Shown here: positions 1 through 64,000 of the stretch, piece after piece | Position numbering within the stretch: the stretch's first letter is position 1 | Layout of the letters: the number at the start of each line of letters is the position of its first letter | NCBI GenBank assembly: GCA_021791275.1 | Contig: JAJYWX010000001.1 | Location: 1,113 to 65,112, forward strand | DNA: 64,000 bases | Direction: 5' to 3' | Source: a bacterium | GTDB lineage: Bacteria; Patescibacteriota; Dojkabacteria; JAKAPS01; JAJZLI01 | Program-made: the position numbers and the translations under genes | Notes under the pieces: generated by a model | Told to the model about the DNA's origin: nothing | The model's input: the letters and a program-made list of their open reading frames with translations, nothing else | Databases searched by the model: none

Positions 1-1050
1 AAGTCCTCCTAAAAGAAATCCTTTCGCTCTATTAATATCATCTTCATAAAACTTACCTTTTTTAAAATCATTCAAAAATCTTAACAAAGTCATTAAAGCC
101 TTTTCTATATTCTTCTCATCTATATTAGCTTTTATAGAGAAAAACCCATTATCTGAATACCTTATCAAATAAGAATATGCTGAATAAACTAGACCTAATT
201 CAAATCTTAAAAGTCTATTTATATATGAATATTCTCCAACCCCTATAATATAATTCATTACCATTAAAGGATAAAAATAATCATTATTAAATGGGAGTGA
301 TCTCATACTTAAAATAATATTTGACTCTTGTAAATTATTTTTATTTAATAAAAATATCCCCCCCTTATCATTCTTCAATTTAAATTCTTCCCTTTTATAA
401 TTAGAATTATTGTTTATTCCTCCAAAATACCTTTCTATCTCAGTATTGACATTATACTTTGATATATTACCTACAACAGAAATAGAAATCTTATCATTAG
501 AATAACACCTTGATATGAAACTTTTAAGTAGATTTCTATTAATATTCTCTAAATTATTTATATCATTATCAATATCACCTTCTAATGCTGTATCTTGATA
601 TATAAAACTTGAAAACTTCTCATCTAGATAGCGTGTATCCTTATAATGTTGCAATTCTTGTAGAATAACCCCTTTTTCTATGTTTATAAATTTTTCACTA
701 AAAGTAGAGTTTATAAACATATCTGATATTATATCTAAAGCACTGATAAAGTTCTCAAAAGGGACTTTAATGTAGTATATTGTGTATTCCATAGAGGTAA
801 TAGCATTAATATATCCTCCCATACTTTCAATATAGTAGCTAATTACCGAATTATCCTTTCTGCGTTTAGTCCCTGAAAACATGCTATGCTCAAGGAAATG
901 TGCAACACCAGATTCATTTTTTAATTCATCTCTATATCCAGCTCCAACAAAAATATTTATTGATATAAATTGAGAATTTTGAAGATTTGATGTAAAGACC
1001 TTAATTCCATTGTCTAATTTAAATGATTCAATTTTAAGATCTTCCGACAT
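1..1050 (-). CDS. M16-family zinc metallopeptidase (insulinase-like), N-terminal ~350 aa; gene runs off the left edge of the window
   Basis: Manual minus-strand translation from the ATG at 1050 gives MSEDLKIESFKLDNGIKVF...GAGYRDELKNESGVAHFLEHSMFSG, carrying the inverted zinc-binding HxxEH motif of M16 peptidases. No stop occurs before position 1, so it is absent from the ORF track. Its start overlaps the efp 3' end by ~17 nt. Confidence 0.6.
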   Translation of the reverse strand, partial: MSEDLKIESFKLDNGIKVFTSNLQNSQFISINIFVGAGYRDELKNESGVAHFLEHSMFSGTKRRKDNSVISYYIESMGGYINAITSMEYTIYYIKVPFENFISALDIISDMFINSTFSEKFINIEKGVILQELQHYKDTRYLDEKFSSFIYQDTALEGDIDNDINNLENINRNLLKSFISRCYSNDKISISVVGNISKYNVNTEIERYFGGINNNSNYKREEFKLKNDKGGIFLLNKNNLQESNIILSMRSLPFNNDYFYPLMVMNYIIGVGEYSYINRLLRFELGLVYSAYSYLIRYSDNGFFSIKANIDEKNIEKALMTLLRFLNDFKKGKFYEDDINRAKGFLLGGL

Positions 1051-1585
1051 ATTCATTAGTTTGTGTGTTTATTTTAACAGTATCTCCAATATTTATAAAC
1101 ATTGGTATCATAACTTCTAACCCTGTTTCCAATGTAGCTTTTTTTAAGGCATTATTTACAGTATTACCCTTTGTTGATCCTTCTGTATAATCTACTTTTA
1201 ATGAAACAATATTGGGTATTTCAACATCTATAGGTTTATCTTCAAGGTATGTAGTTATAACCTTATCTCCAGATTTTAGATATCTATTTTCCATAGCAAT
1301 ACTGAATTGAGTAAAACTATTAGAATCCATAAAATAACAATTATCTTGATCAGAATACAAGAACTGTGCTGAAGATTTTTTTACATCAACACTAGAAAAC
1401 TTATCATTAATATTATATCCCTTTTCTAATATCGCCCCACTAATTATATCTTTTACTTTTAGTTTTATTGTTGTTCCACCTCTTCCTTGAGTAACATGTT
1501 CATACTTTATAACTAAATACGTATCTTTTCCATCTTTATATACTACACCTGTTCTTAATTGTCCTGAGTTTAATGTTGCTGCCAT
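1034..1585 (-). CDS. efp: translation elongation factor P
   Basis: 183 aa ORF with the EF-P three-domain pattern. Loop sequence VTQGRGGTT aligns with the KPGKGQA loop of E. coli EF-P, with Arg at the tip. Confidence 0.85.
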   Translation of the reverse strand: MAATLNSGQLRTGVVYKDGKDTYLVIKYEHVTQGRGGTTIKLKVKDIISGAILEKGYNINDKFSSVDVKKSSAQFLYSDQDNCYFMDSNSFTQFSIAMENRYLKSGDKVITTYLEDKPIDVEIPNIVSLKVDYTEGSTKGNTVNNALKKATLETGLEVMIPMFINIGDTVKINTQTNEYVGRS

Positions 1586-1611
1586 ATTTTATTTTTATTA
1601 AATATAAAGAT

Positions 1612-1696
1612 TACCGAGAGAGGGAATCGAACCCTCACGAGATAAATCTCGCAGGATTTTGAGTCCTGTGCGTCTACCTATTCCGCCATCTCGGCC
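1612..1696 (-). tRNA. tRNA-Leu (anticodon CAA), long variable arm
   Basis: Reverse complement folds as a type II tRNA: acceptor GCCGAGA/TCTCGGT, D-loop GGTAGA, anticodon loop CUCAAAA, long variable arm GCGAGATTTATCTCGTG, T-loop GGTTCGATTCC. It aligns well with E. coli tRNA-Leu(CAA). Confidence 0.8.
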
Positions 1697-1711
1697 TATT
1701 TATAAAAAATA

Positions 1712-3778
1712 TCAACTTCGTTTACTTGATATTTCTGTAACAATATTTGAAGGTACTATTTCATACTTTTTAAATTCCATAGTTGAAACAGCTCTTCCAG
1801 AAGACATAGATCTCAATTCTGTTGTAAATCCAAACATATTAGCTAAAGGTACTTCTACTTCTATAACCCTAGCATTACCTCTAAGTTCACTTCCAGACAT
1901 AATACCTCTTTTACTAGTCAAACTACCTGTTATACTCCCCATAAATTCTTCAGGAGTAACAACTTCTACTTTCATTATTGGCTCTAGCAATATAGGTGAA
2001 GCTAATTTCATTGCGTCTTTAAAAGCCATAGATGCAGCTATTTTAAAAGCCATTTCTGATGAATCAACTTCATGAAAGGATCCATCATATACTGTTGCAG
2101 AAATATCTACAACAGGATATCCTGCTATAATACCAGCATTCATAGTCTCAATGATACCCTTTTCTATTGCAGGTATATATTCTTGTGGTATAGCACCCCC
2201 CTTAATCTCATTTTTAAACTCAAAGCCATCTCCCCTATTTCTAGGTTCAATTCTTAAAAAACAGTGCCCATACTGACCTCTCCCACCAGATTGTTTAATA
2301 TATTTACCCTCAGCGCTTGCACTTTTTTGTATTGATTCCCTATACGCAACTTGTGGCTCCCCCACGTTAGCTTCTACAGAGAATTCTCTCCTCATTCTAT
2401 CTACTATAATATCAAGATGTAATTCTCCCATACCAGAAATTATCGTCTGTCCAGTTTCCAAATCTGTTTTCATTTGAAATGTCGGATCCTCTTCTGCTAA
2501 TTTATGTATAGCTAAAGACATTTTTTCTTGGTCTGCCTTGGTCTTTGGTTCTATTGCTATTGATACTACTGGCTCTGGAAATGTTATATTTTCAAGAAAT
2601 ACTTTATTATCTAAATCACATAAAGTATCTCCAGTCATTGTATCTTTTAATCCTACTAATGCGCCTATCTCTCCAGCAGCTAACTCATCTATCTCTTCTC
2701 TTTGATTTGCATGCATTAAAAGTATCCTAGAAACACGCTCTTCTTTACCTTTATTAGAATTATATATAAATGATCCCTTTTTAATTTTCCCAGAATAAAT
2801 TCTAAAAAAAGTCAATTTACCAACATGTGGGTCAGACATTATTTTAAATGCTAAAGCACAAAAACTAGAATCTTCTGAAATTTTAATTTTAATATCTTCT
2901 CCCTTATCATTAGTAGCATCTATATATTCACTTGCATCAATTGGAGATGGCAAAAACCTTATAATAGCATCTAATAAGAGTTGGAACCCCTTATTTTTTA
3001 ATGCACTTCCACCAAATACAGGAAATAATTTTCCTTGAATCACACCAGCTCTTATTCCTTTAAATAATTCTTCCTCAGTAGGCTCTTCTCCAGAAAGATA
3101 TTTTTCCATTAAAATATCATCGTTTTCTGAAGCTTTTTCAACTAATTTTGCCCTGTACTCTTCAACTTTATCTTTCATGTCAGCAGGAACTTCTTCGACT
3201 TTTATATCTGTTCCTAAATCATTGGTATATATATATGCCTTTCTTGATATTAAATCTATCAATCCTTTAAAGTTACTTTCTGATCCAATAGGTAATTGCA
3301 TAACAACTATATCAGCTCCTAATCTATCTACTATAGAATTGAATGACATATAAAAATCTGCACCTATACCGTCTAACTTATTGATAAAACAAATTCTTGG
3401 TACATTATATTTATCAGCTTGTCGCCAAACCGTTTCAGATTGTGGCTCTACTCCCATTTTTCCATCAAATACAACTACACCACCATCTAAAACTCTTAAA
3501 GATCTTTCTACTTCTGCAGTAAAATCTACATGTCCTGGAGTATCAATAATATTAATCCTATATTTTTCCCCATCTAATGTCCAAAATGTTGTTGTAGCTG
3601 CAGATGTTATAGTTATTCCTCTTTCTCTCTCCTGAGCCATCCAGTCCATTACAGCTTCTCCTTCATGGACTTCTCCAATCTTATAAGTTTTACCTGTATA
3701 ATAAAGTATTCTTTCTGTACTTGTAGTTTTTCCGGCATCAATATGAGCTATTATGCCTATGTTCCTTATCTTATCCAT
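1712..3778 (-). CDS. fusA: translation elongation factor G
   Basis: 688 aa with G-domain motifs AHIDAGKTT and DTPGHVDF, and EF-G domains II-V. Confidence 0.95.
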
Positions 3779-3783
3779 AATTT

Positions 3784-4248
3784 TTATGCTAAATGAGAAA
3801 ATGCTTTATTTGATTCTGCCATCTTTTCTATATCTGTTTTTTTCTTAATAGCAGCACCTGTATTATTAAATGCATCAACGAATTCTCTAGTCAAACGATC
3901 TTCCATTGGCATACCCTTCTTATCCCTAGCAGCTGTTATAATCCATCTAATAGCCAAAGTTACTTGTCTATCAGGAGAAACAGGTACTGGGACCTGATAA
4001 TTTGCCCCACCTAACCTTCTAGACTTAACTTCCACGCTAGGAGATACATTATCAATCACTTTATCAAAAATATTTAATGGATTCTCTTTTAATTCGTTTG
4101 ATGATTTTTCTAATGCATTATAAACAATCTCCCTAGCTAGAGATTTTTTACCATCCTTCATTAATCTATTTATAAATTTTTCAACATTAATAGAAGAATA
4201 TTTAATATCTTGTGAAATTTTTCTTTTAATTGCTTTTTTCCCTCTCAT
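3784..4248 (-). CDS. rpsG: 30S ribosomal protein S7
   Basis: 154 aa, S7-like sequence, in conserved position between rpsL and fusA. Confidence 0.93.
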
Positions 4249-4263
4249 ATATATCTAATTAAA

Positions 4264-4677
4264 TTATTTATTTCTTTTAGATCCATATCTAGACCTTGCT
4301 TTTTTTCTGCCTTCTACACCCCCAACATCATCATATACACCCCTGACTATGTGATATTTAGCTACAGGAACATCTGGAACTCTACCAGCTCTAACTAAAA
4401 CTACAGAATGCTCTTGTAATTTATGACCTTCCCCAGGGATATAAGCAGTTACTTCCATCCTGTTAGATAATCTTACCTTAGTAATCTTTCTTAAAGCAGA
4501 ATTAGGCTTTTTAGGTGTTGTAGTCCTAACTACAGTGCACACTCCCCTTTTAAAAGGAGAATTTACCTTAACATATTTATTTTTTAATGGGTTGTACTTC
4601 AATGTTAAAGCCCTGTATTTAACTTTTTTTACCTTTGATTTTCTAGGTTTTCTAACTAATTGTGAAATCCTTGACAT
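4264..4677 (-). CDS. rpsL: 30S ribosomal protein S12
   Basis: 137 aa. Conserved S12 core ...[10 protein letters not shown]...VRGV...; canonical str-operon position. Confidence 0.93.
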
Positions 4678-4681
4678 AAAA

Positions 4682-7600
4682 CTATTTAATACTATTAACT
4701 AATCTTGCTCCCTCACCTGTGGGAATTTTACGTCCAATAATAACATTTTCCTTCAAACCTCGCAAGTAATCTATTTTACCAGATATTGCTGCATCAGAAA
4801 GTACTCTAATTTGTTCTTGGAAAGATACAGCAGATAAAAAGCTTTCAGTATGTAATGCTGCCCCTGTTATTCCTGATAATTTTCTTTCAAATACAATCGG
4901 CCTACCATTAAGATCTTTTATTCTTTTATTCTCTTCATTTATAAAAAATATATCTTTATAGGATCCAGGTAATATATCACTATCTCCAGGATCTGTTACC
5001 CTAACATATCTTCCCATTTGAGCTACTAATATTTCTACATGTTTATCATATATACTAATTCCTTGACCTTCATAGGTATCTAGTAAGTTATCAATAATAT
5101 ACTTCTGAGCTTCATGTATACCTACAGCATGAAGTAAAACATTAGGATCAATATTTCCCTTAGTTAAAAGTGTCCCAGCTTTAACCTTTTCTCCTTCAGT
5201 TACTAAAAGTGCTTCATCTGGAGAAAAAGTATATTCTACCTCTAAAACTTTACTACTTTCAACTGAAATCATACCTTCAGATACTTTTGCAATACCTTTA
5301 AATGGTGATACTATTTGAACTCCATTTTTATTTGTATAAAGTAAGGTTCCTGGTAAAACTTTCTTATCTGATTTAAATGCTAATACATCACCTTTTACTA
5401 AGATATAATCTTGTTTAATATTCTTATCAGATACTATTTTAACCTTAACATAAGAAGGTGCACTTTCTATTTTAACAATACCATCAATATCAGATATTTT
5501 TGCAACACCTTTTGGAATACGAGCTTCTAAGAGTTCTTCAATTCTAGGGTAACCTCTAGACATATCTACACTTCCCATAATTCCAGACAAATGCTTTGAA
5601 TTCAATGTCAATTGAGAACCTTTTTGCCCTAATGATTGTGCAGCTATAACACCCACAGCTTTACCTATTTTAACAAGAGAATTTTCACTCATATCATAAC
5701 CGTAACACATAGCACAAATTCCATATTGAGCTCCACAAGTCAATGGTGTTCTTACAAAAGCACTCTTAACTTTTGGATTTTTTTCTAATTCAGATGCTAT
5801 TTTTCTATCGATTATTGTATTTTTTGGATACAATATATTTCCATCTGAATCTAAAATATCATCAGATAGAGCTCTACCATATACCCTCATTGAAAATTTC
5901 AACTTTCTGTCATCAGATTTACTTATCTCATAACCTCTGCCAAAATTATTACAATCATCTTCCCTTATTATTACATCATGAGATACATCTACCATCCTTC
6001 TTGTTAAATAACCTGAATCTGAAGTTCTAAGTGCTACATCAGCAAGTCCTTTTCTAGAAGATCTAGCTTCTACTAAATATTCAAATACAGTTAATCCATT
6101 AATATAACTTGATTTAATTGGCAACTCTACAATGTTTGAATTTGGATCAACAACTAATCCTTTCATTCCAATAATCTGTTTCAATTGATCAATATTAGCT
6201 CCCATGAATTTATTTTCAACAATAGTTCTTAATAAATTATCCTCTTTCAAATTTTTTAAAGATAAATCAGCTATCTTATCTGTAACACCTTTCCATATAT
6301 CCGTTGACAATTGAATTTTTTCTCTTTTTGTTATTAATCCTTCCTTGAAACTGCTTGCAATTTTGCTTATCTTTTCATCTGCATCAGATATAATACTTTC
6401 TTTCTCTGGAAAAGTATCACAATCTTCTATTGCTATAGAGAAATCTGATTTTAAGGCATATTTAAAGCCTAATTTCTTCAAATCATCTAACATAACCAAT
6501 GCCTCTTTTTTACCTATTATATCTACAGAATTAACAACAATATCAGTAATCAAAGAGTCATTAATTGGTTCATTAATAAAACTTTTAGTACTATTATGTA
6601 AAAAATTATTAAATATCACCCTACCAGGAGTTGTTTCTATAAATTCTCCATCAATTCTTACCTTAACAAGTTCTCTTAAAGAAACTACCCCCTTATTATG
6701 AGCTGACAATAAATCTTCCTTTGATCCAAAAATTAAATCTTTATTTTCCTTTTCAACTGAAGTTAAGTAATAACAACCATAAACCATATCTTGTTTTAAT
6801 GTTACAATAGGGCTTCCATCAGATGCCAAGAATAAATTACTGTCTGCCATAGTTAAATCTTTAACCTCTTGTATGGCTTCTTCTGACAAAGGTAAATGTA
6901 CAGTCATTGCATCTCCATCAAAATCTGCATTAAATCCAGGACAAACTAAAGGATGAAGTTTTATAGCATCTCCTTCAATTAAAATAGGATAAAACCCTTG
7001 AATTCCTTGTTTATGTAAAGTTGGAGCCCTATTTAGTAATACAGGTCTATCTTTAATAACATCTTCAAGTATATCCCAAACCTCTGGTTCCTCACTTTCA
7101 AAAAAGATTTTTGCACTCTTTATATTCGGAGATAATCCTCTATATAATATTTCCCTTATAACAAAAGGTTTAAAAAGCTCTAAAGCCATCTTCTTAGGTA
7201 AACCACATTGATTTAATAATAGTTCTGGCCCACTTGTAATAACAGCCCTACCAGAATAATCTACTCTCTTTCCTAGTAAATTTTCTCTAAATCTTCCGTG
7301 TTTTCCTCTTATATTGTCAGATAAAGATTTATATGGAATTCTTCTAGAGTTTACTACAGGTGGAGAGGCTCTATGCTGATTATCAAATAAAGCATCCACA
7401 CTCTCCTGTAACATTCTCTTTTCATTTCTTAATATTACTTCTGGAGCACCCAAATCAATTAACTTCTTTAACCTATTATTCCTATTTATTACCCTTCTAT
7501 ATAAGTCATTTAAGTCAGATGTAGCAAATTTTCCTCCTGATAATTGAATTATAGGTCTTAAATCTGGAGGTATAACAGGAATAACATCTAAAACCATCCA

Positions 7601-8557
7601 TTCTGGTTTCATATTATTTTTTCTTAAACCTTCTATAATCTTTAACCTTTGAATAGCTCTAACTCTTTTTTGTGCTGACTTAGCATTAATATCTTTATAT
7701 AAAGTATTCGATAATTCTTCCAAATTAAGTTTAGATAATAATGTTCTTATAGCCTCAGACCCCATTCCTAATTCATAAAATTCCAAATCATTATCTAATA
7801 AATCCCCATATTGCTCTTCTGAAATCACTTCCCCTATTGAGATATTCTTTACTAATTCTAATAATTCTTCGTTTTTATTTAATATATCTTCAAAAACACT
7901 AGCTTCTTCTTCTCTCAATCTTGCAATATTTTGCCTATATTTAAATGCTTCTTTTTCAACCTGTAAATCTATCGATTCATCATCCATTCCCTTTTTCTTA
8001 AGCTCTTTTTTCAATTTAGCAATTTCTTCCTCTTGACTTTTATTTATTTCTGCAACTTTATCATCAACACTTTTTGCATATTCAGCCTTATCATTATCAA
8101 TCTTATTTTTAACATAATTAATTGCATCATTCTTCTTATTTTCATCAACAGAAAGAACAATATATCTAGAGAAATATATTACAGAGACAATCTTTTTTTG
8201 AGGTATGTCTAGAAGCAATGCTAATTTATTAGGAACCTCATGGACAAACCATACATGTGTTATAGGTGATGCCAATTTAATGTGTCCTAATCTTTCCCTC
8301 CTAACATTCCTAGTTGTAACTTCAACACCACATTTATCACAAACAATACCTTTATACCTAATCTTTTTATATTTACCACAGTAACATTCATAATTTTTTG
8401 TTGGGCCAAAGATTCTTTCACACATTAACCCTCCAACCTCAGCTCTTTGAGTTCTATAATTAATTGTTTCTGCTTTTTTAACTTCTCCATGAGACCATTC
8501 CAATATCTGACTCGGAGAAGCTAATGTAATTTTTAATGCTTTAAAATCTTTTAACAT
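4682..8557 (-). CDS. rpoC: DNA-directed RNA polymerase beta' subunit
   Basis: 1291 aa. N-terminal zinc-finger CxxC..CxxC, catalytic NADFDGD motif, bridge-helix and trigger-loop regions. Confidence 0.97.
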
Positions 8558-8578
8558 CTTAATATATAAATAAATTAA

Positions 8579-11500
8579 TTAATTTTCTTCAACAATTTCC
8601 TCAACTGAAGCTGGATCTGCTTCAACTAATGTATCAACCATTACTGAATCTTCTTCATTGTTTTTAATTACCTCAACTACTTCTTCATTTAATGAAACAT
8701 CTTCAGGCATTTCACTATCTGAAAAACCACTATCTACAACAACATCTATTGGTTCTATATTTAGACATAGTGATTTTAACTCAGATAGAAGAACTTTAAA
8801 TGATTCAGGTATACCAACCATCTGTATTTTTTTGTTATGGATAATTGATTTATAGGCCTCAGATCTCCCTATAATGTCATCTGATTTAATTGATAACATT
8901 TCTTGTAGAGTATATGCAGCTCCATAAGCTTCTAAAGCCCATACTTCCATTTCACCAAAACGCATACCTCCCATATTAGATTTACCCCCAAGTGGTTGTT
9001 GATTCACAACTGTATAATTTCCAGTTGACCTTGCGTGTACTTTAGTATCTGCAAGGTGATCTAATACAAGTATATATCTTTTACCTACAGCAATTGTATT
9101 TTTAAATTTCTCACCATCTCTTCCATCCGACAAGATTAATTTATCCTTAATCTCTTTTATTTTAGCCTCTTTCATTAAATCTGAAACTTTATCTTGATTA
9201 ATTTGAGAAAATATAGGGAATGCAAACTTTGCATTAAGCTTCTCTGCTAATTTACTATAATGTATCTCATGTAATTGCCCGAAATTTAATCTTTTTGTTA
9301 TACTTGATGGAGAAATTATTATATCTAACGGAGTCCCATCTTCCATATAAGGCATATCTTCAACTGGAAGTACTTTTGATATAACACCTTTATCCCCAAA
9401 TCTTCCTGATAATTTATCTCCTAATCCAATTTTATGTGTTCTTGCAACCCAAACCTTAATTTGTTTTATCACTCCAGGAGAAAGTTTATTAGTTTCATCT
9501 TCTCTATCTAATATTTCTATATCTGTAACTACACCGGACTCTCCATTTGGAACCCTTAAAGATCCATCTCTTACATCTCTTGCACTATCTCCAAAGATTG
9601 ACCTTAGTAATTTTTCTTCAGCAGTAAGCTCTACCTCACCCTTAGGTGCAACTATACCAACTAATATACTTCCTGATTCTACATAAGCACCAACACGTAC
9701 TATTCCGTTCTCGTCCAAATCTTTCAACGAAGACAATGAGACATTAGGAATATCTCTAGTAGTCTCTTCTTTCCCTAGGCGAGTATCTTTAATATCATGT
9801 GTATAACACTTAACATGAACTGAAGTTAATATATCCTCTTTAACTAATCTTTCCGATATAACTATACCATCTTCATAATTATAACCTTCAAACATCATAT
9901 ATCCGACCAAAAGATTTTTCCCCAGGGCTAATTCACCCTTATCCATACTTGGACCATCTACCAATACATCATCCTTCTTGAATTTTTCACCTTTTTTAAC
10001 AATAACTTTCTGAGAAAAAGAAGTTAATTTATTAGTTGGGATAAATTTATCTGCAAAATAGGTCTTTTCTTCCCCATTATTATATTTAACAACAACCTTT
10101 TTTGAATCGGAATATATTACATGTCCATCATCTTCAGCAAAATATGCCCTTTTAGAATTCCTTGCAATCACACTTTCAACACCGGTTCCAATAATAGGAG
10201 ATTCTGGCCTAACAAGAGGAACTGCTTGCTTCTGCATATTTGAACCCATCAATGTTCTATCTGCCTTATTACCAGCAGCAAAAGGAATAAGATTAAGGGA
10301 AACTCCCCCTATCTGAGTAGTAGATATTTCCATATACTCTATAGACTCTATAGTACCTAAAGAATAATCTCCATTAGACCTTATTTCTAGAATTGAATCT
10401 AATATATTACCATAGGGATCTATTTTTGCACTCAAACTTCCTATAGATAGATTGAATTCTTTATCTGCATCAAAATATTCTATCTCCCCAGAAAGATAAG
10501 CTCTTACAGGAATGTCCTTTAGCTTGGATTCCTTTATTAGTTTTGATAATTGATCATCTATACTTGTCCCCGATTTATATACTTTACCATTTAATTTTAA
10601 ATCCTTACTCAAGATTCTGTTCTTCAATCTATTAGAATCAAAAGATACTGTTCTTAAAATTTTCTCATAGGGAGTTTCTATAAAACCATATTCGTTTATT
10701 TTTGCAAAAATACTCAGATGATTTACAATACCAATATGAGGGCCTTCTGGTGTCTCAACCGGACACAATCTTGAATATTGAGAATAGTGCATATCTCTAA
10801 CAGAGAATGTTGCACTTTCCTTAGTTAACCCTCCAGGACCACCTGCTGTAACTCTTCTCTTATTACTAATTTCACTGAGGATATTAGCCTGATCCATTGA
10901 CACTGAAACCGCACTACTTCCAAAAAAATCGTTTATTACAGAAACAAATGGTTTAGTACTAACCAACATTGATGGAGTTAAAACTTCATCCGCTGACATG
11001 ATACTCATTCTATCTTTTATTATTTTCTCAACTCTTCTAACACCGACTCTTACATAATCAGATAACAATTCGCCAACACTTTTAACTCTTCTATTACTTA
11101 AAGAGTCTACATCATCGGGAAGAACAGCACCATTATTTACCTCTATCAATCTTCTCACTATAGAAACTACATCTTCCTTCAACAAGATATAATTTTCTTC
11201 TTTTAAAGGAATATCTAATCCAAACTTTTTATTCAATTTATATCTTCCAGTTTTTCCCAAATATAACTTTCTTGGATTAAAAAATATACTATTTATGTAA
11301 GCTAAAGCATTTTCATAATTTACAGATATATCTGGTCTAATTTTTTTATAAATTTCTAAAACAGCTTCAGTATGATTATGAGTTGGATCTTTTACTAAAG
11401 TTGCATCAATATATCTTCTCTCTTGGTTTGTATCTACATCTGAGAATAAATTCAATATTTCAGAATTTGTAGAAAAGCCAAGAGCTCTAAGTAATGTAGT

Positions 11501-12070
11501 TATAAGTATTTTATTTTTTCTTGGAGCAAATTTCAAAGAAATAACATTATGTTTATTTAAATCAAATGTGATCCATGGACCTATTGTTGGAATTAGTTTT
11601 GCTGCATATAAACTCTGCTTATTGAATGACTGACCACTTTCAACAAAAAGAACTCCCTCAGACCTAACTATTTGGTGTATTACTACCCTTTCATGTCCAT
11701 TAATAATAAAACTCCCAGAATCTGTCATAACAGGAAGTTCTACAACAAATAGCTCCTGTTCTTTCACCTCTCCAGTAACTTTATTAGTTAACCTAACATT
11801 AAAATACAGAGGCCTATCATAACTCAATCCTTTCCTTATAGCTTCCTTTGCAGATCTATTAATATCACCAAATCTATAGTCTAAGAATTCCAACCTCCAC
11901 AATTTGTCTGTATTGTCATTGACTGGATTTATTTCATCAAAAAGACTTTTTATATTTTCATTAAGAAATGCGTTATATGAATCGGTCTGAGCTTCTATTA
12001 AATCTGGATAATCAAAATGTATTTTATTTTCAGTAAAATTAGTTGAAAGATTTATTCTATCATTGCGCAT
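8579..12070 (-). CDS. rpoB: DNA-directed RNA polymerase beta subunit
   Basis: 1163 aa, conserved beta-subunit blocks, directly upstream of rpoC. Confidence 0.97.
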   Translation of the reverse strand: MRNDRINLSTNFTENKIHFDYPDLIEAQTDSYNAFLNENIKSLFDEINPVNDNTDKLWRLEFLDYRFGDINRSAKEAIRKGLSYDRPLYFNVRLTNKVTGEVKEQELFVVELPVMTDSGSFIINGHERVVIHQIVRSEGVLFVESGQSFNKQSLYAAKLIPTIGPWITFDLNKHNVISLKFAPRKNKILITTLLRALGFSTNSEILNLFSDVDTNQERRYIDATLVKDPTHNHTEAVLEIYKKIRPDISVNYENALAYINSIFFNPRKLYLGKTGRYKLNKKFGLDIPLKEENYILLKEDVVSIVRRLIEVNNGAVLPDDVDSLSNRRVKSVGELLSDYVRVGVRRVEKIIKDRMSIMSADEVLTPSMLVSTKPFVSVINDFFGSSAVSVSMDQANILSEISNKRRVTAGGPGGLTKESATFSVRDMHYSQYSRLCPVETPEGPHIGIVNHLSIFAKINEYGFIETPYEKILRTVSFDSNRLKNRILSKDLKLNGKVYKSGTSIDDQLSKLIKESKLKDIPVRAYLSGEIEYFDADKEFNLSIGSLSAKIDPYGNILDSILEIRSNGDYSLGTIESIEYMEISTTQIGGVSLNLIPFAAGNKADRTLMGSNMQKQAVPLVRPESPIIGTGVESVIARNSKRAYFAEDDGHVIYSDSKKVVVKYNNGEEKTYFADKFIPTNKLTSFSQKVIVKKGEKFKKDDVLVDGPSMDKGELALGKNLLVGYMMFEGYNYEDGIVISERLVKEDILTSVHVKCYTHDIKDTRLGKEETTRDIPNVSLSSLKDLDENGIVRVGAYVESGSILVGIVAPKGEVELTAEEKLLRSIFGDSARDVRDGSLRVPNGESGVVTDIEILDREDETNKLSPGVIKQIKVWVARTHKIGLGDKLSGRFGDKGVISKVLPVEDMPYMEDGTPLDIIISPSSITKRLNFGQLHEIHYSKLAEKLNAKFAFPIFSQINQDKVSDLMKEAKIKEIKDKLILSDGRDGEKFKNTIAVGKRYILVLDHLADTKVHARSTGNYTVVNQQPLGGKSNMGGMRFGEMEVWALEAYGAAYTLQEMLSIKSDDIIGRSEAYKSIIHNKKIQMVGIPESFKVLLSELKSLCLNIEPIDVVVDSGFSDSEMPEDVSLNEEVVEVIKNNEEDSVMVDTLVEADPASVEEIVEEN

Positions 12071-12180
12071 AATAAATTTTTATAAACAAAAAAAATTAAC
12101 CCACCTAAGAGCCTTAAATTAACCTAAATAACGAAAAATACAAATTTATACATTAAAACAATAAAAAATACACGCTAATT

Positions 12181-12209
12181 ATTCTAGCATTTAGACACAA
12201 AATTGTCAA
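12181..12209 (-). promoter_or_regulatory. sigma-70-type promoter for rpoBC (TTGACA-17 nt-TAGAAT on minus strand)
   Basis: Plus strand shows attcta(12181-12186)...tgtcaa(12204-12209). Read on the minus strand this is TTGACA, a 17-nt spacer, then TAGAAT, about 105 nt upstream of the rpoB start. Confidence 0.45.
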
Positions 12210-12268
12210 ACACGAATTAATGTCAACAATCTAATTCATATACTAGCACATCACTATTAAGATTTCAA

Positions 12269-12514
12269 TTAGTTATTTACTGTTTTTTTACTACAAGATT
12301 TAGCCGTAAAATTACTATTGACACAAATATATTGGCTTCTGGAAATAGCCTCTTTAAGAGTTGGAATATATAGTGACGTATCAAAATTTTGCAATAAATT
12401 TTGAGGAACATTTAAAAGAGACGAATTACTAGTATATGAGGAATAGATCGAGAAAACAATCCATATTACTATTACTATAAAAGTTAGAAGCACAATATTA
12501 AAAATTTTTTTCAT
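12269..12514 (-). CDS. small membrane protein (single N-terminal TM); possible pilus-assembly accessory (PilP-like?)
   Basis: 81 aa, hydrophobic N-terminal helix, sits directly after the PilO-like gene. No recognisable motif. Confidence 0.3.
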   Translation of the reverse strand: MKKIFNIVLLTFIVIVIWIVFSIYSSYTSNSSLLNVPQNLLQNFDTSLYIPTLKEAISRSQYICVNSNFTAKSCSKKTVNN

Positions 12515-12520
12515 AATTTT

Positions 12521-13150
12521 CTATTTTGAATAAAATACTAAAGCATCGAAACTTAAATTTCCTGACTGGAAAAATAACTGTGGTTCTAAAACATTGGAAT
12601 TATTTGTATTCGGTACATAATTGGCATTATATACTAATATTTTTTGAGGATATAAGGATAGTGTTTCAAGAACAGAAAGAAAATTTTGATAAGTTCCCAC
12701 ACCACTTACAGAAACAGAGAAATTATTATATAAATTAACAAAAGAAAGACTAGTAGGTAAACTCGCACTAGACCCAAAAGAAATAGATTGTAATGAAACA
12801 TTATTATTATTTAATATTTCATAAATATTTCCTAATATAAAACCAGTATTTTCATTATTTGGGAAAATTACTTTTAATTTATTATATTTACTTTTTACCT
12901 TTTTTAAATATATAGCATAAGTAGAATTTATATCTTGATATCTGGTAGACATCTGCTGGTTTTGTGTATTTATTATATTAATAGTATTTAACTCACTAAA
13001 TATAGAATTTAACGTTGGGTATATTGCAAAGACAACAAAAACTATTATTACTATTAGTGAAAATGTTACATAATAGTAAAACTGAAAACGTTTATCTTGA
13101 AAACTATTAACTATTAACTCTTTTCCTTTTTTAATATCAAATTTATCCAT
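12521..13150 (-). CDS. PilO-like type IV pilus inner-membrane assembly protein (tentative)
   Basis: 209 aa with a short cytoplasmic N-terminus, one TM, a coiled-coil-like stretch, then a periplasmic domain. Overlaps the upstream PilN-like gene by 8 nt. Confidence 0.4.
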   Translation of the reverse strand: MDKFDIKKGKELIVNSFQDKRFQFYYYVTFSLIVIIVFVVFAIYPTLNSIFSELNTINIINTQNQQMSTRYQDINSTYAIYLKKVKSKYNKLKVIFPNNENTGFILGNIYEILNNNNVSLQSISFGSSASLPTSLSFVNLYNNFSVSVSGVGTYQNFLSVLETLSLYPQKILVYNANYVPNTNNSNVLEPQLFFQSGNLSFDALVFYSK

Positions 13151-13721
13151 ATATTCCCTTTATATTAAAAGATAAAGAATATTGAATTCCAGATTGTCCT
13201 TGAGATGATGAAGAACTATTCGAAAGTTGTGAGACTAAAACATTTGAAAAATCTTTGGTATCAGATTTAAAGTTATTTTCTAAATTCTGAATATCAGAAT
13301 ATGAATTTGCTGTACCAGTTATATTCATTTTATTAGATTGTAGGGATATTCCTGAAACATATATAGTTTGAGGTATTAATGATATAACTTTATTTAAATA
13401 GTATTCATCATGCACATGTATTGCATAAACATTTGATAATGCAGATATTTTAACTTGGTAACTAGATATTGTATCTATTTTTTTCACTGTTGAACTAGAT
13501 TCTAGTTTGCTTTGAATATTAAGAGAATTTGAAACTGCTGAAGCATATTCCTGATTTATTATAAATTTAATCCCAAAAATAATTATAGTAACGACTTCTA
13601 CCCCTATAACTATATATCTACCATATTTAGTAGCCCATAAGTAAAATAAATCAAAGGAATTCTTTGGGGCGTCAATATTATTTAAAAGATTTATTCCATC
13701 TATATTATTTTTATTGGACAT
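13143..13721 (-). CDS. PilN-like type IV pilus inner-membrane assembly protein (tentative)
   Basis: 192 aa. The N-terminal INLLNN motif resembles the PilM-binding INLLP motif of PilN, followed by a single TM and a periplasmic domain. Confidence 0.45.
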   Translation of the reverse strand: MSNKNNIDGINLLNNIDAPKNSFDLFYLWATKYGRYIVIGVEVVTIIIFGIKFIINQEYASAVSNSLNIQSKLESSSTVKKIDTISSYQVKISALSNVYAIHVHDEYYLNKVISLIPQTIYVSGISLQSNKMNITGTANSYSDIQNLENNFKSDTKDFSNVLVSQLSNSSSSSQGQSGIQYSLSFNIKGIYG

Positions 13722-13822
13722 GCTATTTGAAAGACTAACATAAATGTGATAGAATTAAAAGTTAGTTTTAGTTTGTCCTTTCAAAATTAATATTTTTTAA
13801 TAATATATGTATTCTAAAATTT

Positions 13823-14240
13823 GGGGATGACCGGATTTGACAAGGAAATAAAGGATATATATGGCAAGTAAAGATTTCGCAATCTTTTAAAAAATTGTGA
13901 AAAAATTAAATGCAAATAAAATAAAAAGTACGGTTTCTGAATTCTTTGCTAAATTAAAAGCAAATGTTTTTACACCTAACTATAACCTAAATTTAGCATA
14001 AATAAATTTAGAGTAAGGTAAGAATTGCTTGTAGATATTACCTTGCTTAAACATTAATACAAGATAATGATAAGCTTCTCTTAGTGTTTGGAGATTTATC
14101 ATGAAAAAAATTGTCCAAAACACTTGAATTATCTTTTTTTATCAAATTTTTATAGATAATCCAAACTTAAATTTGATAAACTTGTAATTCCATATGTATA
14201 CTTTTCTTCATGGATGTGGGTTCAACTCCCACCATCTCCA
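13823..14240 (+). ncRNA. ssrA: tmRNA (SsrA, transfer-messenger RNA)
   Basis: 5' end GGGGATGACCGGATTTGACAAGG matches the E. coli tmRNA 5' end GGGGCUGAUUCUGGAUUCGACGG. 3' end GGATGTGGGTTCAACTCCCACCATCTCCA matches E. coli GGACGCGGGUUCAACUCCCGCCAGCUCCA. The acceptor pairs GGGGATG/CATCTCC with a G3:U70 alanine identity pair. CCA is not encoded. An internal candidate tag ORF is GCA AAT GTT TTT ACA CCT AAC TAT AAC CTA AAT TTA GCA TAA at 13960-14001 (ANVFTPNYNLNLA*), with the stop inside an AAUUUA/UAAAUU hairpin. Confidence 0.8.
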
Positions 14241-14276
14241 ATATATTTATGCTACATTTAAAACATTAAAAAAGAA

Positions 14277-15326
14277 TTAAGAGTGCCTAACTAAAACTAT
14301 ATCCCCATCTTCTAGTACATGTTCAGCCCCCATAATTTTTAACTTTCCACTCTCTTTGCAATTAGACCATCCTTGATATTTAATAAAGTCTTTATATGAG
14401 ACTAATTCCATTTTAATAAAATTTTTTGAAAAGTCTGAATGAATAACTCCTGCAGCATCTCTTGCATTAGTTCCCTTCTTTATAACCCAAGCTCGAATCT
14501 CTTTCTCCCCTACAGTAAAAAACACTTGCAATTCCAATTTATCAAAAGCATATCTTGTTAAAATATCAATCCCAGAAATTTCTATATCTAAATCATTTAA
14601 GAAAGATTCTTTTGAAATCGGATCCATTTTTGACAATTCATATTCAAATAAAATATTCATATATATATTGCCATTTTTATCAATATAAGCTTTATAATCT
14701 TCAGAATTATACAAATAAATAAAATTCTTATAAGTAAGAAAGTTAAATTCTCTAATCAATTCAGATTCTCTTTTATTAAGATCTATATGGTCTATTAACA
14801 AATTCCCTCCATCTAAAATATTTATTACTTTAGAAAATAAATCCATATATTCTGAATAATTACTATCTTTTTTTAATATTTTTTTTCCACCTTCAATAAG
14901 CTTCTCAGCTTTTTCTAAATCCTTTAATATTAACTCAGTATTAATTATGTCAATATCTCTTTCTACATTTACTGTATCTTCAACATGTATAATATTTTTA
15001 TCATTAAAATCTCTTACAACCTCTAAAATTAAATCCATATCACTTATATGAGACAGGAATTTATTACCTAATCCTTCTCCTTTGGATGCACCTCTAACTA
15101 ACCCTGCTATATCAACAAAAGTTATATATGCATTTACTATTTTTTGAGTTGGAGTAATAGAGCTTAATTCATCTAATCTATTATCTTTTACCATAACTAT
15201 ACCTGTATTAGGATCTATAGTGCAGAATGGGAAATTTTCTGAAGGAACTGAATTATTTGTTAATGTATTAAATAATGTCGATTTTCCAACATTTGGCATA
15301 CCAACTATACCTATTTTTAGGCTCAT
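14277..15326 (-). CDS. ychF: ribosome-binding ATPase YchF (Obg-family GTPase)
   Basis: 349 aa. GxxxxGKS P-loop (GMPNVGKST), TGS-like C-terminal domain. Confidence 0.88.
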   Translation of the reverse strand: MSLKIGIVGMPNVGKSTLFNTLTNNSVPSENFPFCTIDPNTGIVMVKDNRLDELSSITPTQKIVNAYITFVDIAGLVRGASKGEGLGNKFLSHISDMDLILEVVRDFNDKNIIHVEDTVNVERDIDIINTELILKDLEKAEKLIEGGKKILKKDSNYSEYMDLFSKVINILDGGNLLIDHIDLNKRESELIREFNFLTYKNFIYLYNSEDYKAYIDKNGNIYMNILFEYELSKMDPISKESFLNDLDIEISGIDILTRYAFDKLELQVFFTVGEKEIRAWVIKKGTNARDAAGVIHSDFSKNFIKMELVSYKDFIKYQGWSNCKESGKLKIMGAEHVLEDGDIVLVRHS

Positions 15327-16666
15327 AATTTTTTACCTGTATCAAATAAATTCTTTTTAGCTATTGAAATTAGGTCTTTTCTATTATTCAAATTTGGATT
15401 ATCTATAACTTTATCTAAAAGTAATTCCAAAGCCTCTCCTAACTTTTTATCTTTTTTATAACCAATCTTTAATAAATCATTTCCATTTATAGATAAATCT
15501 TTCAATTTTAAATATCTATCTTTTTCTTCTATTGAATCTATTCGTGATTTCAATTGGGATAAATTATCAAAATCATAATTAGAAATTGGATTTCCTTTCT
15601 CATCAGCGATTCTTAATAAAAATAATAATTCTAAAGTATCCTTATCTCCAACCTTTCTTAAAAATCTTCTGACTGCAGAATCTGACCAACTTGGCTCGTA
15701 ATGAAATAAATGTAAATTAATTAATTTACAAGTTATTTCTATCTGTTCATTTGGAAATTTTAAACGATTCAAAATTTCATATGTTATTTCAGCTCCAACC
15801 TTCTCATGCCCGAAAAAGTGTTCCCCATCTTTTGTTTGCGGTTTACCTATATCATGAAACAATGCTGCTAATTTGACCTTTTTATCTGCAGAATCTAATG
15901 ATAATAATAAGTGATGGTAAACATCTAAAGAATGGTATTTATTCTGTTCAACCCCTAAACAGGTAACTAGTTCTGGAATTATATTACTCAAAATTTCAGT
16001 TTTCCTTAATAGTTCTATACCATATGAAGATTTGTCCTCATTAACTATTTTCATAAATTCATCCCTAATTCTTTCTGGTGATATCTCATTTATTAATTTT
16101 GAATTTTTTACAATTGATTTATATGTCAAATCTTCTATTTCAAAACCTAATTTAAATGCAAATCTTACCCCCCTCATTAACCTTAGTGCATCTTCCCTGA
16201 ATCTATCATCTGGATTACCTACTGATCTTATAATCTTTGAATTTAGATCATTAATACCCCCAAATACATCTATTATATTATCGCCCTTCATATCATATGC
16301 TATTGAGTTGATTGTAAAATCTCTTCTTTTTAAATCTTCCTTTATATCTGAGATAAATTCCACTTTCTGGGGATGCCTATGATCAGTATAATTTGACTCC
16401 TTTCTCAATGTTGTAATTTCTACCCTACTTTTACCGATTATTAACATTATTGTTCCAAATTTTTCTCCAAATAAAATTGCCTTTGGGAAAATTTTTTTTA
16501 ATTGATCTGGTTTTGCATTAGTAGCAAAATCATAATCTTCAATCTTCTTTCCTAATATAATATCCCTAATAGAACCTCCTACAAGAAATAATGAAAATCC
16601 AGCATTTAATATCTTATTTGATATATCAAATATATCTTTTTCTATATTATTTTTGATATCGTACAT
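15323..16666 (-). CDS. cca: tRNA nucleotidyltransferase (CCA-adding enzyme) / poly(A)-polymerase family, with HD domain
   Basis: 447 aa. Pol-beta-type nucleotidyltransferase head (GGSIRD...DYDF) and C-terminal HD motif (HD...HDIGK). Confidence 0.8.
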   Translation of the reverse strand: MYDIKNNIEKDIFDISNKILNAGFSLFLVGGSIRDIILGKKIEDYDFATNAKPDQLKKIFPKAILFGEKFGTIMLIIGKSRVEITTLRKESNYTDHRHPQKVEFISDIKEDLKRRDFTINSIAYDMKGDNIIDVFGGINDLNSKIIRSVGNPDDRFREDALRLMRGVRFAFKLGFEIEDLTYKSIVKNSKLINEISPERIRDEFMKIVNEDKSSYGIELLRKTEILSNIIPELVTCLGVEQNKYHSLDVYHHLLLSLDSADKKVKLAALFHDIGKPQTKDGEHFFGHEKVGAEITYEILNRLKFPNEQIEITCKLINLHLFHYEPSWSDSAVRRFLRKVGDKDTLELLFLLRIADEKGNPISNYDFDNLSQLKSRIDSIEEKDRYLKLKDLSINGNDLLKIGYKKDKKLGEALELLLDKVIDNPNLNNRKDLISIAKKNLFDTGKKL

Positions 16667-16667
16667 T

Positions 16668-18050
16668 TCAAATTTTTATTAAAAATGATCTATCCTTTAA
16701 ATCTATTATATTATAACCTAAAGAATTGATTTTATCCCTTAATTTGTCTGAATTATCCCAATCTTTTTCTAATCTATACTTATTTCTTAAATTAAGAAGT
16801 TCCAATAAATCATTAGGGACATCTGAATTAAATATATCAATAAAATTAAATGAGAATATATTGTCAAAGTCTAACATTGTTGTAATCTTTTCTGAATTAT
16901 TCAAATTTGGGTCTTTAACCATAGTCCAAAGTACATCAAGCATTCCAGGGGTATCTAGGTCATCCTCAATTTTTTTTATAAATAAGTCTTTATAGTTCTT
17001 ATTAACAACTGATTTGCCATCATAATTAGCTTTATTAAGGGCTATAAATTCATATAATTTTTTTAAAGCATTTTGTGCTGATAAAAGTGAATCAAATGTA
17101 AAATTTATTGTAGTTGAATAATGAGAGTTAAAGTATAAATACCTTAAAGCTAGAGGATTAAAATTTTTTTCTTCAAGATCCTCTATTAAGTATACATTAT
17201 TAAGACTTTTTGACATCTTTTTATTATCGATAAGTAACATACCACTATGAACCCAAAAATTGACAAAATTTCCATCAAATGCAGATCTACTTTGAGATAT
17301 TTCATTGACATTATGTGTGAGTTTTAAATCAATTCCAGACGTATGTATATCTATATTTTCACCCAGATATTTATATATAATCGCAGAGCATTCGATATGC
17401 CAACCAGGAAATCCTCTTCCCCAAGGACTATCCCATTGCATAATATGATTTTTATAGTATGTTTGCCATAATCGAAAATCCTGTTGATTTTTCTTCGTCT
17501 TATCAACAACTACCCCAGTTCTTGCAAAAGATTTTTGATTCTTATTAGTCTGATTTATCAAATTATCATATTCAGGAAATTTTGAAACATCAAAATATAC
17601 CCCTGTAGAAGTTTGATAAACAAAACCTTTCGATTCCAATATCTTTATGATTTCAATTATTGAATCAATATTTTCAGATGCTTTTGATATAACTGAAGGT
17701 TCCTTTATATTAACTTTTTTTATTGAATTAAAAAAATATTTTGTATAATTATCTATTATTTCATATATATCATTCCCTGTCTCCTCAGATTTCTTTTGTA
17801 TTTTATCTTCACCTTCATCTAAATCATTCATCAAATGACCAACATCTGTTATATTCATTACATCCTTTATATTAAATCCTAGGTATACCAAAGATTTTTT
17901 TAAAATATCCGAAGATATAAAGGATCTTAAATTTCCAATTGATACATTACTATATACAGTCGGGCCACAAGTATAAATCTTAACTTCATTATCACTAATT
18001 GTATAGAATTCCTTTTTGTTAGAAAAAGAATCTTTAATTTTAATTGTCAT
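16668..18050 (-). CDS. cysS: cysteinyl-tRNA synthetase
   Basis: 460 aa. Class I HIGH-like motif (HIMQWDSPWG...GWHIEC) and KMSKS (KMSKSLNN). Confidence 0.88.
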   Translation of the reverse strand: MTIKIKDSFSNKKEFYTISDNEVKIYTCGPTVYSNVSIGNLRSFISSDILKKSLVYLGFNIKDVMNITDVGHLMNDLDEGEDKIQKKSEETGNDIYEIIDNYTKYFFNSIKKVNIKEPSVISKASENIDSIIEIIKILESKGFVYQTSTGVYFDVSKFPEYDNLINQTNKNQKSFARTGVVVDKTKKNQQDFRLWQTYYKNHIMQWDSPWGRGFPGWHIECSAIIYKYLGENIDIHTSGIDLKLTHNVNEISQSRSAFDGNFVNFWVHSGMLLIDNKKMSKSLNNVYLIEDLEEKNFNPLALRYLYFNSHYSTTINFTFDSLLSAQNALKKLYEFIALNKANYDGKSVVNKNYKDLFIKKIEDDLDTPGMLDVLWTMVKDPNLNNSEKITTMLDFDNIFSFNFIDIFNSDVPNDLLELLNLRNKYRLEKDWDNSDKLRDKINSLGYNIIDLKDRSFLIKI

Positions 18051-18654
18051 ATGATAATCTTTTTTCTATGGCTTTCCCTATTGTATAAGAATCTATATAC
18101 TCTAGATTTGATCCCATAGGTAAACCCCTAGCAAGCCTAGAAAAACTTATATTTGGAAATTCTTTTAAATAATTTTTAATAAATATTGCAGTCGCATCAC
18201 CCTCAGTTGTAAAATTAGTTGCAATTAAAATCTCGTATTTATCAGTCTTATTTAATCTTTCTTTTAATTTTTCTAATTTTATATCATTAGGGTTAATATT
18301 ATTTATAGGAGAAATCAGCGCACCCAATATATGATATACACCGTTAAAAGATTTTGAATTCTCTATATATTCAACATCAGAACTACTTTCTAGGATACAT
18401 ATTAGCTTCTTATCCCTATCTCCATTAATACAGTATTTACAAGGGTTATTATTAACATCTGTAATGAAATTACAAATAACACAATTTTCTACATTATCAT
18501 TCAAATCTTTAAGAGATTTTATTAACTGAGGTATATTTGACTTATTGGAAATATAGAAATAGGCCATCCTAAGTGCACTCTTAATTCCAACTCCAGGTAT
18601 TTTAGAAAATTCTTTTGCTAAAGCTTCTATTGGATCCGAACTTTGACTATACAT
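18040..18654 (-). CDS. recR: recombination protein RecR
   Basis: 204 aa. Helix-hairpin-helix N-terminus, C4 zinc finger CVIC...CKYC, Toprim domain. Confidence 0.88.
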   Translation of the reverse strand: MYSQSSDPIEALAKEFSKIPGVGIKSALRMAYFYISNKSNIPQLIKSLKDLNDNVENCVICNFITDVNNNPCKYCINGDRDKKLICILESSSDVEYIENSKSFNGVYHILGALISPINNINPNDIKLEKLKERLNKTDKYEILIATNFTTEGDATAIFIKNYLKEFPNISFSRLARGLPMGSNLEYIDSYTIGKAIEKRLSYDN

Positions 18655-18657
18655 AAA

Positions 18658-18963
18658 TTAAACACCCATCATATTCTTTAACTTTGATAGATCCATATCC
18701 TTCGACATATCTTTGGCTATTTTCTTTTGAGCATCTTTATATGCTTCCTTGATATGTTCTATAAAATCAGATTTTCTATCCTTATCAAATAATATATCAT
18801 CTACATCCAAATCTACAATTTCTCCAGTACCATTTACTGAAACTTTCACCAAAGATTTTTTAGATTCTCCTTTAAAAATCTTTGACTCCATTTCTTTTTG
18901 AAGTTTTTTGGCTTCACTCTGTAATTTATATAAATCTTTTGCCTGAGAAAAAGGATTAGCCAT
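18658..18963 (-). CDS. ybaB: nucleoid-associated protein YbaB/EbfC
   Basis: 101 aa, YbaB-like; conserved dnaX-ybaB-recR order. Confidence 0.8.
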   Translation of the reverse strand: MANPFSQAKDLYKLQSEAKKLQKEMESKIFKGESKKSLVKVSVNGTGEIVDLDVDDILFDKDRKSDFIEHIKEAYKDAQKKIAKDMSKDMDLSKLKNMMGV

Positions 18964-19026
18964 ATAAATTTATAGAAATAAACTAAACATTAATATAATA
19001 ACATAAAAGCTTAAATTTTAAAATTA

Positions 19027-20487
19027 TTATACTTCTAAGTCAAATACCTCTTTCAGGTCAGAATCTTCGATAAAATCATGGTTATTTTTTATTACGGGAA
19101 TAACATTCTTTTCAACTATACAATCAATATCAAAATTATCTCCATAAATTTCCTTAATTTTCTGAGATAGATATTTCTTTTCTTTTGTTTCATTTAGCAT
19201 ATCCTTATAAAAAGAGAATGGAACAACAATTATAAACTTATTACCTTCAATATAAAAATTGGATTTTGTTAAAAATCCACTCATATGGTGATTAAATTCC
19301 TTAGTTATATTTATAAGATTCATCCATAATTCATTATCAAAATTACCTTGCTGTGAATCATTTATAGTCACAGATTTCTTCATATTTACTTTATTTTCAA
19401 CATTTTTACTTTTAACTTTATTCTTATTAGCGCTTAAATCATTAATAATTGAAATTAAGGTTACTTCTAATACAATTTGATCTAAAGATGAAACCTTAAG
19501 ATCTTCTATAGAATCAATTAGTTTATTAATTATCTTTAATAAATCTTTGATCGATATATTTTTAAATATAGAATCATCTATATCATAATAGTTTTTTTGT
19601 AATACCCTGTTTATTAAAGTTTTTCTTATATAATCAATCGAATTCTTTATAAAAATACTTATACTTATATTATTACTCTTGAAGCTATCTAAGATATATT
19701 CAATATCTGAGTCAATTAAGTGTGCCCATATTAATTTTATGAATTCTAAATCTGGATAATTTAACAATGTTAAAACATCTGAATACTCAATTTTCCCGCT
19801 ATTTACTGATAATATTTTCTGCAATGATGTCATTAAATCTCTAAAACTGCCATCTGCAACTGTTATAAGAAGATCCTTTGTATTTTCACCCAAATTAATT
19901 TTTTCTGAATTTAAAACAGAATTTAAATATTTTGATAAATCATAATAAGATGGCCTTATAAAATCAAACCTCTGACATCGAGATATAATTGTTTGAGGAA
20001 CTTTATATATTTCTGTTGTAGCTAAGATAAAAATAACATTATTAGGAGGTTCTTCTAGTGTTTTTAACAATGCATTAAAAGCATCTGAGGTTAACATATG
20101 TACTTCATCTATAATATAGATTTTATAATGTCCTGAGCTAGGAACAAACTGTATCCTATTTTTTATATCCCTTATATCTTCTATACCTCTATTAGAAGCA
20201 GCATCTATTTCTATTAAGTCTAGAAAATTTCCATCTGTAATTTCTTTACAATTATCGCATTTATTACATGGATCACCATTTTTTAATATAGAATTACAAT
20301 TAATAGCTTTTGAAAAAATTCTTGCTAATGATGTTTTCCCTGTACCCCTAGGGCCAAAAAATATATATGCATTAGTTATAGAATTAGTTAATACTTCATT
20401 TTTTAATATTTTCACTATTGAATCTTGCCCCACAACTTGTGAGAAATTTTGAGGTCTATATTTTTGATATAATATGGATTCATTCAT
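19027..20487 (-). CDS. dnaX: DNA polymerase III subunit gamma/tau
   Basis: 486 aa. AAA+ clamp-loader motifs GPRGTGKTS and DEVHML, zinc module CNS..C..C..C, SRC-like motif. Confidence 0.9.
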   Translation of the reverse strand: MNESILYQKYRPQNFSQVVGQDSIVKILKNEVLTNSITNAYIFFGPRGTGKTSLARIFSKAINCNSILKNGDPCNKCDNCKEITDGNFLDLIEIDAASNRGIEDIRDIKNRIQFVPSSGHYKIYIIDEVHMLTSDAFNALLKTLEEPPNNVIFILATTEIYKVPQTIISRCQRFDFIRPSYYDLSKYLNSVLNSEKINLGENTKDLLITVADGSFRDLMTSLQKILSVNSGKIEYSDVLTLLNYPDLEFIKLIWAHLIDSDIEYILDSFKSNNISISIFIKNSIDYIRKTLINRVLQKNYYDIDDSIFKNISIKDLLKIINKLIDSIEDLKVSSLDQIVLEVTLISIINDLSANKNKVKSKNVENKVNMKKSVTINDSQQGNFDNELWMNLINITKEFNHHMSGFLTKSNFYIEGNKFIIVVPFSFYKDMLNETKEKKYLSQKIKEIYGDNFDIDCIVEKNVIPVIKNNHDFIEDSDLKEVFDLEV

Positions 20488-21716
20488 ATAGATAAATCTT
20501 TTAAAGAAATAAATGTTTCTTTATTATCAACCAAGTTTTTTACCAATAATTTATTTTCTTTTAACTCTTTTTCACCTAAAATAACAAAATTTTTACAATT
20601 AATTTTTAATGCAAATTCTAATTGTTTTTTTAAATTCCAGTCATTATTAAGATTTAAAAGAACACTATCCCCATTTTCTCTAAGCTTACCTGCTATCTTT
20701 GAATAAAATTTCACATCAATATTGTCAAAAGTTGATATAAAATAATCATAACTAAAATTAATATTAATTTTCTTATTATATTCAGATATAAAAGACTGCA
20801 ATACTTCTATACCAAGACCTGCCCCTACACCAGAAATATCCTCTCCTCCTAGTAAAGAAATTAAATTAGAATACCTCCCTCCTCCAATAATAGATCTCTT
20901 GATTAAATTTTTACTATCCCATATTTCGAATACAGTACCAGTATAATAATCAAATCCCCTAACTATAGTTGGATCGTATATTAAATTTAGATCAAAACTT
21001 CTACCCAGATTTATAATATCATTTATTTCTGGAATGCTCTCAAATTCTTCCTTTGCAAGATACCTCATTACAGATTCAATATATTTTTTATCTTTTAATA
21101 GTTTTAATAATTCTGATTCAAATTGAGATTCTGTAATTTTATTCTTATGATCTATAAGGGACATAGTTTTATCAAAATCTTTAGTGTATTTTGACAAATC
21201 ACGGAAAACAGATTCTCTATTATTAAATAAAATTTTGAAATCTTTATCTTCAAACCCTAAATTTCTAAGTATACTTACACATATATTTATTATTTCTATG
21301 TCTGACAATAGACTATTATCTCCTATTATATCAACATTATATTGGCTAAATTGTCTAAACCTAGCTTTTTGAGGATTTTCATTTCTAAATACACTAGGTA
21401 TAGAGTACCATCTTATTGGTTTTTTATAATCAGTTGATCTTAATGCTAACATTCTAGCTAAAGTAGGTGTCATCTCTGGTCTCATTGTAAGCAATCTCCC
21501 TCCCCTATCCTTAAATGTGTATGTTTCTTGATTTAGAGAGTCTCCTGACTTTAATCTATATAAATCATTTTCTTCTAAAACTGGCCCATCATATTCTAAA
21601 TATCCGAAACTATTAGAAACTTTTCTTATAACGTCAGTTATATATTTCCTTTGAAGAAATTCTTCTGGATATATATCTTTAAAGCCTTTAATTGGGTTTA
21701 AATTAATTTTACTCAT
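20484..21716 (-). CDS. hisS: histidyl-tRNA synthetase
   Basis: 410 aa, class II motifs and HisRS pattern. Overlaps the dnaX start by 4 nt. Confidence 0.88.
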   Translation of the reverse strand: MSKINLNPIKGFKDIYPEEFLQRKYITDVIRKVSNSFGYLEYDGPVLEENDLYRLKSGDSLNQETYTFKDRGGRLLTMRPEMTPTLARMLALRSTDYKKPIRWYSIPSVFRNENPQKARFRQFSQYNVDIIGDNSLLSDIEIINICVSILRNLGFEDKDFKILFNNRESVFRDLSKYTKDFDKTMSLIDHKNKITESQFESELLKLLKDKKYIESVMRYLAKEEFESIPEINDIINLGRSFDLNLIYDPTIVRGFDYYTGTVFEIWDSKNLIKRSIIGGGRYSNLISLLGGEDISGVGAGLGIEVLQSFISEYNKKININFSYDYFISTFDNIDVKFYSKIAGKLRENGDSVLLNLNNDWNLKKQLEFALKINCKNFVILGEKELKENKLLVKNLVDNKETFISLKDLSI

Positions 21717-21718
21717 AA

Positions 21719-22747
21719 TTATTTATTTATTATATTTAGCTCAATTGAATCCCTAACTCTAGATAAAGTCTCATGTGCAATCTTTTTGCCTAATTTCGTT
21801 CCATCTCTTAGTATATCTAACAGATAATCTTCCCTGTTATCCAAGGCTAATCTTTTTTCCCTAATTGGAGCTATAAAATCATTTAGTACTTTATACAGCT
21901 TCTCTTTCACTTCTATATCACCTATTTTACCTCTGATATAGAGTTCCTTAAGATTTTTAACTTCATCTTTATCTAAATTGAATATATCATGAAATAGAAA
22001 TACAGCATTTCCTTCTATGTGTCCTGGATCATTTTTATGTATTCTAGTAGGATCTGTGTACATTTTCATAACTTTACTTTTTAGTTCATCTTCTGAATCC
22101 CCTAAATTTATTGTATTATTTAAGCTTTTTGACATTTTATTTGTTCCATCAATACCAACTAATCTTGGAGTTTCAGTTAGATAGATCTTAGGTAAGTTTA
22201 ATATTTCTCCATATAATTTATTAAATTTTTTTATTATTTCTCTTGATTGTTCAATTATCGATTCCTGATCTTCTCCTGCAGGAACAAGGTCTGCATTAAA
22301 AGCAGCTATATCTGCTGATTGATTTATAGGATAGGATAAAAACCCAATAGAAATTTTATCAAATTCAAACTCTCCTTCCTTTTGTATAATTTCACTTTTT
22401 ACAGTTGGATTCCTTAATGCCCGAGAAAGAGTTACTAAATTAGAAAAGATAATTGTTAAATCTGCAATTTCAGATATATCTGATTCTAATATAAAACTAA
22501 CCTTATTAGGATCTAGACCCACAGCTAAATAATCTTTCATCAGTTCTATAATATTTGATGACACTTTGTGAGGATTATTGAAATTATCCGTTAAGGCTTG
22601 TATATTAGCTATCAATATAAACATATCATACTCATTTTGTAATTCTACCCTAGACTTTAAGGATCCAACATAATGACCTAAATGTAATTTTCCCGTAGGC
22701 CTATCACCTGTCAATATTCTTTTTTTCATGCAAATATTATATAACAA
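21719..22747 (-). CDS. trpS: tryptophanyl-tRNA synthetase
   Basis: 342 aa. HIGH-type motif (TGKLHLGHYVG) and KMSKS (KMSKSLNN). Confidence 0.9.
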   Translation of the reverse strand: MLYNICMKKRILTGDRPTGKLHLGHYVGSLKSRVELQNEYDMFILIANIQALTDNFNNPHKVSSNIIELMKDYLAVGLDPNKVSFILESDISEIADLTIIFSNLVTLSRALRNPTVKSEIIQKEGEFEFDKISIGFLSYPINQSADIAAFNADLVPAGEDQESIIEQSREIIKKFNKLYGEILNLPKIYLTETPRLVGIDGTNKMSKSLNNTINLGDSEDELKSKVMKMYTDPTRIHKNDPGHIEGNAVFLFHDIFNLDKDEVKNLKELYIRGKIGDIEVKEKLYKVLNDFIAPIREKRLALDNREDYLLDILRDGTKLGKKIAHETLSRVRDSIELNIINK

Positions 22748-22753
22748 AAATTT

Positions 22754-25132
22754 TCAAATAACACCTTTTAACTCATCAATTGCCCTTTGTAATAATTGAG
22801 AATATAAATCAAATCCAACCTTATATATATTACCATGTTGATTTACTCCCATAATATCTCCTGCTCCACGAATCTCAAGATCTTTCATTGAAATCGAAAA
22901 ACCACTCCCCACAGATTGGTTATTTACTATTGTATTTAACCTGCTATAGACAGTTTTATTATTTTTTAAAATATTTTCTGGACAAACTAAATAACAATAT
23001 GCTTGTTTTTCACTTCTACCAACTCTACCCCTAAATTGATATAACTGACCCAAACCAAACTTAAATGATTGGTTGATAATTATTGTATTAACATTAGGCA
23101 AATCTATACCATTTTCTATTATAGACGTTGAAACTAATAATGGAAATTTTCCAATCCTGAAATCCTCTAAAACTGACTCCAAATTTTTCATTCCACCAAA
23201 AGCTATTTCTATTTTAATATGAGGAATACTCTCCTTTATAAGATTTTTTATTAGATTCAACGTACTAATATTGTTATGTAAAAAGAATACCTGCCCATTT
23301 CTATTAAGTTCAAATTTTATTATCTCAACAAATTTATTAATATTAAAATCTATTATCTCTGTATATACAGATTTACGCCCAATAGGAGGTGTTGAAATAA
23401 TGCTAATATCTCTTATTCCTGCAAAAGTTGAATATAAAGTTCTAGGTATTGGAGTTGCTGTCATTGAAAGATAATCTACATTTAATTTAAACTTCTTAAG
23501 TTTTTCTTTCTGCTTTACCCCAAACCGCTGTTCCTCATCAACAATTACTAGACCTAGATTAGAGAATTCTATTTTATTAGAAAGTATCTTATGCGTTGAT
23601 ATTAGTATATTGATTTCTCCACTTTTGACTCTATCCTTTAGAATATTTTCATCTTTAGCTTTAGTATTACGAGTTAATTTGCCTATCTTTATAGGAAAAA
23701 GTTTGAATCTTTCTTTAAATACTTCATAATGCTGATTCACTAAAATAGTTGTAGGCGCAACAATTAAAACTTGTTTCCCATTTATAACGGATAGAAATGA
23801 TGCTCTGGCTGCAACTTCAGTTTTACCAAAACCAACATCACCTACAATCAATCTATCCATTATCTTATCCGAATATAAATCATTTCTTACATCATTAATT
23901 GCAGATAGCTGATCCTTAGTCTCTATATGTTTAAATTGAGAGTTAAACTCATCTTCTAAATAATTATTTTCTTCATATATATATTCCCTTAAAGATAATT
24001 TCCTTTTTGCATCGGTAAATATTATATCCTTGGCTATATTCTCTATATCTTTAGTTACCTTCCTCCTAAGATTCATCCACTCAGATGTTCCTAATCTAGT
24101 TATTTTAGGAGGATTTTTCGAATAAGATATATACTTTGTTATTCTCTCAGATATTTCTAAAGGTATAAAAAGTCTATCATTATTTGCATATTCTATTTCA
24201 ATAAAATTCTTGGAAATTCCATTTTCCTCCCTTGATACTATACCTCTAAATATACCTATCCCGTGATTTATATGTACAATATAATCTCCAGGATATATTT
24301 TCCCATTAACAAAATCACTTACCAATCTTTTACTTTTTTTCTTTCTATATAAATTTAAATTAAATTCTCCATATATTTCTATATCAGTAAGAACAGAAAA
24401 ATTCCCATTTATAGATATAAATCCACAAGGAAAATTAATATCAGTATAAAAAACATTCTTACCTTTAAAATTTACGTTTTCAACAATTCCCCTGTTAGTT
24501 GATATTATAATATTTTTTATATTATTAAGTTTATACTTTAATTGTGAATCTAAATTAGTAAAGCGTGTTCTAAAAATATCGTAATCAAATTTATAATCAT
24601 AATTTATATTAGTAAATATAATTTTAGTATTGGAAAAAGGTTTTAGAGAAGAAGATATTCCTATTCCTTTTTCAGTTGGGAGAAGCAAATTATCAATCGA
24701 TAATATATATTTGAAAGTTAGAAAATCTCTAATAGATATTTCTTCTATATCCTCTCCCAAAAATATTATCCTATATATGTTATCATTTATTGATATATCA
24801 ATTTTATCTCCTAATATAGAGAATTCATGATTATTATCAATAATCTCAACCTTTTTAAAAATATCAATATCATTCAAAAAAGATTTTATATCAGAAAATT
24901 TAGAATTTAAATTTATTTTATAGAAATTAAAATTTGTATTACCATTTGAATAATAAAAAGAATAATTTTCTAAGAAATTATTCATAAATGAGGGAAAAAA
25001 TTCTATTAATGGATCCTCAATACCTGATACATTAATAACATTATCTATATTAGACTCTATATCTTTTTTCAAAGAATAAAAATTAGAATCAAGAGAAAAC
25101 AATTTTTCTATCTCAAAAATATTACTGTTCAA
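22754..25132 (-). CDS. mfd: transcription-repair coupling factor Mfd, minimal form (792 aa)
   Basis: CarD/TRCF RNAP-interaction motif GDYIVHINHGIGIF at about residue 283. SF2 helicase motifs GDVGFGKTEVA and DEEQRFG, TRG region ...QLYQFRGRVGR. The protein ends shortly after the translocase module. Confidence 0.85.
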   Translation of the reverse strand: MNSNIFEIEKLFSLDSNFYSLKKDIESNIDNVINVSGIEDPLIEFFPSFMNNFLENYSFYYSNGNTNFNFYKINLNSKFSDIKSFLNDIDIFKKVEIIDNNHEFSILGDKIDISINDNIYRIIFLGEDIEEISIRDFLTFKYILSIDNLLLPTEKGIGISSSLKPFSNTKIIFTNINYDYKFDYDIFRTRFTNLDSQLKYKLNNIKNIIISTNRGIVENVNFKGKNVFYTDINFPCGFISINGNFSVLTDIEIYGEFNLNLYRKKKSKRLVSDFVNGKIYPGDYIVHINHGIGIFRGIVSREENGISKNFIEIEYANNDRLFIPLEISERITKYISYSKNPPKITRLGTSEWMNLRRKVTKDIENIAKDIIFTDAKRKLSLREYIYEENNYLEDEFNSQFKHIETKDQLSAINDVRNDLYSDKIMDRLIVGDVGFGKTEVAARASFLSVINGKQVLIVAPTTILVNQHYEVFKERFKLFPIKIGKLTRNTKAKDENILKDRVKSGEINILISTHKILSNKIEFSNLGLVIVDEEQRFGVKQKEKLKKFKLNVDYLSMTATPIPRTLYSTFAGIRDISIISTPPIGRKSVYTEIIDFNINKFVEIIKFELNRNGQVFFLHNNISTLNLIKNLIKESIPHIKIEIAFGGMKNLESVLEDFRIGKFPLLVSTSIIENGIDLPNVNTIIINQSFKFGLGQLYQFRGRVGRSEKQAYCYLVCPENILKNNKTVYSRLNTIVNNQSVGSGFSISMKDLEIRGAGDIMGVNQHGNIYKVGFDLYSQLLQRAIDELKGVI

Positions 25133-25138
25133 TTTATA

Positions 25139-25654
25139 CTATGATATTTCTAATTGATTAAAAACTTCTTCAAACAATAAACCCAAATTTTCTAATTCAG
25201 ATTTTGTAAAATTGCTTAATACATAATCAATGGCATTATATCTACTCTTTTCTTCAGTATCAATTCCAATCCTAATACTGGTAAAACTATCAATATAAAG
25301 TAATACCGAATTGACACCATTATGTGTTTTTGGCCTAGAATTAGTAATTTTAAATTTCCCAAAACTTATATCTAAATCATCATATACAACATAAATTTTT
25401 TTAAAATCCTTCTTATAATAATTAAAAATTTTCACTATAGAATCTCCAGAATCATTCATAAATGTCATTGGCTTTGCTAATATAATATCATTATATTTGA
25501 ATACATCGGCATTAAAATTTTTATTCAGTACAAATTCATTATTACTAAATCCTATTTTATTAATAAGATAATCTAAAAATAAAAATCCTACATTATGCCT
25601 ACTATTAAAATATTCTTTACCTGGATTTCCCAATCCAACAATTAAATTATACAT
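25139..25654 (-). CDS. pth: peptidyl-tRNA hydrolase
   Basis: 171 aa. N-terminal GLGNPG and catalytic His (RHNVGF). Confidence 0.85.
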   Translation of the reverse strand: MYNLIVGLGNPGKEYFNSRHNVGFLFLDYLINKIGFSNNEFVLNKNFNADVFKYNDIILAKPMTFMNDSGDSIVKIFNYYKKDFKKIYVVYDDLDISFGKFKITNSRPKTHNGVNSVLLYIDSFTSIRIGIDTEEKSRYNAIDYVLSNFTKSELENLGLLFEEVFNQLEIS

Positions 25655-26058
25655 TATAATTTACTTAAAATATTCTCTTGTATTATATACATTTTCTCAG
25701 ATTTATTTAATGGATTAATATGATTATAACCTAAAAGATGGAGTAATCCATGTATAAAGACTCTTTCAATTTCTTCGCTAAATTTAACCCCAAATATTAA
25801 AGAATTTTTCAAAACTTCATCTGGACATATATATATGTCTCCTATATAAAAAGGATCTTTATACTCTATAGCTATAACATCAGTATATGAATCTTTATTT
25901 CTGAATTTCTTATTTATTTTTCTTATCTTCTCTTTTCCAACAATATATAAAGAAAATTCTGGATTTTTAACTTTAATTTCATTAAAAACTTTCTTATAAA
26001 TTAAATTAAACCTAGATTCTTTGATATCATAAAGGGATTTATAAGAAGTATATATCAT
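25654..26058 (-). CDS. ybeY: rRNA maturation endoribonuclease YbeY
   Basis: 134 aa, metal-binding HGLLHLLGYNH motif. Confidence 0.85.
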   Translation of the reverse strand: MIYTSYKSLYDIKESRFNLIYKKVFNEIKVKNPEFSLYIVGKEKIRKINKKFRNKDSYTDVIAIEYKDPFYIGDIYICPDEVLKNSLIFGVKFSEEIERVFIHGLLHLLGYNHINPLNKSEKMYIIQENILSKL

Positions 26059-26495
26059 AGATATTTTTCTTTAATAATTTTAGCAATTCTTGCGCTGTCA
26101 ACTTGAAATTTAAATTTTGTTGTAATACTAGTTATAACACTTCCCATATCTTTCTGAGAAAAATTCTTAATACTATCGATTTCTTTCTTTACTAAATTAA
26201 TTAGCTCTTCATCTGAAATTTGTTCTGGCATATATGATTTCAACATTGATAACTCAAATTTTTCTTTATCAACCAACTCCATTTTTCCTAATTGAGTATA
26301 ATTTATGATATTATCCTCAATCTCCTTGATTGATCTTTTTAATACATTAAATACAATTTCATCTGAAATATCCTTTATACCTATTCTTATAGCTTCATTT
26401 TTTATTTGAGACAATAGCATCCTCAATACCGAGACTTTCTCTTTCTCAGAATTTTTCATATAAATTTTTAAATCTTCACCTAATTTTTTATACAT
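26055..26495 (-). CDS. GatB/YqeY-domain protein
   Basis: 146 aa helical protein with a YqeY-like pattern, between rpsU and ybeY as in many bacteria. Confidence 0.6.
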   Translation of the reverse strand: MYKKLGEDLKIYMKNSEKEKVSVLRMLLSQIKNEAIRIGIKDISDEIVFNVLKRSIKEIEDNIINYTQLGKMELVDKEKFELSMLKSYMPEQISDEELINLVKKEIDSIKNFSQKDMGSVITSITTKFKFQVDSARIAKIIKEKYL

Positions 26496-26500
26496 ACAGA

Positions 26501-26728
26501 TTATACAGAAAAACCTTTACCATACTTACTTCTTATTTTTCTCATAGCTCTGTGGTGTCTGGTCTTCCTTTTTTTAAACTCCCTTCTTAAAGCAGTTCTC
26601 TCTATAGATGGTTTCCTATAATATGTTCTTTCTTTCATTTCATCAAGAACACCATTACTGATGAGTTCTCTCATAAACCTTCTCCATGCGGATTCGAAAG
26701 GCTCAGATCCTCTTACTGTTACAGACAT
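26501..26728 (-). CDS. rpsU: 30S ribosomal protein S21
   Basis: 75 aa, highly basic, S21-like (MSVTVRGSEPFESAWRRF..RK..RHHR). Confidence 0.85.
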   Translation of the reverse strand: MSVTVRGSEPFESAWRRFMRELISNGVLDEMKERTYYRKPSIERTALRREFKKRKTRHHRAMRKIRSKYGKGFSV

Positions 26729-26742
26729 TACAAATTCACCTC

Positions 26743-27075
26743 CTAATTTACTTTATCATTAACATTCATTCCACTTAAGAAATGTATGTGTAAATGTTTT
26801 ACTTGTTGTAAATTTCCATTATTTACAACTATCTTAAAATCTTTGGTTTTTAATAAATCAGATACAACATTAATTGTATCTACTAAACTAGACCAATACT
26901 CTAAAACCTCAGCATCATTAAAGGACAATAAATTATCAATATGCCTTTTTGGTACTATCAGTTTATGTATTTCTGCAGATGGTTTTATGTCTGAAAAAAC
27001 AATAAAGAAATCATTTTCAAAAAGTATATCTGCATTAATGTCTTTATTTACAATTTTACAAAATATACAATCCAT
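26743..27075 (-). CDS. HIT-family nucleotide hydrolase
   Basis: 110 aa with the histidine-triad motif HLHIHFL. Confidence 0.8.
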   Translation of the reverse strand: MDCIFCKIVNKDINADILFENDFFIVFSDIKPSAEIHKLIVPKRHIDNLLSFNDAEVLEYWSSLVDTINVVSDLLKTKDFKIVVNNGNLQQVKHLHIHFLSGMNVNDKVN

Positions 27076-27139
27076 AGACTATAAAACCTAACAGTAAAAC
27101 ATCAAGGAAAGTATATCATAAAAAAAAGATGCGAACAAA

Positions 27140-28291
27140 CTATATGATTTTGAAGTTAATTAAGTCATTAAATGTAACAAAAATCATTAAAAGAATAAAA
27201 AATATTATACCCAAGATTGACAAATAGTACATCAATTTTTCATTTAATTTATAAGAAAATAACCCTTCTATTACTGCTAATAAAACATAGAATCCATCTA
27301 AAGGTGGTATTGGAAGTAAATTCATTATTGATAGAGATAATGATATTATTCCAAATATAAACAATAATCCCACTACACCATCTGTTTGGAATATGGAATT
27401 AGTGTACATATAGATACCTACAGGACCAGCAATCTGGCTTGTTATTATTTTGGAATTATTATGAATTATGGATTGATGAATTAAATAATAAAATCCTTGG
27501 AATGTAAGTTGCAATACATCATATGGAAAAGTAAAAATTGATAAAGCTTTTGATAAAAATGAGTTAAATTCAATATGAGATATTTCCTCTATAGATATCC
27601 CAACTGGTCCAGAATCCTTAGGATAATTAGATCTATCTAGAAAAGATTTACTATAAAATTTTCCTTCTGATATACCAAATAGATTTAAATTATTAACTTT
27701 ATAAAAATTAAATTTCAGAATTTTATTTTTATTAGAATCCACTAAACTTTCAATTTGAGAAATATTATGTATTTTTTTATTATCTATTGATTTTAAAATA
27801 TATAGCCCATTTAGTTTATCTTTATATACACTTGATGTTTTATCATTCGGAACTCCTGAGAATAAAACATTATTGACGTTAGTCCCAAATGTGAAATGAA
27901 AATTAGGTATTATATTTGAATAGTAAAATTTAAAATTTATTAATACTAGAAATATAAATAAAAACACTACTGCTGCTATAAAATTCATTACTACACCAGC
28001 TATTGTTATTAGAAATTTAGTTAATGGACTTGCTGCAGATAGTGATCCTTTAAGATTATTACTTGAATCATCCTCCCCAAATAAACTTACATATCCACCA
28101 AAAGGAAGAACATTTAGCCTATATTCAATTCCATTTCTTTTAAAGGAATATATTTTTGGTCCAAATCCAATAGCAAAGCTCTTTACAATAACACCTCTTT
28201 TTAAGGCAACAAACATGTGTCCCCATTCATGTATTATTATAAGTAGGCTTAAAAGGATTATAAAAATGAATAAAGTCAAAATATATTCCAT
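27140..28291 (-). CDS. rseP: site-2 protease (RseP/M50-family zinc metalloprotease)
   Basis: 383 aa. HEWGH (HExxH) in TM1, central PDZ-like region, NLLPIPPLDG motif. Confidence 0.8.
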   Translation of the reverse strand: MEYILTLFIFIILLSLLIIIHEWGHMFVALKRGVIVKSFAIGFGPKIYSFKRNGIEYRLNVLPFGGYVSLFGEDDSSNNLKGSLSAASPLTKFLITIAGVVMNFIAAVVFLFIFLVLINFKFYYSNIIPNFHFTFGTNVNNVLFSGVPNDKTSSVYKDKLNGLYILKSIDNKKIHNISQIESLVDSNKNKILKFNFYKVNNLNLFGISEGKFYSKSFLDRSNYPKDSGPVGISIEEISHIEFNSFLSKALSIFTFPYDVLQLTFQGFYYLIHQSIIHNNSKIITSQIAGPVGIYMYTNSIFQTDGVVGLLFIFGIISLSLSIMNLLPIPPLDGFYVLLAVIEGLFSYKLNEKLMYYLSILGIIFFILLMIFVTFNDLINFKII

Positions 28292-28298
28292 AGTTTAT

Positions 28299-28847
28299 TT
28301 ATACAGTAAGTAATTCTTCTTTTTTATTCTGATATATCTTATTTAATTCTTCCATTTCATCTTTTATTATTTTATCCACCATCTCTTCTTCTTTTTTATA
28401 TTCTGTTTCACTTATCTCATCATTTTCAAGAGATTTTTTTAAATCATTTAAATATTCTTTACGAATATTCCTCATTGAAATCTTACTATTTTCTAATTCA
28501 TTATTTAAAACTTTTACTAACTCATTCCTTCTCTCTTCACTCAATGGAGGAATAGGAATCTTGATTTCATCAGAAGATTTAATTGGATTTATACCTATAT
28601 TAGATTCTAATAAAGCATTATGAATTAAATCTATATTTGATTTATCCCATGGTTGTATTAGTATAAGATTAAAACTAGGGGTAGTAATAGTTGCAACTTG
28701 AGATAATTTCATTGAAGATGAGTATACTGATATTTTTATATCTTCTATTAAAGCTATATTTGCCTTTCCAGTTCTAAGTCTCTTTAACTCTTGTATAAAG
28801 AAATCTGTATTCTTAGAAATCTTTTGTTTAAAAGAATTTATATCCAT
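28299..28847 (-). CDS. frr: ribosome recycling factor
   Basis: 182 aa, RRF-like; conserved tsf-frr neighbourhood. Confidence 0.88.
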   Translation of the reverse strand: MDINSFKQKISKNTDFFIQELKRLRTGKANIALIEDIKISVYSSSMKLSQVATITTPSFNLILIQPWDKSNIDLIHNALLESNIGINPIKSSDEIKIPIPPLSEERRNELVKVLNNELENSKISMRNIRKEYLNDLKKSLENDEISETEYKKEEEMVDKIIKDEMEELNKIYQNKKEELLTV

Positions 28848-29441
28848 TTAAATACCTATTTCAAAACGAGAAAATTTTTCTATTTTAATATTCTCCCCCG
28901 TTTTAGAACTCATATCATCGATTAAATCCTTAACCTTTAATTTCTCATCTTTATAAAATTTTTGTTCTAATAAACAAATTTCTTCAAAAAATTTAGAAAG
29001 CCTACCTTCAATAATCTTTTCTTGTACAGATTTTTCTTTAGACTTAAAATCTTTCTCTAAAGATATAAGCTCTTTTTCCTTATTAATAATATCTATAGGA
29101 ACATCTTCTTTTGATATATACTCAGGAGAAGATGTTACAACCTGTATAGCAAGAGAATGAGCTAGGTCTTTAAATAAATCCGTCCTGGCTACAAAATCAG
29201 TCTCACATTTTAACATTAACAATGAGCCTAATCTTCCATTATGATGAATATAGCTTCCAATCCATCCTTCAGAAACCTCTCTAGAACTCCTAGATAATGA
29301 TTTCAATACCCCCTTCTTCCTTAATATTTTTACAGCTTCATCAATATTTCCATTAGATTCTTCTAGCGCATCTTTACAATCTGATATTCCTGCATTAGTT
29401 AACTCTCGTAATTGTTTAATTAATGATAAATCTATTTTCAT
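28848..29441 (-). CDS. tsf: translation elongation factor Ts
   Basis: 197 aa short EF-Ts. N-terminal UBA-like LRELTNAGISDCKDAL. Confidence 0.82.
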   Translation of the reverse strand: MKIDLSLIKQLRELTNAGISDCKDALEESNGNIDEAVKILRKKGVLKSLSRSSREVSEGWIGSYIHHNGRLGSLLMLKCETDFVARTDLFKDLAHSLAIQVVTSSPEYISKEDVPIDIINKEKELISLEKDFKSKEKSVQEKIIEGRLSKFFEEICLLEQKFYKDEKLKVKDLIDDMSSKTGENIKIEKFSRFEIGI

Positions 29442-30103
29442 TTTAGAATATTATTTACTAAATAATTTAATATTATACTAACTGATTTAATTCCATCATC
29501 ATTTCCTGGAATTGGATAATCAACTTGATCGGGATCAACATTAGTATCAACAATTGCTACGACTGGGATAAGAAGTCTCTTTGCTTCTTTTAGGGCAACT
29601 TGCTCATTCTTTATATCTACTATAACTATAGCATCCAATTTTGAAGTCATACCTATTATTCCTCCATATAATTGAAGTAATTTATCTCTCTCTTCTGATA
29701 TTCTTAATAATTCTAATTTCGTTTTGTTTTCAGATAATGATTTGTCATTTAAGATTTTTTCATACTCATCTAGTTTAGATAAACTCTTTGTAACAGTTTT
29801 AAAGTTTGTAAGTAGACCTCCTGGCCACCTATTATTTATATAAAAGGCTCCAAGTTTTTCTGCAGAATCTTTGATTACATCTTGAATTTGTTTCTTTGTT
29901 CCAACAAAAAGTATATTCTTATGATTAACCTTTTTTAGAAAATTTAAAGCTTCATTTAAGCAAACAATAGTTTGATCTAAATCAATTATATGTGAGCCCA
30001 TAGACTCTCCATAAATATACTTTTTCATTTTTGGGTTCCATCTTCTTGTTTGATGGCCGAAATGAACACCTGATTGTAATAAATCTAATTGAGTAATTTC
30101 CAT
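29438..30103 (-). CDS. rpsB: 30S ribosomal protein S2
   Basis: 221 aa, S2-like. SD AAAGGAGAA lies 6 nt upstream of the ATG on the minus strand. Confidence 0.9.
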   Translation of the reverse strand: MEITQLDLLQSGVHFGHQTRRWNPKMKKYIYGESMGSHIIDLDQTIVCLNEALNFLKKVNHKNILFVGTKKQIQDVIKDSAEKLGAFYINNRWPGGLLTNFKTVTKSLSKLDEYEKILNDKSLSENKTKLELLRISEERDKLLQLYGGIIGMTSKLDAIVIVDIKNEQVALKEAKRLLIPVVAIVDTNVDPDQVDYPIPGNDDGIKSVSIILNYLVNNILK

Positions 30104-30214
30104 AATATTCTCCTTTTATCACCTACTCGCTCAGAATCTAGAAACTAGACAAAGAGAAAAACGAGTATGAATTGATAATGTGTATTTTAGCATCTAAAGG
30201 CAAATAAAACAAAC

Positions 30215-32371
30215 TTATCCATTAATTTTTTCTAAAGAATTTGTTGTAAAGTGACACTTAGGGTAATTTGAACAACCATAAAAAATTTGTCCTCTTTTAT
30301 TCTTCATCTCAACAATCTTCCCTTTTCCACATTCAGGACAATCTATTTCTAAAATCTTTTTTTCTCTTTCCTTTAAAGATTTCGTGTATTTGCAAGTAGG
30401 ATAATTACTACAAGCATAAAATTCACCAAACCTTCCCTTTTTCATTACTAAGTTAGCTCCACATTTAGGGCACAATTCATCTGTTTCGATATTACTTGAG
30501 GAACCATTATCTTCAATCGATTTCATTCCTTTACAATCCGGATATCTTGAACAACTTAAAAATTTCCCATACCTACCTAGTTTAATAAACATTTTTGCAC
30601 CACATTCTGGACATAATTCATCTGTATCACCTAATTTCGTTATATCCCCCTTATCTATAGTATTTGTTTTTTCTTCTATATCTTTCTCAAAAGGATAATA
30701 AAAATCTGATATTACCTTTACCCAATCTAGCTTACCTCCTGCTATGTTATCTAAGTCGCTTTCCATGTCAGATGTAAATTCTACATCTACAATTTTAGAA
30801 AAGTACTTTTCCAAAAAATCACTTACAACAACCCCTACATCTGTAGGGAAAAAAAGTTTCTCTTTTCTTTCAACATAGCCTCTATTTAGAAGTGTAGAAA
30901 TAATTGTTGAATAGGTTGATGGCCTACCAATACCAGATTTTTCACATTCCTTTATTAAAGACGCGTCATTATATCTAGGTGGAGGTTCTGTAAAATGTTG
31001 TTCTTTTAAAGTCTTTAAGTATTTAATATTTTTTTTATCTATATCTTTAATATTATCAAAAGGAAAATCTAAAATATTTTCATCTTTTTTTACGAAATAG
31101 TTATATACCTTTGTATACCCATCAAATTTAATTTGAGAAAAGCTTGATAAAAATGTATATATATTATTTTTGTATTTTATATCAAGAACTAAACGTTTAT
31201 TTTCACTTATTGATGGATTCATTTGAGAACTTAAAGCTCTTCTCCATATCATTTCATAAAGTCTTAGTAAATCTTTATCTAAATATTGCTTTAAATCTTC
31301 TGGTTTCTTATTTATATCTGTAGGACGAATAGCTTCGTGTGCTTCTTGAGATAGTTTACTTTTATTTTTATAAATATTAGGACTTTTTGGCAAATACTTT
31401 TCAGAATAATTTTTCAAAATAGAATTTCTAATCTCCTCAATAGCATTTTTTGATAAAAATAAAGCATCTGTTCTCATATATGTTATTAATCCAACATTAT
31501 TTCCATCTATATTTACACCTTCATAAAGTTTTTGAGCTAGTAACATTGTTTTTTTTGATGAAAAACCTAATCTAATATTAGAGTCTTGTTGTAATGTTGA
31601 AGTTGTATATGGAGGTTTAGGATTTCTCTTTAAGTCTGTTTTTTTTATATCTTTAAAATCTAATTCCCCAGACTGAACTTCAGTTTCAATATTATCAGCA
31701 GATTCTTTACTCTTAATAACAGCCTTTTTACCGTTGATTTTAGATAAATTAAAGTTAACAACATTATTATTTATACTTACTTCACAAGATAAGTTCCAAT
31801 ATTCTTCTGGAGTAAAATTCTCTATCTCCCTTTCTCTTTTTACAATTAGATTCAATGCTGCTGATTGAACTCTCCCGGCAGATAAACCATATCTGATTTT
31901 CTTCCATAAGAGAGGAGATAATTTATATCCCACAATTCTATCTAAAACCCTTCTTGCTTGCTGGGCATTAACTAAGTTCATATTTAAATTCCCAGGATTC
32001 TTTAAGGCTTCATTTAATGCATTCTTTGTTATCTCATGAAATGTTATCCGAGATATCTTGACCTTATCATTTATTTTAAGGGTCCTTAGAATATGCCACC
32101 CAATAGCCTCTCCTTCCCTATCTGGGTCTGTAGCAATATATAAATTCTCAACACCTTTTAGATCTTTTTGAATTTCTTTTAATACCTTAGATTTATCTTT
32201 TAGTATTTCATATTCTGGATTAAATCCATTTTCTACATCAATTCCAAGTTTACTCTTTGGTAAATCTTCAATATGACCTTTAGTTGCAATAACACTATAC
32301 TCATTAGACAAAAATTTAGATAATGTACTTGCTTTGGTTGGAGATTCAACGATTATAAGATTCTTTGACAT
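30215..32371 (-). CDS. topA: DNA topoisomerase I
   Basis: 718 aa. Toprim domain, catalytic-Tyr region, three C-terminal C4 zinc ribbons (CPECG...C, CPKCG...C, CPECG...C). Confidence 0.93.
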   Translation of the reverse strand: MSKNLIIVESPTKASTLSKFLSNEYSVIATKGHIEDLPKSKLGIDVENGFNPEYEILKDKSKVLKEIQKDLKGVENLYIATDPDREGEAIGWHILRTLKINDKVKISRITFHEITKNALNEALKNPGNLNMNLVNAQQARRVLDRIVGYKLSPLLWKKIRYGLSAGRVQSAALNLIVKREREIENFTPEEYWNLSCEVSINNNVVNFNLSKINGKKAVIKSKESADNIETEVQSGELDFKDIKKTDLKRNPKPPYTTSTLQQDSNIRLGFSSKKTMLLAQKLYEGVNIDGNNVGLITYMRTDALFLSKNAIEEIRNSILKNYSEKYLPKSPNIYKNKSKLSQEAHEAIRPTDINKKPEDLKQYLDKDLLRLYEMIWRRALSSQMNPSISENKRLVLDIKYKNNIYTFLSSFSQIKFDGYTKVYNYFVKKDENILDFPFDNIKDIDKKNIKYLKTLKEQHFTEPPPRYNDASLIKECEKSGIGRPSTYSTIISTLLNRGYVERKEKLFFPTDVGVVVSDFLEKYFSKIVDVEFTSDMESDLDNIAGGKLDWVKVISDFYYPFEKDIEEKTNTIDKGDITKLGDTDELCPECGAKMFIKLGRYGKFLSCSRYPDCKGMKSIEDNGSSSNIETDELCPKCGANLVMKKGRFGEFYACSNYPTCKYTKSLKEREKKILEIDCPECGKGKIVEMKNKRGQIFYGCSNYPKCHFTTNSLEKING

Positions 32372-32385
32372 AAGTATTATATAAA

Positions 32386-34239
32386 TTAATGATTACTAAA
32401 ATACCAGTTCATGAAATTTTTTACAACCTCTGCTGAATATGTACTAAGACCACCATTCTCTTCAAAAACAACCATAGCTATCTGAGGATTTTTAGATGGA
32501 GCAAATGAAGACATCCATGAATGAGAATGGTTATATCTATCACCTGATGTAGCTACATTTTCTACACCAAATTGAGCTGTTCCACTTTTTCCTGAATTAT
32601 CTGCAATTGTACTCTTCGCAGCAATATCTATCCCATCTTGGACTGCCATATACATACCTTGTTTTATAACATCTAAGTTTTTTGGGGAAACAAAACCTTC
32701 TCTTATTATTTTAGGTTTATATGTCTTTACCAACTTTCCTTGATAATTATATATATTCTTTATTATAGTAGGTTGCATTAATTTACCACCATTTGCTATA
32801 GCACTTATCCAATTAACAACTTGTATTGGAGTCACTTCTGTATATCCTTGACCTATGGCAGAATTTAGTAAATCCCCTGGAAGCCAAGATTGTCCAGTAA
32901 TTTCATATTTAGTTTTAGGATCAGCTATTATACCACTTACTTCCCCAGGAAGTTGTATATTCGTTTTTTGCCCTAATCCAAAATATTTTTCAAATTTAAC
33001 AAAATTATTTATCCCTATTTTCAATGCAGATTTAAAGGCAAAGACATTAATAGAATATTGTAAACATTTAACAATATCAGCAGATCCCCAATTAATTTTT
33101 GCATAGTTCTGAAAGGTTGTTCCATCATAAGTAAAGGTGCCAGGGACAGTAAAAACAGTATTTGGAGTAATTGCACCAGTCTGTAAACCAGCAGATAACA
33201 ATATAGTCTTCATTATTGATCCAACTGGTTGTTGCTCCGATATAGTACGATTTAAAAGTGGTGTATCAGGATTATTTAATAATTTATCATACTCAGTAGT
33301 ACTTATACCTGCCCCCTCAAAATCATTATTATTAAATGTAGGGTAACTAACCATCCCTAATATTTGTCCAGTATTTACATTTTCAACTATTGCCGCTGCA
33401 CCTGTAACATGATTAGGATTTGTTTTTATACTTTGTATAAGTAATTTCTGTAATTCACTTTGAATTCTTTCACTAATTGTTAATTGTATATTATCTCCAG
33501 GAACTGGCTGCTTCTCACCAAATTGGCTAACAACATTACCATAAGTGTTAATTTCATTTATTGTATATCCATCTTTGCCAGTTAAGTATTTATTCATACT
33601 CTCTTCAACTCCATACCTCCCAACAATATCAAATGGACTAACATTTTTTTCAGATAATAATTGTTGTTCACTTATTGGTCCTGTATAACCAATAATATGA
33701 GAAAATAAATTATTAAATTTAAATTTAATATATGAGTTGTCATTTACATTAACACCTTTAAGTCTAGAATCTGAAGAAATTAATATATCATTTTCCTTGC
33801 TAATATTTGTATCTATAGGTATTTCTACATAACCATTTTTCTTCCCAGTTTGTATTAATCTTGAAATCTTACTTTCTTTCATTCCTAATATTGGAGAGAG
33901 TATATTTATATCAGTATTAATCTGGTTCTCATTCAAATTTGAAATATTTATATAAACATTAAAGGATGGAACATTATATGAAAGTTGTTTCATGCCATTA
34001 CTGAATATTACCCCTCTAGGAGCAACAACAGTTTGAGTAATTAATTCATTATTCAAAGCAAGTTTATTATACTTATTATGATTTAATATTGATATATATA
34101 ATATATATAATAAAAAAATAATAAATATAAAAAAAATTATATATTTATAGAACTTAACAACAAAGTTTATATTTAGACTTTTATGGTCTCCATCGCCAGG
34201 AAATGTATTTAAATCTGAAATATCATCTATATTATTCAT
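32386..34239 (-). CDS. mrdA: penicillin-binding protein 2 (elongasome transpeptidase)
   Basis: 617 aa. N-terminal TM, SxxK-type motif (SIMKT), SxN and KSG(T) boxes; directly downstream of mreBCD. Confidence 0.82.
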   Translation of the reverse strand: MNNIDDISDLNTFPGDGDHKSLNINFVVKFYKYIIFFIFIIFLLYILYISILNHNKYNKLALNNELITQTVVAPRGVIFSNGMKQLSYNVPSFNVYINISNLNENQINTDINILSPILGMKESKISRLIQTGKKNGYVEIPIDTNISKENDILISSDSRLKGVNVNDNSYIKFKFNNLFSHIIGYTGPISEQQLLSEKNVSPFDIVGRYGVEESMNKYLTGKDGYTINEINTYGNVVSQFGEKQPVPGDNIQLTISERIQSELQKLLIQSIKTNPNHVTGAAAIVENVNTGQILGMVSYPTFNNNDFEGAGISTTEYDKLLNNPDTPLLNRTISEQQPVGSIMKTILLSAGLQTGAITPNTVFTVPGTFTYDGTTFQNYAKINWGSADIVKCLQYSINVFAFKSALKIGINNFVKFEKYFGLGQKTNIQLPGEVSGIIADPKTKYEITGQSWLPGDLLNSAIGQGYTEVTPIQVVNWISAIANGGKLMQPTIIKNIYNYQGKLVKTYKPKIIREGFVSPKNLDVIKQGMYMAVQDGIDIAAKSTIADNSGKSGTAQFGVENVATSGDRYNHSHSWMSSFAPSKNPQIAMVVFEENGGLSTYSAEVVKNFMNWYFSNH

Positions 34240-34241
34240 AA

Positions 34242-34739
34242 TTAAATATCTATCTTATACGCATTATCTCTATATTTTTTCTTAGAATAGAATAAATATA
34301 ATATTGAAGCATCTAATAAAATAACTATTATACAATAAATTATTAAACCAAAATTAATTTTGGAGAAAATACCAAATGAATAAGAATATATTATAAATAA
34401 TATATTAAAAATCAAACTTACAAATAAATACCCTAAAAAAGAAAGTATCTTCGTTGCTCTTAAATTTGAGAAAATATATATTACAAAAACTGGAATAAAG
34501 AAAATAATACTTGTAGAACCTATAGGTTTTAATAGATATAAATCTGTAATTACACCAAATATAAACGTTATTAAAAATACATATTTCCTTATTTTTTCAA
34601 AAAAATATAAAATTATTAGTAATACATATATTAAATTGAAAAGGATAATTGAGGTATATATCAAACTCAATATACCGCTGCTAAAAAGTGCTAATATTAT
34701 TAGCAATATAATATATGTCGCAAATAGAGTCTTATCCAT
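34242..34739 (-). CDS. mreD: rod shape-determining protein MreD (tentative)
   Basis: 165 aa polytopic membrane protein in the canonical mreB-mreC-mreD-pbp2 position. Overlaps mreC by 8 nt. Confidence 0.5.
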   Translation of the reverse strand: MDKTLFATYIILLIILALFSSGILSLIYTSIILFNLIYVLLIILYFFEKIRKYVFLITFIFGVITDLYLLKPIGSTSIIFFIPVFVIYIFSNLRATKILSFLGYLFVSLIFNILFIIYSYSFGIFSKINFGLIIYCIIVILLDASILYLFYSKKKYRDNAYKIDI

Positions 34740-35532
34740 ATTTTAATACGAAAACAGAATTTAAGTTATTAATATTAATAGCAGAATCAACACTTACAAC
34801 TTTAAATAAACTACTACTAGGACCATTTATTCCATTTATATAACCAATTATCAAATTTTTAGGCAAAGTCCCATTTAATCCAGAAGTTAAGACAATATCT
34901 CCAATGTGTACATTATCCAACTGAGTAATATCTTCCAACACTAGTCCACTAGAAAGACTTCCACTTAGTATTGCATTATTTTTATTAACAATAACAGGAA
35001 TATTTGTATTTATATTAGATATTAATCTAACTTTAGAATAATTATTATACGTTTTTGAAATTGTACCTACTAAATAATTCTTAAATATAACTGGATCGCC
35101 AACCTGAACACCCTGAGAAACGCCAGTATTTATATATGTGTAACCAAAAGTATTATTAAAATACATTATTTGAGAATAAATATAAGTACTTTTATTTTTC
35201 GAAGGAATATACCCTAACTGTTTTTTTAGAGCAATATTTTCATTTTTATATAAATTCAATTGAAATTCTAAAGATTTATATTTATATATACTATCCTCTA
35301 AGCTAGCATTTTTCCTTTCTATTGAATTTATATTATTTAAAGCACTTAAAAAGGTTCCTAAATTATAAGAAAATGATTCAGTTGAGACTCTCACTGGGGT
35401 TATAATTGGATCAAAAAAATTATATAGATATGCAAACCTAATTGTAAATAAGATTAGAAGTATATCTAATAATATATAGATAAAAAGACTATTAAAAAAT
35501 ATACCCTTATTATTTTTTTTTACCTTAACCAT
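34732..35532 (-). CDS. mreC: rod shape-determining protein MreC
   Basis: 266 aa. N-terminal TM, coiled-coil, C-terminal beta domains; follows mreB. Confidence 0.75.
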   Translation of the reverse strand: MVKVKKNNKGIFFNSLFIYILLDILLILFTIRFAYLYNFFDPIITPVRVSTESFSYNLGTFLSALNNINSIERKNASLEDSIYKYKSLEFQLNLYKNENIALKKQLGYIPSKNKSTYIYSQIMYFNNTFGYTYINTGVSQGVQVGDPVIFKNYLVGTISKTYNNYSKVRLISNINTNIPVIVNKNNAILSGSLSSGLVLEDITQLDNVHIGDIVLTSGLNGTLPKNLIIGYINGINGPSSSLFKVVSVDSAININNLNSVFVLKYG

Positions 35533-35535
35533 ATT

Positions 35536-36594
35536 TTATACATATGTATCTGAATCAGAAGAATTAATTGATTTCAATAAATCTATATCTTCTAAAATTT
35601 TAGCAGTACCTATAACAACGCTTTTAAGTGGATCATCTGCAACTACAAAAGGTACTTTTATTTTTTCTGAAAATAATTTTTTTATCCCACGGATAAGTGC
35701 TCCTCCTCCAGTAATATAAATTCCCCTTTCTGTTATATCAGAAACTAATTCTGGTGGAGTTTCTTCTAATGCATCATATATTGCTTCAATTATTATATTT
35801 AAGGAATTACTCATAGCTTCCCTTACTTCAGCCTCAGATATTGTTACTACCTTTGGCAAACCCAATAATATATCCCTACCTTTTATCTCAATTTTTTTGT
35901 TCTCTTTCCCCGGATATGCATTTCCTAAATTTATCTTTATTTTTTCAGCAGAAGTTTCTCCTATAAGCAGATTATATTTACCACGAACATAATTTATTAT
36001 ATCGTGAGTCAATTCATCTCCAGCTACCCTAATAGATTTGTCTACAACTATACCACCTAATGATATAACTGCAATATCTGAAGTTCCTCCACCTATATCT
36101 ACAATAAAGGATCCGGTAGCTTCAGTTATAGGTAGATCACAACCAATTGCAGCTGCCATTGGCTCTTCTATCAAATAAACATTTCTTGCTCCTGCTGAAA
36201 TTGCAGCATCTATGACTGCCTTCCTTTCTACCTCTGTTATGGCAGAAGGAATACCAATAACAACCCTAGGCCTAGCTATTTTGAAAAATTTTTGAGAATC
36301 TTTGTGTACTTTTTCTATGAAATAATGTATCATTTCCTTTGTAGACTCGAAATCTGATATCACCCCATCTTTTAAAGGCCTTATAGCTATAATAGATGCA
36401 GGAGTCCTTCCTAACATTTTTTGAGCATCATAACCAACAGAAAGAATTTCCTTGGTTTTAGTATTCATTGCAACAACAGAAGGTTCAGAAATACTAACAC
36501 CTTGATTTCTTACAAAAATTAAAGTATTAGCAGTACCTAAATCGATGCCTATATCAAAAGTAAAAATGTTCCAAAAAAAATCTGAAAATGCCAT
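35536..36594 (-). CDS. mreB: rod shape-determining actin homologue MreB
   Basis: 352 aa. DLGTANT phosphate-1 loop, EEPMAAAIG, VDIGGGTSD phosphate-2 loop (catalytic Asp present), GGGALIRG adenosine motif. Confidence 0.95.
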   Translation of the reverse strand: MAFSDFFWNIFTFDIGIDLGTANTLIFVRNQGVSISEPSVVAMNTKTKEILSVGYDAQKMLGRTPASIIAIRPLKDGVISDFESTKEMIHYFIEKVHKDSQKFFKIARPRVVIGIPSAITEVERKAVIDAAISAGARNVYLIEEPMAAAIGCDLPITEATGSFIVDIGGGTSDIAVISLGGIVVDKSIRVAGDELTHDIINYVRGKYNLLIGETSAEKIKINLGNAYPGKENKKIEIKGRDILLGLPKVVTISEAEVREAMSNSLNIIIEAIYDALEETPPELVSDITERGIYITGGGALIRGIKKLFSEKIKVPFVVADDPLKSVVIGTAKILEDIDLLKSINSSDSDTYV

Positions 36595-36847
36595 AATATA
36601 TATAAATAATGCGATAACATTGTAACATTAAACTGAAAGATAGTAAAATGTTCGAGCTAGCTTATGAAAAAGTTTACCGAGGGTATAATCATTAGATCAT
36701 AGAAGTGTTACCATACTCCTTAAATAATTTTATCTAAGGGAAATGATATAGATAGTAAAACTTTTATCTTATTACATACAAATTAAAAGAGAAAATATAT
36801 GATGATTCAGATAAACTATTAAGGTGGAAATATTATCAATTCTTAAT

Positions 36848-37567
36848 TTAAAATATTATAGATTTTAATATTAAATTTAGGGTTTGATTTATTGTGGAAG
36901 ATGGGAAATTAGATACTAAAGATATATTAGGCAGTATAAAACTTATAAATATCGTATGGTTTCCTATATTAATAGTTGCTGGGGATACAATACTCTTAAA
37001 AGTTGTTCCAGACTGATCTTTTATAGAGGAAGGCAATGCACCGCCTATTTCTATATTAGAAAAAGATGTTATACATGTATTATTGACAACTTCATATTGA
37101 AATCCCATTTGGGTTTCACATCCTAAAGTCTTACTATTTATGTAATATTTATAATAAGAGGTAGAGTTGATATTTATAATTGAATTTTTTGCAATTATTT
37201 GTTCTCCTCCTGATGCAAATGTCAAAGTAGATATTTCTGAATATTGAAATTTATATCCATTAGGAGATGTTGCTGTTATAACATCTGTATTATTTTGTGT
37301 ATTCGAACTAATTACCCAGCTTGAAGGATATTTAAAAGAATAACCATAAGTGGGGTTAGTATAAGTTAACCAACCTTTATATGGATTAACAACTGTATTT
37401 GTCTTTGGAGTTGTGTTCTTTAAAGTTACTGTACTTGTTGAAGATTTTTTAAAAGCAATGATATAAAATATTAATCCTAGAGTTATAAGAAGAAGTAATA
37501 ACAATATAAGCATTGTATCCACTTGCCATCTTTTAATACCACCAGTATTATCTGTATTCTTTTCCAT
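36848..37567 (-). CDS. hypothetical single-pass membrane/secreted protein, S/T/N-rich ectodomain
   Basis: 239 aa. N-terminal TM (LILLLLLLITLGLIFYIIAF). No recognisable motifs. Confidence 0.4.
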   Translation of the reverse strand: MEKNTDNTGGIKRWQVDTMLILLLLLLITLGLIFYIIAFKKSSTSTVTLKNTTPKTNTVVNPYKGWLTYTNPTYGYSFKYPSSWVISSNTQNNTDVITATSPNGYKFQYSEISTLTFASGGEQIIAKNSIININSTSYYKYYINSKTLGCETQMGFQYEVVNNTCITSFSNIEIGGALPSSIKDQSGTTFKSIVSPATINIGNHTIFISFILPNISLVSNFPSSTINQTLNLILKSIIF

Positions 37568-37898
37568 TTATTTATACTATTATAAACTTTAGAATTTAAG
37601 AATACAACTAACTGGGCAATAGTCGGAGCCACCCTGAGTCTGATGTATTTTCTAAATTATCACATATATTCAATCTATAAAGGCGTACTGATTGGCGAAA
37701 TCAGGAAAATCACTATTCCACTCTAGATATGATAAACTTAAAGGAAAGAATAGATAATAAATTAGAAGAACTATATAAAGTATCTAAGAAAAAAAGAACA
37801 AAAAATGAAAATAAATAATAAATTTAAAGTGTCTCCTGGGAACATTATTTTTGATTTAACCAAGCACTCTCGGGAGCATATCCATTTGATCTAATACG

Positions 37899-39860
37899 AT
37901 GTTTTATAAAGTATTTGTAAAAACTAAATTAAAAATTAACCAACCATTAATATACAAATATAACACTGATTTAGAAATTGGTGATATTGTACTTATTCCA
38001 TTAGGTAAAAATCATTCAATTGGTGTAATTGTTAATAAATTTAAAGAGAAACCCCAATTTCAATTTAAAATAAAAAATATAATAAAGAATTTAAATGATG
38101 ATTATATAAAATTAAATATAATAGAACTGAAGATCATCAAATATTTAATTCAAGAATATAATTCTACAGTAAATAATGTATTACAATTATATTTAACTCC
38201 TAGATTATTAGATATAAAAACTTCCCCCTATAAAAAGATAACTTCCGAAAACATAACATTAACTAATGAACAGACCCAAGTATTTAATAAAATAATAAAT
38301 GAAGAAAACATTAATAAGCATATACTCTTTGGTCGAACAGGAAGTGGTAAGACAGAAATATATATAAAATTAATTAAAGAATATATTAAAAATGGAAAAC
38401 AGGTATTATTATTAATCCCAGATATATCATTAACATCTCAAATATATTCTAAAATAGGCAATTCATTCGATAAAAATGAAATATCAGTAATACATAGTAA
38501 AATAAGTAAAAAAAATAGGATAAAAGAAAATAATCTAATTAGGACAGGTGAAAAAAAAATTATTATTGGAGCCAGATCTGCTATATTCTCACGATTTAAT
38601 AATCTTGGATTAATTATAATAGATGAATTTCAAGATACAAGCTTCAAACAAGAAAAGGATCCTAGATATGACTGTATTAAATTGGCAGAATATTTAACTA
38701 GTATTATAAAGGGAAAAATCCTATTGGGTAGTGCAACTCCAAGAATTGACATTTATTATAAATATCTAAATGATAAAAAAAATTGTTCAATATTAAAATT
38801 AAAACATAAATATTCTGAAGGCAAGAATCTTGATATTGATGTGAAAATCATTAACCTACAAGAAGATATTAATAAAAATAGAAATTTTATTTTATCTAAA
38901 GAATTAAAAGAATCACTATTAAATATGATAAGAGGAAAGGATAAAGCATTATTATATATTAATAGAAGAGGATTTTCTCCGATTGCTTTATGTAAAAAAT
39001 GTTTATACATCAATAAGTGTCCCAGATGCGAAATACCTTTAAATATACATCTAGAACAAAATAGATATGCTTTTATATGCCACCATTGTGAATTTAGAAA
39101 AATTGCGGATAATATAAATTGCCCTATTTGTAAGAATGATAATATAAAATTTTATGGATTTGGAACTCAAACTGTAAAGAAAGAAATTGATGAATTATTA
39201 ATTAAAAATAAAGTAAAATTAAATACCTTTATATTGGATAAAGACTCTAATAAAGATATCGGACTTTATGAAAAATTAAGTAATGTTGATATAATAATTG
39301 GAACTCAAATAATTACAAAAGGTTGGGACTTCGATAATGTTACACTAATAGGAATATTAAATGCTGACCTAGACTTTTCTTTTCCTGATTACAGAGGAAT
39401 TGAAGATTCTTATGAAAAATTTATACAAATAATAGGAAGAACAGGAAGAAAGAATAACATAGGAAAAGTTATTATACAAACATATAATTCAAATAATCCA
39501 CTTTTAGCAGATATTCAAAAAGAAGATTTTGAAGACTTTTTTAGTAAAGAAATTAAGTTCAGGAAGAGGTTTAAATATCCACCATTTTCTAAATTAATAA
39601 AAATAACAATCAAGTCAAAAAATGAAGATACTCTCAATAAAAAGGCCATTGATTTTTATAATAAAATATTAATGTTAAGAACAAATAATATTATTTATTA
39701 TCCCAATAATTCTTATCCTTATAAAAAAAATTATATCTATAGAAAAAATATAATAATTAAAATAATAGATGAAGAGGATAAGATGAAATACTTCCTTAGA
39801 AAAGAATTATCAAATGAAAAGGATATAGTTATAGATGTTGACCCTATAAATCTAAGTTAA
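37899..39860 (+). CDS. priA: primosomal protein N' (replication-restart helicase PriA)
   Basis: 653 aa. Walker A GRTGSGKT, DExx-type IIIDEFQD, cysteine-rich zinc module (CKKC...CPRC...CHHC...CPIC). Confidence 0.9.
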   Translation: MFYKVFVKTKLKINQPLIYKYNTDLEIGDIVLIPLGKNHSIGVIVNKFKEKPQFQFKIKNIIKNLNDDYIKLNIIELKIIKYLIQEYNSTVNNVLQLYLTPRLLDIKTSPYKKITSENITLTNEQTQVFNKIINEENINKHILFGRTGSGKTEIYIKLIKEYIKNGKQVLLLIPDISLTSQIYSKIGNSFDKNEISVIHSKISKKNRIKENNLIRTGEKKIIIGARSAIFSRFNNLGLIIIDEFQDTSFKQEKDPRYDCIKLAEYLTSIIKGKILLGSATPRIDIYYKYLNDKKNCSILKLKHKYSEGKNLDIDVKIINLQEDINKNRNFILSKELKESLLNMIRGKDKALLYINRRGFSPIALCKKCLYINKCPRCEIPLNIHLEQNRYAFICHHCEFRKIADNINCPICKNDNIKFYGFGTQTVKKEIDELLIKNKVKLNTFILDKDSNKDIGLYEKLSNVDIIIGTQIITKGWDFDNVTLIGILNADLDFSFPDYRGIEDSYEKFIQIIGRTGRKNNIGKVIIQTYNSNNPLLADIQKEDFEDFFSKEIKFRKRFKYPPFSKLIKITIKSKNEDTLNKKAIDFYNKILMLRTNNIIYYPNNSYPYKKNYIYRKNIIIKIIDEEDKMKYFLRKELSNEKDIVIDVDPINLS

Positions 39861-40073
39861 TTACTTATTTCTTAATGTACGATAACATCTAGTACAAATC
39901 TTTATTTTTAATGAAGATTGGCTATCACCAATATTAACTCGAAGGTTCCTTAAATTTGGATAGGATTTGCTTTTAGTTTTAGGAGCTCTTTTAGCCCATC
40001 CACCACTTTGTTTATGGCTTATATTTGTAACCGTTATGTAGCCTTTACTACATATATCACAAGTTCTTGACAT
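39861..40073 (-). CDS. rpmB: 50S ribosomal protein L28 (zinc-ribbon form)
   Basis: 70 aa. MSRTCDICSKG...CTRC gives a C4 pattern. Its stop codon abuts the priA stop with zero gap (convergent). Confidence 0.82.
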   Translation of the reverse strand: MSRTCDICSKGYITVTNISHKQSGGWAKRAPKTKSKSYPNLRNLRVNIGDSQSSLKIKICTRCYRTLRNK

Positions 40074-40125
40074 AGAATATTAAGATAAAGTAACAAATAG
40101 CTATGGTATAATAAAAAAAGTTTTT

Positions 40126-40758
40126 ATGCAAGGTCAAATAATACTCAACATTATACTTTTAGCTATTATTATAATAATTAGCATTTCCTTCCACGAGTTT
40201 AGCCACTCAATAATGGCATATATATTGGGAGATAGTACTGCAAAAGATCAAGGGAGATTAACACTGGATCCAACAAAACATATAACTATTTGGGGTTTAA
40301 TTTTTATGGTATTAACAGGATTTAGATTTGGATGGGGAAAACCCACACCGATTAATCCAAATAATTTAAAAAATAAATACTTATACATATTAATAATTGC
40401 TTTAGCAGGACCTATATCAAATATAATCCTTGCTCTATTTTTTGCATTACTATTAAAAATTAATATCTATGGAGATCTTACTAATTCAAAGATATTATAT
40501 ATTATAAACTACTTTATAATAATTAATGTAAGCTTAGCTATATTTAATCTAATACCAATACCACCACTAGATGGAGGGAACATATTAAATTTTATATTTA
40601 AAAAATCCTCAATAGAAGATTTCCTTTATAAATATGGTATATATATCCTTATAATAATGATATTACCTATAATCCCAATTAATGGATATGAATCATTAAT
40701 ACAAGTTATTATTACACCAATAATAAATTTCATATATACCATATTAATATTCCTGTAA
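40126..40758 (+). CDS. small M50/site-2-protease-family zinc metalloprotease (no PDZ)
   Basis: 210 aa. HEFSH (HExxH) in TM1 and NLIPIPPLDGG second motif. Confidence 0.65.
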   Translation: MQGQIILNIILLAIIIIISISFHEFSHSIMAYILGDSTAKDQGRLTLDPTKHITIWGLIFMVLTGFRFGWGKPTPINPNNLKNKYLYILIIALAGPISNIILALFFALLLKINIYGDLTNSKILYIINYFIIINVSLAIFNLIPIPPLDGGNILNFIFKKSSIEDFLYKYGIYILIIMILPIIPINGYESLIQVIITPIINFIYTILIFL

Positions 40759-40919
40759 AATTGATATAATCCTAAAGGGTTCATCAATTTAATAAAATTG
40801 ATTTAACAATTATATTTTTTAAAAAACAAATAATATATTTCTGTGGAAAATATTTGAGTTTTTATTTTTGGTTTTTTTATAAATCAATTTTTGTCCTTGG
40901 TGAACCCGTTTAGACTCAA

Positions 40920-40948
40920 TTGATAAAAATGACTTTATTATGTAAAAT
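40920..40948 (+). promoter_or_regulatory. sigma-70-type promoter for the tRNA-rpmG-secE-nusG-rplKA cluster (TTGATA-17-TGTAAAAT)
   Basis: TTGATA at 40920-40925, 17-nt spacer, extended -10 TGTAAAAT at 40941-40948, about 17 nt before tRNA-Thr. Confidence 0.45.
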
Positions 40949-40965
40949 CAAATACTATTGATTGA

Positions 40966-41037
40966 GCCTTCTTAGCTCAGCGGTAGAGCAGCTGTTTTGT
41001 AAACAGCAGGTCGTCAGTTCGAATCTGACAGGAGGCT
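40966..41037 (+). tRNA. tRNA-Thr (anticodon UGU)
   Basis: Cloverleaf: acceptor GCCTTCT/AGGAGGC, D-arm GCTC-AGCGGTA-GAGC, anticodon loop TTTGTAA, T-arm GTCAG-TTCGAAT-CTGAC. Confidence 0.85.
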
Positions 41038-41049
41038 ATCAAGGCTTAT

Positions 41050-41133
41050 GCAGAGATGGCGGAGTGGACAATCGCGGCTGACTGTAAATCAGTTGCCATT
41101 ATGGCTACGGAGGTTCGAATCCTTCTCTCTGCA
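41050..41133 (+). tRNA. tRNA-Tyr (anticodon GUA), long variable arm
   Basis: Acceptor GCAGAGA/TCTCTGC, anticodon loop CTGTAAA, long variable arm TGCCATTATGGCTAC, T-arm GGAGG-TTCGAAT-CCTTC. Confidence 0.85.
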
Positions 41134-41137
41134 TTAA

Positions 41138-41210
41138 GCCTAGGTAGCTCAGTTGGTAGAGCATTCCCATGGTAAGGGAAAGGTCAGCGGTTCAATCCCG
41201 CTTCTAGGCT
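41138..41210 (+). tRNA. tRNA-Thr (anticodon GGU)
   Basis: Acceptor GCCTAGG/TCTAGGC, D-arm GCTC-AGTTGGTA-GAGC, anticodon loop ATGGTAA, T-arm AGCGG-TTCAATC-CCGCT, followed by a T-run. Confidence 0.85.
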
Positions 41211-41235
41211 TTTTTATTTTATAATGAATAATTAT

Positions 41236-41400
41236 ATGGCTGCAAAAGAAAATAGAAGATATATAAATTTTGAATGTACAGTATGTAAAGAGAAAAATTA
41301 TACATCTGAAAAAAATTTTGTAAATGATACTGAAAAAATAGAAATTTCGAAATTTTGCCCTAGGTGTAAAAAACATACTTTACATAAAGAAGTAAAATAA
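41236..41400 (+). CDS. rpmG: 50S ribosomal protein L33 (zinc-ribbon form); below the 60-aa cutoff of the ORF track
   Basis: Manual translation: MAAKENRRYINFECTVCKEKNYTSEKNFVNDTEKIEISKFCPRCKKHTLHKEVK (54 aa). CxxC...CxxC ribbon; conserved position upstream of tRNA-Trp/secE/nusG. Confidence 0.8.
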   Translation: MAAKENRRYINFECTVCKEKNYTSEKNFVNDTEKIEISKFCPRCKKHTLHKEVK

Positions 41401-41471
41401 GGGTTCATAGTTCAATGGTAGAACATTGGTCTCCAAAACCAATAATGGGGGTTCAATTCCCTCTGAACCTG
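41401..41471 (+). tRNA. tRNA-Trp (anticodon CCA)
   Basis: Begins immediately after the rpmG stop. Acceptor GGGTTCA/TGAACCT (G1:U72), anticodon loop CTCCAAA, T-arm GGGGG-TTCAATT-CCCTC. Confidence 0.85.
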
Positions 41472-41521
41472 GTTAATTATTGATATAATATAAAATATTT
41501 GATAACATCCATATATTACAA

Positions 41522-41698
41522 ATGAATTTATTTAAATTTTTAAAAGAAGTTTTTGTTGAACTAAAGAATACTAAGTGGTATACAGGAAGAGATTTATATA
41601 ATTCAACAATATTAATAATCATCTTATCTATTAGTATTAGTCTTATACTATTTGGTATTGATGTTTTATTTCAAAAGCTTTTACTATTAGTATTATGA
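41522..41698 (+). CDS. secE: preprotein translocase subunit SecE (58 aa, single TM); below ORF-track cutoff
   Basis: Manual translation: [58 protein letters not shown]. The TGA stop overlaps the nusG ATG (ATGA). Confidence 0.75.
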   Translation: MNLFKFLKEVFVELKNTKWYTGRDLYNSTILIIILSISISLILFGIDVLFQKLLLLVL

Positions 41699-42240
41699 AA
41701 AGTAAAGAAAGTAATAAAAATTTTAAATGGTATGCTGTAAATGTTTTTACATCACATGAAAAAAAGGTTGCATTAATAATTAAACAAAGAGCTGAGACAG
41801 CAAATCTAGGAGATAAAATTGAAGATATCGTTATCCCTACTCAAAATAAAACTGTTATAACAGATGGGAAAAAGAAACAAATTAAAGAAAAAATACTTCC
41901 AGGTTATATACTAATAAAAATGGATTTGGATAAAGATACTTGGCCAATAATTAGAGATACTCAAGGAGTTACAGGATTTGTTGGTTCAGGAAATAACCCA
42001 ACCCCTCTAGAAGAAAATGAAGTACAAGCAATACTTAAATTCATGGAATTAGAAACTCCTGCAATTCAAACTTCATTTAATGTTGGAGATGCTATAATGG
42101 TTACAGATGGTGCTTTCAAAGATTTTAATGGTAAAGTAAATGAGGTAAATGAAGAAAAAGGTAAAGTTAAGGTTTTAATCTCAATATTTGGGAGAGAAAC
42201 CCCAGTAGAACTAGATCTAATGCAAATAAAACTTATTTAA
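41695..42240 (+). CDS. nusG: transcription termination/antitermination factor NusG
   Basis: 181 aa. NGN domain ([15 protein letters not shown]) and C-terminal KOW. Confidence 0.9.
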
Positions 42241-42250
42241 ATTAACAAAT

Positions 42251-42676
42251 ATGCAAAAAAAATTAATTACACAAGTAAAATTACAAATAATGGCAGGAAA
42301 AGCTACCCCTACTCCGCCTATAGGTCCAGCACTAGGGCAACATGGAGTCAATATAATGGATTTCTGTAATCAATTTAATAATCAAACTAAAGATAAAGGA
42401 GATTTGATTTACCCAGTTGTAATAGATATATACGAAGATAGATCTTTTAAGTTTATTATAAAAACACCACCTGCAGCAATATTAATAAAAAAAGAGTTAA
42501 ATATAGAAAAAGGATCAAAAGAATCATTAAAAGAAAAAGTCGGGAAGTTAACAAAAGAACAGTTAAGAAGGATAGCTGAAATAAAACTTCCAGATTTAAA
42601 TACAAATGATATAGAAAAAGCACAAAAGATAATAGCTGGAACAGCTAGAAATATGGGAGTAACAATAGAAGATTAA
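42251..42676 (+). CDS. rplK: 50S ribosomal protein L11
   Basis: 141 aa. L11 signature [18 protein letters not shown]. Confidence 0.93.
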
Positions 42677-42680
42677 AAAT

Positions 42681-43373
42681 ATGAAAAAAAGAAGTAAAAA
42701 ATACAATGAAATAAAAAATAAAATTGAAGAGAAAGGTTTAAATGATTCTTTTGAATTAGTTAAAGATGTATCAATAAGTAGATTTAAAGGTTCCATAGAA
42801 GTTCACATTGCTCTAAAAACTTCAAAGAAAGAGAATAAACAAAATATAAGGGGCAGTGTATTTTATAAAAATTCTGTTGGAAAAAAGAAAAAGATACTTC
42901 TTTTTACAGACAGAAAAGATATTAATGAAAAATTAAAGAAACAGTTTGACTATATAGGACTGGATGAATATATAAAGAAAATTCAAGAAGGGTGGATTGA
43001 TTTTGATATTGCAATAGCAACACCTAACGTTATGCCACAAATAGCTATATTAGGAAAAATATTGGGACCAAGATCTCTTATGCCTAATCCTAAACTAGGT
43101 ACAGTCACAGATAATTTAGAAGGTATATTAAATGAATATAAGAGTGGAAAATTTGATTATAAATCCGACCAAATGGGTAATATACATACTATAATAGGTA
43201 ATGTTGATAATACAAAAGAAGAATTATTAGATAATTTTAGTGATTTAATGAAATCAATATTAAATGTTACAGGTAAACCAATACAATCTGCTTTTAAAAG
43301 TATATATCTAGCACCTACAATTGGACCTTCAATTAAACTAGAAAATGACGATATCATTAAATTATTATCATGA
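42681..43373 (+). CDS. rplA: 50S ribosomal protein L1
   Basis: 230 aa, L1-like, directly after rplK. Confidence 0.9.
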   Translation: MKKRSKKYNEIKNKIEEKGLNDSFELVKDVSISRFKGSIEVHIALKTSKKENKQNIRGSVFYKNSVGKKKKILLFTDRKDINEKLKKQFDYIGLDEYIKKIQEGWIDFDIAIATPNVMPQIAILGKILGPRSLMPNPKLGTVTDNLEGILNEYKSGKFDYKSDQMGNIHTIIGNVDNTKEELLDNFSDLMKSILNVTGKPIQSAFKSIYLAPTIGPSIKLENDDIIKLLS

Positions 43374-43444
43374 TTGATTTATAATAAAATATATATTAGT
43401 ATGTTATTATCACACTAGATATTTCCAATAAATAATTTAAAAAA

Positions 43445-44722
43445 ATGAAAGATAAAGATTTAGAAATATTTTCACTACAAAGTTTAGATTCAAAAAGTCT
43501 TGCAGATTTAAGAATCATAGCTGAAAAAGAAAAAATACCTGATTATCAAGAGTTGAATAAAAGGGATCTAATATTATCAATTTTAAAAGTATTAGATAAA
43601 AATGACACAGGTATAAGTATTGAAGGCATATTAGAAATAATAAATGATGGAATACATGGGATATTAAGATCATATACTCTACTTCCAGGAGAGAATGATG
43701 TATATGTATCAGGATCACAAATAAAGAAATTTAACCTGAAACAAGGAGACTATATCAAAGGGAAGGCAAGACTGCCAAAGGACAACGAAAGGTACTTAAG
43801 TATACTAAAAATAGAAAAAATAAATGAAAGAGATCCCAATGAAGCTGCAAAAAGAACTCCGTTCGAAAGGCTAACACCAATATTTCCTGCTGAACAAATA
43901 AAATTAGAGATTGACCAATTTAGACTTTCAAACAGAATAATAGATTTATTATCTCCTATTGGCAAAGGGCAAAGGGGAATGATAGTATCTCCTCCTAAAT
44001 CAGGGAAGACGACACTATTAAAAGATATTGCTGACGGTATATCAGAAAACCACAAAGAAATACATTTAATGATATTACTAATAGGAGAAAGACCTGAAGA
44101 GGTAACAGATATAAGGAAATCTACAAAAGCAGAAGTTTTCGCTTCAAATTTTGACGAGCAACCAGAAAATCAAATCAAAGTCGCAGAAATAGTTTTGGAT
44201 AGATCTAAAAGGTTAGTAGAAGAAGGTAAGGATGTAGTGATATTAGTAGATAGTTTAACTAGATTAGCTAGAGCATATAATATTACTGTTCCTCCATCAG
44301 GAAGAACATTATCAGGGGGATTTGATCCAATAGCACTATATCCTCCAAAGAAATTCTTTGGATCAGCAAGGAATCTTGAGGAATATGGTAGTTTAACTAT
44401 TATAGCAACAGCACTAGTTGATACTGGAAGTAGAATGGATGATTTAGTTTATGAAGAATTTAAAGGTACTGGAAATATGGAACTACATTTAGATAGAAAA
44501 CTATCTGAAAGAAGAATATACCCTGCAATTGATGTTGTAAAATCAGGAACAAGACACGAAGAGAAATTGTTATCTCCTGAAGTACTAAATCAATCTTGGA
44601 TTATAAGGAGAATGCTTGACACTCTAAAATCTGGAGAAAGCAGTGAGTTGCTTATAGAAAGACTGAAAAAGACTAAAAATAATAACGAATTTTTACTCAC
44701 ATTACATGAAAATCTAAATTAA
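43445..44722 (+). CDS. rho: transcription termination factor Rho
   Basis: 425 aa. N-terminal Rho_N helix and CSD-like RNA-binding domain, RecA-type ATPase with Walker A GKGQRGMIVSPPKSGKTT. Confidence 0.92.
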   Translation: MKDKDLEIFSLQSLDSKSLADLRIIAEKEKIPDYQELNKRDLILSILKVLDKNDTGISIEGILEIINDGIHGILRSYTLLPGENDVYVSGSQIKKFNLKQGDYIKGKARLPKDNERYLSILKIEKINERDPNEAAKRTPFERLTPIFPAEQIKLEIDQFRLSNRIIDLLSPIGKGQRGMIVSPPKSGKTTLLKDIADGISENHKEIHLMILLIGERPEEVTDIRKSTKAEVFASNFDEQPENQIKVAEIVLDRSKRLVEEGKDVVILVDSLTRLARAYNITVPPSGRTLSGGFDPIALYPPKKFFGSARNLEEYGSLTIIATALVDTGSRMDDLVYEEFKGTGNMELHLDRKLSERRIYPAIDVVKSGTRHEEKLLSPEVLNQSWIIRRMLDTLKSGESSELLIERLKKTKNNNEFLLTLHENLN

Positions 44723-44737
44723 ATAATTATAAATTAT

Positions 44738-45343
44738 TTACCATCCCATGTAATCTTGACTACTTATCTTATAATCAAATAATTCATCCTCTTTAAACCA
44801 AAGATTAATTTCATATTCAGCATCTTCAACTGAGCTAGATGCATGAATCAAATTATATATAGATCTCTTCTGAAAAGTTGCTATATCTAAATTATCCCAA
44901 GAATAATCTCCCCTAATTGTTCCAGCAGGAGATTCAATTGGATAGGTTGACCCAACAATTTTCCTAATCAATTTAATACATCCAGGTCCTTCCATAACGA
45001 TAGCTATAACAGGACCCAATGTTAAATACTTTTCATTTGAAGTATTTATAAATTTCCCTATTTCAAAAGGATCTGTAGTATTGAAATCTTTCTCTAACTC
45101 ATTTAATTTATTCTTATTTTTATAATCATCTATAACTTTATTCCCAACATTTAAACACCATTCTTCCGATACAGGATAGTGCTTTTTTGCCAAATATGAA
45201 TCAGGAAAAACCATTTTCATTCCTATAATCTTCAACCCAAGTTTTTCAAACCTGGATAATATTTCTCCTACAATACTCCTTGATACTCCATCATGTTTTA
45301 TTAAAATTAAAGATTTCTCATAGAATTTACTATTTTTGCTCAT
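44738..45343 (-). CDS. ndk: nucleoside-diphosphate kinase (with ~50-aa insertion)
   Basis: 201 aa. N-terminal LILIKHDGVSR (cf. FIMIKPDGVQR) and active-site His in NLIHASSS (cf. NIIHGSD). Confidence 0.75.
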   Translation of the reverse strand: MSKNSKFYEKSLILIKHDGVSRSIVGEILSRFEKLGLKIIGMKMVFPDSYLAKKHYPVSEEWCLNVGNKVIDDYKNKNKLNELEKDFNTTDPFEIGKFINTSNEKYLTLGPVIAIVMEGPGCIKLIRKIVGSTYPIESPAGTIRGDYSWDNLDIATFQKRSIYNLIHASSSVEDAEYEINLWFKEDELFDYKISSQDYMGW

Positions 45344-45370
45344 GATGTATGTTATTCCAATAAAATAAAT

Positions 45371-45399
45371 TTAACATATTGATGATTTTACTATATAAT
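45371..45399 (+). promoter_or_regulatory. candidate sigma-70-type promoter for tRNA-Arg (TTAACA-17-TATAAT)
   Basis: TTAACA at 45371-45376, 17-nt spacer, TATAAT at 45394-45399, 21 nt before the tRNA. Confidence 0.4.
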
Positions 45400-45420
45400 A
45401 TTTATTTATTCAAAAGCTAC

Positions 45421-45494
45421 GTCCCTGTAGCTCAGATGGATAGAGTGTCTCGGTCCTAACGAGAAGGTCATAGGTTCGAATCCTATCAGGGATA
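45421..45494 (+). tRNA. tRNA-Arg (anticodon CCU)
   Basis: Acceptor GTCCCTG/CAGGGAT (G1:U72), D-arm GCTC-AGATGGATA-GAGT, anticodon loop GTCCTAA, T-arm ATAGG-TTCGAAT-CCTAT. Confidence 0.85.
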
Positions 45495-45498
45495 ATGA

Positions 45499-46965
45499 TT
45501 ATAGTGAAAAAGGAAATATACTAGAATTCTTAATCAAATTTACAACATAAAGATATTTCTTACCACCTTTGAATGCATAATTAAATAGTAGATAATTATC
45601 ACCCGGAGAAATATAATAGTTTCCAATACTATTATTGGATATTAAATATTTATTATTTGACCCTATTGCTTGTTCATAAATGGACAAAGTCCCTCCCGAA
45701 GAATTCTTCTGTTGATAAAATATATAACTACCTAGATCGAATGGAGTTAAATTGTACATACTACTATAATCATTGCTAATAAGGGTATAAGAAGAATTTC
45801 CTATATAATAGGCATATAAGCTATTTGCCTTAGAAAGGATTATATAATTATTTTGGTCTCTAAAACTGACTAAATTATAATTTTTAGCAAACTTTATTCT
45901 ACCTGATAAGATATCATTTTTTATAGACAACAAATAATTATATCCGTTATTTGATGAAGCAACGATATATCCTCCAAAATTATTACCCAAAAGATTTGTC
46001 ACCTTTCCAGAAATCTTTGTTAAGGTGATTTTATCTGTTCCATCAATATTTGATATAAAAATATCAGTTTCGTTATTACTAAGATCATAATAAGTATATA
46101 CTATCTGTGATCCCAAAATTTCATAATGAAAGTCTTCAGATCCAAATAAAAACAGATATGCCTGCCCAGTAGATATATTTACACTTCCTAGCAAACTGCC
46201 TGATTGAATGATTATGTATTCAGATGACCCAGCAAAAGAAACCTTATTTATATTATTAATATATGGCAAATTAAAAAGCGACAATTTCCCAGAGGATACA
46301 TCATACAAATAGTAAATTTTATTATATTCTATAAGAAGATATGAATTTGAATAATCAGACATAATATTTATATTATACTTTGGATTAAAATTTAATTTTT
46401 TGGATAGATTAAATAGATATATAGGAAGAGTGCTTTTATTAATTTGAGATAAATCTAAATAATAAACTTTATACTCTTTTGATAAAGTTTCAACTATAAT
46501 GTATAAATAGTTATTTTGATATTTATAAAAGGTTTTATATACATATCCATCAGTTGATACTATACTCTGATTAATCTTACTAGGGATTAAGAATGCATCT
46601 ATATTTGTTATAATACTTGGTTTTACAGTGACTAAGCTTTGCCAAGCCACATAATTATTGGACTCAATCCTTAAATTATATGATCCCGGATTTAATGAAT
46701 TTAAAACGACAGGAGATGTTCCTATATAATGACCATTTAGATATACGTTGGAATTATTAGGAGTTGTATTTACTCGTAGTATACCAGTTGTTGTGATTGT
46801 AAAATTAGATAAATTTAGAGTGTATCCCCTAGCCACAAGCACAATTACACCCGCAACAATCAATAGTATCAATATAACAAAGAAAGAGTTTATCCTAGAA
46901 TATAATTTACTCTCCTTTAATTTATGAAAATTGCCCTTCTTGCTATTCTTAATGTCATTTTTCAT
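45499..46965 (-). CDS. membrane-anchored PEGA-domain protein with a repeat-rich (beta-propeller-like) ectodomain
   Basis: 488 aa. N-terminal TM (FFVILILLIVAGVIVLV), a PEGA-like segment (RVNTTPNNSNVYLNGHYIGTSPVVLNSLNPGSYNLRIE), then ~350 aa of Tyr/Asn/Ser-rich repeats ending -YY / -LY. Confidence 0.4.
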   Translation of the reverse strand: MKNDIKNSKKGNFHKLKESKLYSRINSFFVILILLIVAGVIVLVARGYTLNLSNFTITTTGILRVNTTPNNSNVYLNGHYIGTSPVVLNSLNPGSYNLRIESNNYVAWQSLVTVKPSIITNIDAFLIPSKINQSIVSTDGYVYKTFYKYQNNYLYIIVETLSKEYKVYYLDLSQINKSTLPIYLFNLSKKLNFNPKYNINIMSDYSNSYLLIEYNKIYYLYDVSSGKLSLFNLPYINNINKVSFAGSSEYIIIQSGSLLGSVNISTGQAYLFLFGSEDFHYEILGSQIVYTYYDLSNNETDIFISNIDGTDKITLTKISGKVTNLLGNNFGGYIVASSNNGYNYLLSIKNDILSGRIKFAKNYNLVSFRDQNNYIILSKANSLYAYYIGNSSYTLISNDYSSMYNLTPFDLGSYIFYQQKNSSGGTLSIYEQAIGSNNKYLISNNSIGNYYISPGDNYLLFNYAFKGGKKYLYVVNLIKNSSIFPFSL

Positions 46966-47028
46966 ATTTCATATTATTTATAGTATATGTTAAAATTATA
47001 CCATAAAATAATATCTTATCATTAAATC

Positions 47029-48039
47029 ATGTTAAATAATAATAAATTTGGACTAGACTTTGGAACATCTAATTCACTTATATCTCTTCAGAATAAAGGA
47101 ATAATATTAAATGAACCATCTGTAGTAGCAATATCAATAGATGACAATTCAATAATATCAATTGGGTATGAAGCAAAAGAAATGCTTGGCAAAACCCCAG
47201 AGGGAATAATATCAAAAAAACCAATTAAAGGAGGAGCTATAGCAAATTACAAAATATCTGAAATGATGATTAAATACTTTTTCTCAAAAGTCCCAAAGAC
47301 CAAATTTTTAACAGGATCTCAAGTTGTATCAAGCGTTTCTTCAGGATTAACTTCTGTAGAGAAAAGAGCTCTCTACGAAGCTATAATCAATTCTGGTGCA
47401 AAAAAGGTTTTCCTTATGCAAGAGACTCTACTAACTGCAATAGGATCAAACTTACCTATAGGAACATCTTCTGGAAATATGGTTATCAATATAGGCGGTG
47501 GCACTGCTGAATTTGCCATAATATCCCTTAATGGCGTTGTAGTTTCTGATTCAATAAGGGTTGGAGGTGAATACATAAATGACTCAATAATTAATTTTTT
47601 GAAAAAAAATAGATCAATAGTTATTGGGGATCAAATGGCAGAAAATATTAAAATAGAAATAGGGTCTGCGTTACCTTTAACTTCCCCATTAGAGATGGAA
47701 ATAAAAGGAAGGGATTCTATTACTGGAATGCCCAAATCAATAAATATAGATACGAATACTGTAGTTGAAGCTATCAAATCACCTTTAAATCTTATTATAC
47801 AGACTACTCGACAGTTACTAGAAAGAACACCACCTGAACTTTCTTCAGATATTATAGATAGAGGAATACTCTTAAGTGGAGGAACAGCACTATTAAGAAA
47901 TATAGATACTCTACTCTCTAGGGCAATAGGTATACCTGTATATATCAGCGATAACCCATTACTAACAGTCTCCAATGGAGCATCTGAAGCATTAAAGTAT
48001 ATGGATTCTCTTTCAAAAAATATAAAGAATCCATTATAG
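47029..48039 (+). CDS. second MreB-like actin homologue (divergent paralogue); catalytic Asp of phosphate-2 loop replaced by Asn
   Basis: 336 aa, roughly 40% identical by eye to the mreB at 35536-36594. It has GLDFGTSNS (phosphate-1), QETLLTAIG, INIGGGTAEF (DIGGG is replaced by NIGGG), and SGGTALL (adenosine motif). Confidence 0.8.
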   Translation: MLNNNKFGLDFGTSNSLISLQNKGIILNEPSVVAISIDDNSIISIGYEAKEMLGKTPEGIISKKPIKGGAIANYKISEMMIKYFFSKVPKTKFLTGSQVVSSVSSGLTSVEKRALYEAIINSGAKKVFLMQETLLTAIGSNLPIGTSSGNMVINIGGGTAEFAIISLNGVVVSDSIRVGGEYINDSIINFLKKNRSIVIGDQMAENIKIEIGSALPLTSPLEMEIKGRDSITGMPKSINIDTNTVVEAIKSPLNLIIQTTRQLLERTPPELSSDIIDRGILLSGGTALLRNIDTLLSRAIGIPVYISDNPLLTVSNGASEALKYMDSLSKNIKNPL

Positions 48040-48047
48040 ATTAAGGC

Positions 48048-49367
48048 ATGTATATATTTATATTATTAATAACAATATACTTAATTCTAGGTATAATAAG
48101 CATTAACTATCCTAAGCTACTCCTGCCAATATCTATATGCCTATTACCCTTAGAAAGATTTAACATATATATGGGGTTCTCTCTATCTCCATTAATATTA
48201 TATATACCAATAATATTACTATCTATATTTACTAATTTTAAAGAAATCAAAAAACAAATAAAGTTATATCCAATTAATAAAACTATTATTTATTCTCTTT
48301 TATTAATATTACTAGCAATAATTGTTACTGACGTTTTTGCAATAAATAGATTTTTATCATTAAAATCCTCAATATATGTCTTTATAACAGTATTTATGTT
48401 TATATTCGGATATTTATATATATCAATTTATAAAAATATAAAGACCATAATAAATAGTATAATAGTATCTGATCTAATAGTATCAATTTATGGAATAATA
48501 CAGTTTATATCTTATCTATTTTTCAAGAAGGATAGAATCGGATTATACAAGATTCTACATTCTTCCACAATTAATCCTAGTTATTTTTTAATAACAATTC
48601 ACCATATCTCAATTCTACGACCGGATTCAACATTCACTGATGTAAATACTGCTGCGGGATATATATTACTCTCTTTACCAATGATTCTAACACTATATAT
48701 TTTAAATAAAAGAAAAAAATATAATGAATATATTAATAGATATTTAATAAATTTATCCCCAATAATAGCAATATATTTTATATTGACTTTTTCAAAAAGT
48801 GCCTTTATTGGATTATTTATAATAATCTTGTATTTAATATATATTTATAAAATATATAAAAATACCTTATTTAAATATTTCTTTACTCTAACTGTTATTT
48901 TAGTATTAGCTATATCTTACAAAATTAACTTAATAAAGTATGTATATACGAAAGAAAAATATTCATATTTAGGTCATTTTATATTAACTAAATATTCTTA
49001 TTATATATTTGAAAAACACCCCATTACTGGAACAGGAATAGGAAGTTTTACTTACTACTTCGGAACATATATAAAACCCTATATACAATATTATTATAAT
49101 AATATTGATAATCCTCCAGTAATATTACTATGGCTTTCAGAGATAGGTTTAATAGGATTTATTGCATATCTAAATTTCTTTATAAATTATTTCAGAGATA
49201 TAGTGGGATCAAATCATAGAAAAAGTACTTTAAGGAAATACCTTGAAAAAGCATTTATTGCAGGTATAATAGGGATATTGATAGCAAATTTATTTCATTC
49301 CTATCTAACACTAATATTTAATTGGGAATTAATGGGAGTATTTTTAGGTATAATATATATCATATAA
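48048..49367 (+). CDS. polytopic membrane protein, O-antigen ligase/polymerase (Wzy_C / WaaL-PglL superfamily)-like
   Basis: 439 aa with about 10-12 TM segments. A C-proximal loop reads FEKHPITGTGIGSFTYYF...LLWLSEIGLIGFIAY, resembling the Wzy_C H...E.G..G signature. Starts 9 nt after the MreB-paralogue stop. Confidence 0.45.
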   Translation: MYIFILLITIYLILGIISINYPKLLLPISICLLPLERFNIYMGFSLSPLILYIPIILLSIFTNFKEIKKQIKLYPINKTIIYSLLLILLAIIVTDVFAINRFLSLKSSIYVFITVFMFIFGYLYISIYKNIKTIINSIIVSDLIVSIYGIIQFISYLFFKKDRIGLYKILHSSTINPSYFLITIHHISILRPDSTFTDVNTAAGYILLSLPMILTLYILNKRKKYNEYINRYLINLSPIIAIYFILTFSKSAFIGLFIIILYLIYIYKIYKNTLFKYFFTLTVILVLAISYKINLIKYVYTKEKYSYLGHFILTKYSYYIFEKHPITGTGIGSFTYYFGTYIKPYIQYYYNNIDNPPVILLWLSEIGLIGFIAYLNFFINYFRDIVGSNHRKSTLRKYLEKAFIAGIIGILIANLFHSYLTLIFNWELMGVFLGIIYII

Positions 49368-49400
49368 GAGTAGACAAATTTAAAATAAATTTGCCTACTC
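49368..49400. terminator. bidirectional intrinsic-terminator-like hairpin between convergent genes (Wzy_C-like gene and rplL)
   Basis: GAGTAGACAAATTT-aaaat-AAATTTGCCTACTC is a 14-bp stem with one A/C mismatch. It lies exactly between the stop at 49367 (+) and the stop at 49416 (-). Confidence 0.4.
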
Positions 49401-49415
49401 AAACTAATTAAAATA

Positions 49416-49820
49416 TTATTTTAAGGTTATTTTTGCTCCAACCTCTTCAAATAATTTCTTTATTTTATCTGCTTCTTCTTTGTTAACTGACTCTTTCAAT
49501 GCCTTTGGAGTAGCCTCTGTTATATCTTTTGCTTCCTTTAAACCTAATTCTGGATTAATGCTTCTAATAGCCTTAATAACTTCAATCTTCTTATCTCCTG
49601 CACTTTCTAGAATTACATCAAATGAATCTTTCGCTTCTTGACTCTGAGAACCATCTTGTTGTGCTGAATTATTATCTCCATTAGGCGCTGAAACGACTTG
49701 AACTTGACTACTAGCCTTTACTCCAAATTCATCCTCAAGAGCCTTTACCAACTCAGATATCTCCAAGATATTCATTTTCCCTATTTCAGAGATTATATCT
49801 TTAATTTTTTTATTTTCCAT
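49416..49820 (-). CDS. rplL: 50S ribosomal protein L7/L12
   Basis: 134 aa. N-terminal dimerisation helix, Ala/Gly/Ser/Gln hinge, C-terminal domain ...EAKDITEATPKALKE... Confidence 0.92.
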   Translation of the reverse strand: MENKKIKDIISEIGKMNILEISELVKALEDEFGVKASSQVQVVSAPNGDNNSAQQDGSQSQEAKDSFDVILESAGDKKIEVIKAIRSINPELGLKEAKDITEATPKALKESVNKEEADKIKKLFEEVGAKITLK

Positions 49821-49824
49821 AAAC

Positions 49825-50358
49825 TTATTTCACCCCCTCTTCTTTAGTATTTTTAATTGAATTTAAAACATTTATTAATGAAACTGCTGAGAAACTTAGT
49901 GAATTGACTAAGTTTTCCAGATTACCATTCAAAATATAAATCAACTTTAATATAAGAACCTCTATAGAATCTATACTTGCCAGATCTAAAATCATATTTT
50001 TATCTATAAGATTATTATTTAAAATACCAAATTTTATTTCTATTCCTAATTCTTTAGAAAAATTCAATATTTCCTTCGCAAAAATATTTGAATTATTAGG
50101 TGCAAAAACAACAGAATTATATCCGTATATCAAATCTAATAAAGTATTGGAACTATTATTTTTTGCTAAAACTCTCTTAAAAAGAGTATTTTTTATTAAT
50201 TTATATTCTCCGCCAATAGATTTTATTTTATCTCTAATAATTTCCAATTGATATACTGTTAATCCAGATGTATCCATAAAAAATATAGCTTCTGAGGAAT
50301 CAATTCCTTTTTCATAAGAAACTATTATCTCTTGTTTTTTTAATTTATTTATAGCCAT
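49825..50358 (-). CDS. rplJ: 50S ribosomal protein L10
   Basis: 177 aa, L10-like, immediately upstream of rplL. Confidence 0.85.
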   Translation of the reverse strand: MAINKLKKQEIIVSYEKGIDSSEAIFFMDTSGLTVYQLEIIRDKIKSIGGEYKLIKNTLFKRVLAKNNSSNTLLDLIYGYNSVVFAPNNSNIFAKEILNFSKELGIEIKFGILNNNLIDKNMILDLASIDSIEVLILKLIYILNGNLENLVNSLSFSAVSLINVLNSIKNTKEEGVK

Positions 50359-50648
50359 TTAAATGAAAATATAAGTTTAAATAGGATGAACTTTTAATCT
50401 CTTAGAGATCCTATTGTCTAAAACTTAACAACTGATATATTCTATATCAATTAATATTTTTAGTCAACAAAAAAGGGATCGGTACTGCCCCCCACCGATC
50501 CCAATAATAAATTAAATTAATTTAACTTATTATTTAAAACTCATTTCCATGGGTCCAGCAAAGCTTCTTTTACTAACCAGCCCCAGGGAGATGAGTTTTA
50601 GTATCAAAAGAACAATTAAATTTTATCCCATAACATTATTTTTGTCAA
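50359..50648 (-). promoter_or_regulatory. rplJL promoter plus structured 5' leader (L10-leader-type autoregulatory region)
   Basis: On the minus strand, TTGACA (plus 50643-50648), a 17-nt spacer, then TAAAAT (plus 50620-50625). The ~250-nt leader contains a 60-nt imperfect hairpin (plus 50536-50599: AAAACUCAUCUCC...GGAAAUGAGUUUU), the attenuator hairpin, and a nested hairpin (AATAGGAT...ATCTC-TTA-GAGAT...ATCCTATT, plus 50382-50420) just upstream of the rplJ ATG. Confidence 0.5.
50469..50502 (-). terminator. intrinsic terminator/attenuator hairpin inside the rplJ leader
   Basis: Minus strand reads GGGATCGGT-GGGGGGCAGT-ACCGATCCC followed by TTTTTTGTTG. It is the strongest GC stem in this AT-rich window and sits about 120 nt upstream of the rplJ start. 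Confidence 0.6.
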
Positions 50649-50713
50649 CCCCATAATTAAAATCCAGTCAAAACAGAAAGATAAGTGGCTTCAATAAAGA
50701 CTATTTCAAATTA

Positions 50714-50751
50714 TGTGGATAACTTTTTGGGGTGATTGTTATTGTGGATAA
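50714..50751 (-). promoter_or_regulatory. pair of perfect consensus DnaA boxes (TTATCCACA x2, same orientation, 29 bp apart)
   Basis: Plus strand shows tgtggataa at 50714-50722 and 50743-50751. Read on the minus strand both are TTATCCACA, just downstream of the clpC-like stop and upstream of the rplJ promoter. Confidence 0.5.
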
Positions 50752-50764
50752 GTGGTGTAATGTT

Positions 50765-53245
50765 TTAATTAATAGATTCAATATATATTTTTTCTTCTTT
50801 GTTAATTCCTATTTTTAAAGTAATACCGTTAAAGGTAGTGTCACTTTGTATCATATTTTCAATAAAATATGCAGATAAACTCGTTTCAGTATATTTATTA
50901 AAAACTCTCTTTAATTGCCTTGCACCAAAATCTTCATTAAACCCCTTAATTGAAATATAATTTAAATATTCATCCGAAAATATAAGATTTAAAGATGATT
51001 TTTTCATTTTATTAGAATAATCCCTTGCTATTTTCTTTACAATTTTAAAAGAATCCATAGATGTTAAAGATTTAAATACAATAATATCATCAATTCTATT
51101 TAAAAATTCAGGTGGCAAATATTCCTTTAGTCTAATTAATGACTCTTCCTCTATTTTTGAATATTCACTCTCTATAGATTTTGAATCAAATTTCCTGTTC
51201 ATCTGTACATCTGTATTAAATCCTAATATTGAATTACTCTCTATAATATCTGAAGCTATATTAGATGTAAGTATAATCACTGTATTTTTGAAATTAACAA
51301 ATCTTCCCCTACTATCAGTCAAATGACCCTCCTCCATTATTTGTAATAATATATTAAGAACCTCAGGGTGAGCCTTTTCTATCTCATCAAACAAAACTAC
51401 TGAGTATGGCTTATTCTTTACCCTTTCAGTTAATTGTCCTCCTTCTTGATAGCCAACATAACCTGGGGGAGATCCAATAAACTTAGAAACACTGTGTGAT
51501 TCCATATACTCACTCATATCAATTTGAATCAACGACTTTTTACTCCCTATATACTTTATTGCAATTTGTTTAGCTAGCTCTGTCTTTCCAACACCAGTAG
51601 GACCAACAAACAAGAACACCCCTAATGGTCTATTTTCATCTCTAAACCCTACTTTCGCACTTTTAAGTATATTTGAAACCCTATCTACAGCATTATCCTG
51701 ACCTATAATCTCCTTCTTCATTACATTATCCAAATTTCTTAATTCTTTAAGATTAAAATTAGATATACTATATGATGGTATCCCAGTCCATTTAGAAATA
51801 ACTGTAACAATATCATTAGGTGAAACCTCCTTCATATTTGAGATTAACTCTTTATTTAGTGATTCAATCTTACTTAACAAATCCAACTCCTTTTCCTTAT
51901 AATAAAGAGACTGTAAATATTTCTTATCTTCTAAGTATTTCTCTTTTTTATCTGATACTTTTTTCAAGTTATTTTTTATACCACTTAATAGAATCTCAAC
52001 ATTATTCTTTTCTAAAGATTTCGATGTTGAAGATTCTTCTAATAAATCTATCGCTTTATCTGGGAGAAATCTATCTACAATAAATCTATCAGAAAGATTT
52101 ACTGAGGCCACTATAGAATCATCTGTTATTTTCACATTATGATAAGACTCAATATCACCTTTTATCTCTTTAATTGCCTTTATGCTATCATCAATACTTA
52201 ATTCTTCTATTTTGACTGGAAGGAATCTTCTTGTTAAAGCAGCATCCCCCTCAAAGAATCTTTGATATTCATAAAATGTTGTAGCACCTATACATCTTAA
52301 ATAATCACTAGTTAAGTGAGGTTTCAGCATATTTGCTATATCATTGTTTCCTCCGTTACTACCTAGATTAAAAATCATGTGTATTTCATCTATAAATAAT
52401 ATAATGTTTTTTCTTGCCTTTATATCCTCCATCATATTATTTATTTTCATTTCTAATTCTCCCCTCATCTCAGTTGACATCATTAACTTTGATAAATCTA
52501 GACTCCAAATCTCAAAATTTTGTAAATTTTCTGGAACTTCTTTTTTATGTATCATGTAGGCTAAATTTTCCACAATAGAAGTTTTTCCTACACCAGCTTC
52601 ACCAATAAGAATTGGATTATTCTTATTTCTTCTTGATAATATATGAATTATTCTATCTATTTCTTTTTTCCTACCTATAACTTTAGTAATACCCGACTCC
52701 TGAGATTTCTGATTTAGATTAACCCCTATAAATGACAAGTAAGATTTATTTATTATATCTAGATTCTTATTAGTTGTATTTGCATTGCTATATGAAAAAA
52801 CCCCTGGAGGGTAGTTTCCAAAAGAAGATACTAAACTCTCAAAATAATCATAATCTATACCGAAATTCTTCAATTCTTTAACAAATGGATTTCTAACTAG
52901 TTGGAGTATAGATAACATCAAATGCTCTGTTCCAACATATACATGTCCCATTTTCCTTGAGATATAGAATGCACCAATTAAGGCCTTATTAAAATCTTCT
53001 GATACTATAATCTCTCTGCCTTGTGATTTTTCTTCTACTATTATATTGCTAAAGGATACAGAAGAATTAAAATTAACACTTTCTAATGCTCTATTAACAA
53101 AACTATCTTTCTGATTAATTATACCTAAAAAAAGATGTTTTACCTCTAAATATTTAGAATTATTTTTTTTAGCATAATCATATGCAAAATTTATTGCATT
53201 AATAGCATTTTTTGATAATTTTTTAAGACTAGAATCCATTTCCAT
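50765..53245 (-). CDS. clpC: Clp/HSP100-family AAA+ chaperone ATPase (ClpC-like, two AAA modules, N-terminal Clp_N repeats)
   Basis: 826 aa. Walker A motifs GEAGVGKTS and GPTGVGKTE, Walker B DEIHMIF / FDEIEKAH. Confidence 0.85.
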   Translation of the reverse strand: MEMDSSLKKLSKNAINAINFAYDYAKKNNSKYLEVKHLFLGIINQKDSFVNRALESVNFNSSVSFSNIIVEEKSQGREIIVSEDFNKALIGAFYISRKMGHVYVGTEHLMLSILQLVRNPFVKELKNFGIDYDYFESLVSSFGNYPPGVFSYSNANTTNKNLDIINKSYLSFIGVNLNQKSQESGITKVIGRKKEIDRIIHILSRRNKNNPILIGEAGVGKTSIVENLAYMIHKKEVPENLQNFEIWSLDLSKLMMSTEMRGELEMKINNMMEDIKARKNIILFIDEIHMIFNLGSNGGNNDIANMLKPHLTSDYLRCIGATTFYEYQRFFEGDAALTRRFLPVKIEELSIDDSIKAIKEIKGDIESYHNVKITDDSIVASVNLSDRFIVDRFLPDKAIDLLEESSTSKSLEKNNVEILLSGIKNNLKKVSDKKEKYLEDKKYLQSLYYKEKELDLLSKIESLNKELISNMKEVSPNDIVTVISKWTGIPSYSISNFNLKELRNLDNVMKKEIIGQDNAVDRVSNILKSAKVGFRDENRPLGVFLFVGPTGVGKTELAKQIAIKYIGSKKSLIQIDMSEYMESHSVSKFIGSPPGYVGYQEGGQLTERVKNKPYSVVLFDEIEKAHPEVLNILLQIMEEGHLTDSRGRFVNFKNTVIILTSNIASDIIESNSILGFNTDVQMNRKFDSKSIESEYSKIEEESLIRLKEYLPPEFLNRIDDIIVFKSLTSMDSFKIVKKIARDYSNKMKKSSLNLIFSDEYLNYISIKGFNEDFGARQLKRVFNKYTETSLSAYFIENMIQSDTTFNGITLKIGINKEEKIYIESIN

Positions 53246-53284
53246 GATATTCTTATTATAACATATGTTAAAAATGGGATTTTA

Positions 53285-54412
53285 TTATTTTGTTTTTTTT
53301 GATTTCTTAAGACTTAGCCCTAAATGTCTTTCAACTGGAGATATTGAGAGTACCTTTAAATCTAATTCTTGTCCTACACTTAAGAATTTTGAGATATCTT
53401 CAATTGGATCATCTGATAACTCAGATACATGTATTAAACCATTAACTCCTTCTGCAATTCTCACAAATACCCCATAATCAACTATTTTTTGAACAACACC
53501 CTTAACTTGTTGTCCTACTTTGTACTTTGATATTATAGAATCCCAAGTATCTTGTTGTAATCTTTTAATCGAATATGCAACTCTTTTTCCATCATCACCC
53601 ATACTAATAAGTTGAACCTTAACTTCATCTCCTATCTTATAAAAATCGTTAGGATCTGTAACTTTATCCCATGATATTTCTGAAAGGTGAACTAGACCTT
53701 CTAAACCTTGAGCTGTAACAAAGATTCCATATGGAGTAACACTTGTAACAACACCATCTAATACATCTCCCACTTTAATATTTTTTAAAGTTTCATCCCT
53801 TAACTGAACATCTTCGTTACTAGATACTAATTTTTCTGATAATATTATTCTATCTTTATTTTTATCAAGCTCTATAACTTTCACAAATAAGGATTCTCCT
53901 ATTAAAGAATTTAGGCTTTCAGATATATCATTTTCACTAGAATTCTCTTTATATATTCTAGCAAAATCCAATTGGGATATTGGGACAAAACCAGATAATG
54001 AACCCTCAATATCAACCAATAAACCACCACTATTATAGTCTACAACAACTACCTCTATAATTTCATTGTTTTTCCATGCATCTTCTAATTTTCTCCATTT
54101 TCTTAAATCTTCTGTTCTTCTTAAAGATAGTTCTATTTGACCTTTATCGTTTTCAGGATTAACAACATATAACGTCAGCACATCTCCATTCTTCATATCT
54201 TTCAATGAAAATCCTGGACTTCTTAATTCAGATCCAGAAATTATACCTTCTGATTTATTTTTTAAATCCACTAAAACAACTCCCTTCATTATCTTTACAA
54301 TTTTCCCCTCAATAATATCTGCCTTTTTCAACACCTTATTATCTATGGGGTATTTTTTTAATAATTCAGAAAATTTAATATTTTTTTGACTTTTTGTTTC
54401 TTTCATAAGCAT
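53285..54412 (-). CDS. rpsA: 30S ribosomal protein S1, short four-domain form
   Basis: 375 aa of tandem S1 OB-fold repeats. Two in-frame Mets (MLM...) with no SD; the upstream sequence is the 3' end of 5S rRNA. Confidence 0.8.
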   Translation of the reverse strand: MLMKETKSQKNIKFSELLKKYPIDNKVLKKADIIEGKIVKIMKGVVLVDLKNKSEGIISGSELRSPGFSLKDMKNGDVLTLYVVNPENDKGQIELSLRRTEDLRKWRKLEDAWKNNEIIEVVVVDYNSGGLLVDIEGSLSGFVPISQLDFARIYKENSSENDISESLNSLIGESLFVKVIELDKNKDRIILSEKLVSSNEDVQLRDETLKNIKVGDVLDGVVTSVTPYGIFVTAQGLEGLVHLSEISWDKVTDPNDFYKIGDEVKVQLISMGDDGKRVAYSIKRLQQDTWDSIISKYKVGQQVKGVVQKIVDYGVFVRIAEGVNGLIHVSELSDDPIEDISKFLSVGQELDLKVLSISPVERHLGLSLKKSKKTK

Positions 54413-54420
54413 AAAAAATT

Positions 54421-54526
54421 CTTGGCAATGACCTATCTTCCCTTACAGTATTTTCGGAGCTTAAATGTTTTACGACTCTGTTCGGAATGGAAAGAGGTAG
54501 TTCCACTTAGCTACAATCACCAAGAA
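54421..54526 (-). rRNA. rrf: 5S ribosomal RNA
   Basis: Minus strand reads CTTGGTGATTGTAGCTAAGTGGAACTACCTCTTTCCATTCCGAACAGAGTCGTAAAACATTTAAGCTCCGAAAATACTGTAAGGGAAGATAGGTCATTGCCAAG. Helix I closes CTTGGTGA/TCATTGCCAAG; the conserved CCGAAC loop C is present. Confidence 0.8.
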
Positions 54527-54609
54527 TTTGGAATATATTGTATCAAAAATTTTGAACAAAAGGAATACTCCCTTAAAAGTAAATAGATACATGGTATTTA
54601 AGATTAATT

Positions 54610-57710
<3,101 letters not shown>

Positions 57711-57771
57711 TACATGAGTAATTTAATTATAAATACCCACTATATCTATTCACTTTTAAAAGAGCATCGTG

Positions 57772-57844
57772 TGGAGACGAGGAGATTCGAACTCCTGACC
57801 TCTTCAGTGCAAATGAAGCGCTATACCAACTAAGCTACGTCCCC
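57772..57844 (-). tRNA. tRNA-Ala (anticodon UGC) in 16S-23S spacer
   Basis: Reverse complement: GGGGACG-TA-GCTT-AGTTGGTAT-AGCG...CTTCA-TTTGCAC-TGAAG...AGGAG-TTCGAAT-CTCCT-CGTCTCC-A, with G3:U70. Confidence 0.88.
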
Positions 57845-57856
57845 ACGTAATAAGAC

Positions 57857-57930
57857 TGGGCGACCATGGAATCGAACCATGGACCTCAGTCTTATCAGGA
57901 CTGCGCTCTAACCGACTGAGCTAGTCGCCC
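57857..57930 (-). tRNA. tRNA-Ile (anticodon GAU) in 16S-23S spacer
   Basis: Reverse complement: GGGCGAC-TA-GCTC-AGTCGGTTA-GAGC...anticodon loop CCTGATAAG...CCATG-GTTCGATT-CCATG-GTCGCCC-A. Confidence 0.88.
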
Positions 57931-58011
57931 AAATTAACTATATAAAGAACGCTTTTTCACAAATTAAAAGTAGCAGGTATAAAATTCTAATAGGTTTAAA
58001 TTTATCTCCTT

Positions 58012-59512
<1,501 letters not shown>

Positions 59513-59603
59513 AAAAAAATGTTATTTGTAGGATTAACATTAAAAATCCAGAATTTTAGAGACCTACTACTTTTAAATTGTGAAAGAGCAAAGAAACTTA
59601 TTT

Positions 59604-59632
59604 CTTATATCATGATAAAAAGAAAAAGTCAA
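59604..59632 (-). promoter_or_regulatory. candidate rRNA operon promoter (TTGACT-17-TATAAG on minus strand)
   Basis: Plus strand shows cttata at 59604-59609 and agtcaa at 59627-59632, about 95 nt upstream of the 16S 5' end and immediately downstream of the membrane-protein ORF. Confidence 0.4.
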
Positions 59633-59648
59633 ACAGAAAAACTCTTTA

Positions 59649-60092
59649 CTACTTGCTTTTTCTCCTATTCTTCTTCTTTTTTTTAGGAATATATTTTTGT
59701 ATTGTTAATTCTCTATAAAATTTAATTGTATCCTTTTTTAGAAAGAAAATAAAGTACACTAAATAATACACAAGGAGAGCAACAAATAGAATAATATAAA
59801 GCTCAAGAATTAATCTCATTGAAACAAAAGGCACTGCATATATCCTTGCATATAAAAGACCCATTAAAAATATACTCATATAGAAAGCACTCCATGACAA
59901 TTTTTTGAATATATTATAAATTGGTGTTCCCTTTTCTTTTTTTAATAAATATATAAATAAAAATATAACCCAAATTATGAAAAGATCAAACATTAATATC
60001 AAAAAATAGTTAATGAAAGTAAAGTGACTACTAGGGGTCTGAGTTATGTACCCTAAATTTATTAGATTTTTAAAATTTATCCCTAAGATCAT
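59649..60092 (-). CDS. small integral membrane protein with poly-lysine C-terminal tail
   Basis: 147 aa, four predicted TM helices, C-terminus KKKKKNRRKSK. Overlaps the mnmA stop region by 4 nt. Confidence 0.45.
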   Translation of the reverse strand: MILGINFKNLINLGYITQTPSSHFTFINYFLILMFDLFIIWVIFLFIYLLKKEKGTPIYNIFKKLSWSAFYMSIFLMGLLYARIYAVPFVSMRLILELYIILFVALLVYYLVYFIFFLKKDTIKFYRELTIQKYIPKKKKKNRRKSK

Positions 60093-61192
60093 ATACTTAT
60101 AACCCCTCCTCCGATAACAATATTATCATTATATAATACTCCATATTGACCTGGAGCCACAGCTATCTCACCATCTCTAAGCTTTATTTCAATTTCATCA
60201 CCAGAGAGATTATATTCACTTATATCTAATACTTTACCTCGATATCTAACTTGAATCTTCATATTTTTAGAAATACTGCCCTTACTTAATAAGTTAATCT
60301 TTTTTAAATTTATATCATATATTTTACAATCTTCTATATCTCCAACAATTAATGTATTATCTCTAAAATTTTTCTTTACGACATATAATGGTCTATTTAT
60401 TTTTGTTTCAATTCCTTTTCTTTGTCCAATTGTATAAAAAGAAAGACCTATATGCCTACCAATAACTTCTCCATTAGTTCCAACTATATCACCCGGATCA
60501 GATATATCTTGTACATTCCTAGATAAAAATCCTTTATAATCATTTCCTGGAATAAAACAAATTTCTTGAGAATCTTTTTTAGCTGTAATTCTTATTCCTG
60601 CCTCTTCAGCAATCTTTCTAACAATATCCTTGCTCTCAAACTCTCCAATAGGGAAAAGTGTTTTCGATAATACATCTTTATCTATATTATGTAGAAAATA
60701 TGATTGATCCTTATTTAAATCTTTAGATCGAGATAAATAATAATCTCCTCTTTTATTTATTATCCTTGCATAATGACCTGTTGCTACATAATCAGCATCA
60801 AAATCTTTTAATTTTGTGTATAACAACCCAAACTTAATTTTCTTATTACACATAACACAGGGATTTGGAGTCAAACCTTGCCTAAATGAGGATATAAAAT
60901 AACTCACTATGTCATCTTTAAAATCTTCTCTAAAATTTAAAACATAAAAAGGTATACCTAAACGATTACAAAGATTTCTAGCATCCTCAACACCCTCAAT
61001 AGAACAACATTTATTATCTTTAGCTGATAAATGTGAATATTCCTTTCCCTCAGATTCAGTCCAAAACTTCATATGAACTCCAAATACCTCATATCCCTGC
61101 ATCTTCAGGGTATATGCAGCTACAGCACTATCTACTCCGCCAGACAACGCAACTAAAACTCTTTTATTCTTTTTACTAGTAAAGGAAACCAT
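60089..61192 (-). CDS. mnmA: tRNA-specific 2-thiouridylase MnmA
   Basis: 367 aa. PP-loop SGGVDS and catalytic Cys region NPCVMCN. Confidence 0.9.
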   Translation of the reverse strand: MVSFTSKKNKRVLVALSGGVDSAVAAYTLKMQGYEVFGVHMKFWTESEGKEYSHLSAKDNKCCSIEGVEDARNLCNRLGIPFYVLNFREDFKDDIVSYFISSFRQGLTPNPCVMCNKKIKFGLLYTKLKDFDADYVATGHYARIINKRGDYYLSRSKDLNKDQSYFLHNIDKDVLSKTLFPIGEFESKDIVRKIAEEAGIRITAKKDSQEICFIPGNDYKGFLSRNVQDISDPGDIVGTNGEVIGRHIGLSFYTIGQRKGIETKINRPLYVVKKNFRDNTLIVGDIEDCKIYDINLKKINLLSKGSISKNMKIQVRYRGKVLDISEYNLSGDEIEIKLRDGEIAVAPGQYGVLYNDNIVIGGGVISI

Positions 61193-61205
61193 GACAAGAA
61201 TTATA

Positions 61206-62930
61206 TCATATTTTTTTATTAATCTCGTACATTTTTTTCACTTCATCTATTTTAGTAGAATCATATACGCCTTTATCGTTTCGAAAAGAAATAAACCTAG
61301 GGAATCTTAAAGCAAAATTGGAAGTATGTACAGGGCTTTTGCTAATTTCATCAAATTTTACTGTGACGACAAGATATGGTTCTACCCAATAATCAGGAAT
61401 AATATTTTTATTATATAAGTAAGATTTATCAGGATTATTCATTAAGTGTAAATCTAAATCTTTTTTTAATTCGACTAAAACTTTTTGAGAAAAACCACTT
61501 CCTAGCTTACATATAGTCTTAAATTTCATACTTTTATCATCATATATACCTAAAAGAACCCCCCCAATACCAAATTTAGATCTTATTCCTTCCCCACTAT
61601 AATATCCCATTATTACAGCATCAATAGTATCAACAACTCCAACTAAAGAATCTTTTTTTAACTTCAACCAATCTGAATTTCTTGTTCCTGGAGAATATAC
61701 ACTTTTAGGATTTTTGATTACTATACCCTCTAATCCTTCATTTATACATTTTTCAAAATAATTATATATCTTATCCTTATTATTCATCTTTATAGTATCT
61801 GTAATTTCTATTCCAGATAAATCTATAGAATTATTATCAAAAAAATTTCTTAAAACTAATAATCTATTAGACAAAGACTCATTAAGAAAAGATTTCTTAT
61901 TTAAATAAATTAAATCAAAAATAAATGCTTTTATTTTAGTATTATCAGTTGCGATAATATTATTTTTCCTTTTCATTTTAACTGTATCTTGGAAAGCCAA
62001 AAATTTATTTGTACTTAAATCCAAACCTAATATTTCAGAATCAAATATAGCTCCGTTAATATTCATATTTTTAAATTTAGAGACAAAATCAGGAAACATC
62101 TCCGTAATATCATTTAAATTTCTAGAAAACAATTTCACATTTGAATTTTCATCTATATGTATTTGACATCTAATGCCGTCAAATTTAGGCTGCACATAAA
62201 CCTCCCCAAACCGCTTAATAGGTTCTTCAAAATTCTCGGCCCTATCAACTAATTTCGGGAAAATAGGTATTCCAACTTTAACAGATAAATCCCTTATAGA
62301 ATGAATATCAGAAATGGCCATTTTTGCTACAACCCCAAGATCAGAACATTTATAATAGGCTTCTTCTATGTATTTTAAGGAGCTTTTATCATTCGACGGG
62401 GAGATTGACAAAGCACTCAATATTGTCTTATATCCAAAGCCAAGTCTGAAATTTGAAAGTATAATTCGTATAAAGTATTTTCCTTCTTGTCCAGAAAGCG
62501 AAGAAAGCGTTTGATTAAGAAGATTCTCCTTTATCTCCATAGACTTATCTCCACTAGTATTAGCTATATTTTTCAAAATCAAAAATATATCAGAAAAACT
62601 CTTTTCACTAGGAGATAAATTTTGGTTTCTAAAATATACTTCCCCTAGATCTCCATATTTATGTATTTCATTTTGTATAAATTCTGAATCTTTCTTAAAA
62701 ATATTCGAAAGTACCTTAATTAAAATTTTCTTACCAATATTAAAATCTGACTTTATATAAAAAGGTTCTACTCTACCATTTAATATATACATAAGTTTTG
62801 GTATATCTTCTACTGGAGTTATATTTATAAGCTCAGAAAGTATTTTAATGATTTTTAGTCTAGAACTTTCTGATTCCAATATATCAAGATAATTACATAT
62901 TTCAAAAAATTTTATATTTTTCTCTCTCAT
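61206..62930 (-). CDS. ATP-dependent DNA ligase (Lig1/LigB-type, with N-terminal DNA-binding domain)
   Basis: 574 aa. Motif I KFDGIR (adenylation lysine), motif III-like FIFDLIYLN, motif IV EGIVIK, motif V WLKLKKD, C-terminal OB domain. Confidence 0.85.
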   Translation of the reverse strand: MREKNIKFFEICNYLDILESESSRLKIIKILSELINITPVEDIPKLMYILNGRVEPFYIKSDFNIGKKILIKVLSNIFKKDSEFIQNEIHKYGDLGEVYFRNQNLSPSEKSFSDIFLILKNIANTSGDKSMEIKENLLNQTLSSLSGQEGKYFIRIILSNFRLGFGYKTILSALSISPSNDKSSLKYIEEAYYKCSDLGVVAKMAISDIHSIRDLSVKVGIPIFPKLVDRAENFEEPIKRFGEVYVQPKFDGIRCQIHIDENSNVKLFSRNLNDITEMFPDFVSKFKNMNINGAIFDSEILGLDLSTNKFLAFQDTVKMKRKNNIIATDNTKIKAFIFDLIYLNKKSFLNESLSNRLLVLRNFFDNNSIDLSGIEITDTIKMNNKDKIYNYFEKCINEGLEGIVIKNPKSVYSPGTRNSDWLKLKKDSLVGVVDTIDAVIMGYYSGEGIRSKFGIGGVLLGIYDDKSMKFKTICKLGSGFSQKVLVELKKDLDLHLMNNPDKSYLYNKNIIPDYWVEPYLVVTVKFDEISKSPVHTSNFALRFPRFISFRNDKGVYDSTKIDEVKKMYEINKKI

Positions 62931-62931
62931 A

Positions 62932-64000
62932 TTATAACCCCCCCCTCTTAAGATCTCTTAGATTGGTACCATACTTAGAATCAACCTTGAGTGGAACTGA
63001 TATTTCAGGAAAATCACTCATCACCAATGATACATCTTTTATAAATTTTTCTAAATTAGATTTCTTTGATAAGCTAAATACAAGCTCATCATGTATTTGT
63101 AGGCGTATAGTGGAATTAAATTTTTCAAGTAAATTATCATTTATTTTTATCATAGCAATCTTTATTATATCTGCACTAGTTCCCTGGATTGGCATATTAA
63201 TAGCTTCTCTGATCATTTGGCTTTTTGCTATATAGCTTCCAGAATTAATATTGAAATACCTCTTTCTTCCATATAAAGTCTCAACAAATCCATTTTTAGC
63301 AACAAAATCTTCAATATATTTATAATAATCCCTTATACCAGGGAATGTATCAAAATAACTTTTTATAAAACTATCCGCATCAGAACGGGATATACCTAAT
63401 TGTCTAGAAAGACCAAAAGATGATAAACCATATATTATACCGAAATTAATTGTTTTAGCCCTATTTCTCTCAGAATCAGAAATCATATCCTCACCCTTAT
63501 TAAAGATTTTAGATGCAGTATATTTATGAATATCCAAATTATCCCTAAATGCATCAATCATATTCTTATCTTTAGAAAAATGAGCCATGAGCCTTAATTC
63601 AATCTGAGAATAATCTAATGACACCAACACATTATCCTTTTCTGCTACAAAAGCTCTTCTTATATCCCTTCCCAGATTAGTTTTATTTGGTATATTTTGC
63701 AAATTTGGATTTTTAGATGAAAGTCTACCAGTAGATACTCCAGTTAAATTATAAGTTGTATGCAATTTATTATTGGAATCAACAAGTTTAATCAAATTTA
63801 ATGTATATGTAGTCTCTATTTTCTTTAATTCTTTATATTTTCTAATAAAATCTATAATTTCATAGTCATTTGATAATATACTTAGAGTTAATTCATCTGT
63901 TGCAAAGATCCCACTTTTTAATTTTTTAAAAAATGGCAATTTTAATTTTTGATACAAAATATTACTCAACTGCTTAGAAGAAGAAATATTGAATTCTTCC
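62932..64000 (-). CDS. polA: DNA polymerase I, C-terminal polymerase-domain portion; gene continues past the right edge of the window
   Basis: Family-A motif A DYSQIELRLMAH, motif B region RNRAKTINFGIIYG, motif C QIHDELVF. The ORF is open to the window end; the Met at 63969 is internal. Confidence 0.85.
   Translation of the reverse strand, partial: EEFNISSSKQLSNILYQKLKLPFFKKLKSGIFATDELTLSILSNDYEIIDFIRKYKELKKIETTYTLNLIKLVDSNNKLHTTYNLTGVSTGRLSSKNPNLQNIPNKTNLGRDIRRAFVAEKDNVLVSLDYSQIELRLMAHFSKDKNMIDAFRDNLDIHKYTASKIFNKGEDMISDSERNRAKTINFGIIYGLSSFGLSRQLGISRSDADSFIKSYFDTFPGIRDYYKYIEDFVAKNGFVETLYGRKRYFNINSGSYIAKSQMIREAINMPIQGTSADIIKIAMIKINDNLLEKFNSTIRLQIHDELVFSLSKKSNLEKFIKDVSLVMSDFPEISVPLKVDSKYGTNLRDLKRGGL

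Follow-up and report, generated by a model that had tools for sequence, protein, structure and literature searches.

A divergent PEGA-propeller and MreB gene pair neighbouring envelope-glycan enzymes in Patescibacteria

Described MreB systems and the layout of the locus

MreB is known almost wholly for organising how rod-shaped model bacteria elongate their peptidoglycan, as part of the Rod complex (MreB–MreC–MreD–RodZ with RodA–PBP2). A precedent for MreB organising a secondary wall polymer is the teichoic acid machinery (Tag, TagTUV) of Bacillus subtilis, where LCP enzymes were found as MreB partners; TagA produces the linkage unit of wall polymers (PMC7831098). Takahashi et al. (bioRxiv 10.1101/2020.05.13.095042) reported two clades of MreB in CPR bacteria, in a work that does not deal with neighbouring genes, partners or differences in motifs.

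We analysed a 64,000-nucleotide stretch of Dojkabacteria DNA (the window), which carries two mreB genes, in keeping with the two-clade picture. The second, mreB2 (47029..48039, plus strand, 336 aa), is flanked by a divergent gene for a PEGA-propeller protein (45499..46965, minus strand, 488 aa) and is followed, 8 nt after its stop codon, by the start codon of a gene for a WaaL-type membrane protein (48048..49367, plus strand, 439 aa). The 63 bp between the divergent genes (46966..47028) presumably hold a bidirectional promoter region. The triad thus consists of a divergent pair and a closely spaced operon, and mreB2 and the WaaL-type gene are probably co-transcribed. A scan of positions 45300–49500 found no terminators, and, the DNA being AT-rich, a promoter scan of the same region gave no usable signal (34 sites, 35 expected). 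The coordinates, strands, lengths and divergent gap all agree with the initial annotation, as does its placing of a canonical mreBCD–pbp2 cluster without rodA elsewhere. That cluster (mreB1–mreC–(mreD-like)–pbp2; 32386..36594, minus strand), which is followed by topA, is a comparator outside the module; mreB1 (MreB_Mbl, 459 bits), mreC and pbp2 (Transpeptidase and PBP_dimer) match their Pfam profiles, and the ORF at the mreD position has six TM segments. No SEDS gene was found within the window.

The module resembles the Rod complex in that an MreB-family protein is linked to a bitopic protein with a β-rich ectodomain, of MreC-like topology, and is genetically coupled to a membrane glycosyltransferase of the GT-C(B) fold, which uses Und-PP-linked substrates. 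However, the bitopic protein is built of a PEGA domain and an eight-bladed propeller and has no homology to MreC, the GT-C enzyme is WaaL-type rather than SEDS, and PBP, MreD and RodZ are missing from the module, which coexists in the window with a complete mreBCD–pbp2 set. The likeness to the Tag system lies in the TagA/WecG genes that directly follow the PEGA–MreB pair in seven lineages. In B. subtilis, in contrast, the link is a protein interaction with housekeeping MreBs, the transferases are LCP enzymes and there is no PEGA-propeller protein, whereas the module has a dedicated paralogue, an operon and a WaaL-type transferase. We found no description of MreB2's partners in the literature; what is new relative to Takahashi et al. 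is the partner with its PEGA domain and propeller, the mutual exclusion with MreC, the substitutions at phosphate 2 and the linkage to glycan enzymes.

The three proteins

MreB2 is an MreB by homology, as judged from its sequence, with an atypical active site. It matches Pfam MreB_Mbl (PF06723) over its full length with 384 bits (cut-off 27) and NCBIfam MreB (NF010539) with 396.5 bits (cut-off 293), which bears out its earlier description as a second actin-like paralogue; MreB chains top its PDB matches (E 9e-90), and it is 43% identical to MreB1. We anchored its residues on Caulobacter crescentus MreB (4cze). The phosphate-1 motif (LDFGTS) is present, and Glu132 and Thr159, which align with the catalytic pair of the C. 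crescentus protein, are kept. MreB2 lacks the canonical phosphate-2 motif DxGGGT, however, since the Asp is replaced by Asn154 (VINIGGGT), with the same Asn found throughout the clade; MreB1 retains DIGGGT. An N-terminal hydrophobic extension is absent from MreB2, and the protein belongs to a 57-sequence clade that is purely Asn-type. Hydrolysis-site substitutions with predicted slower turnover also mark specialised paralogues such as Spiroplasma MreB3 and further MreB/ParM-type actins, but those proteins are altered at other residues and have other partners, and the organisms studied here possess a wall.

The 488-aa protein comprises a basic cytoplasmic tail (residues ~1–26), a TM helix (~27–45), a juxtamembrane ARGY motif, a PEGA β-sandwich (61–124; PF08308, 53.7 bits, cut-off 20.8) and, in a structure predicted from a five-sequence alignment, an eight-bladed DPP-IV-N-like β-propeller (~133–476). 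The β-propeller was expected from the initial annotation, which had also described the protein as a TM-anchored PEGA protein with a Tyr/Asn-rich ectodomain. Indeed, Tyr makes up 12.4% of the protein (background 4.4%) and Asn 12.1% (background 7.6%); no other protein of the window reaches this Tyr+Asn fraction. This richness is a trait of the narrow clade rather than of the family; Ser+Thr are enriched 1.2–1.9-fold in the PEGA ectodomains of every lineage, with Tyr enriched in the window's clade. We rejected Tyr-O-glycosylation as a family-wide clue, since Tyr-richness is missing in the distant lineage L019 and in most others. The protein does not belong to the DPP-IV/prolyl-oligopeptidase (S9) family, as it does not combine the propeller with a C-terminal α/β-hydrolase peptidase domain. 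It has no Pfam match to MreC (PF04085), and its resemblance to MreC is one of topology alone (short tail, one TM helix, β-rich ectodomain). Across relatives the tail is ~8–30 aa long and not conserved in sequence, which makes direct binding to MreB speculative.

The 439-aa protein was proposed to be Wzy_C/WaaL-like, and this was upheld by a Pfam Wzy_C match at residues 239–375 (43.1 bits, cut-off 31.7); the orthologue in L019 scores 66 bits. NCBIfam gave no match. The sequence has ~11 hydrophobic segments, and the structure model, of moderate confidence (pLDDT 65), fits the GT-C(B) fold, which is marked by ~12 TM helices together with a long loop on the extracytoplasmic side. The family profile matched no PDB sequence even at E≤10, and only fold comparison worked; identity to the WaaL O-antigen ligase (GT121; PDB 7TPG/7TPJ) is 13%. 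In WaaL (7TPG), two Arg bind Und-PP and a His activates the acceptor (R191, R265 and H313; PMC10920833). In the family studied here R37, R191, D198, H310 and E365 are invariant, with R37, R191 and H310 invariant across 14 members and L019. H310 stands at the start of the long loop, inside which no conserved Arg was seen. Patescibacteria are unlikely to possess a lipid A-core acceptor, and we therefore call the protein WaaL-type rather than an O-antigen ligase in the strict sense.

Conservation and gene neighbourhood

Co-occurrence of the three genes in relatives, on which the idea of a system had been made to depend, was found in all nine GTDB loci (eight species) of the window's clade, including one with rearranged flanks (L005), and again in L019, with identities of 53% for MreB and 29% for the WaaL-like protein. 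As a unit, the triad holds in the narrow clade and L019; elsewhere only the PEGA–MreB pair is constant. A GTDB scan with the WaaL-like alignment reached the narrow clade only, and the wider distribution was therefore taken from MreB-based sampling. In this sample the divergent pair recurs in 17 further lineages with unrelated flanks, with the PEGA partners confirmed by Pfam (19–62 bits) and a divergent spacing of 26–98 bp in most relatives. An exhaustive search with the PEGA-family profile gave 13,832 matches swamped by multi-PEGA repeat proteins, with ~10 of the best 150 matching over the full length, and hence no clean family size. The conserved core and evolutionary unit is the divergent PEGA–MreB pair, and the third gene is variable.

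We compared the unique MreBs of the sample by context. PEGA adjoins 28 and MreC 30, with none adjoining both; mreC is thus next to 0 of the 28 PEGA-linked MreBs, and the mreCD genes of the window adjoin mreB1. The phosphate-2 motif is altered in 27 of the 28 PEGA-linked MreBs (the exception being L033) but in only 1 of the 30 MreC-linked ones (Fisher p = 4e-14, or 4e-10 when the narrow clade counts once, values that overstate the support because metagenome sequences were sampled for their similarity to an Asn-type alignment and the lineages are not independent). The active-site position that varies differs across lineages, being the phosphate-2 Asp, elsewhere the Thr and, in part of the clade, the Glu. 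Asn-type MreBs are also found with no detectable PEGA partner (6 of the 24 loci of neither context; L016).

The slot after MreB holds the WaaL-like gene in the window's clade and WecG/TagA, with or without GT4, in others; GT4 glycosyltransferases also occupy it outside the clade. WecG/TagA lies downstream of 7 of the 14 PEGA-linked MreBs outside the window's clade and of none of 45 other MreBs (p = 1e-5, likewise overstated), and any glycan gene downstream of 9 of the 14 as against 2 of the 45. Glycan enzymes are the only recurrent neighbours of the pair, ATP-grasp and MATCAP being sporadic. As universal third genes we rejected MATCAP (L021, L035), a sortase-like ORF (L024, L034) and a 230-aa signal-peptide/TM protein (L016, L020), all of which are sporadic. 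The alternation of WaaL-like with WecG/TagA and GT4 genes strengthens the reading of the locus as a cytoskeleton and envelope-glycan system, and, together with the conservation of the triad, supports the earlier suggestion that it is such a system rather than a duplicated elongasome.

It is unlikely, in our estimate, that the PEGA–MreB pair alone is the functional unit and the WaaL-like gene only a neighbour kept by the generally frozen gene order that surrounds ribosomal-protein operons. The narrow-clade region (rho, ndk, L7/L12, L10, clpB-like) is wholly syntenic, so that adjacency there is weak evidence, and a WaaL-like orthologue was found in just one lineage outside the clade. However, mreB2 and the WaaL-like gene lie −3 to 11 nt apart, sometimes with overlap and always on the same strand; L019 keeps the gene despite 29% identity and different downstream genes; and in other lineages different Und-PP-glycan enzymes fill the slot, which is far less common next to MreBs that lack the PEGA link.

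Possible roles of the module

The reading we prefer, tentatively though as a quite plausible one, is that the MreB-paralogue module organises the extracytoplasmic assembly or attachment of an undecaprenyl (Und)-linked wall or surface glycopolymer, in parallel to the peptidoglycan machinery MreB–MreC–MreD–PBP2 and apart from it. MreB2 would polymerise beneath the membrane, and its phosphate-2 Asp-to-Asn change may make the scaffold more static by slowing the turnover of ATP. As MreB2's counterpart of MreC or RodZ, the bitopic PEGA-propeller protein would couple the filament to the wall side via its short basic tail or via other membrane partners, and its PEGA sandwich and eight-bladed propeller may attach to wall material or bring in enzymes. 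A flipped Und-PP-linked glycan would be transferred en bloc by the WaaL-type GT-C enzyme to an acceptor, whether protein, glycolipid or wall-linked unit; from residue conservation, His310 is the candidate base, and Arg191 and Arg37 may hold the pyrophosphate. Neither a cytoplasmic glycosyltransferase nor a flippase adjoins the triad in the window, so that no donor pathway is seen there. More speculatively, the module could be a second actin machine independent of MreC and SEDS, made of a hydrolysis-impaired MreB, a dedicated transmembrane adaptor with PEGA and β-propeller domains, and Und-PP-glycan enzymes (WaaL-type ligase, TagA/WecG and GT4). This second envelope machine would pattern where a wall or surface glycopolymer other than peptidoglycan is deposited, as a 'glycopolymer elongasome' which, if true, uses an adaptor without a homologue in model bacteria.

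Such a module offers a testable answer to the role of MreB in the ultrasmall, often coccoid and host-dependent CPR bacteria, and its persistence in many lineages whose genomes are highly reduced argues for its importance. It would bring a new family of MreB partners (the TM-PEGA-propeller proteins), natural active-site variants (Asp→Asn, Thr→Ala, Glu→Asn) for the study of filament dynamics, and a handle on surface polymers that probably mediate contact between epibiont and host.

Protein O-glycosylation is a doubtful alternative, in which the WaaL-like protein is an O-oligosaccharyltransferase of the PglL/PilO/WsaB type and MreB2 positions the process, with the Ser/Thr/Tyr-rich PEGA-propeller ectodomain or pilins as possible targets. 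O-oligosaccharyltransferases are included among the Wzy_C/WaaL-type enzymes, and the organism is probably a monoderm without lipid A, so that a non-LPS acceptor is needed; the Ser+Thr enrichment in every lineage, and that of Tyr in the window's clade, would also fit. However, L019 has the WaaL-like gene without the Tyr-richness, and the partners in most lineages, WecG/TagA and GT4, are typical of wall-polymer linkage units, although a protein-linked glycan could be built by them too. Lipid, wall and protein acceptors are inseparable by sequence and fold.

It is improbable that the module serves motility or host attachment, with MreB2 filaments moving or anchoring the PEGA-propeller protein as a surface adhesin that the glycan enzymes decorate, by analogy with MreB-dependent gliding or the MreBs of Spiroplasma. 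Many Patescibacteria are epibionts, and β-propellers are common ligand-binding modules. In addition, Spiroplasma motility is driven by MreB paralogues with altered catalytic residues (bioRxiv 10.1101/2020.05.13.095042). Motor, adhesin-repeat and secretion genes, however, do not recur beside the PEGA–MreB pair. Improbable too is a second elongasome, in which the WaaL-like GT-C protein polymerises peptidoglycan for MreB2 as a surrogate for RodA, making up for the rodA absent beside mreBCD–pbp2: the 439-aa protein has no FtsW/RodA/SpoVE match (PF01098) in Pfam or NCBIfam even at E≤1, and neither its structural neighbours nor a class-B PBP partner identify it as SEDS (RodA/FtsW, GT119), so that a second RodA–MreB pair, named beforehand as the simpler explanation, is not supported.

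The triad had also been taken as the sole block of the window outside core housekeeping. Strictly this is not so, because a PilN-like gene and an unknown ORF lie at 12521–13721.

The triad and its conserved core

The initial annotation had placed a divergent pair and a third ORF at 45499-49367, and its exact positions and 63-bp divergent gap were borne out; the Pfam searches it proposed matched PEGA, MreB_Mbl and Wzy_C. The minus-strand gene (45499-46965) encodes a TM-anchored 488-aa protein with a PEGA domain at residues 61-124 and a β-propeller. On the plus strand, mreB2 (47029-48039) encodes a 336-aa protein that is a genuine MreB (MreB_Mbl, 384 bits), and is followed by the gene for a 439-aa WaaL-like protein (48048-49367; Wzy_C, 43.1 bits, cut-off 31.7). 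The tight spacing between these two genes held, with a gap of 8 nt rather than the 9 bp first given. MreB2 is only 43% identical to MreB1, the canonical MreB of the window, and lacks the hydrophobic N-terminal extension ('MAFSDFFWNIFTFD') of the latter.

We compared loci from related genomes and metagenomes (L numbers). The three genes do co-occur in relatives, a point raised with the initial annotation: the order PEGA(-)/MreB2(+)/WaaL-like(+) is kept at every narrow-clade locus spanning the region and in the distant lineage L019. The WaaL-like orthogroup comprises just 14 clusters (40-57% identity; 9 loci in 8 GTDB species), and the spacing from mreB2 to the WaaL-like gene is -3 to 11 nt throughout the loci. 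L005 and L006 keep the triad despite an inverted ndk and a relocated nusG-L11-L1 block. L019 (G+C 36%) has an extra GT2 gene, and its MreB and WaaL-like protein are 53% and 29% identical to those of the window, respectively.

Judged from sequence comparison, it is the PEGA-MreB pair that forms the conserved core. The nearest relatives of MreB2 outside the narrow clade, several of them named Dojkabacteria/WS6, are 50-55% identical to it, closer than MreB1 is. In L017, L019, L020 and L021 a divergent TM-PEGA-propeller gene lies 54-164 bp upstream of the MreB relative. A profile of the window's PEGA family matches the L019, L020 and L021 partners well past the PEGA domain; the L017 partner, missed by the first profile, has the same layout and reached E 4e-103 with a later profile that had L017 among its seeds. 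Among the PEGA partners, Pfam gave a firm match for five; for a sixth, in L031, the match was weak (19 bits, under the 20.8 cut-off). In all family members a short basic tail precedes a single TM helix, a '(A/S)xG(Y/W)' motif next to the membrane and then PEGA; the topology is that of MreC, although the two are not homologous.

A metagenome scan yielded 80 further MreB loci, and unique MreBs were then classed by neighbour. A PEGA-family gene is adjacent to 28 (17 of those lineages outside the narrow clade), mreC lies directly downstream of 30, and neither partner is present in 24 assessable loci; none of the classed unique MreBs has both. CPR MreBs form two clades, both found in some species (Takahashi et al., bioRxiv 10.1101/2020.05.13.095042). 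In the literature searched we found no mention of PEGA domains together with MreB, in line with the initial annotation, which did not recognize the triad as a described system, and the main CPR protein-family survey mentions neither MreB, PEGA nor O-antigen ligases. Within that literature, the PEGA partner, the mutual exclusion between it and mreC, the substitutions in the active site and the link to glycan enzymes appear undescribed.

Active site of the PEGA-linked MreBs

The phosphate-2 motif of the nucleotide site reads 'VINIGGGT' in MreB2 versus 'VDIGGGT' in MreB1. Almost all MreBs keep a catalytic Glu and Thr (Takahashi et al., bioRxiv 10.1101/2020.05.13.095042). Alignment to C. crescentus MreB (4cze) identified this pair as Glu132 and Thr159 of MreB2, and put Asn154 in place of the Asp five residues ahead of the catalytic Thr. 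We take the native C. crescentus numbering of the pair and the Asp to be E140/T167/D162.

The motif is altered in 27/28 PEGA-linked MreBs versus 1/30 MreC-linked ones (Fisher p = 4e-14; 4e-10 when the narrow clade counts only once), counts and p-values that come from non-independent lineages and from a sample drawn with an Asn-type alignment. The PEGA-linked changes are Asp→Asn (21), Asp→Ser (1) and 'DIGGGA', in which the Thr is lost (5). A neighbour-joining tree groups MreB2 with Asn-type sequences only, in a clade of 57, and sets MreB1 apart on a long branch of its own. Mutants of the corresponding Asp in MreB and ParM suggest, by analogy, that the motif changes would slow hydrolysis and make filaments more stable. 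In the orthologs of L005, L006, L010 and L015 the catalytic Glu is also replaced by Asn ('LMPNI'/'LVPNV' in place of the 'PE[PAS]' of the others), and their sequences suggest progressive loss of ATPase capacity in this branch.

Glycan enzymes and possible function

In lineages beyond the clade of the window, the position after MreB holds a WecG/TagA/CpsF-family glycosyltransferase in L023, L024, L034, L060, L066, L096 and L097, and GT4 enzymes in L023, L024, L031 (two copies) and L033. In L021 the PEGA gene is adjoined by a GT2-type gene, and L031 has a MurA/EPSP-family gene between PEGA and MreB. In a profile-based control covering every locus with 2.5 kb or more downstream, a WecG/TagA gene comes after 7/14 PEGA-linked MreBs versus 0/45 others (p = 1e-5), and a glycan gene of any kind after 9/14 versus 2/45. 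In wall teichoic acids and other wall glycopolymers, the Und-PP-linked linkage unit is made by TagA; in B. subtilis, LCP ligases came to light as partners of MreB (PMC7831098). Given this recurrence of Und-PP-glycan genes beside the PEGA-MreB pair, the WaaL-type gene of the window is one variant of the theme.

On comparative and predictive grounds we tentatively favour a reading in which MreB2 would form a slowly turning-over, membrane-associated scaffold, and the PEGA-propeller protein would be its MreC-like transmembrane adaptor and a wall-side reader or recruiter. The WaaL-type enzyme would transfer a flipped Und-PP-glycan extracytoplasmically, the acceptor being a lipid, the wall or a protein. 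It is rather unlikely that the triad is specifically a protein O-glycosylation system of the PglL/WsaB type, and equally so that the PEGA-MreB unit is real and the WaaL-like gene a mere neighbour. An adhesion or motility device is improbable, and a second elongasome with a RodA surrogate seems more improbable still. The canonical cluster mreB1-mreC-(6-TM MreD-like ORF)-pbp2 lies elsewhere on the minus strand (36594-32386, topA next), as first annotated, and neither rodA nor any other SEDS gene was found within the window.

Other neighbours and the window

In the WecG/TagA-family proteins of L060 (1855-2703), L066 (3603-4469) and L096 (7330-8217), which neighbour MreBs of the 'DIGGGA' type, ~115-130 extra N-terminal residues precede the catalytic domain; L023, L024 and L034 have shorter copies without this extension. 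L018/L022 (one contig, Ga0265297_10000459; 163-7008) is another MreB-glycan adjacency in Patescibacteria: an Asp-type canonical MreB, with neither mreC nor PEGA, directly follows three GT2 glycosyltransferases and a DUF4012 protein.

A MATCAP-family peptidase follows the pair in L021 (6018-11017; Pfam), with a homolog, found by jackhmmer, in L035 (7056-11927). ATP-grasp/RimK-like ligase clusters do so in several lineages, one ligase in L028 (1400-5284) having a weak tubulin-tyrosine-ligase match. L019 (4965-7072) has an ATPgrasp_ST and 7TM_transglut pair, and L028 a similar arrangement judging from layout alone. These neighbours recall the cycle of ligase and carboxypeptidase that acts on cytoskeletal C-termini in eukaryotes and, by that analogy, might modify PEGA-linked MreB post-translationally. 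L034 (1352-2035) and L024 (3934-4671) each have a sortase-like ORF (TLQTC motif) next to the module. In the Dojkabacteria-like loci L016 (5309-6004; no PEGA gene detected) and L020 (6013-6705), MreB is flanked by a 230-aa protein that begins with a signal peptide and ends in a TM anchor.

The window (G+C ~28%) is nearly all housekeeping, with rpoB/C, ribosomal proteins, tRNA synthetases, an rRNA operon, tmRNA and a DNA ligase. Proteins identical to its own are encoded on as many as 16 contigs, which derive from several sequencing runs. The triad had been called its sole non-housekeeping block, which does not hold, because a minus-strand block at 12521-13721 is probably a partial set of type IV pilus assembly genes: a PilN-like gene (13143-13721) adjoins a 209-aa ORF (12521-13150; no Pfam match, Tyr+Asn 20%). 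GC skew is strongly negative at minus-strand genes (1-36 kb and past 48 kb), whereas across the plus-strand block (36-48 kb) it is close to zero or positive. It thus tracks the direction of transcription rather than marking a replication origin. Just upstream of mreB1, a 239-aa ORF (36848-37567, minus) has a sub-threshold PsbP_2 match. Two M50-peptidase-like genes are present, one full-length (27140-28291, 383 aa) and one short (40126-40758, 210 aa). Most bacteria rely on an NAD-dependent DNA ligase; the window encodes an ATP-dependent one (61206-62930, minus) with all three domains, DNA_ligase_A_N/M/C.

Follow-up and report, generated by a model that had tools for sequence, protein, structure and literature searches.

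The 64,000-nucleotide stretch of DNA analysed here (the window), from an ultra-small bacterium of the CPR/Patescibacteria, encodes two MreB proteins, the second of which (336 aa; 47029..48039, plus strand) carries Asn in place of the phosphate-2 Asp. We favour, with moderate confidence, the explanation that this Asn-type protein is a functional second MreB from an ancient lineage of CPR bacteria and some Chloroflexota, with a nucleotide pocket remodelled around the Asn, an altered nucleotide cycle, and a role in the cell envelope. The main additions of the analysis are the lineage-wide conservation of the Asn, a four-residue signature of the pocket, the retained catalytic motif, and a separate, envelope-linked gene neighbourhood. 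Few residues of the actin/Hsp70/sugar-kinase superfamily are as conserved as the phosphate-2 Asp, which is routinely mutated to obtain an “ATPase-dead” MreB; the Asn-type lineage therefore represents a natural experiment on the true role of the phosphate-2 carboxylate.

The assignment of the second open reading frame to MreB was based on Pfam, NCBIfam, AlphaFold2 modelling, and Foldseek. With PF06723, the Asn-type protein scored 384.1 bits (cut-off 27) over residues 5–329 of 336, and the housekeeping MreB scored 459 bits. Both proteins also exceeded the cut-offs of TIGR00904 and PRK13927, the Asn-type protein with scores of 380.4 (cut-off 365.75) and 396.5 (cut-off 293), respectively. It was 43% identical to the housekeeping copy and 40–44% identical to MreBs of solved structure. 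The AlphaFold2 model, built from an input alignment of 53 homologues, had a pLDDT of 87.5 and a pTM of 0.85 and showed the actin-like four-subdomain fold. The best Foldseek matches of the model were MreB/Mbl structures (TM 0.92–0.93, rmsd 1.9–2.2 Å), and the MreBs of Thermotoga maritima, Caulobacter crescentus, and Geobacillus were superposed on it. An assignment to the MreBH orthologues was rejected, since the score with the NCBIfam model NF010540 was 343.9 bits, below the cut-off of 515. The Asn-type MreB lacks the N-terminal extension, which in the housekeeping MreB includes the segment FSDFFWNIF. It carries a hydrophobic pair in the context K-F-L (R-F-F in the Asn-type consensus; both read from sequence only), at what we take to be the place of the L93/F94 membrane loop of T. 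maritima MreB. Members of the family polymerise in an ATP-dependent manner into antiparallel double filaments, and it may do the same. By profile score, fold, phosphate-1 loop, and catalytic motif, the window protein behaved as an MreB; the exception was the phosphate-2 Asp.

The Asn in question, Asn154, is encoded by the AAT codon at 47488..47490 (plus strand) within the phosphate-2 loop I-N-I-G-G-G-T-A-E (residues 153–161; 47485..47511, plus strand) and corresponds to D165 of Escherichia coli MreB, D158 of Bacillus subtilis MreB, and D154 of actin. HMMER alignments with the structures 7zpt (Geobacillus) and 4cze (Caulobacter) contained no gaps across the loop and paired ‘mvINIGGGTaE’ of the window protein with ‘mvVDIGGGTtE’ of the solved MreBs. 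When E. coli MreB (347 aa, with Asp at 165 in agreement with the published numbering) was aligned with MAFFT, Asn154 again fell on the Asp of ‘VVDIGGGT’. The preliminary description of this DNA, made from the sequence alone, had proposed the same equivalence, which is borne out by both alignments and, at the level of structure, by the Foldseek matches of the model. Both open reading frames and all the motifs quoted there were likewise found as given (DFGTSNS, QETLL, INIGGGTAEF, and SGGTALL in the second copy; VDIGGGTSD in the housekeeping MreB).

The other elements of the nucleotide site are largely preserved. The phosphate-1 loop D-F-G-T-S-N-S (residues 10–16; 47056..47076, plus strand) retains Asp10, and the segment Q131-E132-T133 (47419..47427, plus strand) retains the catalytic Glu, as had been claimed for both; Glu132 is the counterpart of E. 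coli E143, C. crescentus E140, and B. subtilis E136. The adenosine motif S-G-G-T-A-L-L (residues 283–289; 47875..47895, plus strand) had also been described as kept. The motif is indeed present, but Thr286 replaces its third Gly, so that GGG becomes GGT, and this change co-varies with the Asn. A GGT motif resembles ‘SGGTT’ of actin and ‘GGS’ of Hsp70. Finally, the E...T-X-[D/E] motif is intact as E132 ... T159-A160-E161; it is needed for Pi release and is conserved in 95.8% of MreBs (PMC9597168).

The Asn was not confined to one strain. Among the best 120 homologues of the Asn-type protein, position 165 (E. coli numbering) was occupied by Asn in 66, by Asp in 51, and by Ser in 3; all 119 retrieved homologues of the housekeeping MreB had Asp. 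Asn154 was invariant in an alignment of 53 Asn-type homologues that were 46–84% identical to the window protein, and the five matches next after the identical ones (69–84% identity) all read INIGGGTAE. A protein identical to that of the window was present on 10 contigs from four sources, which, together with the invariance among the 53 homologues, excludes a sequencing error or chance. Conservation among orthologues had been named in the preliminary description as a check on a strain-specific change, and by these alignments the Asn is a lineage-wide feature and not a strain-specific one. When 1.84 billion cluster representatives were searched with a profile, Asn occupied the position in 21 of the best 150 matches and other non-Asp residues in approximately 10; as judged by alignment, divergent homologues of MreB have lost the phosphate-2 Asp repeatedly.

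A bootstrapped neighbor-joining tree was constructed from 208 non-redundant MreBs, including those of 80 loci from diverse bacterial phyla. These loci contained no representatives of the window’s own lineage; they served as Asp-type controls and supplied nine further Asn-type loci. The scan that gave at least 80 loci yielded a biased mixture, the derived pattern LExTPPEL being generic to all MreBs. On the tree, every Asn-type sequence fell within a second-copy clade of 79 members (99.5% bootstrap), which also contained Asp-type sequences from Parcubacteria, Daviesbacteria, and Chloroflexota. Inside it, 38 sequences, from the window lineage or Dojkabacteria-like, formed an all-Asn clade (100%), and the window sub-clade was supported at 91.5%; the housekeeping MreBs of CPR bacteria formed a clade of their own (91%). 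The nodes linking the Asn groups, which include Saccharibacteria and some Chloroflexota (for example, Ca. Amarobacillus and Anaerolineae), had bootstrap values of 39–54%; therefore, both one and several Asp-to-Asn events are compatible with the tree.

The substitution of the Asp is accompanied by other changes in the pocket. About 12 positions discriminated the Asn-type from the housekeeping MreBs (different residues, each with a conservation of at least 80% within its group), and four of these lie at the nucleotide site: T22S (phosphate-1), E142P (beside the catalytic Glu), D165N (phosphate-2), and G297T (adenosine motif). Together with N165, S22 was found in 56/66 Asn-type proteins, P142 in 64/66, and T297 in 61/66. 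In the window protein, the first of these signature residues is Ser16, and residue 131, the equivalent of E142, is Gln. Neither T297 nor P142 is confined to the Asn-types; Asp-type members of the second-copy clade carry them too, the former in 21 proteins of the data set and the latter in 3. Retention of the key residues was nearly complete: 65/66 Asn-types kept the catalytic E143, 64/66 kept T170 (which follows GGG), and 64/64 kept D16 of the phosphate-1 loop. As read from these alignments, the Asn belongs to a set of coordinated changes in the pocket and is not an isolated lesion.

The two copies form a true, long-lived pair of paralogues, as the preliminary description had supposed. A single contig carries both in the window and in the genomes L001 (GCA_021785355.1), L003 (GCA_021803645.1), and Ca. 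Dojkabacteria L010, a co-occurrence that spans the lineage of the window and a single Dojkabacteria genome; for Saccharibacteria and other lineages, the loci examined covered +/-10 kb. Across the same three genomes, the Asn-type MreBs were 81/69/67% identical and the housekeeping MreBs 81/70/71%; for the same genome pairs, the values were 65/55/58% for L7/L12, 60/55/56% for Ndk, and 44/33/34% for the PEGA-domain protein described below. By this measure, the Asn-type MreB is constrained as strongly as the housekeeping copy and is evidently under purifying selection.

The window sub-clade is nevertheless more derived than the other Asn-type groups. Of 75 universal MreB positions, it keeps 63, as against 72 in the housekeeping copy and 74–75 in the Asn-type proteins of Dojkabacteria and Saccharimonadales. 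Its fixed changes include L17F, P108S, P115S, and A147T and are shared across orthologues; L17F and P144T were restricted to this sub-clade. One orthologue within it, P0006, has lost the catalytic Glu (‘VPNVLL’). Taken together, the derived state of the sub-clade and the loss of the Glu suggest that hydrolysis is possibly less important there, and it may be dispensable or already very low.

Comparison of the gene neighbourhoods demonstrated that the two copies lie in different settings. The housekeeping MreB (352 aa; 35536..36594, minus strand), an Asp-type protein with the EEP sequence and an N-terminal amphipathic segment, heads a classical operon on the minus strand. The elongasome genes downstream of it (32386..35532; Pfam MreC, PBP_dimer, and Transpeptidase) comprise mreC (34732-35532), an open reading frame of 165 aa in the mreD position (34242-34739) with no Pfam match, and a gene for a PBP2-type transpeptidase (32386-34239; PBP_dimer and Transpeptidase). 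No mreC, mreD, or PBP2 gene was found beside the Asn-type mreB in the window or in 13 other Asn-type loci. Divergent from it, at a distance of 63 nt, lies a gene for a membrane-anchored PEGA-domain protein of 488 aa (45499..46965, minus strand; Pfam PEGA, 53.7 bits). On its other side, 8 nt past the mreB stop codon, begins a gene for a polytopic membrane protein of the Wzy_C/O-antigen-ligase type (48048..49367, plus strand; PF04932, 43.1 bits), which, given this spacing, is probably co-transcribed with the Asn-type mreB. A scan for sigma-70 promoters and terminators in this AT-rich DNA was uninformative, with 20 sites found and 24.9 expected. The trio of PEGA, Asn-type mreB, and Wzy_C genes was conserved in L001 and L003, with rearranged flanks in L003.

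The association with PEGA proteins extended beyond the window lineage. When neighbours were counted with a profile built from the open reading frames of the loci, a PEGA-family gene was found at 11/23 loci of the second-copy clade and at 0/60 of the other MreB loci listed (Fisher p = 8e-8), and loci of Saccharibacteria, Dojkabacteria, and further CPR bacteria were among those with such a homologue beside the second copy. A protein search with the PEGA protein itself returned only 4 homologues, and the protein diverges fast. Within the second-copy clade, the frequency of a PEGA neighbour did not differ significantly between Asn-type (8/14) and Asp-type (3/9) loci; the association with PEGA characterises the clade rather than the Asn. 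The PEGA protein consists of a cytoplasmic tail, one transmembrane segment, the PEGA domain, and a beta-propeller-like ectodomain; its AlphaFold2 model (pLDDT 70) gave generic propeller matches in Foldseek. A RodZ-like direct contact with MreB was considered and dropped, as the tail is non-conserved and 0–26 aa long, and the association is claimed at the level of the neighbourhood. Other genes downstream of the second copy or adjoining it at these loci were WecG/TagA, GT4 glycosyltransferase, MurA-like, and epimerase genes, or those of a MATCAP/ATP-grasp cluster. Gene neighbourhood thus suggests an envelope or surface-polymer role for the Asn-type MreB.

The preliminary description assumed that mutation of the phosphate-2 Asp abolishes ATP hydrolysis but not ATP binding, a premise that derives from actin. 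Published data on MreB itself contradict it. In Geobacillus MreB, D158A reduced ATPase activity approximately 3-fold and E136A 55-fold, and both mutants polymerised normally. The D158A protein of B. subtilis released less Pi, exchanged nucleotide within filaments approximately 2-fold faster, disassembled approximately 14-fold faster when nucleotide was washed out, and showed a much weaker ADP-triggered depolymerisation. Binding of ATP and ADP was weaker in mutants of the phosphate-2 Asp, and the ATP-locked, stable filaments were those of the Glu mutant, E136A. Biochemistry from 2026 (bioRxiv 10.64898/2026.07.24.740542) has reopened the question of the role of this carboxylate, showing that it acts mainly on nucleotide affinity, on exchange, and on disassembly triggered by ADP, and less on the chemistry. 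For the Asn-type MreBs, the D158A data may serve as a guide only, as Asn is not Ala.

From the identity, residue equivalence, conservation, co-variation, paralogy, constraint, and synteny described above, we infer the following biochemical consequences and cellular role. The second-copy lineage would be ancient and common to CPR/Patescibacteria and some Chloroflexota, with the phosphate-2 Asp fixed as Asn in one of its clades. The window protein keeps the water-activating Glu132 and Thr159-x-Glu161, the phosphate-1 Asp, and nearly all the other universal MreB positions, and would still bind ATP and polymerise on the membrane through the putative hydrophobic loop. Loss of a negative charge at the Mg2+/water shell could weaken the binding of Mg-nucleotide, especially ADP, and hydrolysis would be slower but not absent. 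The stability of the filaments would then be controlled differently from that of the housekeeping MreB. The Asn-type MreB would not work with MreC/MreD/PBP2 and may organise the assembly of the envelope or of a surface polymer. Three co-varying substitutions in the pocket accompany the Asn in a protein under strong constraint, a pattern indicative of a retuned site rather than a dead one; the Asn variant probably modulates how ATP is handled, short of abolishing it.

The preliminary description had arrived at a different model, in which the protein binds ATP, hydrolyses it poorly, and would suit a static scaffold; in the strong form of this model, hydrolysis is essentially dead and the scaffold does not turn over. 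It could be argued for this model that the phosphate-2 Asp is missing throughout the clade, that Pi release by B. subtilis D158A is markedly reduced, and that in the window sub-clade the pocket is changed further (L17F, P144T), to the point of Glu loss in P0006. A lowered ATPase is consistent with the D158A data. The static scaffold, however, fits poorly: stable, ATP-locked filaments are the phenotype of E136A, and the Glu is retained, whereas D158A filaments are destabilised by wash-out and the Geobacillus enzyme loses activity just 3-fold. In addition, near-complete retention of the Glu (65/66) and of Thr-x-Glu (64/66) in the Asn-types is hard to explain if nothing is hydrolysed. Since this machinery is kept under selection, a retuned nucleotide cycle is favoured over a dead scaffold, which we consider unlikely but which retains some probability in the more derived window sub-clade. 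The contrast drawn there with a treadmilling canonical MreB also does not hold, as the motion of MreB in cells follows cell-wall synthesis, and treadmilling is not its accepted behaviour.

A further possibility, namely that S22, P142, and T297 compensate for the Asn, so that Mg-ATP is bound and hydrolysed with the kinetics of an ordinary MreB and the specialisation lies in the partners of the protein alone, appears somewhat less likely again. It would account for the tight co-variation of the four pocket residues, for the full retention of the catalytic ones, for the near-complete set of universal positions (74–75/75) in the other Asn-types, and for a constraint that matches that of the housekeeping copy. 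However, nearly all members of the actin/Hsp70 superfamily have the Asp, and mutating it in MreB has a measurable effect on nucleotide handling; moreover, T297 and P142 already occur in Asp-type proteins (21 and 3, respectively) and so are not strictly compensations for the Asn. Co-polymerisation of the Asn-type protein with the housekeeping MreB, which would modulate how dynamic or how sensitive to nucleotide the mixed filaments are, has a precedent in B. subtilis, where MreB, Mbl, and MreBH co-polymerise. The joint presence of the two copies on single contigs of four genomes, from two lineages, and the retention of most universal positions would suit it; yet the copies are just 43% identical, and the genomic context of the second copy is wholly apart from mreBCD-PBP2 and conserved with envelope or surface genes, which makes such a modulator improbable. 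A decaying duplicate or an annotation or sequencing artefact might be suspected from the 12 substitutions at otherwise universal positions in the window sub-clade. This suspicion is effectively refuted: the reading frame is intact, the identical protein recurs on 10 contigs from four sources, the protein is as similar between genomes as the housekeeping MreB and more so than L7/L12 and Ndk, the substitutions are fixed across orthologues, and the AlphaFold2 model is confident.

Literature on MreB in Patescibacteria, Saccharibacteria, or TM7x, or in connection with PEGA, yielded statements of gene presence only, and a description of this subfamily was not found there; the Asn-type MreB is a natural variant of a known family, apparently undescribed in the literature searched. 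With the canonical MreBs of E. coli, C. crescentus, T. maritima, and Geobacillus/B. subtilis, it shares the family, the fold, the phosphate-1 Asp, the catalytic Glu, GGGT-x-E, and, putatively, the hydrophobic loop pair. It differs from them in the Asn at the phosphate-2 position and the co-varying T22S, E142P/Q, and G297T, in having no N-terminal amphipathic helix, and in its linkage to PEGA, Wzy_C, and glycosyltransferase genes instead of mreC/mreD/PBP2. The engineered mutants of the Asp (D158A of B. subtilis and Geobacillus, D156A of Spiroplasma citri MreB5, D165 variants of E. coli) concern the same position and supply the only direct data on the loss of its carboxylate; however, they place a single Ala in a canonical pocket, whereas the Asn-type has a natural Asn, still capable of hydrogen bonding, with three further changes under long-term selection.

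CPR bacteria are usually regarded as minimal cocci. The findings in the window lineage and in one Dojkabacteria genome indicate that they can hold two MreB systems, one of which is tied to surface and glycan genes and not to peptidoglycan elongation. A bolder picture, to which we give a low probability, is that of an ancient second actin-like cytoskeleton in CPR bacteria and some Chloroflexota, in which the Asn at the Mg site and the actin-like GGT motif would provide a different nucleotide-dependent stability switch, and which would pattern the cell surface or an attachment apparatus with the PEGA/beta-propeller protein and glycan polymerase or transferase genes, independently of MreCD-PBP2. 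If true, it could mean, for example, filaments insensitive to ADP-triggered disassembly and a low ATP cost in energy-poor epibionts. Several MreB paralogues per cell, with labour divided among envelope enzymes, are also found in B. subtilis; Mbl and MreBH, however, keep the Asp, and the second CPR copy groups with MreBs of Chloroflexota in a clade of its own.

The Spiroplasma MreB3 protein is likewise a natural paralogue with a non-canonical active site, present alongside paralogues whose catalytic residues are canonical. It has low ATPase activity and no E...T-X-[D/E] motif, with Asp in place of the Glu and Lys in place of the Thr (PMC9597168). MreB3 thus keeps the phosphate-2 Asp region and has lost the motif, whereas in the window protein the reverse is the case, and a classification of the latter as an MreB3-like low-ATPase protein was rejected because its motif is intact. 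The lineage and the cellular context also differ, since MreB3 belongs to the swimming ribbon of a wall-less cell. In the Foldseek comparison, the model of the Asn-type MreB matched the MreB3 structure 7e1g with a TM of 0.89 and 34% identity.

In the Dojkabacteria-type loci, a homologue of MATCAP (PF08014, tubulin tyrosine-carboxypeptidase family) was located after the Asn-type mreB, the second mreB copy, which carries Asn at the position of E. coli D165. The regions concerned were positions 11068-19763 of locus L006, 11066-15925 of L031, 8930-13728 of L043, and 2152-4253 of L010 (“Ca. Dojkabacteria”). A RimK/ATP-grasp ligase cluster and a 7TM_transglut protein were also encoded near the Asn-type mreB in loci of this type. 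Such a peptide-ligase and carboxypeptidase set beside the gene for an actin homologue hints at modification of protein C termini. Alternatively, the MATCAP/RimK set may merely represent the known ATP-grasp/7TM neighbourhood.

The cluster nusG-rplK-rplA-rplJ-rplL, given here in its usual order, was split in the window into parts at 41695-43373 (+) and 49416-50358 (-), with rho, ndk, the PEGA-protein gene, mreB2 (the Asn-type mreB), and the Wzy_C-like gene lying between rplA and the inverted rplJ-rplL. In L003, a locus of the same lineage, the ribosomal genes once more formed an unbroken block, which lay across the trio of PEGA-protein, mreB2, and Wzy_C-like genes, on its opposite side. In L006 and L007, too, rplJL lay close to the Asn-type mreB, which points to an old linkage.

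The CPR-type module of PEGA-protein, second-copy mreB, and glycosyltransferase genes was present in L019, L029, and L041, all of them MAG contigs that bear the title “uncultured Gammaproteobacteria bacterium”. Their MreBs fell into the second-copy clade of CPR and Chloroflexota, and the Gammaproteobacteria labels are probably wrong.

The housekeeping MreB (35536-36594, -) carried an N-terminal hydrophobic/amphipathic extension, MAFSDFFWNIFTF, of the same kind as that by which Gram-negative MreBs bind the membrane; the Asn-type MreB had no such extension and only an internal hydrophobic pair. Among the best 150 cluster representatives of the MreB profile search (P0241-P0390), Gln replaced the catalytic Glu in 13 that had Asp at position 165, mostly in the sequence “..EQ..”, and about 10 had Ala, Ser, Cys, Leu, Gly, Thr, or Glu in the D165 column. 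Thus, several more natural active-site variants of MreB occur in metagenomes.

Insertions are frequent in CPR rRNA genes. The 23S rRNA match in the window (54611-57715, -) spanned 3105 nt with full coverage of a 2925-position model, which implies insertion(s) of ~180 nt; no intron family was reported at the gathering threshold. The window also contained a tmRNA gene (13823-14243, +; Rfam RF00023, 71 bits), several clustered tRNA genes (40966-41471), and two M50-family (RseP/site-2 protease-like) genes, at 27140-28291 (-) and 40126-40758 (+), the latter short (210 aa) and matching the profile only in part.
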